A stretch of 64,000 bases of DNA from assembly GCF_963921235.1 (NCBI RefSeq), contig NC_086108.1:64792001-64856000 (forward strand), in the 5' to 3' direction. Positions 1-64,000 of this stretch are shown piece after piece. Position 1 is the stretch's first letter; every line of letters starts with the position of its first letter. This DNA comes from Mobula hypostoma (Eukaryota). The notes under the pieces were generated by a model, which was given only the letters and a program-made list of their open reading frames with translations, was not told the origin of the DNA and searched no databases. A program made the translations under genes and the position numbers.

Positions 1-849
1 GTGGTTTTGCTTTAGCCAGCTGAATGCTTATTTCATGGTAGGTGCTATTGCTTTCAAATGAAATCCTTCCACAATCAGCCCACAGTAATTGTTACAGTGT
101 TTATCAAATCAGAAATTGCTTCAGAATGATTGAAAACAAAAATTAATTGTGGTTTGGCCTGGTATAAGGGTCAATGCTACCATCTTTGATTAATTTTGGA
201 GTTGCTTATTTTTCTTGTATTGTTCATTGTCCTGTTGTATTTACCCAGAAGTGGGACATATTAGATGGTAACAAAATATGCCTCCATGATGTTTCTGTGA
301 ATTTCCACCAAGGAGTTTTAAATGCTACTAAGGACTAAGAAAAAGCTCTACTTTGATACTCGCACAAATTTTATAGCTTCATCATGTACCCATTACAAAT
401 TCCCTTTTGTTTAATGATACTTTCCCTTCACTGATCTGTGAAAATAATCAAAAGATAGTTCTGGATTCTAAAGCCTGAGCTAGAAATTTTTATTACAATT
501 GTAATACAATAAACATTTTTTTCTCAGCAAATGAAGTCTTTTCAATTTGCACAGTAAGTCAAAGGTTCAAAAATTTTGTCTGTCTTCGCAAGGTTCACCT
601 CTTAGATATATGACATCTGTATTTTTAACCTTTATTCAACCAATTTTTTCCTGGTGAATAAATAGAAAAATACACTTCATACATCTCTCGAGAGCTAATT
701 TCCAGATACTCCATTCAGTGTACTTCCCCAACCTCTACTTTTTTTTTAAAGAAGATTTATTAGTGGGGGTGACACAGAATGGAGGCATAATGAACTGTGA
801 ACTCTTTCCAGATTATTTTTTTCCGAAGTCAATCACTATCCCCCTCAGA

Positions 850-1910
850 ATGTCAGCTGAAATTTAATAGTAAGACGTGAAATGTACATTTTGGCATGAA
901 GAATGTGAGGAGATGATTTAGAGAGCACACTTCTAAAAGTGGTATAAGAACAGAGAGATCTGGGAGTATACGTATGTAGTGCATGTTATTATTTCTTCCT
1001 TTTTGTATTTACACTGTTTGCTGTCTTGCACACTGGATGAACACCCAAGTCGTTTGGTCTTTCTTTGATTCTGTTAGAGTTAATATTCTATTATGGATGT
1101 GTTGAGTAAAACCACAAGAAAATGAACCTCAGGGTTGTATATGGTAACATATATGTACTTTGATAATAAATTTACTTTGAACTTTGAATGTGGCAGGATA
1201 GGTGGAGAAAGTAGTTAAAATATATGGGATCTTGAATTGTATGAAAAGAGGTACAGAATGTAAGAGCAAGGAATCTTAGTGAAACACTGACTTGGCCACT
1301 GCTATAGTACCCTGTTCTCTGTGATTCACTTTAGGAAAAATGGAAAGGGTGCAAAGAGATTTACCAAAATGATTTATGGGAGTAGAGATTTTAGTTATTT
1401 GGGTAAACAGGAGAAGCTAAGATAGTTATGCTTGGGATAAAGGAGCTTATGTGGGTATTTGATACGATTATTTAAATTTCTAAAGGTTTGGAGGTTCAGA
1501 TAATAAAGAATTATCAGGTCACATCCAAAAAATCTGAGATATGGATTAAAAATTCACTTGTACAAAATTTATGTGTAAAATCTTGTGACATAGCATGACA
1601 GATAAGTCACAATACGAAATGTAACTCCTCATATCATAGCAGCTGCTTGTATAGACAGGATGGAATGAAAGAAGGAGAGATAGAATGAAGGTGAAAGACA
1701 AAACTGATACGAGGAAGAGTTACATTGCCAGGAGTAGCTGTGGAGATGAATTCAGTTGTAGCATTTAGAAGGGAGATGGATAAGTATCCGAAATGAAAGA
1801 ATTTGCAGAAGTATGGGGGAAGGACTGGAACCATGTAGCTTGCTATGAGATAGAGCTAGTATCTATGACAGGGCAAATAGGTTCCTTCAGAGCTGTAACT
1901 AACCTGTGAT
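850..1910 (+). mobile_element. Decayed CR1 LINE 3' region with a nested LINE tail
   Basis: CR1 RT C-terminal-like text (cagctgaaatttaat, gagagatctgggagta, agggtgcaaagagatttacc) and CR1 3' UTR-like end near 1860-1910; no open frame. Confidence 0.6.
980..1188 (+). mobile_element. LINE 3' tail (Rex1-type) ending in tttgaac repeats
   Basis: Ends gataataaatttactttgaactttgaa; the same sequence occurs inverted at 55657-55691 and 57478-57720. Confidence 0.65.
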
Positions 1911-2029
1911 TTTGTAACTGTCACCTGAAAGCATTACACTCTTATCTTCCAGCTCTGATTCTCCAAGACTGATATTCTTTTGTTCGATGCATGTATGCTT
2001 ATGATACTGCGACCTTGGGAGTTACTGAG

Positions 2030-3030
2030 GAAAAGTGGGTCCCTGGTGTATATGTCCTGAAGGCAGCAGTACAAATAGATACGTGGTTATGGCATACAAG
2101 ATGCTTTCTTATATTAACCAGGGCATTGAATATAAGTACAAGGAGGTCACGGTAAAACTACATTGAATATTAGCTAAGCCATAGAGTACCATGTTCAGAT
2201 CTAGCTGCTGGGCAATAATAAGACCATAAAACATACATAGGAGCGACATTTGACCTCAAAAGTCTGCTCTGCCATTTGACCATTGCTGATTTATTTTCCC
2301 TTGCAACCCCACTCTCCTCCTTTCTCCCCATAACCTATGCTGCCCTTAATAATTCAATACCTATCAACTTTTGCTTTAAATATGCGATGACTTGGCCTCC
2401 ACAGCCATCTGTGGCAATGAAGTCCACAGATTCACCACCCGCTAGCTAAAGAAATTCCCCCTCATCTCTGTTCTACACATTCATCCTTCGAATTCTGAGA
2501 TTGTGCCCTGTGGTCCTTGATTCTCCCTCTATCTAGATCTTTCAATAGAATATAATTGCACTGGAGAAGAAGAACCGGGATGTTGCCTGGGATGGAGTGA
2601 ATCAGTTTTGAGTAAGTACGCAGTAGGCTCAGTTTATTTACCTTGGAGCATGAAAACTGTGAGTAGCCTGATAGTGGTATACAAAATTGTTAGGGGCATA
2701 GATGGGTAGATGTGAAAATAGTTTTCTCCTTAAAATTGTATCTATAACCAGGGGACCGTGTAAATATGGAAGGTTTAGAAGTGACTTGAGGAGGAGGTTT
2801 TTCTGAAAACAAGCATGTTTGAAATCTGGAGTGCTTTGCCAAAGGAGGAGAGGGTGTGTGATGGGAACAGGTACTCTTACAACATTTAAGAAATTGTAAA
2901 AAGAACACTAAAAATGACTTGACATAGAAGGTTTAAACACTGGGTGGAAAATGGCGTAGAACCATTGATGGCCAGCGTGGGCATGGTGTATCAGAAGGCC
3001 AGTTTCCAGACTATAATGCTTTATGACTGC
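2030..3030 (+). mobile_element. Decayed CR1 LINE 3' part, interrupted by an antisense CR1 3' end at about 2215-2548
   Basis: ggcattgaatataag...gaggtc and ggatgttgcctgggatggag motifs; the nested piece is the reverse complement of the CR1 end at 16900-17215. Confidence 0.65.
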
Positions 3031-3254
3031 ATGCAGGCTTTGATGGAATGCAAAGTAAAATCGAGGCAGTGCAGAAGCAACCATCTCTATAAATAAAGCC
3101 GTGAATGACTGCAGGTAACAATACCCAAACAATATTCAGGCATGGACTGACCAGAGGCAAATAACATTTATGCTGCACATATACCCAGCACTGGCTTCAA
3201 AAATAGTCAGAACCTGAGTGTCCATGAGCCACTGAAATAATGGCCCATCGTAAG

Positions 3255-3625
3255 AGCATCAGAAGACAGGAGCTTGGTCCCTCAGGCCTGCTCATCTTTC
3301 AATATGATCATGGCTGATTTACTTCAGGCTCTCTCTTCTGTGCCAGTATCCTTAATTCCCTGGTCTTTTAATAAAAATCTACTCTGCCTTTAAGTACCCC
3401 AGATGATCTGACCTTCACAACTCTCTGGAATAGAGAATTCCAAGAGATTCACCACATCTGGAGGAAAAAAATTCCAGCGCACTTCAGTTCTTAATAACTG
3501 TACCATAATCTTGTAACTATGTCCCCTCATTCAAGATTTGTCCATCATTGAAAAAAAATCTCAACATATATCCTGGCAGGTCCATTAATAATTTTAACTT
3601 CCAATAAGATCACCTTTCATTCATT
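3255..3625 (-). mobile_element. CR1 LINE 3' end
   Basis: agagaattccaagagattcaccac...aaaaaattcc is antisense to the CR1 terminal RNFFSQRVVNLWNSL region. Confidence 0.65.
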
Positions 3626-6600
3626 TTTAGAAGACAACATTTAGGAGGGTGATGGAGTACTTCATCTGCCCAGATGACTGCAGATCCAATAACAGTCAAG
3701 AAGCTCAATACCAACAGGAGACAGTTTGACAGGCACTCCATCCATCACCCTTAATATTCATTCTGTCTGTGTTGCAATATTCACTCTCTGCCAAATGCTC
3801 TGCAATTACTTGCCTAAGCAGCAGTGGCTCCCCTTCATGTAAACGCTGCCACCATAATTGAACAAATGGAGCTGGCACATGGGAGCACTAGCACCAATAG
3901 GTTTCCCTGCAAATTACATATCATCCTGACTTGTATAGACAACTCTGCTCTTTCATTTGTCAGTGGACTTTAAAAATCCGGGAGCTTCCTTCATATTGTC
4001 ACCTTAAGGGCTCAAGCTTCAAGAAGGAGGCTTAGTGCAACTTCTCAAATGCAGTAAGTGGAATGGACACTGACTTTGTCAGTGAGGTTGACAGCCTGTC
4101 ATTGATTTTGGGGAAAAAGAAACCTGTAAAACCATGCATTAATTCTCTACCTGCTAAAAAGAAGAATGCCCTGCTTCCTCACCCTCTATCGTTTTCCTTC
4201 CAATAATTGTTTCAAAACCCCATTCTCAATTTTCTGAGCTACTGTAAGATCACTTACTTTTGACCAGCACACAGGATGATCACCGTTTCCCTGGACCTTT
4301 AACATTTACCCTGTGTCTACTCACATTTTCCATTTGTTTCACTGTTTCTATACAGTTTTTAGCCAGTTCCCACTTTAAAACTAAATATGTGTACTCCAAA
4401 AGGGAATTCAATTATATTAAATTAAACTCGTACATTCATGAGCATTCATGAGCCACATTATTTTTAATTAAGACAGTTTGCCGGCGGCTAGCAAGATTGA
4501 GATGATTTTGGGCATTGCTGGAGTACAGTTACTGAATAGGTGGTGCTTCCAATTTGGAAGTAGTTTCTTTTCCTGAAACTCCGATGTTTCAAGTTTCTGT
4601 TCTTGCCCAGGGCTCTGACAATAGCAGGAAGCCAGTTTTCAAACAGCCCCAACATGCAAGGATTGCTTAGAAACTCGTGTCTGGACTGCTTTTACCAGAC
4701 AATCCAGAACTATCTGGTAAGAGTCAATTAGAAAAGCTTTCCTTATAACTCAATAGACAGAGCACCCTAACAGCAGGCAGCATGTTTGTGCCAGAAAGAA
4801 CTGTCTTTCAAATGCAGGAATATTCCACATAGCTAAACTGAATGGAGCCCCACAAGCTATATATTTCATTAGATCCCAGGGGAAGTGTGGGACGCGGCTT
4901 CCTTCTGCTTAGCTGGGATTTAGCCAAGAACGTTTTCCAGGCCTAGTTTCTACAATAGGCTTGCCTTAAAAAAATATTCTACCAATCACCCAAAGGGCTA
5001 TAAATTTGACATTTCCCACAGATCCTTTACTGCAGTTATGCTGCTTTGTCAGCAATATGTATAAGCTCAAGTGTTCTCTATTGTTTAACCGAGAACAGTT
5101 GAAAGTTTAGTTAAACCAAGTGTTTTCTTTCACTGTCTTCAAAGTTTAGCATTGAAGATGTGAAAAGTAGCAGAGAAATTTTACTAGATTTGTACCTCTT
5201 GTCTTGTGACAACAAATAAACAAATTGTAAATCTTTTTGCTCAAAAATTTAAACAACTATAAATGTGTCAAGAGATTTATGCTGCTTTTTTCTCTTTTTA
5301 AAAAAAAAATTAACCCTCACCCATCCATGTAAGGAGCTTACTTTGTTTTCTTGAAGGAATTAATGAATTGTGGGTTTGGCTGTAAAATTGTGGAGATGTT
5401 CTGGAAGCAATTACATCCTACAGGGTCGGGACACCCTGCTTACTGGCCATAAAGTAATGGAACTCATCCCACAAACACAGTGTCAAGTGGTTTGGAATAG
5501 CTTTAGGCTTAGCCACATGCTTCCAGTGCCCAGTGCAGTGATGTTCCATCAGTCGAATGTATGGGTTTCCGGATTAATATTGATATTTCACCACTAGATG
5601 CTACTGGTATATTTAATAAACACCAGAGTGTAACTTGTGTAAGAGACATAAGAGCAGTAGATGACAATTGCATTAGCTTACTCTCCATTTGGGAACTTCA
5701 AAACTGATACTGAATTCTTCACAAACTGAGCAATAAAATCTAAATGGTTCAATTTGACATTTTAAGATCTTTCTTAGACTTGTTTTGAATTTGGCATTAG
5801 GCATTTCTACCAGTATTACTGGCTTACTCACAAAATTAATCAATGCTGAAGCAAAAGTCTAACAAGGTAATAATTTAAGTTTATAAAGAATTTAAGTATT
5901 TAAATATAATACAGTATTGCTTCTCCTTTGGACATGATATGAACAAAAATTGTACTTTATTTTTCCAGAGTGAAGATGCATTACAAATTTCAGCAAATTT
6001 ACATAATTGCAATTATGAATGATTTATTTTTCCCTTCCAATAAAGGAGATATGCCTTGCATTACTGGTGTGGTTTATTTAATATAATTTAAAAATATTTT
6101 GGCACTAAGCTATAGTTCTAATTTATTGTCATATGTATATTTTCAGAATTCACACATCACAGTCAAAGCCAGTGTTTATATTTTGCCTCCAACTGCCCTT
6201 GAGAAGTTGGTAGTGAGTTGCCTTCTTGAACTGCGCCAGTGCTTCAACATGGTGTTTTTGGGAGAGTTCCAATATTTAGATTCAATGTTGATGAAGAACC
6301 AGGGATATACTTCTAAGTCAGGTTGGTGTGTGACTTGAATGGGATCATGGAACTGTGGGAGTTTCCATACAGCTGCTGCCACTTTCCTTCTTGGTGAGAG
6401 ATGTAGCAGGTTTGGGAGTTGATATTGAAGTACCCTGGTCAATTGTGTAGGAGGATTTCATTGTACATTGTCAGTAAAGTATGATTCTGTATGTTAAGCT
6501 GTTGCTTGACATGTCTGTAGAACAAGTCTTCTCACTTAGAAATAGGTTCCCAGGTGTTGTGAGAAATACTTTGCAAGGTTGACTGGGCAATGCTTGGTCA

Positions 6601-6637
6601 TTTATCCAGTTTTATTTGCAAAAATCAATATTTAAAA

Positions 6638-6750
6638 AATGCAGATGTCAGAAAGCCAAAATAAAAATCAGAGATTTGCTGGAAACATTAAGCACGGAGG
6701 ACTGAGAAACAGTTAATGTTTCAGGTCAAAAATCTTTCATCAGAACTAGG
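6638..6750 (-). mobile_element. Penelope-type terminal repeat with degenerate hammerhead motif (second subfamily)
   Basis: Minus strand 6747-6711 reads AGTT-CTGATGA-AAGATTTTTGACCT-GAAAC-ATT-AACT; AGTT/AACT form stem I. Confidence 0.65.
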
Positions 6751-6967
6751 AAAGATGGAAATAGTTGCTGGGAATATCTATGATCAGGTCAGGCAAAGTT
6801 GTCATGTGAGCAGATTGTAGAAGTTCTCCAGTCAAATGTGTCTTTGAAATGTGTTCCTTTTTTTTTGTTTTTACCATAGTTTACAAAACACTTGATTACA
6901 TTTCATCCACATCCTGTAGCATTTTTGTCACCTTCTCTCCACCTGGAAGGAGATAAACAGAGTTCTT

Positions 6968-7004
6968 AAAAACAAGAGATTCTGCAGATGCTGGAAATCC
7001 AGAG
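6968..7004 (-). repeat. Left part of the Penelope-type short repeat split by the Gypsy insertion; continues at 11648-11685
   Basis: aacaagagattctgcagatgctggaaatccagag|LTR...LTR|cagagtaacacacacaaaat rejoins to the repeat seen at 48068 and 61694. Confidence 0.85.
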
Positions 7005-7255
7005 TGAAGTGTATTCAATATTTCAGTAATATTTGAGTAATATCATACAAACGTAAATATATTATTTCATTGAACATTCTGTGTTTGTTTACATAGCTCA
7101 TTATGGGTTATATGTAAGAAGTATGTGAATGGCATATGTCACTATGGCCACCACATCATATGTGAGTGCCTCACTAAAAGAGAAACTAAGTACATGAGTA
7201 TCCCTGGCTCCTGTGTTTCTCTTTTGATTAGATTTTGGAGTTACAAAACATAACA
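7005..7255 (+). repeat. 5' LTR
   Basis: tgaagtgtattcaat...gttacaaaacataaca; direct repeat of 11411-11647. Confidence 0.95.
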
Positions 7256-9308
7256 ATGGAGACGAGAAAGTTTTAAAATGATCCTGAGACAACTACCTAC
7301 ACATTGAAGAACAGCACAACCCAGCACATTCGCTTCAGAAGGGAGAAGGTTATACAAGTTTTAAATAAGAAGCACAGGAAGTGTTTCTTTGGAAGGGAAG
7401 AGAGACGGTTGAATTTAGAACAAAAAGGCAAAAAACACACAAAATTAACAAGCAACGGGTATTACCAGGAGTTCATAAACAGTGAGTACTGGGTAATAAT
7501 AATAATAAAAAAAATCAGAAATGACTGGCTACATCAGAAAGATAGATGCATTTGATTGCACAACAGATAACTGGTTGATGTGTACTGAACAAATTGAGCC
7601 GATGAAAAACTAATGAGAGTGTAGCTGAATACACTAGGTGGAAAAGCATACAATTTACTTAGAAGTTTACCTGTTCCAACCAAACCAACCGATATGAGCT
7701 TTGCTGGTATCGTGAATGTAATACAGGAACATTTTGAACCTATATGATAGTTGTAAAATGCTTTAGGTTTCATAAGCAAAATTTAAAGGAAGTGAAGTCC
7801 ATTTCAGTTTATGTGGCTAAACTTTTGAACCTTCTTAAACCTTTGAATTGAGGAATTTTTCCAAGCATTGTCAGTTCAGTGATGAGCTTAATGATGTACT
7901 GAGAACATTTAGTTTGTAAAATCTTACAAGAAAACATTCAAAAATGGTTCCTAACTGAAGCACAACACATATTTAAAAGAGCAGTTGAAATTGCTATGTC
8001 AATGGAAGCAGCAGGCAGAGACACAATTGACTTGCAGTTAGGAATGAAAGTGAGAACAAAATTGCAACATCTAAACAGAAACTTGTCTGCCCAAACAAAT
8101 AGTGTTATCATTGCAGAGAGGCTCATATACACTAGACCAATGCAGGTTTAAAGGTGAAACTTGCAGAAAATACAACAAAGTAGGACACATACAAAGAACA
8201 TGTCAGGCAGTGAAAAATAAATGGACTGCACAGGAAGGAGAAAAAAGATTTTTTTTTTAAAAAGTCAAGTTGCAGTTTCAAACAGAACACTATTCTGCAT
8301 TCTGTTGAGGAAAAATCTGATAATGATGCGATTGATACAGGACTGATTAGCCTTAAGATTTAAAATGTGAAAACTAACAAGAGGCAAGAAATATGCCTTA
8401 TACACCAGAAGAGAATAGCAAATTAATTAAAATGGAATTGGACACTGGCTCGTCTGTTTCAGTCATTCCGCAAAATGAGTTTGAATGACATTTCAAAGAT
8501 ACTGAACTGAAACCTGCAGATATCCAACTAAGAACTGATACTGGAGAAATTATTACTTCTGTGCGAATGACATTCACAACAGTGAAATGCGACAACCTAC
8601 AAGCCACATTGGGCTTGTATTTGGTAAAAACTAGAGGACCAACATTGTGGGGCCATGATTAGCTGAGACAACTACAAATTAATTGGAGATTCATCCACCA
8701 TTTATACACCACATCTCCTGCAATAGAGTCAACTGAAAGCAAATTAAGAAAGGTATTGGATGATGCCACAGCAGTGTTCAAGGATGGCATTAGAAAACTC
8801 AAACATATCAAGGGTAAAATACTGTTAAATGAAAATGCCACACTCAAGTTTATGAAGTCTATCCTGTTTTTTTACACCATCCGTGATAAAGTAGTAAGTG
8901 AGCTAGACTGGATGGAGGTTCAAGGAATTCTTTCCAAGGTTAAGAGAAGCCTATGGGAAATGCCAGTAGCTCCAGTAGCCAAAAAGGTTGGGTCTGTCAG
9001 GATCTGTGGTGATTTAAAGGTCATTGTCTAGCCAGTCCTGAAAGTAGATTAATACCCTCTGCCCAGGATAGAGGATATCTTTGCAAACTTTCTGGAGGGA
9101 AGCACTTCGTCAAAGTGCACTTAACTGTGTCCTACCTACAGGTGGAGCTGGAAGAAGAGTCCAAAGTATTTCTCACCATAACACTCACAGAGGGCTTTAT
9201 CACTATAATAGGCTTATTTTTGGAGTAGCATCTACACCTGCACTCTGGCAAAAAAACTATTGACCAAGTGCTGCAAGGGTGCCCCGGCACTCAGTGTTAC
9301 CTGGATGA

Positions 9309-9944
9309 CAATGTTCCCTCTTAAGGTGTGATGTGTGCATGCACACACAACTTTTGCTGTTAGTGCACAAAGGAATTTAAACTGCGGACAAAAGGTTGTC
9401 ACCTTCTACCTCATTGGCATGCTAAGTATATTTCACAATTGTAGATAATCACTTTCCATTTCCGGTTTCTAATGTGGACAGTGTTGGTAATGTGGAGTTT
9501 GTGATGGTTTGCTTGCAGATTTTAGAACTGGCTTATTTATACTGTTTTTATTGAAGGAATTATTGATTCACTATGTCAAATTCCAAACAAGCAAAAGGCA
9601 TGATGAGCAAAAGAACTGCAAGTTCATTTAAAGTGGAATGGCTTCATGAAACTGTAGAAACTACTACACTGAAAGCTCATGAAGTCAGGAACGTGCAGCT
9701 ATGAGAAATATTTATGTACAATACGGAAAATGGTGTTACCTGTGTGTATGAGAAATATGTGTATTGTTTTATCTCTTTCAAGCAATGAACAACAAACTGT
9801 ATTTGGTAATTTATTATCCTTAGAACAGCTTCAAGTTTGCTTCCACTTAAAGATTCAATGAGTACATTTTGGTGTCACTGGGCAAAAAATTCCACAGCTT
9901 AAGATTTTTGTGCACGCTGCTCATTGCAATTTGAGGGAACGTTG
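9309..9944 (+). mobile_element. Non-autonomous hAT DNA transposon (internal deletion derivative)
   Basis: TIRs CAATGTTCCCTC / GAGGGAACGTTG; 8-bp TSD CTGGATGA at 9301-9308 and 9945-9952; N-terminal-like frame MSNSKQAKG...SSFKVEWL from about 9573. Confidence 0.92.
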
Positions 9945-10466
9945 CTGGATGACATCTTTATTACTGGTGAGGATGACAAGGAACATCTCCAAAATCTCAA
10001 AACAGTGTTAAAAAAAATTGCAAGAGTATGGGCTCAGAGCACAATGTGACAAGTATGAATTCTTTAAACCAAGTATCATTTATTGTGGTCATACCATTGT
10101 CGCACAGGAATTACACAAGTGTGCTGAGAAAAGTTAAACAGTGGTGGATGCCCAAGGCCAAAGGATGTGTTACTACTGTAGTTCTTTTTAGGACCTGTCA
10201 ATTACTATAACAGGTTCCTGCCAAACCTGGCTACTCTGCTTCAACCCTTGAACTCATTACTGCAGATGGGGAAGAAATGGCAATAGATAAAGCTGTGTCA
10301 GGTAGCTTTCCAAAAGGTGAAGGATACCTGTACTCTCATGCACTGTATACACTGTCAGACACTGTACTCTCATATTATCATCCACATTGCCCAATGAAAC
10401 TTGTCTTTGACACCTCACCTTATGTATGGGTACTATCTTGGCACATGTTATGAGTGATGGAAATGA

Positions 10467-10620
10467 AGTTACAAAACACAACACAGAGTAACACACACAA
10501 AATGCTGGAGGAACTCAGCAGGACAGGCAGCATCAATGGAGAGGAAGGAAGAGTCAAATTCTTGGGCCAAGACCCTTCATCAGTCCTGATAAAGGGTCTC
10601 GGCCTGAAACATTGAATCTT
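10467..10620 (+). repeat. Ectopic copy of the LTR end, TSD and flanking Penelope-type palindromic repeat inside RNase H
   Basis: agttacaaaacacaaca-cagag-taacacacacaaaat matches 11631-11667 with 1 mismatch, then continues as the short repeat with back-to-back hammerhead-like cores. Confidence 0.85.
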
Positions 10621-11410
10621 GCATCATAGTTTTTTTTATCATATTCCCATACTGCTGCTGAAAAAAATTTACACACAGATTGTCAGAGAGGCCTTGAGTC
10701 TGGTTTAGGGTGTAAAACATTTCAACCAGTACTTGTACGGGAGAGAGTTTACCATCATTACTGACCATCAAGCCCTGGTGTCAATTTTCAATCCACAGAA
10801 CAGTGTTCCACTAACAGCAGCAGTACAAATGCAGGGATGGGCTCTGTTTCTTGGAGGACACAATTACAAGATGAATTCAAGAGAAAACTAATCATGGAAA
10901 AGCTGATGTATTGTCCTGTTTTTCCGTGGGAAAGGAAATAACTGAAAAATTTACAAAAGAATACACTGTTTCACTCCCGAGCAAGCAGTGTTTATGAGGG
11001 ACTAAAGAGGTGACCAAAAATGTGTATTTTAAAAGATTAAGGACAGAACTGGGCCACCCTCCTACACAGTGAAGATTGTGCCTGATGTCATCTAGAGATG
11101 ACACATCTATCAGCTGAGAAGAGTGGAGTCAATTCTTAGAGAAGGAAGGTGTCCAGAGCTGTCAGAACCACTTCCTGCAGTCCCAGAGTCAACTCCTACA
11201 ACCACTGCAGAGGAGGCTGCAGAACTTGAGATGGTTTCCTAGCCACAAGTGTCACCTGCCAAGCAGAGTGACTCCATTTGTCAGCAAAGATGTTATCCCA
11301 CAAGAGTAAAGAATCCTCCACATACATATGGGCTAGAGAGCATTACATTATATATTTGAGTTGAGATGCATACTATATTGAGTTAGAGTTTATTGCTAAC
11401 CAGGAAGGAG

Positions 11411-11647
11411 TGTAGTATACTCAATGTTTCAAGTTATATTTGAGTAATATTGTAAATATGTTGTTTGATTAAGCATGTTTTGTTTACATAATTTACTATG
11501 GGTTATATGTAAGAAGTACATGAATGGTTTTAGGCCACCATGTCAAATGTGAGTGCCTTACTAAAAGAGAAACTACTATAATTACACAAGTATCCCTGGC
11601 TCCTGTGTTTTTCTTTTGATTAGTTTTTGGAGTTACAAAACATAACA
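11411..11647 (+). repeat. 3' LTR
   Basis: tgtagtatactcaat...gttacaaaacataaca; diverged from the 5' LTR, with reciprocal TG/CA differences typical of CpG decay. Confidence 0.95.
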
Positions 11648-11699
11648 CAGAGTAACACACACAAAATAGATGCCTGACCTGCCAATAAGCAGAACTCTT

Positions 11700-12027
11700 T
11701 TGATCATCACCTTTCACCCACCACCTTCTCACAACTTCTGCGAGTTCCATCAAGACAAAACCACCCGATAAATCCACTGTTTCCCTCTGTCTTCAGCTGT
11801 TTGAAGAGATTGTTCACTTTGTAACTTCCTGCTCTACTCTCCCATCCTCACCATCACTCCTGCTCCTATTTCACTTTCTTCTGAAACTACAAGAGAAGCA
11901 ACATCTGTCCTTTTACATCTTCAGTTCCCACCATTAAGGGACCCAACAATCTATGCTGGTGTTTCATTTGCAGTTCTCCATCTCTGAGTACTGCATTCAG
12001 TGTTCAAAATGTGGTGTCCTCTATACC
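11700..12027 (+). mobile_element. Penelope-like element ORF remnant (start of GIY-YIG endonuclease)
   Basis: ttcatttgcagttct...tactgcattcagtgttcaaaatgtggtgtcctctat reads FICSS...YCIQCSKCGVLY, resembling the PLE FTCxS...YxIxCxxC...YIG motif. Confidence 0.65.
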
Positions 12028-12039
12028 CACAGGCAAGGT

Positions 12040-12630
12040 CTCAAAGGACTGGAGAGTAACCAGTATTATTCCGTTGTTTAAGAAAACAAAAGAGTTCATC
12101 CAGAAGATTATTGGATGGTGAGTCTTGCATCAGTGATAGAGACTCTATTGGAGAGTGGCCTTATATGATTTGGGAAAGCACAGGCTTACAAGGGATAGCC
12201 AGCACGGCTTTGTGTAAGGCAGGTCATATCTTACAAACTTGCTTAAGTTTTTTTAAGGAGGCGATGAAAATGGTTGATGGTGGTAGGGTAGTGAGTATTG
12301 GAGGTATTTGACAAAGTCTCTCAAGGTAGGCTGAGGCAGAAGATGAAAACACATAGTTTCTTGTCCGTGTAGATTGGATTTAAAGTTGGCTTACCCATAG
12401 AAAACAGAGGGTAGTGGTGAAGGAGTATTTTTCTGACAGGATGTCTGTGACCAGTGGATTTCTGTAGGGCACCCTTGGTTCTAACAAATGTGAACTATTT
12501 GGACAAAAATGTAAATGGACTGCTTTGTAATTAGTGCAGTTGTGTATAGTGAAGAAGTTTGTCAAAGGATACAGTAGAATATAAATCAGTTGAAAGTATT
12601 GTGGAGAAATGTTAGGTGGAGTTTAATCCT
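12040..12630 (+). mobile_element. Decayed CR1 RT fragment
   Basis: gactggagag...ccgttgtttaagaa, DSQHGFV...SYLTNL-like segment, agaaaacagagggtagtggt. Confidence 0.75.
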
Positions 12631-13228
12631 GTCCTAGCAAAGACCTGGATCCGCTGCAAATTGCCTATCGCAATTTGGTCTATGGAAGATGCAATTTCTT
12701 TGGCTCTTCATGTGCCCTTGGATCAGTTGGACAATACAAATTCCTATGTCAGGTTGTTGTTTATTGACTACAGCTCAGCATTTAACACGATCATTCCTAC
12801 AGTTCTGATCAAAAAGCTCCAGAACCTGGGCCTTTGCAACTCAATCCTTGACTTGCCAACCAGAAGATCACAATCTGTGTGGATCGGAAGTAACATCTCC
12901 ACCTCGCTGATAATCAACACTAGTGTACCTCAGAGTTGTGTGCTTAGCCCACTGCTGTACTCTCTCTACACCCATGACTGTGTGGCTAGGCACAACTTGA
13001 ATGCCATCTATAAATTTGCTGATGATGCAACTATTGTTGGCAAAGTTTCAGGTGGTGACGAGGAGGCATACTGGAGTGAGATAGATCAGCTGGTTGAGTG
13101 GTGTCACAGCAACAATCTTGCACTCAACGTCTGTAAGACCAAAGAACCAATTGTGGGCTTCAGAAACTGTAAAATTAGGGAACACACACCAGTCGTCATA
13201 GAAAGATCAGGATCAGAAGTAGAAAGAA
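12631..13228 (+). mobile_element. Rex1/Babar-type LINE RT fragment
   Basis: ORF 12616-13266: YVRLLFIDYSSAFNTIIP, VPQSCVLSPLLYSLYTHDC, KFADDATIVG, NLALNVCKTKE. Confidence 0.9.
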
Positions 13229-14885
13229 CTTCCTTATATATATGGCAGAACAAAACCCTAGGTTAGGTAAAAGGCATTTACAGAAATCTAAAAAAGACGG
13301 GGGGGGGGGTGGTTAGCGCTCCTGAATTTTAGATTTTACTATTCTACTATTGGGCAATTAACATTCAATACTTAAAATTTTGGTTATGGGTCTTGGATGT
13401 AATTTCAAGTCCACATTGGGTAAATCTTGAATGTAATTCTTTACAAGGGTTTTCATTGGTTCTGTTTTAGGGACTTCGCTTCCTTTTATTCTTTCTAAAT
13501 TGTATAAACAAATGAATAACCCAATAGTTAAACATACTTTACGTATATGGTTTCAATTTCGAAAAATTTTTGGGTTGAACCAATTTATTTTAGCAAGTCC
13601 AATTATATCTAATTTCTTTTTTCAACCCTCCACTGTGGATCAAGCTTATTTAGATTGGAAAATCAAAGGTATAGTACGATTTCGTGATTTATTTTTGGAT
13701 AATTGTTTTATGTCCTTTGAACAGCTATCTAATAAATACAATTTCCCTACATCTCACTTTTTAGATATTTACAGGTTAGAGACTTTTTAATTACTGTTTC
13801 TCCTAATTATCTACATTTATATCCAATGGATATTTTGGAAAAAATTTTAGATTTAAATCTTCTTCAGAAAGGTGTTGTAGCAATTATTTATAATATAATT
13901 ATGAATTTGTGTCCTGATGTATCTAATAAAATTAAAACTGATTGGGAAAGAGAACTCAAGATTACTGTACCGATTGAAAAATGGGAAAATAATTCTTCAA
14001 TTAGTTAACTCATCCTCTGTATGTGCTAAACATGCGTTGATGCAGTTTAAAATAGTGCACAGGGCTCATATGACCAAAGATAAATTATCTCGTTATTACT
14101 CTTATATAAATCCTATATGTGATAGATGTCATTCCGAGATGGCTTCTTTAACTCACATGCTTTGATCATGTCCTTTGTTGAAAAAATATTGGAAAGATAT
14201 TTTTGATATTATTTCAACGGTTTTGAATGTAGACTTACAACCTCACCCAATTACTGCTATTTTTGGGTTACCAATGATAGAATCAAATCATTTAACCTCT
14301 TCAGCTCGTTGGATGATTCCATTTCTTACTTTAATGGCTAGAAGATCCATTTTGCTGAATTGGAAAGAGATTAATCCTCCTACCACATTTCATTGGTTTT
14401 CTCAAACTATGCTGTGTTTAAATTTGGAAAAAATTAGAAGTTTTGTTTATGACCCCTCTATCAAATTCAAAAAGACTTGGAGGCCATTTATTCAACATTT
14501 TCATATGATGTAATTTGACCATTTCCAAACTTATTTTACTTCTTTGTAATGTTGGTTGAGAGGAATGGAGTCGCCGACACTAAGGTTTTCTTTTTTCTCT
14601 CTGTTTACGATGTTACAAAACAGCCCATGTCTTTTTTAGTTTAGTTGATTAATTCGGTTTAGATTAGTTTTTTTGGGTTTTTTTCCCCCTTTTTCACGAT
14701 TTTTTAAAGATATTTTTCTTTGTTTTATATTATTCACTTGTATCCTATATGATTGGGAGTTTTATCATTTAAGTGTTATCTGGCTTTATAATCACTTATG
14801 TTAATTATAACAATGTATTCCCAATAACTTTGTACTACTACCATGTTATGTTTATTTTTATGAAATTAATAAAAAGATTGAAAAT
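13229..14885 (+). mobile_element. 5'-truncated L1-clade LINE (ORF2 C-terminus and 3' UTR)
   Basis: Frameshifted ORFs 13500-14513 with QFKIVHRAH and the CCHC motif CDRC...LTHML*SCP; ends aattaataaaaag; 13-bp TSD GAAGTAGAAAGAA at 13216-13228 and 14886-14898. Confidence 0.9.
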
Positions 14886-14904
14886 GAAGTAGAAAGAATT
14901 TTGA

Positions 14905-15815
14905 AAGATCGTTTATAATGCCTCCACAATCTCTTCAGCTACCTCTTTCAGAACCTTGGGGTATAGTCCATCTGGTCCAGGTGAGTTATCTACCTTCAGA
15001 CCTTTCAGCTTCCCAAGTACCAACTACACTAATTTCTGTCCCCTGACTCTAGAATTTCTGGCCTACTGCTAGTGTCTTCCACAGTAAAGACTGATGCAAA
15101 ATACTTATTAAGTTTGTCTGCAATATACCTCTCCAGAGTAATTTTCTAGCAGTCGAGTACCCACTCTTGCCTCTCTTTCTCTCTTTATATATCTGAAAAA
15201 TATTTTTGTTATCCTCATTTATATCATTTGCAAGCATGCTTCATATTTCATCTTTTCTCTCCTTATGGCTTTTTAGTTGTCTTCTGTTGGTTTTTTTAAA
15301 GTTTTCCAATCCTTTAACTTCTCAATAATTTTTGCTGGATTATATGTCTCTCTGTTGCTGTTATGTTGTCTTTGACTTCCTTTGTCAGCCACAGTTGCAT
15401 TGTCTTCCATTTAGAATAGTTCTTCATCTTCGGAACAAATCTATCCTGTGACTTTCGAATTGCTCCCAGAAACTCCTGCCGTTGTCGCTCTGCCATCATC
15501 CCTGCTAGTATCCCCTTCCAATCAATTCTGGCTAGATCCTCTCTCATGCCTCTGTAATACTGATAAATCTGACTTTAATTTCTCCTTTTCAAACTGCAGG
15601 GTGAATTCTATCATATTATGATCACTGTCTCCTAATGTTTCCTTTACCTTAAGATCCTTAATCAAGTCTGTTTCATTACACAATACCCAATCCCGAATTG
15701 CCTTTCCACAATTGGGCTCAACCACTGTCTGCTCTAAAAAGCTACGTTTCAGGTGTTCTCTAAATTCCATCTCCTGGGATCCAGCACCAACCTGATATTC
15801 CCAATCTACCTGCAG
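14905..15815 (-). mobile_element. CR1 LINE fragment (endonuclease end, linker, start of RT)
   Basis: ORFs 15522-15770 (DWVLCNE...LGDSDHNMIEF), 15314-15547 and 15049-15237. Confidence 0.9.
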
Positions 15816-16089
15816 TCAGAATCTTTTTCCTCGAATGAAAGTGTCAAATACAAAGTGACTTTGATGGGGTTTTATATCAGTCATGGTCATTGTTACTAAC
15901 TCTAGCTGGTGTTGTTCTTCCCAAATACCTGATTATTAGCTAAATTTAAATTGCACAGCTGCCGTGGAACTTTGATTTCTGGGTTGTTAGTCCATGTGTG
16001 TTGATTACAAGTCTGATTATGCTACTGTGCTAATCAGACTTATGATTAATCTGTTTTTATATAACAACTCTATACAATGATTGAAATAA

Positions 16090-17215
16090 TATGGAAGGGT
16101 ATGAGAACTGGAGTGATAGTGCTGAGGATGGGGCAGTTGGTAGACAACTAGATGCAGTATGTAGTAAGACTGTGAGGAAGGTCAGGCAGATGATAGGGTA
16201 AAATTGTAGTCAGTGGGATGTTAAAATGCAACAGGGGGCCAAAATTAAAAAGGGTGATGAATACAGGACTGAGGGTGTTATATTTGAATGCACACGTATA
16301 TGGAATAAGGAAAATGATCTTGTGGCACAATTAAAATTTGGCAGTTGTGATGTTGTGGGTAGCAGGGTGTCATTAGAAGGACTTAGACAGAATGGCAGAA
16401 TGGACAAGAAGTGACTTGGCATATAATGTAGGTAAGTGCACGGTCATGCTCTTTGGTAGAAAGAATAAAGGCATGGATTATTTCGTAAATGGGGAGAAAA
16501 TACAAAAATCAGAGGTGCAATGGGACTTGGGAGCGCTCATGCAGGACTCCCTAAAGGTTAACCTACAGTTGAGTTGGTGGTAAGGAAGGCAAATGCAATG
16601 TTAGCATTCGTTTTGAGAGGAGTAGAATACAAAAGCAAAGATGTAATGTTGTGTCTTTATAAGGCATTGGTCAGACCACACGAGTATTGTGAGCAGTTTT
16701 TGGCCTCTTGTCTAAGAAAAGATGTGCTGGCATTGGAGAGAGTCCAGAGGAGATTCACGAGAATGGTATCTTATGATGAGCATTTATTGGCTCTAGGCTT
16801 GTACTCGTGAAGTTTAGAAGAACGAGGGGGTATCTCATTGAAACCTATTGGATATTAAAAGATCTGGATAGAGTAGATGTGGAGAGGAAGTTTTCTATTG
16901 TGGGGGTGTCTAGGACCAGAGCGCACAGCCTCAGAATTGAAGGATGTCCATTTACAACAGAGCTGAGGAAAAATTTCTTTAGTCAAAGGTGATAAATCTC
17001 TGGAATTCATTGCCACAGACTTCTGTGCAGACGAAGTCATTGGGTATATTCAAGGCAGAGGTTGATAGTTCTTGATTTATATGGACATTAAAAGTTACCG
17101 GGAAAAGGCGGGAGAATAGGTTTGAGAGAGATAATAAATCAGCCATGATTGAATGGCGGAGCAGATTTGATGGTCCAAATATCCTAATTCTGCTCCTAGG
17201 TCTTATGGATTTGGT
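16090..17215 (+). mobile_element. CR1 LINE with large internal deletion (endonuclease start fused to RT C-terminus and 3' UTR)
   Basis: RIWNKENDLVAQL near 16300 joined to ORFs KANAMLAF, LYKALVRPH, LERVQRRFTRM, LRKNFFSQR; tail tcttatgg...tcttat. Confidence 0.88.
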
Positions 17216-19293
17216 CTTATTTATTTGTTCATTTTTGTGCACTCGTTCATTACTTTGTAATTTATAAGATTTTAAATATTAAGTATTAACATTTAAGGAT
17301 TGTCCATTTATGCCAAATAAAAGTCAGTTTAAAGAGCCATATTCAGCAGCTGATGTTTATGGGATCTCAACATGCTTGCTAACTGTTGTGGGGGCATGGT
17401 CAGTTTTATGGGGAGGCTGTGCTAATGTTTCCCTCAAAAGTTACCATAATTAATGCTGAAGTTGACGAGTATGACAAAGTACGCAATCTCCTGGGATATT
17501 TTGCTGACTGAGGCAATCAAGCAACTTTTACCTGATATGTTCATAAGTCTCAATTCATACAAATCTCTGTGATACAGATGAATTACAGTACAGCCATTAA
17601 TGAGATCTTGGTGCTTAATGGTGATCACACCTGCTGCCCTTTAGCATTGTTCCAGACAGAAGAATTTCCATGAAAGTCCAAATTATTCAATGGGATATGA
17701 AAAGATGGGCACAATAAGGGAGAAGGAACTCTTGTTTTTAACGAATGTAGAAGCCCTCATTTGCCATTGATTCAAAGAGTGTTCTCAGTTGGTGACACTG
17801 GCACATGTAGAATATATGTATTGTCATTTGTAAAGCAATTTGAATAGATATCATGAAGCTGTACTTGTGCTCAAGTTTCATACTATAACTTGGAGAGCAA
17901 GATTTTTCAGTAATAGCCAATGCAAAGGTAGATTAAAACGATGTACTGCCAGTGCAGATCTGTGAACACATTACAATGTTATGGCACTGCTGGTACCAGT
18001 ATTTGAATAAAGCTTTACAACCATTCTGTAATACAAATGTGAATGATCAGCAAAATAAATATGATTAAAATGTGCACAATGATCAGTTATTTCAAGAATT
18101 TCAAGGAAGAAGATTGTGGATGAGCTACCTGTCTAATCCACAGAAATGGTAAATTTGAAAGTGTTAACCTTACAAGAGTTGGAGGAAGTTGTGCCTGCAT
18201 ACAGTTTGTCATGAATGCAGAGCAAAATCACCTTAGGTACAAGAGTAGCTGTGGATATAACTAGACTGAATTTTCCCATTATGTCCCTACTGTCTTGTGT
18301 CAAAAGGTGTGGGAGGGGGCAGAGGTGATTTTTAAACATCTTATTTCAAGAGAATGCCACTCTCTTCACTTGGCAAAGTTCTGTAGCACACAGCAGAAGA
18401 TGAAGTCCTTTTGGTCACTGCTGACTCTCTGTAGAATGACGTAGGCAGGAAGAACTCATCTTCAGAAGGCCTATGTTGTGATCCTGGTACTTGTGTGGCT
18501 CTTGTCATATCTGTGCTCAGCTCCTTTTGTTGGGGAACACATTCACGTTAGTATGCATGGGGAATTGAGATTAGTACCTTTTCCCCAGGGTCCATCCCTT
18601 TGGGTAGTGCTGAAAATACCCAGCACTGTGGGACTGTCTCAAGAAGTGCTTTCTGAAAACATTCAATCTGAGGAATTATTTGTTCTCGAAGGAATATTCA
18701 TGTCATAGGAGTTGACATCTCTTGGTTCATTGGAAGATTTGGATTATTAAGGGGAGCCTTTGTGGGTAGTGAGGAGCAAATTGTGAGAGGCTACAGCCAA
18801 CTTGGAAAAATTCTGTGTTAATGAGATAGAAGATCACTGATCTCCATGGAGAGAGCAGACCAAGCATGAGAAGATGGGCAAATGGCTTCCTCCAGCACAT
18901 TACATACCTTGATAGTGCAGCCTTGGAAAATCTGGGCCTGCAAATACATTATTCATTAGGGAGGAGCAGGTAAAATGTGAGCTCTCTAAATCTTGTCTGG
19001 GTGTAGTTTCTTTGCTAATGGCATAGTTTTGCTTCATACCTTAAGGTGGTCCACCCACCTTACAGTCTCCAAATAAAGCATGCTGCCAGTGGTGTCAACA
19101 CTAATGCATCCCTTATGAGTTTCTCAGCAGCTAAATGCTGAAAGACTCATTGTCTGTTGTAGCACTCTGTAGGCTTAGAAGGTGCTTGACGAATTTTCAG
19201 TCAGTTCTGAATGTGCTCAGTCAGGTCACTGGATGCCAAAGCATGTCACTTTAAATAGCAACAAAGCACATGAGGAGATCCTCATTGCACTAA

Positions 19294-19767
19294 AGCCTGG
19301 TTTATACTTCTGCGTCAATGCAACCCCTACGCAAAGCCGACGCGGAACCCTACGCCAGAGCCTGCATTGCTGCAACGTGCACCTCTCCCAAATTGTAACC
19401 ACGCGTCGTGGCAACGCAGACCGTAAGAACTGTGATTGGTCCGCTTGGTAGCATTGCATTTCCTCCTGCGCTGCAATAGCTTCCCATTGGGTGACTGAAG
19501 GGCAGGGAAGGAACTCTGGCTGCAATGCTTTCCATAAAGCTTTACAGATCTACGAAATTATGGAGGGCACATTTCACTTTTACGAAAAAAGATGCTCGCT
19601 TCTTGGTTTCCCCGAGAGAGGCTACCATGACCATGAAGCCTTGTGCGGGCAGCTGAGTGCGCATGCGTGACGTGCACGAATTGCAGTGCGGCGCAGACAC
19701 ATCAACGTACTCACAATGTGCGTAAGTCACTTGCGTAGGTTACGGCGTCCAGTTAATGCAGAAGGCT
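19294..19767. mobile_element. PIF/Harbinger-type MITE, CpG-rich
   Basis: TAA on both sides (19291-19293, 19768-19770); left end AGCCTGGTTTATACTTCTGCGT, right end ATGCAGAAG-GCT (TIR with internal deletion); subterminal cctacgca/tgcgtagg inverted motifs. Confidence 0.75.
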
Positions 19768-20678
19768 TAAGACTGTACCACAATGGTTGTTTTGTGGGGC
19801 TTTCTGTGTAGTTGGGAATAAGAAGAAATATGTGTAACACAAATAATGACACCAAAAGAACATCAGACATGGTGTTATGAAGTGAGCACAGATGCACTGG
19901 TCCAATTTTTTTTATTGACACAACTTTACCTGGAAAAAAAACCTGTTACCCAGTGCTCTCCCAATGAAGTTAGAATTGGATTGCTTTTCACCTAAAGATG
20001 GACATCATGTGATCCATTTTCTGTGCTCTTGTTCTGTTGTGTTGTTTAAATTGACAATGCTTGAAATCATGTTGTTTATTCCTTAATATCTCATTGCCTG
20101 TTAGGAGGGGCCCAATGCAATGTTGTATTAATATTAATCTTAGCGTGGTATTGATAGTTTCGCAGCTGTTAAAGTGCATGTGTTTAAGTTCCGATATGTT
20201 AAAGACACCAGTGGCACTTGTCATTATGAAGAATAAATCTTTCAACATGTTGTGGCTGAAAAGGCTGAGTAAAGTGGTTTATGGTAGGATTGTTTGTCCC
20301 ACAGACCATGGGGTTAATTAGAGGTTACCATTGCCTCACCCCTTCCCTTCTCTCCTCCCCCAGCTGGAAACACAACAGGACTCTGAGCAGTCAGTCTGCA
20401 GTCATGACTTTGACCTAAATTTGACGGAAAAATATAAGTTTCCTTTACCATGAGTGCATCACTAAACATATTAAGAGATTTTTTATCAATTAATCTTGGT
20501 GTGTGCATATAACATGTTATTTATTTAAATATAATTTATACATATACAGATGCATGCACTTCTGTTAGCATATATAATGAGAAATCATGAGAAAACTGCT
20601 TTTAAATTGTTTAATCTTTCTGTTTGAGGCATACTTGATTTTTAAAAGTTTTCTATGCTGCTTATTGACTTTAATTGA

Positions 20679-20818
20679 GCATCAGAGTTTGATGAAGGGT
20701 CTTGGCCCGAAACGCTGACTGTACTCTTTTCCATAGATGCTGCCTGGCCTGCTGAGTTCGTCCAGCATTTTGAGTATGTTGCTTTGATTTCCAGCATCTG
20801 CAGATTTTCTCTTGTTTG
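20679..20818 (+). mobile_element. Penelope-type short repeat with degenerate hammerhead
   Basis: TTGATGA-AGGGTCTTGGCCC-GAAACGCT-GACTG...ccagcatctgcagattttctc; flanked by imperfect direct repeats ttattgactttaattga and tcattgactttcattga. Confidence 0.85.
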
Positions 20819-23488
20819 TCATTGACTTTCATTGATGTAGACAGATGTAAATTATTAGAATCAGATGTTTATATTTTGGTGTTGCCTGAAATATGTAATA
20901 TAGATGTAAACATTTGTATGTAGAATATTGGATGGCTTATGGTAGATACCTGATATAGCAGCTTTCTGATCGTAAGGTTTGGCAGTGCAGCTTGCTTTGG
21001 AAAGTTACTCGGGGGCCCCTATTAAGTATTCAGGAAAAAATGCAAAGATTTTTCAGTGTGTTTTTATAATATTTTAATAGTTTTAGTTTCATAAATTTTG
21101 AAGTGAAGCATTAATATTTCTTATAGTACCCTTGATACATTTATTAACCTAGAAAAATAGTTTGTGAAGCTGCTTATTCAACAGAATTGTCTTCCCTGAA
21201 CCCGTTGAACTTGCTGTTTTACTTGGTCAGATTGTGTGGCTCATGAAGACAATTGTCTTGTGGTTCAGTAAGGGGAGAAATGATTGTTTCCTGTATTTAA
21301 AAAAAAGTTGCTGCGTAATTTTGTTTAGATGAGTTAGCAATACTTAATTACCTCTATATATTAAAGAAAATTAAAATTCTAATTTAATAGCATTTGCTTG
21401 AGAACTGCAGGGACCAACCTGTTGGTGCAACAGTTTAAACCCTGATTATCATAGCAGTTACTTATTTTCTGTTTTCTGCGAAAGCTCTTCAGCTTTAAAT
21501 TATTGGAGGTAGGATTTTGCAACTACACTAGAATTTGACGGAAGCACAAAAATGAAAAAGTCATAACATATTTCAAATTTGCTTTTCATTATTTAAGTTC
21601 AACAAAATACGAACAGGAATATTTTTTATTTACATCTTTTTCTTCAATTCCTGAGTCTTATTATCCTAAAGGAACTAGCCCTTTTAATGGCCCATTATGA
21701 CAACATTGCTCTTGGTATCTTTAAGTGTTCAAATGAGTCTGAATTCTTTTTAGGAAGGATGTTTATGGCCAAGCCAATGAGAAAGTTGACTCAGCACCAG
21801 CAACAACCGCTGAATGTACTATGTTGCTTAGATTTGCATAACAATGGACCCTAGGTTAAGGGGAATATCCCAAATTCAATGTAGAGCTAAAAAAATACAG
21901 GCATAAAGTGATACTAAACACTGCACAGAATCCTCACACCTCCTACCTTGCTTCCTATGAGTGGATTGTGATAAACCAATACCCCCTCTCCCTCCACTAT
22001 CACCACCACTACACCTCTCCCTAGACTAGAGCTAGTCCCTAGTCTGTTGCTGCTTGTTTCTCTTTTCACTGAAGGGGAATTGACATTGGCTAATATGATC
22101 TATCTTTCTCTATCTACTGTTTCCATTCTCCTCTGCTGTGCAGTATCTTCTGAATCTTCTCTTCATCAAGCTCTTCTTCTTTCCCATTTACCTTTCCCCT
22201 CAAAGAACATGGCTCTCATTTGTAGTCCTCCTGTTCTCCTCCAATACCTGCCCTAGCACTTTGTTCTTCATCCCATGATGTCTCCTGCTTTGATAATACA
22301 CTACTTTGTCTGCCTCTCTTCCCCTTTCATTCTTCTCCTTATCTAGCACCATTTGCCCATCTATCACCATCTATCACTGTTGGCACCTTCCTTGATTACT
22401 CAACACCTAGTGATCTGTTGTACCTGAATGCTGGGCTTTATCTTTACCTTTGCTACAGTGCAATCACTTGTTGGCTATTGAGCTGAGAGTGGATGGGTTA
22501 AGAATTAAACTTTAGCAAAAGTGATGAAGGCAATGAATGTACAATGACAATACCCAAGAACTGATTTAATTCAGTGAGAGCTTTTAGTGCATATTTGGAT
22601 TACTGGAGCCATTATTTATTGCAGGAGATTATTATATTGGATTGATAGGACCCATTCTCTCACTAGTAAATTTCCAAAAGGCTGTCTGTAGTTACAAATA
22701 CAATAAATGATTGCAATAAATTTACGGTACTATTTCACTATTTTATTAAATAGTGTTATGATAACCTTCAAAAATTGTTGGATTCTTTGTATCATTTGAG
22801 AAATGCCAATCTAGCTTCAGTACAAAACCACATCTCTCAACATTTTGACAAATGTAATCCTTGAAATTTTGCACAGTTTTAATAGTCATATTTTATAAAA
22901 GTAGAATAACTAATTTTGAGAAAGGAGATGTGAGAAAATAGTGGGCAGAATGGGTGAGCCATTTGAATTCTTCTCAAAGCCACAGACGGAACTGCTTGAT
23001 GGAATAAAACTGAGATCTTGTTTGATTTGTACAGATGTTAATGATTTTGCTCTTTCTCTCCACCACACCCCATGTGTAGTAAGTTTGGATAGTCTTGACT
23101 CGCTCAGACCATAACAAATATATAAAGCTACAACTCATTTCACATTAAGGAGACAGTATCTTTTTGGAAGATCAGAAAAATAGGCTGTGTGTGAAATTCT
23201 TGACATTGGGGTTGAGGCCCCTTATTGAAACTAATTCATGGAAATTCATCTGTTGATACTACTGCATACTGATACTAAACTAACAATATAGAAAGACATT
23301 CCACTCCCCAGCACTGAAGTGTTCACTTTACTGTGCTCAAAGTTCAACCTCTGCTTCAATACTTAAAAAAAAATATCGTCTGGGAGTTTACAGCCCCACA
23401 GTGACTAGTATGATCAACAGCATTATTTCAGTTCATACATGTATAAAATTTAAATTGTAAAATTCAATTATTGACTTTAGCATTATTC

Positions 23489-23621
23489 TTTTCAATTATT
23501 TGATGTAATGGCACATGTTCTTTTTGGGGGGAAAGTGATTGCATTTTTGAATTTTCAATTACTTGATTTAATGGCACAAATATTCCTTTTTGGGGGAAAG
23601 TGATTGCATTTTTGAATTTTC
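23489..23621. repeat. Local tandem duplication, 2 x about 64 bp
   Basis: ttttcaatta...aatggcac...gggggaaagtgattgcatttttgaa occurs twice in tandem. Confidence 0.9.
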
Positions 23622-23835
23622 TCTGGAGTAGGTTTCCTCCCTTTGTCATTTTCTTGAAAAAAAAGGTGTAGCATTAGTAGAATTTGTCAACTGTTTTCTC
23701 TCAAACTAAGAGAATGCTGCATGGAAAGGATTTAAAAAAAAATAAATGAGAAAATGATTGATGAAGTTTGGTTATTGAGGGAAGATGTGAGAAGAGAAAA
23801 ATGCTACGTAAGTTTTGTGAAAAAGTGGCAGGTTA

Positions 23836-23963
23836 CTGACGAAGGGTCTCGGCCTGAAACGTCGACTGTACTTCTTCCTATAGATGCCGCCTGGCCTGCT
23901 GCGTTCCACCAGCATTTTGTGAGTGTTGCTTGAATTTCCAGCATCTGCAGATTTTCTCGTGTT
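23836..23963 (+). mobile_element. Penelope-type short repeat with intact hammerhead core sequence
   Basis: CTGACGA-AGGGTCTCGGCCT-GAAAC-GTC-GACTG at 23836-23868; 9-bp direct repeat CAGGTTACT at 23829-23837 and 23964-23972. Confidence 0.9.
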
Positions 23964-25606
23964 CAGGTTACTTTTACATCTAATTCAACTATGAAACCGG
24001 AATTAATAAAATATGATAAGCTTGTAACCTTATTTTTTTGATGTTGAGTACTACAAGATCCTTTTGGAATTTCTGTAGGTTGGAGCATTCTTGATCCAGG
24101 CAATGCTTCATGTTCAAACACACATGAACTCAAAGGCCCCAAGGATCTCATCAACTTCAAGACTTTGTCCCCGGGGTCAGGGACATCCTGTCAATAGTGA
24201 CTAGGCTCCAGGTGATGGATCTCAAGGCATTACTTCTCTATCCTATGGTGCCCTAATGGTCTGATGGCTTAGGCGTTTCTGTATGAATGATAAATATGGT
24301 TGAAACAAATCTAAAAGATTTTTTAAAAATCTTCCTGTGTTTAGAAATAAATCTTATGAATATTTAAATAAAATTCAGTAAAACAAACCACTTCCCTTTC
24401 TTGCTTTTTCCATCTAGGTTGAATGGGGCTGGGCTAAGTATGTTAGTAATGGCTAGCTTAATGCTGAGGGGCCAGGTGCAAAGTGTATCATTTCTTGGCC
24501 AATACAATTGAGTTCACCCTCTGGACCAGCATCTGATCTCCAGTACATCACTACTTCTACCCTCCAATGTGCAGACATGGAGGTCAAAGGCGTGTCAAAC
24601 AACAGGGGATAGGTGGACAGCTGTTGCATACAGGATTGTTACCAACAATGAAACACGATCTGGTCTTGTTCCTCTTTGTAAATGTACATATAATGGTTTC
24701 AGAAAACTGCACCAGCATATTTATGCTTAAGTGCTGCCAGTCAAATTTAGTTTTGGTAGAGATAGACAGAATATTATGAAATATATTTTTGTCCTTTGTG
24801 CATGGTATCTTCAAATATAAGAGGAGAATATTCCCAAAAGGCAGATCCTGCGGACAATGCCATTGGAGTTCCAATAGGAACTATATTCCTTTATTTTTTT
24901 CTTTCCTTTTCTTCTGGGCACAACTTGTTTGGTTGCTGCTGTTAAACAGTTCGTGGCAACCTGCAGATTGAAGATTTCTGTACATTCACCTGTATTTTTA
25001 CTTAGACAGTCATTCTCCCTTTCTGTTTTTTTTAAATGGTTCAGCTGAGATAAATCTGATGTAGCTCATTCATGTGTTTTCTTCCAATCTAGGACATGCC
25101 ATCTGAGACCAGTATAACTCAGCTCCAGGAATTAGGCACAAGGGTTTTGGAGCTTTTGTAAATGAGAAAACCAGCTGTGGAACACATACCTGTCCTATTA
25201 CATGATGAGTAACTGCTTCAGAAAGCCATTTATGGGTTTATTTCATTGAATATAGAATGATTTCAACTGGAAACCTTGTGGCTTACTTCTTTTATTAATT
25301 CTAAAGTATTTTGCAAAATAACATTTTTTGAAAACTTTGTTCCCTTTCTTATTCAGTTTAGTTGTCAAGATAAGGTGATGTAAACTTTATAAACTTTTTT
25401 TTAATAACTGGCCTTGGGCTGTTGTTGCAAAATTATGATGATGTTTTATGTTCTTTGCCCAACATTACAAAGTACGACTGACAACTGTGAAGGCAAATGG
25501 ATAGGATAAGTTTTGTTTTTTAATATATGTAATTAAAGATGATTTTAAAATTAGATCTCACCCCCCCACCCCCAACCTCTCGGAGAAGCAATATGCCACT
25601 TTTGTC

Positions 25607-25626
25607 CACTGCTCCATCTAGCGGAC
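25607..25626 (-). promoter_or_regulatory. Candidate CTCF site
   Basis: Minus strand GTCCGCTAGATGGAGCAGTG fits the CCASYAGRKGGCRS-like core; lies in non-repetitive sequence. Confidence 0.55.
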
Positions 25627-26829
25627 GGAAATAGAACTGAACAAGCTCACCTGTTAAGTCAGTAAGCCACCTTGGCATTTGAACTTGACTGTCATCTGAT
25701 TGAACAGTAAACAAAATTAATTTTTTTTCATTCTCTGGCAAGTGTTCACTAACTCGTATTTTCTTAGGAGTACATTAGGTGTATGCAGAATCTGTAGTTA
25801 TTACAGCTGTAAAGAACATCGTGTATTGTTTTTACTTTTAGCGGTTATCTCAATTAAATTCTCTGCCATTAAGCTGATTATGTCAGTTTACTGAAACTGT
25901 ATTAATAATAGCAATATAAATTCTCTTTAAAATTGTACTGTTTGGTCAAGCTAATCTAAGTATGTTATATGCCTGACAAAAGGTAAGAAGGGAAGGCCTT
26001 CTGAAACTAAACTATATTAAATCAAATTACACATCTATAGATGGATACAATCTTATGTCATTTGAGTAGACCTTTGCACCCTACAGATGGTTCCTGCATG
26101 CATAATGAATTCCTTTAATGAGACTGAGAGCTCTCGATGTTCCCTAATTTCCCACATGATCCATAAATGACCACTGTAATCAGCTGAAGTTAACATGGAC
26201 AACAAGGAAAGTGTCCTTGTTACACAGGGTCCAGAGACTGGCAAAGGCCATTGAGGAATGGAATTTTTCCCTAGGCACGTGTTCATTAGTTACACCCTGG
26301 CATATCCATTTTAGTGTCAGTGAATGATTTCAGACATTCATATGGATAATGCAAAAGATGATAATCTGAGGAACTGAGACGCTATCTTCAAGCAAATTTC
26401 TTGCCTCCGAATTTATGAAAGTTTCTATTGTGAGCCTCAGCCACATGAAATACATCCTTCAAATGCAGTCTCTGATAAATTGGTCAAACTATAAGTGACT
26501 TTAGTGTTGACTTGAAGAGCTGAATTTTGCTGAAAGGCAACCATAAATACTCTGCAGAGAAAATTACATGCAGCTGAAGGATGTTGCCTTGAAATAATTA
26601 GCAGGGATCGTTCACCACCTAAAAGCTACTCCACCTGCTTTATTTTTTTTTCAAAGCCATACACTTTCAAGGCCAGGCAATGTTCTTCATTTTAAACACA
26701 AGTATGGCTTCTGCCATTCTTGCTATCAGAGGGGTCTGGGTTGAGTTATGAGCCATTTTGTTTCTTCATTCATACGCTAGCATCAATTTTTAAAATTTGC
26801 TCTTTTTGGGGGGTGGCGGGGTATAGGAC

Positions 26830-29300
26830 TTTACTGATAGGACTTGGATTAATTGCATATCCCTGGTTGGTTTTGAGACAGTGGTGCGAACTGACCTCTT
26901 TAACCACTGCAGTCATTCTGGTGAACGTATCCTACAATGCAGTAGAGGGAGGAATACTACTGGAATAGCCTAGGTGCATTAAGTAGATGGTATATACTGA
27001 CCCAGTGTGCAATACTCATGTAGGGAATAATTGTTTAGCAGGTTCAATGGCGTGTCAATCATCTGACTGCTTTGTCTTATTTGTTGTAACACATCTTGAG
27101 ATTTGTTTGATAAAAAGAAGTAAAGAAAATTCCAACACAGATCTAAGTTGCCTTGTTGGGAGGTGAGTTGCTCTGATCAACTTTTGTAGCCTAGGTATTT
27201 GGGTGGCTGGATCTGTAGAGTTCTGGTCAATTGTGACCATAGTTTATTGATTGTGGCACATTTTTTGATGGTAATAGAACATAGTACATAAAACAGTACA
27301 GCGCAGGAATAGGCCCTTCAGTTTATACTGTTGTTCCAAACATTTAAGACGAGTAATTGAATGTGTAACTAATCTCTTCTGCTTACGCAATACGTATATT
27401 CTTCATTCTCTGCACATTGATGTACCTAAGAGCCTCTTAAACATTGTGAAGATACTATTTGCCCTCATGATCATTCTTGCCAGTGCATTCCAAGCATCCA
27501 ACACTCTGTGTGTAAAAAAAAAAGCACTTGCCCCCATATACTCCGTTTGAATTTACCCCCCCCCCACCTTAAATGCACACCCTCTAATACTAGATTCCAG
27601 AGGGAAAAAAAGGATACTGGTTGCCTCTCACAATCTTGTAAACTTCTATCAGGTCTCCCCTCAACTTTTATCATAGAGTAATGTCTAAGGTGGTAATTAG
27701 GCTTGCTTTTATTGGAGTTGGTCTTTACTCACGCCTGAATGTTGCTGCATGTTGCAGCACAGATTGTTTCATATGCTGATGAATTATGAATAAAATGAAA
27801 AATTGTGCAGTCTTCAGCAAACAACCCCATTTCCATCCCTAATAGGAGGAAGGTCATGGATGAGCCAGCTAAAGGTGGTTGGCCCTAGGACACTACCGTG
27901 AGGAACTCCTTCACCAGTACAGTAGTCAAGTCAGGTTTATTGACTACATCCGTGTATATAACACATATAACCATACAATGTAAATAGAAATGAGACAATG
28001 TTTCCTGGAATCAGAGTGCAAAGCAGAGTAGTACACGTAACACGAGGTAATTTATGAAGGTAAGGATAAAATGTACAGATGAATCACTCATAAATACCCA
28101 ACTAAAGTGCATTAATATTAAATATTGTAAGGTACTGAACAGATTAACCAGTGATAATACGATGTGGCCGGGAGCAGGCCTGAGATAGTTAAGCTCCAGC
28201 AGCCATGAGCATCGTCCTTTGCCTCGTGATGTCAAAGGCTATCACTCTCACCTTGCCTAGGAATTCATCTCTGTCTTATGCAAGGTGTAATGAAATCTGA
28301 CGTTTGAGTTTACTTTTCAAAATCTAAACTGGACATTGATGCACAGATTGTTGATGAGGAAGTGCCATTTGATAGTTCTCATGATGAGATATTCCATCAC
28401 CTTGCTGAGGATTGAAAGTGGACTGATTGAGCCTAATTAACTCCATTGGATTTGTCCTGCTTTGTGTGAACCTTACATAGCTGGAGGAATTTTCCACATG
28501 GTTGGGTAAATTCTGATGTTGTAAGTGTACTCAATCAGACTGGCTAGAGGTAGTATGATTAGACATTGTTTCTGGAATATGGGACTTGGGGACTACAGCT
28601 GATATATTGTTTGGCCCCATTGTCAGTGGACCGTTGCTTTTTGCAAACATGACTGTTAAATCAAATTGGTTATTGTAATGGTCAGGAGAAAGCTTACATA
28701 CAGTAGGTTTTCCATTTGACATTTTTGGTACAGCATGCTTGCAAATGCTTCAGAGCAATAGGTGAGGATAAGGTCAAGTATGATTAGCACTCACATTGTT
28801 TCATTCACTACTGCAGCTGTTACACTTCATCCTGCATTGTTGTTTAACCTTGTTCTACCTCAATGCACAGTGTAATGATTTGATCTGTATGACAGTGTTA
28901 AGGCATGCTTTCACTGTATCATGATACGTGGGGCAATAATACACCAATACCAGTACCCACCAAAGGCCCATTCTAGCAGCCATGTTCTTTAGGACTCAGC
29001 CAGTCAGTACAGGTGCTACCAAGCCTCTTGTGGTGATGGACATTGGATACGATATATTCTGAAATGAGTGCAATGGCATCTTCCTCTCACCTGTAGCCAA
29101 CTGTACTGCCCCTTCTCTTGGATCTGGTTTGCCCACAGGACTGGATATAACCAGACGTTATTATAGGGGTGTGTAGAACAATCTGAAGAATAATTTTGTT
29201 AACCATTTGATGTTTCTTGGCTGCTCTGTAGACAAGTGCCCCAATTTAGACACTTTTCCCTGTTGAGTCTACATGGTCAATTGGACTGGGTGCTACTTGG
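26830..29300 (-). mobile_element. Old degenerate LINE (CR1/L2-like) with younger nested tails
   Basis: Antisense RT/EN-like text (ggccctaggacactaccgtgaggaactcct, antisense of GVPxGSVLGP, near 27880); similar fragments at 6190-6480 and 50730-51300; nested tails at about 27275-27680, 27925-28200 and 28810-28955. Confidence 0.55.
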
Positions 29301-29854
29301 CCATTGTGGTATGATGTCCTCATAAAAAGCCTACAGCCTCACATTTCTTATATCATATGACGCCCCCCCCCCCACTATCTCTCAGCCCCTCTTCCAGCAA
29401 TGGGAACCTAAATATCGTCAGCTTCTTTTGAAGAGAGAAATTTCATGATCTTCTTTCCCCAACATGGAGCAAGAACTGTGAAAACCAGTGAACAGCTCGA
29501 ACTTTAAAAGATTAGTGATCATTCCTGCAGACACCTTGATAGCCATGGGCATTGACATTCTTACGTTCATCTCAGATTGCATTAGTGGCTGCAGCAGATC
29601 TCAGATTGAGAAAGCATTCTTTCAAGGTTCATGTAATCTGTCACATGAGGTAATACTTGTTGAGATTTAGCTAGGAAATTTGCTCCCTGTCTATCCTGAG
29701 CTGATTTCCCTTCCTGTTAACTGTTCTTCCCTCCTGCCTCTTACTCCCTCTTCCACCAATTGTCATACACAGTACGATTTCTGCAACTGAACTAACTCAG
29801 AGAAGAAGCAGAAGGAGAGGAGGGAAGCTGAAAATATACAGATCTATCAAAAAT

Positions 29855-30030
29855 GTGTTTTTAAGTGTAAAAATTCTGGGTCTTCTTCTATGTGTTATTT
29901 ATGTAAATGATTTGAATGTGAAAGTACAAGGCATAATTCATCAATTTGCATTTGATACTAAAATAAGAAGTATCATAGTCAGTGAAGGTTATCAAAAATT
30001 GCAAGGGTGTCTTGATCAGCTAGGTACAGT
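29855..30030 (+). mobile_element. CR1 RT core fragment
   Basis: ORF: ILGLLLCVIYVNDL...QFAFDTKI...YQKLQGCLDQL. Confidence 0.75.
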
Positions 30031-30625
30031 ATGTGGGCCAAAGTTTGACAAATATCGACAGATGATGTATCTTTTTCATTACGCTTGTGGCTTATTTTGT
30101 CTCTCAGATTACCCTTAATCACAGGAAACCAATAATCAGGTTATAGCAATATTTTTGCAAAACAATCAGTGGATTATTTGTACAGGATGTATTTTTCACT
30201 GACCCTTGCTCAAATATCTTGCTTTATAGAGAGAAAATCTGGTTTATTTGAAGTACAGTGAGTATTATGTTAAAGTTGAAGGGTTAACACACCAACCAGT
30301 TTTAATTCATGGTTATAATGACAGAATTCCTTGGACACTAAGGAGAACTTTAGAACTGGTTGGAAAGAACATGAGATAGAGCTGAAAACTTTAGAGAGAA
30401 AGTACAAAACAAATTGACAAGTGAAGTGAAGGAAGGAAGTATATCCACAAAATCTGACGTTACTTTTATGTTAAACCGGATAAATAAACTTTGGAAATAA
30501 TGTGAAGTCATGAATTTTAGATTTTGTAAAATTTTGGTAGCTTGGAAGGGAAATCTATGACTTGTTTTTGAAGGGAAAAATGGGGTATTCAAAAAACAAC
30601 TGGAGAAAAAAATAGGTTAAAGATA

Positions 30626-31596
30626 CTGTGAATTCCATTTAACTGTGGCACATTTTGGCCCAATTAAACAGCTGCCCCAATTTGCCAACGTTTCATGGAA
30701 ATAGTTAAAAAGGTATAAAAAAAAGACAAACTACCATCTACCTGAGTAACAAATTATGTATTTAAATGAAACAATGAGCAAATTAAAACATTATCAATAC
30801 TAGTGGTGATTGTCCCTCCTATTCAACGATGACAGGAAACCTCTGTGGGAGAGTTTTTAAAGTGGAGAGGACATTGCACTGGGGCAGTTACACTCTCTGG
30901 ACCTCGGAAGTCTAGGTCCAGTGATAGTCACAACTTCCTTGGTTGCAGTGGATGACCAGTTCCTCATCATGCCTTTCACTTTTCATGGAGCTTTGCTGAG
31001 CTGCCTTCCTGACCATTAGATTTCGCTGTAGATCTCGTCCGCACAGTCCAGTGGAGCTGGCTGTGCATGATAGGACAGTGTACCTATCTCACAGGGGTAC
31101 GAAACCTACCAGCTACGCTCACCTGATTGAGCCCGCCTGTCAAAGCCGTATACCGAGGAGTGGCCATTGTCCCAGGCAAACAGCTGCTTGGAGCCACATA
31201 TGAGAGTTGAGTGTCTTCTGGGGACCAAAGGTAACATTCATGATTGTTGATACTTTCAACTTCTTCATGGTTCCTAACTTGAAGTAGTGAAATTGTTTCA
31301 TTTTCACTTCTGGCTGTTTCTGGCATTTTCAAGCCTGAATGCTTGAAACCACAGTGAGCAAATCAGTTCTGAATTGTCTTATTGCTAATTTCTTGGCAAC
31401 TATTACTGCTTTTTTAACATAAGCGCACACAACTGATGCTAGTTAGAAACTGTTCTGCAACAGTCTCCTGTCCCAATTAAGCAGTACAGTATTCAAAATA
31501 AACGAGGAGAAACCTATTTTCTTGATTAGTTTAAGAGTTGTCCCAAATAAGTGGTGGCCCTGATTAACTGATGACCCAATTAACTGGAACCCACTG
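30626..31596. mobile_element. Tigger/pogo-type non-autonomous element with a nested repeat at about 30805-31245
   Basis: TA-flanked imperfect TIRs ctgtgaattccatttaact / aattaactggaacccactg; internal cccaattaa subterminal repeats at both ends; the GC-richer insert resembles an RTE 5' UTR. Confidence 0.7.
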
Positions 31597-34258
31597 TATA
31601 TGTATTTCCAAACAATTACAACATGAAGGAAAAAATGGTGAATGTCAAGGTAATGGCACTGAGGACTGTTGACAAATCAATCAATTGGATTTCATTTTGT
31701 AGAACTTTGAAGATTCCTTTTCTTAAATTACTATATGAGGCAGCATTGTTCCAAGTTTGGTCTTGATGTGATTGATAGAAAAATCCCATAACTATGCCAG
31801 CTAGCCAAAAACGTATTGTAATATAGCATGTACGGCAGGGATTATTTAATATGTTAATTAAAAAATCACATCTGCAGTTATGTAGGCTTAATGCTAAGAG
31901 ATAAGTGTTAAATGCAATTTGTTCAGAAAGGAATAATCTCTGCATAATCGCTCATCTATTTTTATATGGGAGCTACAGTATTTGAAATCAAATCTGACAA
32001 TGTTAGAATGCCTACACTTCTTTGCTTTGCGCTGCTTAACTAGTTCATCCTGTAACTTTTAGCAGAGTGTGGTGTCTGTCTAACAGTGTCTGTAACTATT
32101 CCTGTGCATTCTTTAGCCCATTCACATAGCAGCCTAATCACTAAACTGTAAATCTAATGTAACAATCTTGACCACCAGAATACTGCAGATACGAGGGAGA
32201 AAAGTTGCCAATCTCATTTTACTTCGTTGAAGTTTATTCAAGTCTCCAGTAACATTTCTTTTTTGATTTCAGAAGATCCTGCAGTAATTGCAGGCAAAGT
32301 TATTAATTTGAAAAGTGAAGGATTACTTGCAATGATGTTGTAATGAATGTAATTATAACCCCAATTCTAATGCTGTGCTGTCCACTATCAGCCACCCAGA
32401 ATCGCACCAAATTTTTTTCATGATTACTTATGACTTTATGGTTTAGCTTGCACCTCTTAAGAGTATAAATTCCTTTGTCTACATGATTACTTGCAATAGC
32501 TGAGTGCACTTCTAATCTTTTAAAGGAGTGCTGCCCCCTACCCTAGTTAAAATCAATGTAGCCGCACTAATTGTTTATTCACAATGTACCTCTACACTTC
32601 ATAGTATTTTATGTTTCTGCACTCGCTGTGAAGGATAGCAAACTTCAGAAGGTATCACACCCATAAAGGGAATGTGACAGATTAGAAGTGCTCTATATCC
32701 AAGATCGTTACAACATTATGTGATTTTATCATCTTGTTTGTCTATCTGTGAGGAGTAGTGCAAACAAAGATACATTAGTTAGTGATATTCTCTGATACTG
32801 CACCCAAGTGGCCATTTTTCATCAATAAAAGTGTACAGCAAACTGCCCTGTCCCTGAACCATTATAACTGATCTCAGTTCTCTCCTGGTGTCCACGTAGA
32901 TTGTCGGTTAATTATCAGGAGTTGGGCCTGGCTTAATTTTTTTTATCTGACGATTAAGCAAAGCACGATTAGGAGCCATTTTTGGTCTTCAGTCAGAAGT
33001 CAGTAATAAAACACACCATAAATATATGTCTGTTTTTCCATTCAGCTTTTGTGGGAATAATTGCCTGGAACTTTTTTAAAAACACTTTTTTCACTGTAAT
33101 TGTTACTAAATGGAAAAACATCAAATTACATTATATAAGGTGATGAGCAACTAACTGCCCCTATTAAAATGACATTCAGCATGATTAAAGTGTAGTGTAT
33201 TAGAACCTAATAATGAGTTCAATTAAATGATTTCACCTGAGAAAGAACAGGATGTTAGTGCAAAAGGGGGAGGCAATGAAGATCATATCTAAGCAGAAGA
33301 AATCTTTAAGAATCATTGACAACTTAATAGTTGTTTGAACATGCAAAGGCAGGATTTTGCTTTGATTTTTATGAGGATTAAAGACTCAGCCAGTCCTTAC
33401 AAAGTTTCTGAGGGTCATTGCCACTGCACAATTTTGTCAGTTGACCAAGCTTATTGCCAACTTGTCTAATTCCTGTGCTAAATCAGGATCACCTTGTTAT
33501 CTTTAAAATGCCCAGCCCACAAATGTTTTCATTTTCAGTTCTGTTTGCATACTCTACTAGAAATGCACATCCTTCTGCCATTTTGATCAAATATGTGCCA
33601 AAAGCTGTGCAGATTAATTGCGATGCTATGTCAAAAAAAAAATCCTCTACTTTAGATGGTTTTTCCCTCCATTTCTAACTTCTGCTGCAATTGCAATCCA
33701 CCATGTCAACCAAGTGGTCAAGCATCATGTGCAAATTTGCATAGCAAGAATTGACCAGCTGTCTGACAGTAGGAAATATCATAGCTGAGTTTTGCTTTTA
33801 AATTCTTTTCAACAAGGGTCACAGGATGGAAATTAAGAGCTGGTATGCCCTTGCCCAAGTGCATCGAGACTAGTTAAAATACTTAACTGTAGCTTGGGGT
33901 GAAATCTAAGCAGATTTTGTTGAGGAGAGATTTTAACAGACAAATTGAACACAAAACCCTCTTACAATGCAGTCATCTGGTCGTATGAATTTCATAAATT
34001 AGAGGAATTTCTGAATATTACCTGCAAATGACTTTTTCCTGGAAATAAAATGTTATTGATTTTCAATTGTCCTATGCATATATCAATAATGCAAACAAAA
34101 CTCATCTCGCATTCAATATGTTGCTGCCTTAAAATTTGTGACTCTTATTTTTGGACTTTGGCTTGTGCATTTCGTTGTGTCTGGATTCTATGCTTTCTTT
34201 TCGGCATAGAAAATCTAAATGCTTTAAAGTTCTACTAGTTCTACAGGGATGGAGATGG

Positions 34259-34487
34259 GATTGGTGGTGTAGAAGTTAATCAGCAGCAAATAAGATTGAA
34301 ACAGCCCTTGCTTTTTAAAACACAGGTTAGTTGTACACAAAATTAGTATCTGGCTATGCAGTTTTGAGGATATTTAACATTGCACTGCATAGCCAGATAC
34401 TAATTTTGTGTACAACTAACCTGTGTTTTAAAAAGCAAGGGCTGTTTCAATCTTATTTGCTGCTGATTAACTTCTACACCACCAATC
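34259..34487. repeat. Perfect 104-bp inverted repeat with 21-nt spacer
   Basis: 34259-34362 is the exact reverse complement of 34384-34487, checked base by base. Confidence 0.97.
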
Positions 34488-37019
34488 AACTGTGGTTCTA
34501 CATTTTACGGTGACATCATTCCAAATATTTTTGCTGATAAAGCGGAGTTCAATCTGGGTATAATAAGACCCACTTTATTGCTTTTAGATTGGTACAGTTT
34601 ACCTCTTCTATATTTATTAACCTTCCCCAAGGAAGGGGACACTATCTGGGGAGGCCTGCAGGGTTTCTGTTTTCTGTTGTATTTTACTTCCCTGTGAGAC
34701 TTGCAGCATCAGCTTACTGTAGGAACTAATGCCATTGTCTTGTCTTTGTCGAAAGGTCAAAACTGAATAAAAAGCACAATATCCACCATCAGAGTACAAA
34801 GAAAATATTGACTTTCCTAATCCAGTTTCGCTGAAGGGTGAGAGAATTAAATTAGTTATCTGGGTGAAGAAATCGAGAGCCTATGAGAAAAGATAAAGGA
34901 GGCAGTTGTGTTTTCTCTGGGAGCTTTCGGCCCAAGATGCGCAGGTGTGTCACCCGATCCATGACTTGCATCGATCGAGCTGTGCAAATGCATATTTAAT
35001 TAGTGCAGGGACTTGGATTGCATTATGGCCCTGAAGTTCGCATTGAACGGACTGTCAGGCTTTGTGAATGTTCTCCCCTGGTTCGTTGTTCAAGGCGCTT
35101 CTGCACTGTGTCTGAGCAGCTAAAAGTTTCTTTGTTTTTAGCTGCTGATGCGTAGCACACTGCTGAGGGGAATACAAACAAGTAAAGTCTTAAAGTGTTT
35201 ATTTTTGTCTGGAAATAAGGCTGAGGCAACATGATGAGAGACGAGGGATGTGAGGCTGATGCCGAATACTGATGAGATTCCCATTGGAGTGAATGTATTT
35301 TCCCCATTTTACTAAATGACATTCTCAATAAAAATGTGTAGCCTATCATTTGTCTATTTTAATTCTTACATTTCTAACATTTTAAACCTGTAATATCCCA
35401 CAGATTTCCCATAAGATTTACAGTGTGATTCCCATATCCTTCACCAGTCTGGTGGTCTCGCTCTAACTTTTGTCTGGAGAAACTGAAAGACAGTTGCAAT
35501 AAAAAATAGTTTCTGTGGACTGACAAAATAAGAAGTTTGAAAGGGATTATGATTACTCGAGGTTGGCAAGGACCATCATCTCAGTATTATGCAGAAAAAC
35601 AATGATTTAGTTTGCAAAGTCACTAACTCTGCAAACAGATTCTATTTCATGATAAATGCTGCATCATGTTTCTCAGTTTCTTCTTCTTACACAACTTATG
35701 ACAAGGAAAGCTGGTGGAACATATTTCATGCAGTTTTAGCTGTGATTGCATAGAATGTCTGAATAAAATATTAATATTAAAGATTTTTATGGATAAATTG
35801 ATATAATTGGTTGTTGAATTGCATCTTATGCAATTTAAAGTGAAGGTTTATTTTTTGAGAACAGAACAATTTTTGACAAACTTACAGTATTTTGAAACCT
35901 TTTTTTAAGCACAGCTGTATTAAATCTATTAATCTATTTCTCAGCCTACTTGGGGATACACACTCTGGAACGGTTCTAATCCCCAGACAATTTGTATGCC
36001 CTTTGATACTGTAGCTGAATCTAGCATAACCACTATTAAAATAGACTAACTGAGCACCCTAATAAATATGCAGATTTAAGTCCACATCTTAAGGCTAATA
36101 ACCCAAACTTTATGTGTATTAGCTGCTCAAAAAGTGAAAAAGTAATCTATGAAGAAGATATTGCTCTGGATATGGTTTCAGATGGTTTGGAATAAATATT
36201 AGGATCATGTTAACAGAACTGCTATTTAGGCACACTTTATCTGTCATTAATCATTGCATGTCTTTTTACACAAACCACAAAGCTAATTGTAAGTGGTTTA
36301 AAACTCCCTCAAAGGTTAAGCTTCCCCCAGCTACAACTACAAATTTAGATATGATCAGATGTTGAAATTTTAACCACAAATGATTCAGTTTTTGCACGGT
36401 GCCAGTTAACAGTGTAAGCTTTATTAGAATGTATGCATCAGATTATGTATACAGTATAGACCTAGATTGTAATTCATAATTTTTTTGATTTTGGGCAGAC
36501 TCTAAAGATGGGATAAAGCAAGATACTAGCATTGCACTAATACTGCATCTCACCTCCAACAAACTCCCTACTGGATTGGTGTTGCTGTACAGAATGAGGA
36601 GTTGTTCAATCTTTGTTGCCTCTGCTTTAGCTTCAGTAGTTGAATTACAGTACACAGACAATACTTGTAGATACATACACTGAGCAGCCAAGTCATCATT
36701 GACTCCTTCACTGAAGCATACCAAAAGGTTCCAAAACATACAAAAGGGTTGGCCTTGCACTGACCATATGGAAGACTCTTTCATGTCACATACTACCATT
36801 GCCAGACAATCACTGTTCACAAGGCTCTATAAATGTGGGTAACATGTTCTACGTCTTGGGAGTGACCACACAGTCAAGTAAGACATCAATTTAAAAATTC
36901 ACTACTGACTCCAGTGGACTAGGGCAACCTTTGTCCAAATATAGAAAAAATTACTTGAAGATCAATACCTCAAATCTGACACATTTGTTCTCCTGAGCAG
37001 TAGTGATTTGAACAAACTG

Positions 37020-37990
37020 TGGTCATCATCATTATGTGTCGTGTCGTATGATCATGGTCTTCCACCTACCTTTAATCAGCCCATGGGGAAGACCCCCGTC
37101 ATGCTATTGTACTTACTGTCTTCTCTATGCATGACCATGATTGTTCTTGGCAAGACTTTCTCCAGTAGTGTTTTACCATTGCTTTCTTCTGTGCAGTATC
37201 TTTACAACACAGGTGACCCCAGACATTATTAATACTTTTCAAAGATCGTCTGCCTGGTGTAGTGGTCGCATAACCAGGAGTTGTGATATGCACCAGCTGC
37301 TAATACGACCATCCACCACCTGATCCCATAGCTTCACTTAACCCTGATCGGGGCGGGATGGGGGGGTGCTAAACAGGTGCTACACCTTGCCAAGTGTGAC
37401 CTGCAGGCTAGCGGAGAGAAGGGATGCCCTACACCTCCTTTGGTAGAGACTTATCTGCATCTCACAACCCAGAAGTGAGGTTCTCCTAACTTTGCCTCTG
37501 GCATCCCCCAAATCCATTGTCAGATTAGACAAACTTATGTTTGTGTCCTCTCCCAGGCCAACATCCCCAGCATCAAAAATCTGATTATACTGAACTAGCT
37601 CCAGTGAGCAGGCCACATCATCCACCAGCCTGACCCCAGGCTTCTGTATGAACAATCTTATCAAGGTTCCAAAGGTTTTCAGGTCAGAGGAAATATTTCA
37701 AGGGCATTCTCAAAGTCTATGTGGGGGAAAATGTAACTTCCTCACTTGTTCAATGGAATCTCTAACCCATGACCATTGAACTGGAGATGGATGTCAGGTA
37801 AAGCACCTCAAGTCTCTATGGTAAGAGAATATGGATGCCACGTTAATGCAGAAGATGAAGTGCAGGATCTCCCAAACAGTTTTCCCACCCACTCTGGAAA
37901 GCAGCATGTGCTCCACCTGTGGCAGGCAGAGTCTGCAGTTTTATATTGGACTCTTCTCTCAACTCAGAACCCACAGAACTGGGATGAGAC
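37020..37990. mobile_element. RTE-type LINE/SINE remnants
   Basis: + strand near 37600-37680 resembles the RTE RT C-terminus (gcaggccacatcatccaccagcctgaccccagg); 37020-37460 looks like a separate interspersed repeat. Confidence 0.5.
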
Positions 37991-38539
37991 CAAATCGCTC
38001 TCAGCCCTGAAGAGACAAAAAGTAACCTTATAAGTACAATGATGCAGCGTTCATAGATTTAACAGGGAGGATGGATGGTGATTTATACAGATGTCATGTT
38101 AGAACGAGGAAGGGCATTCAGGTGAGGAGTGCTCATAACTTGACTGGGTTAACGAGATTGCTAAGTCCATATAGAGCAGATGTCTGCCAGGAAATTACTT
38201 AACATTTTTCTGCTTAATTTGACGTGCTCCACAAAGCTGGTTTGTAGGAGTGCTACTCCCTTTGTTTGTTTAACCTCCAAGCAGGCAGAGTCAGCAGAGC
38301 TAGTTTCATCTTGCCCATCTCTGAAGAGCTGCTTGCTTGAGAAGAACTCCAGTTTGGAGTGAAATCACTTCCAGAACTGACGCTACCAGCAATTTACCAC
38401 TTCTTTGCAGATTGGGCCATATTTACAATCGAGGCAGCACTGAAGGGCCACGTATAAGAAACATATTTTAACATTAACTGAATACAGCCAAGCATTGATA
38501 CTTGCAATTATTATTTAAAAATGCATATGACGTACTGTT

Positions 38540-39130
38540 CATTTCCCCCTCACCACTCCACAGATTTCTCCCACACAGCCTCACTCACTCTGTCATTACT
38601 GATTTCCCTGTTCCATTCACTCCCATCTCACTGTCCTACCCACCTCCTCACAGCCTCAGTCGCTCCCTATTTGCTCTTCCAGTCATTCACTTTTTACTCC
38701 CTCCTCAACTCACTGTTCCCCTCAGTCCCTCCTTCCAGCCCCTCACTGCCCCACATGTTCCTCATTGTTCCTGTGCCCATTCATTCCTTCCTCACTTCAC
38801 CACTCATTCACCCTCCTTTGCTCTCTGTACACCCTCATGCTCCCCTACTCCCTCCTCTCACTCCCCTGTTCTTGCCTTTATTATTCTTCCATTCACTACT
38901 TTCTTGCTCCTCCACTCACTCCCTCCTTGACGCTGCACCGTACAGAAAATTGTGTTTATACTCTGAAAGTCAGGCAGAATATTTGGGCAGAGAAGCAGAT
39001 TTAGCATTTCACGTCATTGACCGAGCATCATTACTGAAAGGTCTTCAACCCAAAATGTTAACTATTCTTTCTCCACCAGAGTTGCTGAATATTTCCTAGA
39101 TCGGACTTCTAGCAGCTGTAGTACTTTGTG
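38540..39130 (+). repeat. C/T-rich low-complexity tract followed by a degenerate Penelope-type terminal repeat
   Basis: Pyrimidine-rich 38540-38930; tactgaaaggtcttcaacccaaaatgttaact at about 39032-39063 resembles the reverse complement of the 6711-6747 motif. Confidence 0.5.
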
Positions 39131-39599
39131 TTCCAATATCAACAGTACAACTGATCATGCTTTGGATCTCCCTGTGATAGGTGAAGAAAAAGGGTTTTTC
39201 ACTAGAATGGCTTCGTTCTGACTGGACCGGTCATTAAGACCCCATTGAACCCCAGAAACCAGTGTAAACTGTACAATCTGAGATAAACTCTGGATTCAAT
39301 ATCTGAGCAAGTCAGAAAAATGAAGTAATTTGTTTTAAAGCTAACTGTTGACAGCTTCCTCTCAGAGGGCAAATATTTCTCACTCCTTAAAGTCAGGAAG
39401 TCAGATGCCTTTCCTGCCTGTTCACCACTGTGTTTTGTACATCAGCTTTATTTGGGAGTCTGTCTCTAACAGGTGTAGAACCGAGTAGGCAGACTGTGAC
39501 ATGGATGATAATTCAAAGAATTTTATAACCCATTGTGCCTATCCCAGTTCTTAAATAGGGCACTTTGAATTTGCAGTTGCCAGTGAGAGACTTGCACTC

Positions 39600-40290
39600 C
39601 CCACTAGTACCCCCATCTGTGTTGCACACTCTTAAACTGTGCCCAACAGTATTACTAAACAGTGACTAGCAGTTAGACAATGATTAACTTGTGACTTCCA
39701 GGAGCGTCATATTATGTGGTGATAGATCTGTGTCCACCAGTACTGCAGCCCACTAGTATTGTAGTACGTGTTATACAGTGACAGATCTCTGCCCACAAAT
39801 ACCATATCTGAGTTTTATAAATATACCTTTGCCATTGAGTACTCTAGCTCAGTGTTAAACAATGATAGATCTGTGCCCACAAGAATTGTAGTCTAGTGCT
39901 ATACAAAAATGGATCTCTGTCCACCAGTTCTACATCCAAATGTTATGAAGTAAATGACCTTTGCTGACCAGTACTGTAATCCAGCTGTTCTCAGCAATAT
40001 GGTAACCAGGGTTATACAATGATGGTTCAATGCTTGCCAATGCTGTAATTTAAGTAAGAGACTTTTGCCGATTATTACTATCATTTAGTATTACATAGTA
40101 TACAGTATTATTATATTATTGTAGCATTATATTATAAAGTACTGAAACACAGTGTTATAAAAAAATCTTTAACCCACCAGTACAGTAACCTTAAGTTATA
40201 TAGGGATACAGTGTACCTATGCTAATTGGTATTCAAGTGTATAGTGACAGACCTGTGCCTATCAGAACTGTATCTTTGTCACTTCTGTGG
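39600..40290. repeat. Degenerate tandem array with a unit of about 45 bp
   Basis: Recurring agtgttatacagtgacagatctgtgcccaccagtactgta-like unit (e.g. 39720, 39770, 39850, 39910, 40150, 40240). Confidence 0.75.
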
Positions 40291-43200
40291 CAGCTGACAT
40301 ACTGTAGCAAGCAGTGGGATGGGATAGAGTGCATCTTGCGAGCTACAAGGGTGGTAACTGCAGGAAGGCTGATTAGACCTGTGGTCTGAATGTGACACGA
40401 GAGGCATATGTTATACTCTACAATTTGAAATATTATAATGATTCATAACAAGAATTTATTTTCCTTAAAATTTGTAGCATGAGTGCGTGTATCTCTTGGC
40501 ACAAGGTATTCTGAGTTTGCAGATATTTATATTGCTTTCACAATAATCGGTAAATAATTCAGCAAGATATCTAAGCTGATTCCTTGATGCTCTGTCTCTG
40601 ACAAGGCAACCATGCCTTTGCAGATCAGGAGCTGGTGATAGAACTGCACTCTAGCTCCAATTTAATAGTTGATAGTGCTTGTTCAGCAATTTCATTTTGT
40701 GTGAAGAACACAGTCAACCCATTTGCTGATGATCTGATGCAGTGGTTTTGAATTTAACCCTCCTGCAGGAACCAGTGTTATGTCCCTCTGAATCTCACAA
40801 TAAAGCTTTGAGCTTTGTTTAACTTCAGCCTGAAGTTACACCCAGAACCTCCCCACTTAATATAAGCAAGCATGAGCTACCAAATGATGCCTTAGAGTAG
40901 CGCGGCTATTCATGTTAATCTTGCTCTCATCTATCCTGTCTACACACAAGTTCCATAAACACACAGTTTACAGATTTTCAGGGCCTACATTTTCAGATTG
41001 GAAAAATGTCTCAGGTGGAGTCATTGATGCTGAAAGATTCTTGTTTACAAACTGCATCACTTTTACCTACGCATATTAGAAAAATTGCTTTCCACTTTAA
41101 AGATCATTGTCAAGTTGTTCCATTTATAACTAGCACACTTTTGTAAAGATTCACAGACTGAAAAATGTCTTTGCATAGCTGCCAAGGTCACTACACCATT
41201 AATCTGTAATACAACAGAAACCTTTCAGGCCACTGCAGGGAACATCTTTTAGATAAGTAAGAAAGCATTTTATGATAGCATAAGGCCAGTGACTGATACC
41301 AAGTTTTCTTTATCTTTTTAATTGTAGTAAGATTGCACATCAAGAAACACATGGGCAGATTTCTTGTTAATTCCGTTTGTACAGTGAAATTTCATCCCAA
41401 ATCAGATGATGTTGAATATTGGTACAGACTGAATGATTCTTGATGAACTTTGGAGGATATGTGATGAGTTTTGCCTCAGCAGTGCCATAGTCCTGAAGCA
41501 TTGGGCTGCCTGGCATTTGCTGCAGTAAGGATCCCAAGTCTATATCTAAGCTTCCCATTTTAAAGGAATTGAAGAAGTAAGTTTACTGTCTGGTCTCAAG
41601 ACATTACAACACCTTTACTCACTCTTGCAGTCCATGGGAATTTGCAGTAAATTTTCCAAGGTACTGTAATACTATTGAGTGCTTTTCTAAGCATAATTAT
41701 TTCCAACAGTTCTTGGAAGCCCTGAGAAAATATCTTATGGGGAACATCTACTGCAACGTTCTTAAAAGTCATCCCAAATGGTGCCAATTTCTCTAGAAGT
41801 TCTTCCTCACCATGTTGATGTTGCAGCATTCAATTGGGCCGATGTGGACTGAAGGAATTCTGCAAATTGAAAGACACGTCTGGAAGTATGTTGTGAATGT
41901 ATGCAGTGGATTTCCTCTAGCCATTCTTTACTTGTGTTAACAACATTCTGATGTCAATGCTCCTGAACCACAGTTATCATTGTGATTTGACTTTTGGAAC
42001 TGGGAACTCTACTTCCAAAGCTCTGCTTTCTAAGTTGAAATGTATATCTATATAGCAAAGTTACTGCTGCTTCCTTTAGATAATCATATGTTTGTTGGCC
42101 TTCTGAAGATACGTATTGTTTTTGTTCTACTAATATGGAATAAGAGAAGGCAATATTTCAAAGCTCTATGTGCAGTAGAGAATTCTCCCATATGAGTTCA
42201 TAATAATTATTGAAGATTACCAGAGCTGGCAGCTGGTAGAGTAAATTCAGAGATGTTAAAAAAGTCTATTTGAAGTTTATAGGCATTACTGTCAGGACCA
42301 TTCTTATTAGTGAACCACTGCAGTCCATAGTGTGAAGGTACTCCCGTCAAACTGATGGGTAGGAAGTTCTAAAGTGTAGATCTTGTGTTAATGAAGGACA
42401 GAAACATTGCTGGAACTCAGAGTGGTGTTTGACTCGGAGGTGAAGTTGCAGGGGTGATGTTCTTAATGAGTCTGCTGCTGTTATATTGGTTAATTGTGGT
42501 GATAGGTTTGAAGGTGCTGCTGAGGTAGTCATTGCCTGTAACTGGTTTAAAGAACGGAGCTATGTATACTATATATATGTTGTCATTTTCCCTGAGAACC
42601 ATGTGCTCAAAGGGAAAACATTTGCCCAAAGGATGGACTTGTCTTCCTGTGTAAAGTAGGTGTTGTTGGGATGGAGCAGCAAATGGTCTTGTGGTTTAGG
42701 TATTGGCAGTCCTTAGAGATCTGAGGTTTTGCAAGGTTTTATGAAGACCAATCCCACAATAGTACCAATATATAATTGGTATAGAAATAGATTCATTATC
42801 ACTCATTTGGATTGGTTTTTGGAACCCTTGAATGCAAAAGGATCAGACAATAATTAGGTTACAAAAAGAAGCAAATGCATCTTCTAACTTTAATAAGCTT
42901 TGGTTGGATACAAAATTCCAACTAGCTAAGTAAAAATATTCCCTTTAAGTAGCCTTGGCATAATTGCGTAGAAGTATGAATGCCATCAATAGAAGATAAA
43001 TTGTGGATACAAGTCCTGGGCTTGCCTTTGGGCTAACAAAGTCCATAATATTTATTCCAAGGTTCTATATGTGTATGCCAAGTAACACTGAGGGCTGTTT
43101 CTGGGAACCTCAAAGGAAAACTTCTGGCACAGATTCCAGTCTGATGCTGAAATTTGATTCCAGATTATTTCTTTAAATAATCTCTATTATTTACTAGCCT

Positions 43201-44219
43201 TCCTTTGGATCACGTGTTACAATCACCACAATGTCACTGACCGCTGACCATTGTCTCATTCCTAAAGCATTTATCAGACTGGACTTCCTCACCTCTAACC
43301 AGTCACCTGACCAGATTGTCCCCTTCCTACCTTACAGACATCAGACCAGGCTACCACTGATCACTCCTGCCATTCCTTGTGATTCATTTACTTACTCAGT
43401 AAATCACCCAATGCCCAATATCACTCCAACTAACACTTGCCAGTACGCTTCAGCTGATCCTCTCCTTAACCTCCCCCTAACCTCCCCCATCCCGCCAACC
43501 TCAGCAATGACCAGCTAGTACACAGCAGTATGGATTCTCCACGCTAGCACAGCACCCAAGGGGAAGACCTTATCTCATCTAAGGCCACTATATAAGCATC
43601 CATAACTCAAAACAGTTATCAGCATGCTATCCAGTAACCATTTAATGTGTCTTTGCAGGCACCAAAGGAATTCTAGGCTAAATGATTTCCATTTGAGCTG
43701 TTACTCACTAGAATGTATGAAAGTAGGCTACGGCTTACTCCCTGGGTCAACAACTCATTGAGGTTTGAGAATCCACTGGAATACAAGCTGCAGTGCTTCA
43801 ATGCCTTGAGCTGCTGTGCACTCTGCAGTGCAAGGTTTACAGTCAATCAAAATCATCAACAATAATAAAAACCTCCATGATTTTATTGCTGTTTAGAAAA
43901 GAGAATGTATTTGATGCCATTCCCTTGTTCTGATTTGACTTTCTATCTCCCTGAGATTTTTCTAAGGAACCCTTTCCTGACCAAAATGCTTGAGATTGTA
44001 GAGCGCATCGCGTAAATAGCCCTAAACATAATCAGTTGTCTATGACTATGGAAATAAGCACATGAAAAAGGAAAACACAAAATAATGTGGGGAAAGAGCA
44101 GGAATTAGTTTCAATGTTCCCTCCCCTGCTAAGAAGCTTGGTCTGACACAAGGTCTGCTTCTGCAATGTAGTCTCCATGATCCATTCTAATAGGTCGGCT
44201 TATATTTTCTGTCTTTCAG

Positions 44220-44282
44220 ATTCAGGTCAGTCTGAAAGTCCTAGCCAGGCAAGTGAGGATATCAAGGACCAGCCAGAAAATG
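44220..44282 (+). CDS. NFIA: Internal coding exon (exon 3) of nuclear factor I A; 63 nt, phase 1-1
   Basis: Acceptor tattttctgtctttcag|A and donor AATG|gtatgt. Translates as (D)[20 protein letters not shown](G), against human NFIA exon 3 as I recall it, [23 protein letters not shown]. The DIKDQPENG end separates it from NFIB and NFIX. Too short for the ORF track. Confidence 0.93.
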
Positions 44283-45129
44283 GTATGTATTAATTTGACA
44301 TGGAGCAGTATTTTTTTTTCTGGATTCTGCAGAAGAACAACTATCCTTTTAAAATTAGCTTTCAAAGAGCGATGTACTCATCTTTAAAACCTGAGAGAGG
44401 CTGGACGTAAGCATTAAATTCCATTCAAAACTTAGAACAAAAAAAAAATCATGTGTATGGTAAAGTTTATTTATGTAATTTTGACAATAGGGCTGTGTGC
44501 AAATCATGAAAACTATATATATGTATATCAGCAGGTTGCTTTTCCTTCTACTGAGGAATTAAGTCCTTAGATTGAAGAGGAAAAGATAGTCATCTTAGTT
44601 TCTATTAAGATTGCTATACAAATCACTTGGCATCAATGAACATGGCATCATTTGTGTAAACACATAGTTTGCATGGTAGGAAAAAAGTTGATGGCACGTG
44701 AAGAAAAGGGTGCCATATTCAATAAGGAGCTATTTTCAATGAGCATTAGCATTTGTTTTTAACGTTTTAACCCTTTTCTAGAAAGGAGTTTTCAGAGAAG
44801 CTTCTGATTCCCTGCCTGCAGTCACTGATGAGCTGAGTATTAAAGGTGCCATGTCTTCACTGGAAACTGGATTTATAATATTATACTATGTTGATTTTCT
44901 GTTCATTTGTGTCTGACACTAAAATTGTAAGGTAGAAACTTGAAAATAGTGTTCTAATTAACTTTTTTTCCTGATATGTAATTTATTTATTTTAATTTTA
45001 TTTCAAATGATTATAAATACAATGATTTCGATATTCCACCGTACAGCACAATACAGTATTGGGGTTTAGAACATAAAAAAATTACAGCACAGTACTGGCC
45101 TGTTAGCCCATGAGCTGGAAATGTCTGTG

Positions 45130-46350
45130 CTGAAAATTACTTTCTGGAAATAATCAGTAATTCTACATAAGAAGTAGGCATCCAGGGCCTGGATCAATCA
45201 GAGGAAGTTCAAGGCCAGGCTGTTTGACAACTGGCTCAACTGACTCAACTCTCCCTTCACAGTCAGGTCCGACTGCCTGAAGGTGTCGTGGATCTAGTTT
45301 GGAGACCTGAGATGTGTAACAGACTTTGGCTGCAGCGGACAGGCAAGTTTAAACAAAGATGGGAACTGTGAGAGTTACACACACTCTCCATAGCAGGCAA
45401 GAAAATGGCCATCAGATGAAAGGTGGTTGGACCAATCCGTGCTGTTGTACTTGGCGCAGGTGTGCACCTTCTCGCTGCTCAGCCCTGGCAGTCACCTGAA
45501 ACATATACCAGTTTATCTGGTAATGAAATGTGGAACAGGTCAGAAGAGTTGCAATACACAAATCCCTGGACATTGAGGTCAAAAGTGTACCCAGCTGCAC
45601 CCTTAATCTTGCTGGACATTTTTGTGTGTGGCTGCAGCAGGCTGTGCTTAGAACTCAAATATACAGGCATCAAGGACAGATGCTATTTATTGAGATACAG
45701 AGATACAGCATGGAATAGACCCTTCCAGCAATCTCTGGATTTAATCCTAGCCTAATCATGGGATAATTTACAATGACCAGCTAACCTACCAATTGGTATG
45801 TCTTGGACTGTGGGAAGAAACCAGAGCACCCAAAGGAATTCCATGTGGTCATGGGGGAAACATACAAACTTCTTACAGGCAGTAGCAGGATTTGAACCTG
45901 GGCCACTGGTACTGTACAAGCCACTACACTACTGTGCTATCCATGCTGCAAGGGATAGGCCTGGCTCCATTGCCACGGAATGTTCCAGTCTTTTGTGCAT
46001 TGATCCTCCGTGGAATTGTTCTTTCAGAAGAACAGTTTACCAGACCGTGGTCAGCACCAAACATCCTGCAGGCACTGTGGGCCAGAGACACAATTCTGTA
46101 AGAACAGGTACCAAATCAATTGCAAGAATGGTTCATTGTCAGAACACCTCAGCAAGCATCAATATCTTATTTGGGTAGTGATGAGAGAGACCGTTCCTGT
46201 CAAATCCTTCTGTAGAGTGGTAATCTGTCTTCTAACACATATTTCCCATGTAACGGCTACAATGAGGAAGAACAGGTCACCCATCCCTTTGTAAATAGTG
46301 TAAGTGCAAAGAAGGTCTGGAGAAGGATGCAGAGTGCCTCCCTCGGATCA
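45130..46350 (+). mobile_element. Degenerate Tx1-like L1 ORF2 C-terminal remnant, interrupted by a SINE
   Basis: ORF 46010-46294 LSKHQYLIWVVMRETVPVKSF, followed by an NGYNEEEQVTHPFV zinc-knuckle-like remnant. Confidence 0.5.
45690..45945 (-). mobile_element. tRNA-derived V-SINE (HE1-like)
   Basis: gtgggaagaaaccagagcaccc...acatacaaact...ggatttgaacctggg is antisense to the V-SINE core and B box; CR1-like tail at the left end. Confidence 0.75.
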
Positions 46351-47229
46351 TCCTGAGAGTTTCCTGATCTATGAGATGTTACCAGAGATGTATCTAGACA
46401 ACATGAATCCACATGAATACTTCATTATTCCCTTTTTCTGCACTATTTACTTATTTTGTGATTTCTGGTAATGGTATGTCTTTGTGCTGTACTGCAGCCT
46501 CAAAATAATTAATATCATATCATATAAGACAGTGATAATAAACCTGATTCTGCTTCTGACTCTGCATACCTCAATACTGCTAGAAAATCATCAACTTAGT
46601 GAAAGACACATGTAGGTCTGCCTGAACTTGTTGGTCTTCCAATTCAATGAGATGCCCATAAGGGAATGCTGCTAACTGGCACATTCCAGACAGCAGGAAT
46701 ACCTGATGAGGGGCACTCTGAAGATTAGTGCAACCAATGCAAAGGCTTTGTAAGGAAGAACTGTAGTCCAAGGTCCTTGTGCTACTAGATATTAAGGGGT
46801 TAAGTCCAGTGTAGAAGCCTCTCAAACACTTGCAGTTTGTATCATCCCAGGAGACCACATGAGAAACAATGGAGGTTATAAGTACAAACTGTGCTAACTC
46901 TACCAATGTAGTACAGTACTGTAAAGTAACACTCTGAATGCACTGACTGAATGACACTACGAATGTAAGGGGAATCATGCACTGTGTATATTTTTAATAG
47001 CGTTTATTATTGAAATTTAAAGAATTTTATTCTCTGTGAAACATATGGTAGTCATTGGTGGTGTAATGTTGAATGCAGGAGCGGACCTGTACTAGTTGAT
47101 GATGATTGTTCCTAGCATTTGTTGAAGGTCCTGCCCATAACTGGGCTGTTCTCAAAGTCTCTGCCGGAACAACATGCCCTAGAATCGTTTCAGGTGACCA
47201 ATTCCACAGGAAGTTCTGGTAAAATGGTG

Positions 47230-47945
47230 GTACACTCAGACGCAGCAGCATCTAGAGGGCCAACCAAATGTGTTATTATTTTTAATGTATTTTTTATGAT
47301 CGCAAGACCCTACTGAACATTAAAAACCTAACGTACTGCAGGTCTACTCCGTCAGTGAGTTGCTCGTTAGCAGGGAGACTGAAGGAGCTGGATTTGGTGC
47401 GGATCGTGCTGCTGCCTGCTTTAGAAAGTTGGAGTCAGTGCGAAGGAGGCGTGCAGTCTAACGGCAACTGATCATCTTGGTCGCTTTTCTTGTGATCGTA
47501 AGACCAAGCTCGACATTGTTAACGTGGAATACTGCAAGTCAGATATACTGATTTGTTGGTGAATGGCGGGGGAACTGCATAGCCTCGGTCATGAGGAGGT
47601 CTAGCCCTCAAGCTGCAGTGTTGCTTATTTTCAGCCACCTAGGGAGGATGTGTCGGAGCTGGTGCCCGCTGTCAGAGGTGTTGTGGCATGGTGTACATGT
47701 AGGCTTCAGTGCTGCTCTCCAGTGTTCACTTGGCAGAAAATAAGATGTATTGTACTTGACTATGGACCGCTGCAACATTCAGTGATATGGACAATATTTT
47801 ATTGGTGTTGTCTTATATGTGCTATTTGTGTGTCTTGTGCTGTGTATGACTATTAACATAAGTTTGGCCCCAGCGTAACGGCTGTTTTGTTTGGCTGTAT
47901 TCATGGATATTCATGTATGGTTGAATGACAAACTTGAACTTGAAA
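47230..47945 (+). mobile_element. LINE 3' UTR-type interspersed repeat
   Basis: Relatively CpG-rich, ends tgaatgacaaacttgaacttga. Confidence 0.55.
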
Positions 47946-48067
47946 TTTCTCCTTTCTTGGAAGCAGGGTAAGTAACTGCAAAGATCATTGCCTTATGAAC
48001 CTACCTTCCATGCTGCAAGATGAAGAGTATTCATATCCATTTCTTAACAACCAATCCAATATGACTG

Positions 48068-49640
48068 AACACAAGAAATTCTGCAGATGCTGGAAATCTT
48101 CAGCAACACACACAAAATGCTGGAGAAATTCAGCAAGTCAGGTAGCATCTATGGAGGGGAATAAACAGTCCATGTTTTGGGATTCTGAAGAAGGGTCTCA
48201 GCCAATGTTCCCTCTAATTTTTAGTAGTCAGTGTGCGCAAAAATATTATGTTGTGCAAATTTTTTTCCTGTGACAAAAGTATGTGGGCACTGAATGCACA
48301 CATGGCACAGTTTATGTAGGTTTACAAAATACTTGACATAAAACTGAACAGAATAACAACAAAATAACATACATATTTAAGTCACTCAGTTATTTTTTCT
48401 CTCTGCTGTCTTTGGCACTTACCTATTCTTTGTAAACTCTATCTAGGCTAGTAGAACTTCCATCCAAATGATAGCTTTTGATTCTTATTAACATATCCAA
48501 ATGACATTCACCTAGACGGTTTCTCAGCTTGTTTTTGAGTTGATTCATTAGGCTAAAACCTCGCTCACAGTCTGCACTAGATGCAAGAAAGGTTCCCCCA
48601 ATGTCCATCCATCAACTGTGCAAGGTCGCAAAACTGTTGATTTTGAAGTACAAATGCCACCATTTGAGCAAAGTTTGAAATCAGTTGGGATTTAATTTTT
48701 TGTTGCATGGAAAATTTGAAATCATTAAACTGTCTAACTATTTACAGTATTTTCAGCTAGAAAATCATGATATTTTAGACATAAGGCATTAACTTGTTCA
48801 TCGCCAAATGGGAAGTCACAATCTGCAATTGCGGCGAAATCAAAAGCTGACCACTCTTGTACCTCATCTTCAGAAAACCTTTCTTCTAAATGAACACAAA
48901 GACTATTTATAAAAGTCAACAGCGAATTTGTATCCACTGAGACGTTTTCTTCACATTGTTGGCTTAGCAAAACTTTAACTTTGTCACTCCTGAAACATTG
49001 TCTCCCAGATACTGCTTTCTTATCTTGTTAATTTTGCCTTATGCAAGATGATGTGAATCAATCGGTGTCAGGCCACTCTTTTGCAGAATCTTGCATTGTG
49101 CAGCCAGTTCATCAAAGACCTCTCTTAAAACCTGTAAAGCTACTTTGTATGTGATGTTTATCAATTTCTTGTGACAGTATTTAGCCACAGGGTTATTTGA
49201 CTGATCTTTTTCAATAAAAACTTATTAAGCTATCTACAGGATTTGAAATAGATCTTTGTAAATTTTATGATATGAACACTGCCCGCCAAAGATGGCTGCT
49301 GCCGTGATGCAGCTGTATAAACTGGAACAGGAAAGGTGAGGTGACATAAATTAGTGACGTGCATTGTGGTATTTGAAAAACCAACTAACTAGTTAACAGA
49401 AGCATTTAGCTAAAAGATTATTTTCAATAAGTATAATTATTAATTACTACATTATTTTAGGTAACTAACCTTTTGTGCGCACGTTAATTTCCTTTGTGCG
49501 CTGGTTGAAAAACGTGTGTGCGCGCACACACGCACACAGCTTAGAGGGAACATAGGTCTCAGCCCAAAATGTCGACAGTTTATTCCCTTCCATAGATGCT
49601 GCCTGACTTGCTGTGTTTTCCAGCATTTTGTGCATGTTGC
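48068..49640. repeat. Palindromic Penelope-type repeat split by a hAT insertion
   Basis: 48103-48181 is an imperfect inverted repeat of 49563-49640; the rejoined centre reads CTGAAGA-AGGGTCTCAGCCC-AAAAT-GTC-GACAG. Confidence 0.85.
48203..49555 (-). mobile_element. hAT DNA transposon deletion derivative with transposase C-terminal remnant
   Basis: TIRs CAATGTTCCCTCTAA / TTAGAGGGAACATAG; 8-bp TSD GTCTCAGC at 48195-48202 and 49556-49563; ORF 48423-48608 ASSADCERGFSLMNQLKNKLRNRL is the hAT dimerisation domain. Confidence 0.95.
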
Positions 49641-52600
49641 AATAAGATAGAAGCTATCTTAGATCTGCCTCCCTCTGCCCTTGTGCTGCTTCCATCAGAT
49701 TATTCCTAATTTTGCACTTCTTGCCCAGCCTTGGAATGATGCAAAGTTTTTATGTGCAGTCAAGGCTAATGATTCTTTCAGTTGCAATGAATTGCACATT
49801 GTGCAGTTAAGAAAATTGAAGCCCAGCACAAATCTGGTACTGGTTTGCAGGGAGGCATCACTTTAAGTCAGGGATGAATTTCCAGACCTATGTGTATACT
49901 ACCTCTTATTATACAATTGTAACAAACAGTACACCATTCTGATTAGTTGTGAGACTTTTTACAATTGAAAATGCAAAGTCCATTGGTTTCAAAATTATAA
50001 TGAGTGTGAAGGATTGGATTGAACTCTTGATACTGTTCAATGTAGACAGCTTCATTTCCAGATATTAAAACAATAATGTAGGAAGACCACTGCATAGTAT
50101 AATTAAAATAAATGCTATTTGGATGGGAGTGTGTGCTCTGGGCAGCTATATTTAGAAATGTAGATTCTTGGTGTTCAGTTTGAAAGGTTCCCCACAGGAA
50201 ATGGATGGGTGGAGGGATGTTTAATCCTCAGAGGCATACAATTCGACAGTTATGCATATTAGCCTCATTAGTGAGCATCTCAAAATAATACTTCCATCTA
50301 TAATCATAAATGGAATTTCCAGCTGTAGGAGCATGCATTATTGGTGTGGTCTTACCAAATTTACTTGAGATCAAAACTGGTAAGGAAAACTTAATAGCTT
50401 CACCAGAAGTATGAACTTTTTAAAAACTTAATTACTCTGTATCCTGAAATTACTTAACATTTCGTGTTTAATGTAGGGATGTTATGATTTTAGTTAATCT
50501 CTCAATGATTACATTAGTGAATATTCAGTCATTTCATAGATTGTAATTTTGTAAAATGAAAGTATATTAATACAATATGAAATATTACACAAATGCAGTT
50601 TGCGGTGAGTTTTATACAAAATGCATTTAAGTTTAGACAAATTGATAGTTTAATTGGACACAATGAAAACTTCTGGAAAGCAAAGGGATTGATAACTAAT
50701 TAGTTTTATGGGGTGTGTGTGTTATTGCCAAGACCAATATTTATTGTTGAACTCTGTTCTTCAGAAGGTGTTGAGGAGCTGCTTTAATGAATTGTTGCAT
50801 GCAGTCTTTTTGATGAATGTACTTTCTCAGTACTATTCAGGAGGGAATTCCATGATTCTTATATTTCTAAGCGACGTAGGTGTATAATTTGGAGGGGAAA
50901 CTGGGGCCATTGATGTTCCTATGTACTTGCTGCCTTGTTTTTCGTGGTGGTAGAAGTTGTAAACTTGGGAGATGCTGTCAGAGTAGACAAGGTAAATAAC
51001 AGCAGAGCACTTTGCAAATTCTATCTGCTGCTGCCTTTGTGCAGTGGTGGCAGGAGAAATTTATGGTTAGGAGAGTGGATGGTATTTCAGTCCAACAGAC
51101 TTCTTTGTCCTGGATAGTTCTGAGCATCTTCGGTGAAGTTGGAACCATGCTCACCCAGTCAAGTAATGACTATTCACCTTCCTGAATTGTTCTCTCAAAA
51201 TGGTGGCAAGGCTTTGAGGTATAAGAATGTGGATTATTTACTGCAGTATATCTAGTGTCTGACCTGACCTTACATCTTCACTATGTGGATGATCCAACTG
51301 AATGAGTTGTCAGATAGAGTAACAAAATGCACTCTATCGTTAAAGCTTTTGACTTTAACATATTCTTCTTAAAGTAGAAACAGCAAATAAATCTCATTAA
51401 TATGCATGTTCCATTTTGTAAAAGGTGGGCTTCATTAGAGCATCAATTGTGACTTGCTTTGAGTTCCTTTGCTGTAGAGTGTACTTGATCTCAGAAATTA
51501 AGTGCCCATGTTGTAATATCATATTTTACCTTATCATTGAGCCATTACCTTAAGCTATACAGACCAGTTATAACTTGACATGATGATAAATTTGCTCACT
51601 TTATATACTTCCTTCATTCCCCTTCCTTTGTTTATTTTACATTTTGGTGTGAGATTTAAAGGAAGAGAGAACAAAAATGCAGAAAAATGAGTGAGAGACT
51701 GTAAAGGAGACAAATAAAAATGTGGAGTCAGCAATGGTTAAAGACAAAAAGTAGAAAGATTGGAGGAAATGGAAAGCATACGACAAGCAGAGGGGCAATC
51801 GTAGGAAGGGAGAACATTCAGCAGATGTTTTGTCTGTGTTGAGTGTTCTGAAATATCGAGTAATGTTAAAAAAACAAAACAAAGCTAATGGGCCGGATCA
51901 TTTTGGATGCAGTCCATTACCAAGACTTGCTGCTTGTGATCCTTGCCACCTGGGCTTAATTTTTCTGAACCTAGTGGGCCAGAGGCTTTCTACAAGGTGG
52001 AGAAGGCTCACCATCAACTAACGCTCAGGCAACAGAACAGAGGACCCTGGCTCCAGCCTTTGACAGCTCACTGCTGCCAAGCTTTTGAACAGTTTTTAAA
52101 TGATTTTAATAGTTAAAGAAATTCCAAAACTATTTGAACGTTTTAATGAAAAGTAACATTAGATTAAATGAAAATAAAAAATGAATTACAAGTACATGAA
52201 AAGACTACCTAGTACTTAGAAAGGAAATGAAGTAAAATAATTTGAACATTTACCTGCATGTTTCTTCTCCCACAGGGTTGGCGAACTCATTCAAATGAAG
52301 AGTGTTGCCTTTGGGCTGGAACTCCCTCCTGGGGTAAAGCTGAGGGGCCGGATGCAAACTGCATCCAGACTCTCCCTTTAATGGTGAATTCAGCAGTGGG
52401 GTGGGTAAGGTGCACAGGCATCTGATCTTCAGGGCATTTCAGCTTCTGTGTCTCATTATGCATACACGGGTGTCCCAGGTGCCCTGGAATTTTAACAGCT
52501 GATTGCTGACTACTCACAATGAAACCTGGCTGCAGCTTAACTCATTTCAGCCCAACGTACTCCCTCTTCACATCTTAATTTTGGTTAATCAAAAAAAAAC

Positions 52601-53818
52601 AAGTCAAGGATAGGAACTTAATTGAGCACCTTATTTTTTTGCTTAATGGCTCTGTACATGTGTTTTCCCAAAATCCTATTTTTATGTGCATAGATATGAT
52701 TAGTATTTTGACTAGTCATTCAGCTTGCAGTATTAAACTACCACCAGCTACTCTTCCTATAGAGAGTAATTCTTTATAGTATATAATCATCTTTTACTAG
52801 ATAGGAAGTGTCTTTTTCACCTATTGTAGGATGCAGGGAGGGGTGGATGAGAACTTTGTGCATTGAAAAACTCATTGTAATAGAAATATTTTCATTGTGT
52901 TTGGTTAAATGATTGAACCAGCAATTAAGTCTCTTCCAAAGAGTCTTATTGGAACTATTTCATTGTTAGATTATTCTTACCATTTCCTGTATCTACTTGC
53001 TGTTGGTGATGTTTCCTTTGGTAGTGAGGAAAAAGAAAGGATAATAAAATGACCAAAATAAATGACACATAGTGAGGTAACAAGATCAATCACGTCTGAT
53101 GACATGGGATTGAGGATTCTAAACATCAGATGAACTCTGATATTATAAATGACTGTCTTTTTCCTTCACCCCATTGCAGATAAAAAAAAAGGTTAATTTG
53201 ATTTTTTTGCCTTTGTGGATTGCACAGTTACGTTTAAATTCAGATTCACATTAATTTGCCCATATGTCAACTTGCTAATGGTAGCATTTCTCATTGTTCA
53301 GATTAGAATTTGTCTTTCACTGAGACAATGATAATAGAAAGGGGCCTTTGCCAATCTATAGGCTGCAGAGTTCAGCCAGAATAAATCAAGTGCTTGAATT
53401 TGCTTTTGACATGACCCATTGAGCTTGTAGTTTTAAAGATAATTGGTGAGACTTCTTTCATTTTTTTAATTTGATTATGAGTTGAACTGGTAATCCTTCA
53501 AATGAACAGTTTTCCTTGCAGTATACTAATTCAAGCAATGAGAAAATGATCTGTGAAGACTTCATACAACAGGCGATGAGGTAGCAATTCACATTTCAGA
53601 GAATTGCATGAGAAGCCGTAATGTGATGGACCAATATTTTTGTGTGGTTTGTACATTTGTTAACCAGTTCATTTTAAAGGCTGAAAGTCCAGGCAAATAC
53701 AGCACACAAAGCAATGGCATAATGGTGCACAAATCATTAACGGTTGATCTTCAGTCAAAAGCTTTAACCTTTATGTACCCCATATATGACTCTGTAAAAA
53801 AAGGTAGTTTAGTCAATA

Positions 53819-53838
53819 GGGCCACTAGGTGGAGCACA
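53819..53838 (+). promoter_or_regulatory. Candidate CTCF site
   Basis: GGCCACTAGGTGGAGCAC is a close match to the CTCF core; unique sequence. Confidence 0.6.
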
Positions 53839-54479
53839 GCAGGCAGGCATAGTATTTCATCTCCTGGGAAGGAAACTGCATTGGAGTCATTTTCAAATTA
53901 AATCTCTTGAAGTTACAAGGCAGACTGGTATCAACCCTAGCGAATTCACAGTTTAATCAGTACAAGTCCTCAGCCAGCAGAAAGATACGTGATGCATTGC
54001 TCATTTTCAGCAGGTGGAGGTTTGGAGTAAGAGTCCAACAGAAATATACTGTTTGGAAGTTTGCCATTGATTTATCTGTGGTTCAACAGGGATGTCCTTG
54101 CTCCAAGAGGCTTTCCAGAGCATCAAATAAAAATATTTTTATGTTTTTATACAGGGAATTAGCAGCTGTGACAGTCTTAACTCCCTCAGTTGATTGGTGT
54201 AATCAAATAAATGATTTAGTGAAATTTGAGCTAATGACAGCTTATTGTTAAATGTTGTTTCAGTTTATAAAATGACATTTTAAAAGGTTCTATTTTCTCA
54301 TTCTCTACTAGTTAGCTGGTTATTTTATGGAACTAAAGTCTGAACATTTTAGAAACAAATGTTTCATTTCAATATTTAAAAGGTGAACTGTCTTGACTTA
54401 GAGTCAGTATAAACGAATAGAAACTGAGAATATACAAAAAAAGCTACACAAAACATTAAACAATCATGCTCACATGCGA

Positions 54480-54955
54480 GGTGGTGTCAAAGGATTGGAA
54501 TGCCAAATGTTATACCACTCTTTGAAAAAGGTATGAGGGCATATTCTGCACAGTATATTAGTCACATTCAATTTGGTAGTGGGGAAGCTATAGGAAAGAT
54601 AAGTCACTCAGAATATGTGTGAGACAACATGGATTTTTTGAAAACAAATTGTATTTAAATGAACTATTGTTTAAATGGGATAACTGAGAAATTTGATGCG
54701 GGAAGAATAATGGATGTTGTCAACTTGAATGTTTGGAAGTTTTGTAATAAAAAAAAATGCCCCACGTTTTTCAGACGGAGGGAAGTACTCAGTGGTGATC
54801 CTCAGGATGTTGCTGCAGTCAGTGTTTTTGTTGTTATATATTAATGGCAGGGTAAACTTCCAAACTTTGCAGGTGACTCAGTGCCTAGGAGTATGTTAGA
54901 CATTGCAGAGGGCTGTTGGAATGAGCAGACACATGGTGAATGAAATGTAGTCCAA
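54480..54955 (+). mobile_element. Highly decayed CR1 RT fragment
   Basis: ggattggaatgccaaatgttataccactctttgaaaaagg; caacatggatttt; caaactttgcaggtgac. Confidence 0.6.
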
Positions 54956-55691
54956 TCAAGAGAGATAGATACTTTATTGATTCCAAAGAAAATTACAGTG
55001 TCACAGTAGCATTACAAGTGCACAGATATAAATATCAGAAGAGAAGTAGAAAGAATAAAACTAAGTTACCATGAAGAGTCTAACCGGAGGGGGTCATCAC
55101 TTCCCCGGCTATAGGTAAACTCATTATAGAGCCTACTGGCCAAGGGTGATAACGACTTCATATAGCACACTTTGGAGCAGCACAGTGATTAAGTGATGCA
55201 CTACAATGGTAAGTACAGGTGGAAAAAATATAGACAAGACAGAACAATTCCAAAAAGGAGTGCAGGAACAAAGAGACTCAGCTGTCTATGAGAAACCTGA
55301 CTGTGCAGCCTGCACAGATATCTTCCAACTTGATTAGACAGGCCTAAATCTAACAGTAAGTGCTTTCTTTTCAGTATTAAGTGCTGAGACATTCATACAA
55401 GGGTGCCTCAATGACACTACGAGCAGCACCATTACAAAACACATTACTGTGTCTGTAGTCTGTGACTGGCCACAAGGTGAGTTATTGGACCTCAATTCAG
55501 GAGGCAAAGATGTATCCAACAAAGAGCCTACTCACAGGGAGAATTCAGAGACATTCCATGGTACCTGCTGTGACTAAGGATATACACAGAGTTGTGTTGC
55601 CTCCCTATACTAATCCTATTTGCCTGCATAATGCCGTTCCTAATTAAGCACCTGATCAAAGTTCAAAGTAGATTTATTATCAAAGTATATA

Positions 55692-57475
55692 CAGTGCCTT
55701 GAAAAAGTGTTCGGCTCCCACAACTATTTTCAAATTTTACTGTCTAATTTTCAAAATTTAAAATAAATTAGGATTTTTTGAGCTAATCTACAAAACATTG
55801 TGCATCATGTCAAATGAAATGAAACCTGTCAACAATTTACTAAAAATTAAAAAACTAAATTATGGGGCTGAGAAAGTATTTATCCCCTTTGTAATTACTA
55901 CACTAACTTTCCTCAGGTGCAATACTGTATATTACCTTACCCTGTTTGTTGATGTAGAAAATTGGAGATCACCCATTGTCAATGAAATCATAGGAATAAA
56001 TAACCCCTCTAAATGTAAGGTCCAACAGTAAGGTAGATTTTATACTTTATACTTTATTGTCGCCAAACAACTGGTACTAGAACATACAATCATCACAGCG
56101 ATATTTGATTCTGTGCTTCACACTCCCTGGATTACAAATATTAAATATTAAAAATATTAAAAATAGTTAAAATTAATAAATATTAAAAATTTAAATTATA
56201 AATCATAAATCATAGATTTTCAACAAACCAAACCCAAAGGAAGACAAAAGAACATTCAAGACAAATCAGGGAACTGATAATAGAGAAGCACAAATCTGGG
56301 TGAGGGTACAAATTCATCCTAACAGCACTGAACATACTTCAGAGCTCAGTGCAGTCCATCATGAAAAAGTGGAAAAACTATGAAACCACAGACGCACTGT
56401 CTAGGTCAGGCTGCCCTTCTAAACTTAGTTGCAGGAGAAGAATGGTACTTGTAAGAGAGGTTACTATGATGCCAACAGTCACGCCAAGTGAGCTGCAGAA
56501 CTCAGTGGCTGCAACTGGAGGTGAGGTTCATGGCTGCACAATCTCTAAAGCCTTGCACAAAAAGGGTATTTATGGGAGAATGGCAAGGAAGAAGCCCTGA
56601 CTAAAAAAAAACTTATCCTTGCAGAGCATCATTTAGAAGATACTGTAAATATGTGGAAGAGAGTCTTGTGGTTGGACGGAACAAAGCATAACTTTTTGGC
56701 CTCAACACTAAATGATACTTGTGGCATAAATCTAATTTCTGTGCATCAGCTAGGTAACACTATCCCTATTGTAATGTATGGTGGAGGTTGTAGCATCATG
56801 CTGTGACCACAGGCCATAAACGATAGGAGCAGGATGAGGCCATTGCTTTTCAGCAGTAGTCTGGAAATCTGTTCGAAATTGACGGGAAGATGAATGTTAC
56901 TAAATAAAGAGAGATTCTGGATAAAAACATACTATCCCTGCCAGAAAGCCTAAACTGGAGATGAAGTTTGTCTTTCTGCAGGACAACTACCTAATGCATG
57001 CTGCCAGAGTATTCATGGCATGGCTCCAAATGAAGAAAATTGATGCCCAGTTAGAGTCCTGACCTTAACCTGATCGAACATCTCTGGCAAAATATCAAGA
57101 TTGCTGACCACCACTGCTCCCCAACTAACCTGGCACAGCTTGCCCAATTTTGCAAGGAGGAATGGGCAAATCTTGCTCCATCAAGTTGACGCAAGCTAAC
57201 AGAGATTTATTGAAAAAGACTACTGGCTGTAACAACTGCAAGAGGTGGTTCAGCTAAGTACTGAGCTAAAGGGGGTGGATACTTTGGAACTGTTGACATT
57301 TCAGTTTTTGAATTTTCCACTTTTCATGCTTTACAATTTTCCCTTTTTAGTGAAAAAAAGAAGAGCCTGTGACTCACAAATAAAAATTCTCAATTAAATT
57401 GATCAAAATCCCTGGTTGTAATACTCCGTTATGTGAATAAAATAGTTGGGGGCTGAATACTTCTTCAAGGCACTG
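55692..57475 (+). mobile_element. Tc1-like transposon, transposase disrupted
   Basis: TA|CAGTGCCTTGAAAAAGT...ACTTCTTCAAGGCACTG|TA; remnants KTKEHSRQIRELIIEKHKSG, RSGCPSKLS, GRMARKKP and SPDLNLIEHLW. Inserted in an antisense LINE tail (55657-55691 and 57478-57720). Confidence 0.95.
56042..56212 (-). mobile_element. Short LINE 3' tail inserted in the Tc1
   Basis: TSD TAGATTTT at 56034-56041 and 56213-56220; starts with tatactt repeats and tttatt. Confidence 0.7.
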
Positions 57476-57729
57476 TACATGTCACCACATACAACCCTGA
57501 GATTCATTTTCTTGCGTGCATTCACAGTAAATGCTAGAAACAGAATAGTATCAATAAAGGACAGCTCCCAACAGGATATAAAAACAATCAATGTGCAAAA
57601 GACAACAAACTGTGCAAATACAAGATAGAAAAAAAATGATAATAAGCAATAAATATTTAGAAAATGAATTCTAGAGTCCATGAAAATGAGTCCATAGGTT
57701 TTGGGATCAGTTCAGTGAAAATTGTATTT

Positions 57730-58400
57730 CTATTTGTCTCTACCACATCCTATGGAAGTTCATTTCATATAAGCACCTCCCTCATGCGAGAAACTTACCC
57801 CTCAGACCTTCTTTAAAATTCCCCCCTTTCCCTTTAAACCCATGGCCCAAAGTTTTGAGCCGCACCCTATGGAAAAATAGCCATCTATTCTATATTTGTC
57901 CCTTATAATTTTATGAATGTCTGAAAGGCCATTATTCAGCCTCCTATATATTCCAGTGGGAATAAACAAAGCTTATCAACATCCCCTCATACCTTGAACT
58001 CTTCATTCCAGACAACATACTGATGAATCTCAACTGCTGTCTTTCTAACCACATCTTTTCTGTAGTGTGGCAACCAGAACTGTATACATACTCTTTAAGT
58101 GTGGCCTCACCGACTTTTTGTGCAGCTGCAATCTGACATTCCAAATCTTATACTCAATCCCAGCCCATGAAGACAAGCATGCCAAATTCCCTCTTCACTA
58201 TCCTATTCACCAGTGTCACCATTTTCAAGGAACTATGAACTTGCATATCTGTGTTCCTCCATAAATCAACCCTTCCAAGGTCCTTGTTCCTTGCCGAACA
58301 TGTCTTATTTGTGTTTGACCGCCCAACTTCCTGATTGGTCCATGCCCTTTTGTATCCTTTCACAAGCTTCTTTGCTATCTCCAACTCACACACTCCTCTA
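57730..58400 (-). mobile_element. Decayed CR1 3' region
   Basis: ORFs 57944-58144 and 58154-58393 (MQVHSSLKMVTLVNRIVKREFGMLVF). Confidence 0.75.
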
Positions 58401-58739
58401 GTTCAGTATGCTCTTTGGTAGTGATATTGTGTGTTCCTGCTAGGGAGGGTCTCTTTCACGTCTGATGCTACTCTGAGTTTGATATGCAGTAATTTTCAGA
58501 GCATGCTTTCAATTCAACCAGGTTCCATTGGAAATCTTGTGGATGCTGTGTTTGTGTGTGTTTTTATGCATGAGTGATCCAGATGCTCTGTCTACCATAC
58601 CTTTGGCTGATTTCTCCAATTTGTGCCGTCAATTCTGGTCAAGGCCATTTAGAAATTACCAGAAAGTCCTAGAGAAGGTGCTAAATGGATTAGTCCAGGG
58701 ATGGGAGAATTACATGGATAGATGAGAGAATCAGGAGTA

Positions 58740-59505
58740 ATATAGAATAGAATTTTATTTCTTACATTCATCTCACAACGAGGGAGTAAAAACCTTTATG
58801 TTGTGTCACCGTCACAATTTACAAGCAATAAGGAAGGGAAATATGGTAGGGTATTGCTCAAACACTAAAATTGTATACATAATTGTTTTGTATACATGTA
58901 TGTGAAGTCAGATACAATGTACAGTCAGATATGCAATCAGATCAATATGTACTGGTAAATCTGATGGCCTGGTGAAAAAAGTTGTCCCGGAATCTGTTGG
59001 AACTGGCTTTAATGCTGCGGTACCATTTGCCAGACGGAAGCAGCTGAAGCAGTTTGTGGTTGGAGTCCATGATGGTCCTCCATGCCCTTTGTATGTAACT
59101 GCTGCTGTAAATGTCCTGAACAGAGGAAAGTTCACATCCACACTGCTCTCTGTAGTGACCTGCGATTGAGGGCAGTACAGTTCCCATACCAGGTGGTGAC
59201 ACAGCCATTCAAGATGCTCTCGATGGTGCCCTTGTAGAAAGCCCTGAGGACTTGGGGACTCATGCCGAACTTCTTCAGCCATCTGAGGTGAAAGAGGCGC
59301 TGTTGTGCTTTTATCACCACACTGCCAGTATGTATATTCCAGGTGAGATCTTCAGTGATGGGTATACCAAAGAACTTGAAACTACTCACCCTCTCAACTC
59401 CAGTCTCATTGATATCAATAGGAGCTAGCCTGTGTCTGTTCCTCCTATAATCCACGATCAATTCCTTCATTCTTTCGATATTGGGGGAGAGGTTGCTTTC
59501 TTTAG
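58740..59505 (-). mobile_element. Rex1/Babar-type LINE 3' part, nested in an older + strand CR1 (about 58640-59845)
   Basis: ORF 59132-59470 KELIVDYRR...KAQQRLFHLRWLKKFG...FYKGTIESIL; ORF 58942-59208 LLPSGKWYRSIK; atagaat tail repeats. Confidence 0.9.
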
Positions 59506-59964
59506 AGGAGGCTATGAAGTGATTTTGTTAAGGTAGGTAGAAAGAAACTGTTCCAGTTACAGAAGGGCCAAGAACCTAGTGAAATGAATTTTAAAATTTA
59601 TAATTCATATATAGGATGATGTGAAAGGAAGCTTTCCATACAGCAAGTAAATAGTGTCTGTCAAGTAGTACCTGAGAGAATGATGAATACAAATTCAATT
59701 GTGACCTTCAAAGGAGAGCTCAATAAATATTTAAAGAAAACGATTTCATGCAGTTATGGAGTGCTGGGTGTGAGAGGATGACGTGCTACATTGCCCTGTT
59801 AAAAGCTGAAACAGACTCGATGGGCTGAATGTCCTTCTGTGCTATAAAGAGTGAAAAGTGCTAAACTGCATACATACTCTGTACAGACCCAGATTAGTGT
59901 GGTCGGACAAATTTGAGTCAATCATTTCCAGAGAATCACAATCAAATTTCTAATACTAAAACAT

Positions 59965-61510
59965 CATGTGCTCAGTTCTGGTCACCTCACTACAGGATAG
60001 ATGTGGAAACCATAGAAAGTGTGCAGAGGAGACTTACAAGGATGTTGCCTGGATTGGGGAGCATGCCTTATGAGAATAGGTTGAGTGAACCATAAAACAG
60101 TACAACACAGAAAACAGGCCATTCGGCCCTTCTGGTCTGTGCCAAAACATTATTCCGCTAGTCCCATTGACCTGCATCCAGTCCATAATCCTCCAGACTT
60201 CTCCCATCCATATACCTATCCAATTTATTCTTAAAACTGAAGAGTGAGCCCGCATTTACCAAGTCAGATGGCAGCTCGTTCCACACTCTCACCACTCTCT
60301 GAGTGAAGACGTTCCCCCTAATGATCCCCCACTAAACCTTTCCTCTTTTCACCCTAAAGCCATGTCCTCTCGTATTTATCTCTCCTAATCTAAGTGGAAA
60401 GAGCCTGTTCACATTTACTCCCTGCCTATACCCCTCATAATTTTGTAAACCTCTATCAAATCTCCCCTCATTCTTCTACGCTCCAAGGAATAAAGTCCTA
60501 ACCTGTTCAATCTTTCCCTGTAAGTCAACTGCTGAAGACCTGGCAACATCCCAGTAAATCTTCTCTGCACTCTTTCAATCTTACTGATATCCTTGATATA
60601 GTTAGGTGACCAGAACTATACACAATACTCCAAATTTGGCCTCACCAATCTCTTATACAACCTCTCCATAATATCCTAACTCCTATACTCAATATTTTGA
60701 TTTATGAATGCCAGGATGCCAAAAGCCTTCTTTACATCCCTATCTACCTGTGACGCCACTTTCAGGGAATTATGTATCTGAACTCCCAGATCTCTTTGTT
60801 CCTCTACACTCCTCAGTGCCCTACCATTTACTGTGGATGTCCTAGCTTGATTCTTGATTTGTCCTTCCAAAATGCAACACCTCACACTTGTCTGCATTAA
60901 ATTCCATCTGTGATTTTCTGGCCCGTTTTTCCAGTTGGTCCAGATCCCTCTGCAAGCTTTGAAAGCCTTCCTCGCTGTCCACAATGCCTCCAATCTTAAT
61001 GTCATCACCAAACTTGCTAATCCAACTTACCACATTATTATCTGGATCATTGATATAGACAACAAACAACAATGGTCCCAGCACAGATCCTTGAGGCACA
61101 CCAACTCGGCCTTTTTGCCTTGGAGTGACAGAGGATGAGCGGTGACCTGATAGAGGTGTTTAAGATGATGAGAGGCATTGATCGTGTGTATAGTCGGAGG
61201 CTTTTTCCTAGGGCTGAAACGGCTAGCACGAGAGGACACAGTTTTAAGGTGCTTGGAAGTTGGTACAGAGGAGATGTCAGGGGTAAGTTTTTACGCAGAG
61301 AGTAATGAGTGTGTGGAATGGGCTGCCTGCGATCATGGTGGAGGTGGATACGATAGGGTCTTTTAAGAGACTCCTGGACGGGTACATGGAGTTCAGAAAA
61401 ATAGAGGGCAATGGGTAATCCTAGGTAATTTCTCAGGTAAGGACACGTTTGGCATAGCTTTGTGGGCCGAAGGGCCTGTATTGTTCTATAGATTCTCTAT
61501 GTTTCTATCC
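59965..61510 (+). mobile_element. CR1 3' end interrupted by an antisense CR1
   Basis: CAQFWSPHYRIDVETIESVQRRLTRMLPGL...ENRLSE breaks at 60090 and resumes at about 61103 (aactcggcc); tail tctatgtttctat. Confidence 0.9.
60091..61102 (-). mobile_element. 5'-truncated CR1 (RT core to 3' end)
   Basis: ORF 60842-61099 PQGSVLGPLLFVVYIND...KFGDDIKIGG; ORF 60676-61011 QRDLGVQIHNSLKVASQVD. Confidence 0.92.
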
Positions 61511-61693
61511 TGAAGTGCAGATTAATTTATTAATCATGTGTACATCAAAACATACAGTGAAATGTGTCCATTGCTTTGGCAATTAAGGATGTGCTGGGGG
61601 AAACCCGTAAGAGTCACCACACATTCCAGCACCATTGTAGCATGCCAACAATATTCAGTGAAACAACAACAACAACAAAACAAAAACACAAGC

Positions 61694-61790
61694 ACAGGAA
61701 ATCCAGAGCAACACACACAAAATGCTGTTGGAACTCAGCAAGTCAGGCAGCATCTATGGAAATGAATGAACAGTTGACGTATCAGGACGA
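61694..61790 (-). repeat. Truncated Penelope-type short repeat
   Basis: ggaaatccagagcaacacacacaaaatgctg...cagttgacgtatcagg; ends inside the hammerhead motif. Confidence 0.8.
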
Positions 61791-62184
61791 AACAACAAAA
61801 TGAGCTCCTTGCCCACCCACAGAAAGTCCTCCAACCTCAGGACAGGATGATTCCAGACCTCTGAACACCAGCCCTTGGTCCCAGAATCTAAGCCTCACAG
61901 GTAATGGGCTTCCAACCTCCAGACCCTGATCCAGGATCCAGACTCACAGACCTCCAACCTCCAGACACACCGATTCGCGAGTTCTGACCTGATTACAGTG
62001 CAACACAGAAAACTCACTATTTGTTACAAAATAAATAAATGGTGCAAAATAAATATATTGAGGTAGTGTTAATGGTTCCATGAACCATTCAGAAACCTGA
62101 TGGCAGAGGGGAAGAAGTCGTTTGTAAAACGTTCAGTGTGGGTCCTCTCTATGAGTGGTATAAAGAAGTTGATGTGACCTAGAT

Positions 62185-62263
62185 CAGGGGTTCCCAACTT
62201 CTAGTATGCCGTGTACCAATACCAAAAGCAAGGGTTCTGGGGATCCCAGGCTGGGAACCCCTG
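62185..62263. mobile_element. 79-bp hAT (Charlie-type) MITE
   Basis: TIRs CAGGGGTTCCCAAC / GCTGGGAACCCCTG; imperfect 8-bp TSD ACCTAGAT / CCCTAGCT. Confidence 0.8.
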
Positions 62264-63914
62264 CCCTAGCTGGCAAAGTTCTTTAATGATGATTGCTGCC
62301 TTCTTGAGGCACTGCTTCTGCAAGATGTCCTTGATAGTAGGGAGGGTCATGCCTGTGTGGACCTGGCTGTCTACAACCCTCTACAGTCTCTTATGATCCA
62401 ATGTATTGGTGGGAGGCCTGAAAATGTTCTTTATTTCCTTTTACTGCCATTAATGCAACATTGTACCTCACTCCAAGAGACTATAGAAGTCTCTTATAAA
62501 TCGTGATCTTTAGATGTTATGTTTCTCTATGTAACACCGTAGTGGGTTGGTATCGGATGCAGCGTATTTAATCTCTGGCAAGTTCTTGCAATTACTGGCA
62601 TTTAGTCTAGCAACTGTAATCTTGGGAACCAGCCCTTGCAGGGACACGGGAATCATTTAGGCACATAACTGGCTTACCAAACAGTGGAATCACAAAAAGT
62701 GAGGCTTCAGATTCCTTACCAGCACAGCAGCTGACTGTCACATTCCCACAAGTGGCATTTACTGTAAACGTCAATGTGAAGATGAGGCTCAACAAAGAAT
62801 TCCGTTTTACTACTTACTGTGTTTCCTTCACTAAACCAGAATTTGCCTGTCGGACTCTGGCAGGTATCCGTTCGGTAACAGTAGTCACAAATGAACAGGG
62901 CTAGTGGTGACTTCCTCAAGTTCCAAAAACAGGAATGAATTGGAAAAGGGGTGGTAGCAGTGAACTGTAAAATAGAGAGAATGCCAGTAAATGGAAATTA
63001 GGGAAAAGAACCTCTATATTTTGCAGTTTTAATACAATGAGATCTCGCTTGGGTCTGGTAGACATATAATCTGTTGCCTAGCCCTGCCTTGGGGAATGGG
63101 TTATACTATACAGCAGCAAGGAGAAGGTGGTTTCCCTTCAATGTTACCCTACCTTGAAGAGGAGGATATAACCTTTGGAGAAAAAGAACTTTTAATTTGT
63201 TCTGGTCTAGTGCATCTCCCAATAGAGTAGCCTTAAGGATTGCAGAATGTCATTTAAGATATCTGAGCAGAGGTAAACCACTGAGGATTGCAGTGTGATT
63301 GAATAAATTTGCAAATAAATAGCAATATAGAAAATGCTTGACTTGGGGGAAAAAGAAGTAGTTGCTAATTAGTAATAGCCTGCTGTACTTGAGCTGCAGA
63401 TTGCCTGGGTGTAGACAGCAATCTTAGGTAAATACAGTAATTTATTGATATTTAATACCAAGTTTATGTTGCAGAGTAGGTCATTCCTTTATGCTTCTTA
63501 TAGCATCTTAAAAGTTGAATATATAAGGGATATTTTATATCCTTAGGGTCTGGTTGGATTCAAAACAGAACCCATTGGTTCACCTACAAGTTAGCTAATT
63601 TATTTGATATACATAGGTATTATTTTTCTATACTTGCTCTAACATTTAAGTAGATTAAATACTCTACTTACACATTTGAGTGATTCAGAGAGGTACAAAA
63701 ATTATAACAAAGGGCAAAACGTGAATATTTTATCCATTTCTATGTTATGTATCTACTATAACAGCATTCCCCACCCCTCCCATTTTCTTATATTTTCTCA
63801 TGTTCTTCTATTGAAAATACTGACCTTGTTCCTTTCTACATGACATGACAATTTCTACATTGGCCACATCTGGTGAACACCTTCTTAGTGAAAAATCCTT
63901 GATGTCTTATTCAG

Positions 63915-64000
63915 TGATACAACACGAATCAGGCCCTTCAAGCCATGCCACCCTTGCAACCCCAGGAGCCCTGATTAACCCTAACCTAATCACAAGACAA
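63915..64000 (-). mobile_element. 3' end of a SINE, running off the window
   Basis: Similar to 45700-45775 (gatacaaca...ggcccttc...taaccctaacctaatcac). Confidence 0.55.

Follow-up and report, generated by a model that had tools for sequence, protein, structure and literature searches.

The question raised by position 23836 of the 64,000-nucleotide stretch of Mobula hypostoma DNA analysed here (the window, 39% GC) is what a set of hammerhead-ribozyme letters is doing there, and whether it could cut the transcript of the gene in which it appears to lie. Our reading, to which we give a probability of roughly 85%, is that these letters belong to a 128-bp insert, that the insert stems from a very abundant Penelope-like element (PLE) as a dead copy of its terminal repeat (pLTR plus tail) with the 5' part cut off, and that it is predicted not to cut NFIA pre-mRNA. 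By its repeats the window is apparently vertebrate intron DNA, and a splice-site scan gave a 63-bp, NFIA-like coding exon of the host gene at 44220-44282 (+), about 20 kb downstream of 23836 and on the same strand. The 21-amino-acid translation of 44222-44284(+) has a single PDB match at E≤10, Nuclear factor 1 A-type (9xvq_A, residues 180-201, E 0.0033), which bears out the placing of the repeat on the NFIA strand in the original prediction. Pfam did not recognise the 63-bp exon, and eighteen NFI motifs of 4-5 amino acids located no exon in the window and none upstream of 44220. Position 23836 probably lies, in sense orientation, within a long intron ahead of the NFIA-like exon.

The motif begins with CUGACGA in RNA letters (CTGACGA in DNA) at 23836-23842, followed on the same plus strand by A23843, GGGTCTCGGCCT at 23844-23855, GAAAC at 23856-23860, GTC at 23861-23863 and GACTG at 23864-23868. 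Set beside the published consensus, the first of these letters form a hammerhead core (C3 to A9) with one unpaired A ahead of helix II (23836-23843, +), and 11 of 11 core letters are present. Pairing computation gives a 4-bp helix II, GGGU/GCCU, with a CUCG loop (23844-23855, +); GAAAC-GUC (23856-23863, +) supplies G12-A14, the loopless palindrome ACGU (23859-23862) and the predicted cut after C23863; and GACUG (23864-23868, +) is the 3' arm of helix I, which is without a 5' partner in this copy. The hammerhead letters and the cut after 23863 had been placed correctly in the original prediction, which also stated that the copy is truncated at the core and lacks the helix I 5' arm; a pairing count that looked for this arm upstream of C3 indeed found 0 pairs. 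Its helix II, given as AGG...CCU, was off by one in register: in a 401-nt context the pairing probability of G23844-U23855 is 0.48, versus 0.011 for A23843-U23855, so that A23843 is the unpaired base between positions 9 and 10.1, and the register GGGU/GCCU makes 10.1-11.1 a G-U wobble in the 23836 copy (position 11.1 is C in four of seven aligned copies). The minimal hammerhead (min-HHR) defined by Cervera and De la Pena (2014, PMC4209133), to which the motif had been likened, has the consensus NNN CUGANGAH GNNNNN...C GAAAN palindrome NUH NNN, and this fits with the exception of helix I. Judged by its letters, the motif at 23836 is the published PLE min-HHR consensus except for the absent helix I 5' arm, and the copy is a putative truncated min-HHR member, incomplete as a ribozyme.

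How much weight these letters bear depends on chance. In 300 order-2 Markov simulations of a 64-kb window, a relaxed pattern of core plus helix II, with helix I left out, turns up 0.17 times per window on average; in the real window it is found at two places, 23836 and 27776, the latter an AT-rich look-alike, and at none once a helix I of at least 2 bp is added. Because of this chance rate the relaxed pattern is weak evidence alone, and it is membership of a repeat family that carries the case. The hammerhead-model search that had been proposed came back blank: Rfam gave 0 matches at gathering score across the window, and at E≤10 in 23700-24100 it gave three chance matches, none to a hammerhead model, a blank that is unsurprising if, as seems probable, it reflects the lack of a helix III in the motif. 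Folds of the monomer form no hammerhead, and their stability is not above that of shuffles (z -0.10, 0.48 and -0.85). That the letters are a chance look-alike within some non-PLE repeat, as the 17% of simulated windows with the pattern and the Rfam blank might suggest, we consider very unlikely, since the chance pattern includes none of three features that the family has: the matching arm of helix I, a base left unpaired ahead of G10.1, and a palindrome without a loop.

The insert occupies 23836-23963 (+), is a 5'-truncated member of the repeat family, and differs from the window majority at 12 of 128 positions. A 9-bp exact direct repeat, CAGGTTACT, stands at 23829 and 23964. Its left copy, CAGGTTA(CT) (23829-23837, +), is read as a target-site duplication, and as the last 2 nt of this copy lie within the element's 5' end and double as core C3-U4, the duplication is 7-9 bp long; the right copy is at 23964-23972 (+). 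The flanks are 71-74% AT. The last ~33 nt (23931-23963, +) are an optional 3' extension that we read as a PLE "tail", other copies stopping at the equivalent of 23929-23930. Since the insert crosses the predicted cut site, the RNA that served as its template was either uncut or rejoined. A two-copy, 65-bp tandem duplication is found at 23489-23621, 200 bp upstream of the insert, and within the element a pyrimidine tract and TAG/ATG lie just 3' of the ribozyme (23869-23886). The element's 3' end and the duplication (23964-23972) together read CAG/GTTACT, and these letters would allow a frameshifting cryptic exon of 83 nt in the NFIA sense (23884-23966); it was rejected as a candidate, since of the 2,500 GT sites on the plus strand ahead of the NFIA-like exon, 90 reach its donor score of 7/9.

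Relatives of the repeat were found in the window by BLAST and profile search at 20690(+), 10583(-)/10581(+), 48182(-)/48185+49556(+), 61793(-), 7001(-), 39036(+) and 6743(-). The 23836 copy matches that at 20690 with a BLAST E of 6e-37, and seven aligned copies are 9-15% off their majority. This sister copy (20664-20835, +) has the core changes C3>U and U16.1>C and a 15-bp flanking duplication (20664/20821, 14 of 15 identical); with the 7-9 bp at the 23836 copy it upholds the predicted retroelement origin with flanking direct repeats of its own, and none is clear at four other loci examined. Another sister copy (61697-61793, -) is truncated within helix II, a tail-only piece of the family (6969-7001, -) is 33 bp long, and an old, decayed copy at 38935-39125 has a weak inverted arm. 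Two head-to-head inverted pairs are centred at 10585 and 48183. In the first, a fold-back pair (10487-10615), the arms meet at the helix I 5' arm (10581-10585), the one place in the window where CAGTC is seen as this arm, and both cores are damaged; in the second (48065-49641) helix II is split by an insertion of 1.35 kb that has an 8-9 bp duplication. An older, diverged copy (6705-6748, -), antisense to NFIA, retains the letters of the core and the two arms of helix I (UAGUU/AACUG) and has a damaged helix II and palindrome.

Several other features of these loci deserve mention. The fold-back junction at 10547-10615 is centred on TCAGTCCTGA, a sequence self-complementary about the 5' arm of helix I and the CUGA box; the junction's hairpin is predicted at -41.2 kcal/mol (z -6.6), and the self-complementarity of TCAGTCCTGA could make it a natural snap-back point for cDNA, explaining inversions that start there. 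The insertion at 48194-49566 in helix II of a family copy has inverted ends CAATGTTCCCTCT...AGAGGGAACAT and the duplication GGTCTCAGC, and we take it to be a hAT-type DNA transposon; a related end is present at ~9311. A second dispersed repeat (7002-7255, 11408-11667 and 10464-10503), with a pair 79% identical, borders on 3' ends of the family at 7001 and 10487/11667 and may form a composite or a nested insertion with it, and a 450-bp pyrimidine-rich low-complexity stretch (38480-38930) lies immediately ahead of the old inverted copy at 38935-39125.

If the core were under selection in these dispersed copies it should be better conserved than its flanks, as the original prediction had it, and this is not what the window copies show: mismatches against the majority number 8 of 59 in the core and 39 of 389 downstream (Fisher p 0.37), a count made on seven of eight alignment rows (the old copy 39036 was dropped and 6743 lies outside the alignment), with extents set by reading the junctions. 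Dispersed copies thus decay regardless of their core, and one intact core in seven is the expectation of neutral decay at ~10%. The CpG at C11.1-G12 is intact in one of the seven, three of which have G12>A. The family consensus put forward earlier agrees with the alignment except at position 17, which is split (C in three, T in three and G in one of the seven). Covariation is at shuffle level, with two pairs showing two-sided change and 266 of 500 shuffles as high, in six rows of which one is misregistered and most are without a 5' arm of their own. Two observations stand against calling the copy dead: none of its 11 core letters is lost, and seven rows are all that the conservation test comprises. 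In addition, copy 6743(-) keeps CUGAUGA and GAAAC and shows, by eye, a U-A pair at the base of helix I in place of the C-G of the younger family; this one case is in line with a putative ribozyme kept in the active lineage, and a core retained beside an altered helix I pair also counts against a chance look-alike. No sign of a function of the 23836 copy at the NFIA locus is supported.

Public sequencing runs give a wider view of the family. Four of 24 listed runs were placed on 23630-24830 at 80% likeness, and contigs placed number 45,364 from X5, a related species' run, and 35,059 from X16, nearly all on 23835-23963, in agreement with the earlier description of an abundant dispersed repeat. 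In X5 the depth on the repeat is ~10^5-fold that of the flank, a rough figure that gives no copy number. Upstream of 23836, the consensus of the loose ends closes with (C/T)AGTC in all four runs, which indicates that the helix I arm absent from the 23836 copy exists in the family. Loose 3' ends fall at 23958/23963 and, for X16 and X18, at 23921-23931 as well (in X16, 143 and 106 at 23921/23931, and 302 and 906 at 23958/23963), giving two 3' ends 30-40 nt apart; in the window, copies end at the equivalent of 23929-23930 (two copies), 23963 (three) and 23939 (one), and there is one tail-only piece. Joints between opposite strands gather at 23835-23845, and 8, 2, 0 and 1 contigs across the four runs (X5 8, X16 2, X18 1) have a head-to-tail joint from 23963 to 23836, among the joints listed (15 of 39, for example). 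The upstream consensus of X5 and X18 has a pyrimidine run and TTTCAG immediately before TTAGTC, an acceptor-like sequence at the 5' edge of helix I; an acceptor-like site at a comparable place is described for the intron of the D. virilis element in the available text of PMC4209133. Run X17, which carries the species label of the source and whose RNA origin is a guess, is not counted as evidence: the unique flanks (23630-23793 and 23999-24736) are bare of its contigs, and no position rich in molecule ends is listed for it, contigs being unable to show RNA ends.

The same runs bear on the age of the insertion. Contigs of X5 (16 other letters over 890) cross both insert junctions, so the insert is present there. 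In X16, which differs by 25 letters over 380, positions 1479-1647 of a contig 1,705 letters long (depth 8.15) match 23658-23828, and 23999 is covered by a contig of equal depth whose end is 23 letters away. The last 58 letters of the former fit a resumption at 23964 (end 24021) and not a colinear continuation (end 23886). By this coordinate arithmetic on one contig from one outgroup species, the X16 site is apparently empty, with a single copy of the direct repeat. An insert present in a close relative and an apparently empty site in a more distant one point to a lineage-specific insertion and not to a conserved intronic ribozyme.

Where the copies begin is the point on which a different origin has to be weighed. 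The 5' ends at 23836, 20679-20690, 10581-10586, 48185 and ~39030 are at or slightly upstream of the CUGA box, those at 61793 and 48182 fall within helix II, and 6743 extends further upstream; five of eight copies or arms with a recognisable 5' end have it within ~10 nt upstream of C3, too few to test. No 5' end at the cut site was seen among the window copies. The ends seem to collect not at the cut site of the ribozyme but at its outer edge, a pattern that random truncation of a PLE does not explain and that may leave room for a short non-autonomous unit or for an RT stop at the ribozyme edge. The original prediction had suggested such a unit. In this rather unlikely alternative, the ~135-nt unit would be an element of its own (SINE-like or retrozyme-like) that derives from short or head-to-tail master loci, its master RNA beginning at the outer helix I edge and being mobilised in trans by PLE protein, with the 23836 copy an inert daughter. 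It would account for the observations that upstream of the (C/T)AGTC loose ends agreement is only 0.39-0.44 in four of four runs, that no two window copies have upstream sequence in common, that head-to-tail joints are found in three of the runs, and that several joints re-enter at 23836 by way of spacers ending in AGTC; a 2026 preprint (10.64898/2026.07.22.740005) derives, in its available text, both tandem retrozymes and monomers from PLE pLTRs. The break pile at 23836 in the run mapping is, however, partly made by construction, because the reference copy begins there, and low agreement may mean that there are several subfamilies; moreover, the X18 consensus continues upstream as shared pyrimidine-rich sequence, the window 5' ends vary by several bases with two of them inside helix II, and truncated ordinary PLE copies are the published norm (PMC4209133 and the Craig et al. 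preprint, as far as their available texts go). A non-autonomous element is thus possible and not needed, since heavy 5' truncation combined with an RT start ~100 nt downstream of the ribozyme, as the accessible part of PMC11167929 describes, gives equal ~130-bp pieces.

The truncated-PLE reading calls for an autonomous partner, putatively a PLE with RT and GIY-YIG domains. Pfam searches of the 150 longest of 228 open frames (at least 62 aa) in the window gave no RT plus GIY-YIG frame tied to the repeat. They gave two RVT_1, one ALKBH8_N and one Tc1-type transposase match, none beside a family copy; these fragments (12616-13263, 60845-61159, 59135-59527 and 56304-56597) are ordinary LINE and DNA transposon debris. 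At 48047-48148(-) a 27-codon hydrophobic open stretch runs from an ATG after a pyrimidine tract to the tail end and could start the element's frame; a search with the 34-aa peptide of the 48148(-) copy gave 0 matches among 1.84 billion representatives, and pattern scans for further copies were blank in metagenome, viral and prokaryote genome collections. As no frame found in these searches ties the repeat to RT and GIY-YIG, its PLE identity rests on the motif and on four structural hallmarks. The hallmarks seen are two 3' ends with a 30-40 bp optional tail, inverted 5' partners, partial tandems, and a short, variable target-site duplication with 5' truncation. The missing frame and the shuffle-level covariation would suit a look-alike in a non-PLE repeat, but tail, inversions and tandems are PLE hallmarks independent of the motif. 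Truncation at the 5' end, inverted partners, partial tandems, tails and duplications of 8-10 bp are all described for PLEs by Arkhipova et al. (PMC3846280) and the Craig et al. preprint in their available texts, and the two 3' ends found here match the optional 30-40 bp tail and two RT starts given there and in PMC11167929.

In the truncated-PLE reading the element's GIY-YIG endonuclease would nick an AT-rich site in the intron, and RT would begin inside the element RNA at the outer of its two start sites, setting the 3' end at 23963. It would then copy ~128 nt of uncut RNA across the predicted cut site and join the target at the CUGA box through a 2-nt microhomology. Repair would leave the 7-9 bp duplication, and the inserted copy, probably inactive, would decay neutrally from then on.

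A copy that lacks one arm could still be cut by another molecule, and the original prediction had foreseen this. In this scheme the 23836 copy would be the substrate half of a two-molecule hammerhead, with an intact family RNA, perhaps aided by element protein, providing the helix I 5' arm, CUGA, helix II and GAAAC and cutting the NFIA intron after 23863. We regard it as highly improbable. GUC-GACUG and the ACGU palindrome are intact on the NFIA strand, intact 5' arms are common in the family, and cleavage by PLE hammerhead dimers is published (PMC4209133, available text). Against this, the helices that would hold the two halves together are predicted to be weak (-4.7 or -3.1 kcal/mol for helix I and -1.7 kcal/mol for ACGU/ACGU), and GUC is predicted to be mostly paired in its local context (unpaired 0.14-0.27). 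No intact enzyme half was found on the plus, NFIA strand of the window, where the other copies are broken in the core or split. Published activity is low even in tandem, single min-HHRs giving no cleavage and dimers low cleavage in the available text of PMC4209133, and one of nine frog dimers being cut in the 2026 preprint (10.64898/2026.07.22.740005) as available; and the insert is apparently absent from a species a few percent diverged. The broader idea that sense-strand half-hammerheads in this lineage's introns are dispersed substrates, at which family RNAs and element protein cut nascent host transcripts (NFIA at 23863, for example), is scarcely credible to us; if true, such trans cleavage would mean that retroelement activity tunes the expression of long-intron genes. 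The real job of the ribozyme, if any, would be in full tandem elements elsewhere, with two motifs pairing through ACGU.

By itself the 23836 copy matters little, being one more truncated PLE end with a published minimal hammerhead. The very abundant family is a large natural data set on the role of PLE hammerheads, in which core selection between subfamilies, intron strand bias and cDNA ends can be followed, and 5' ends at the outer edge of the ribozyme would suggest that the RNA has a defined end, or that RT stops, at this edge. The literature search, for which repeat databases were outside the scope, gave no paper on the repeat family at 23836; tables of the 2026 preprint may cover a relative.

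Among known systems, the type I hammerheads in amniote introns, for example that of RECK (PMC6155905, available text), also lie on the sense strand of an intron. They are few, canonical and conserved across amniotes, whereas the 23836 copy is one of very many and incomplete: the RECK type is marked by a complete motif at a conserved orthologous site, and here helix I is absent and the X16 site apparently empty. Non-LTR retrozymes (PMC7229834; Li, Clavereau and Pollet 2026 preprint, 10.64898/2026.07.22.740005; available texts) share with the family short non-coding hammerhead units, a relation to pLTRs and dispersed monomers, and the preprint, which includes one chondrichthyan genome, derives tandem retrozymes from pLTRs and found one of nine frog dimers active. 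Retrozymes are, however, tandem arrays of at least two units, each with a complete hammerhead and with a mean of 363 bp in the chondrichthyan, while the 23836 copy is solo, 128 bp long and incomplete, with a PLE tail and duplication.

The closest likeness is to PLE min-HHRs. In the available text of PMC4209133 these have, as here, CUGANGA and one unpaired base before helix II (a published min-HHR feature), a helix II that opens with G, GAAAC-GU-H and no loop III, with G-U at 10.1-11.1 in several published motifs; they too are mostly dispersed single copies, thousands of single motifs per genome that the authors ascribe to truncated PLEs, with close pairs on opposite strands. The differences are that the helix I 5' arm is present in the published motifs and absent from the 23836 copy, that helix II is 4 bp here and 7-8 bp in the schistosome motifs, that the alignment in that text includes no cartilaginous fish, and that the family here seems to have far more copies than the 4,000-9,000 motifs of coelacanth and frog. 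In the green anole element Poseidon PAc (Frangieh et al. 2024, PMC11167929, available text) RT starts at two internal sites that define the tail, the ribozyme cuts only with protein, insertion is normal when the ribozyme is mutated, and RNA-seq gave no ends at the cut site. Its reading frame begins in helix II, whereas the searches made here gave the family at 23836 neither frame nor protein; what PAc and the family appear to have in common is a hammerhead ~100 nt upstream of two internal RT starts and an optional tail, AT-rich targets, and inserts made from uncut RNA.
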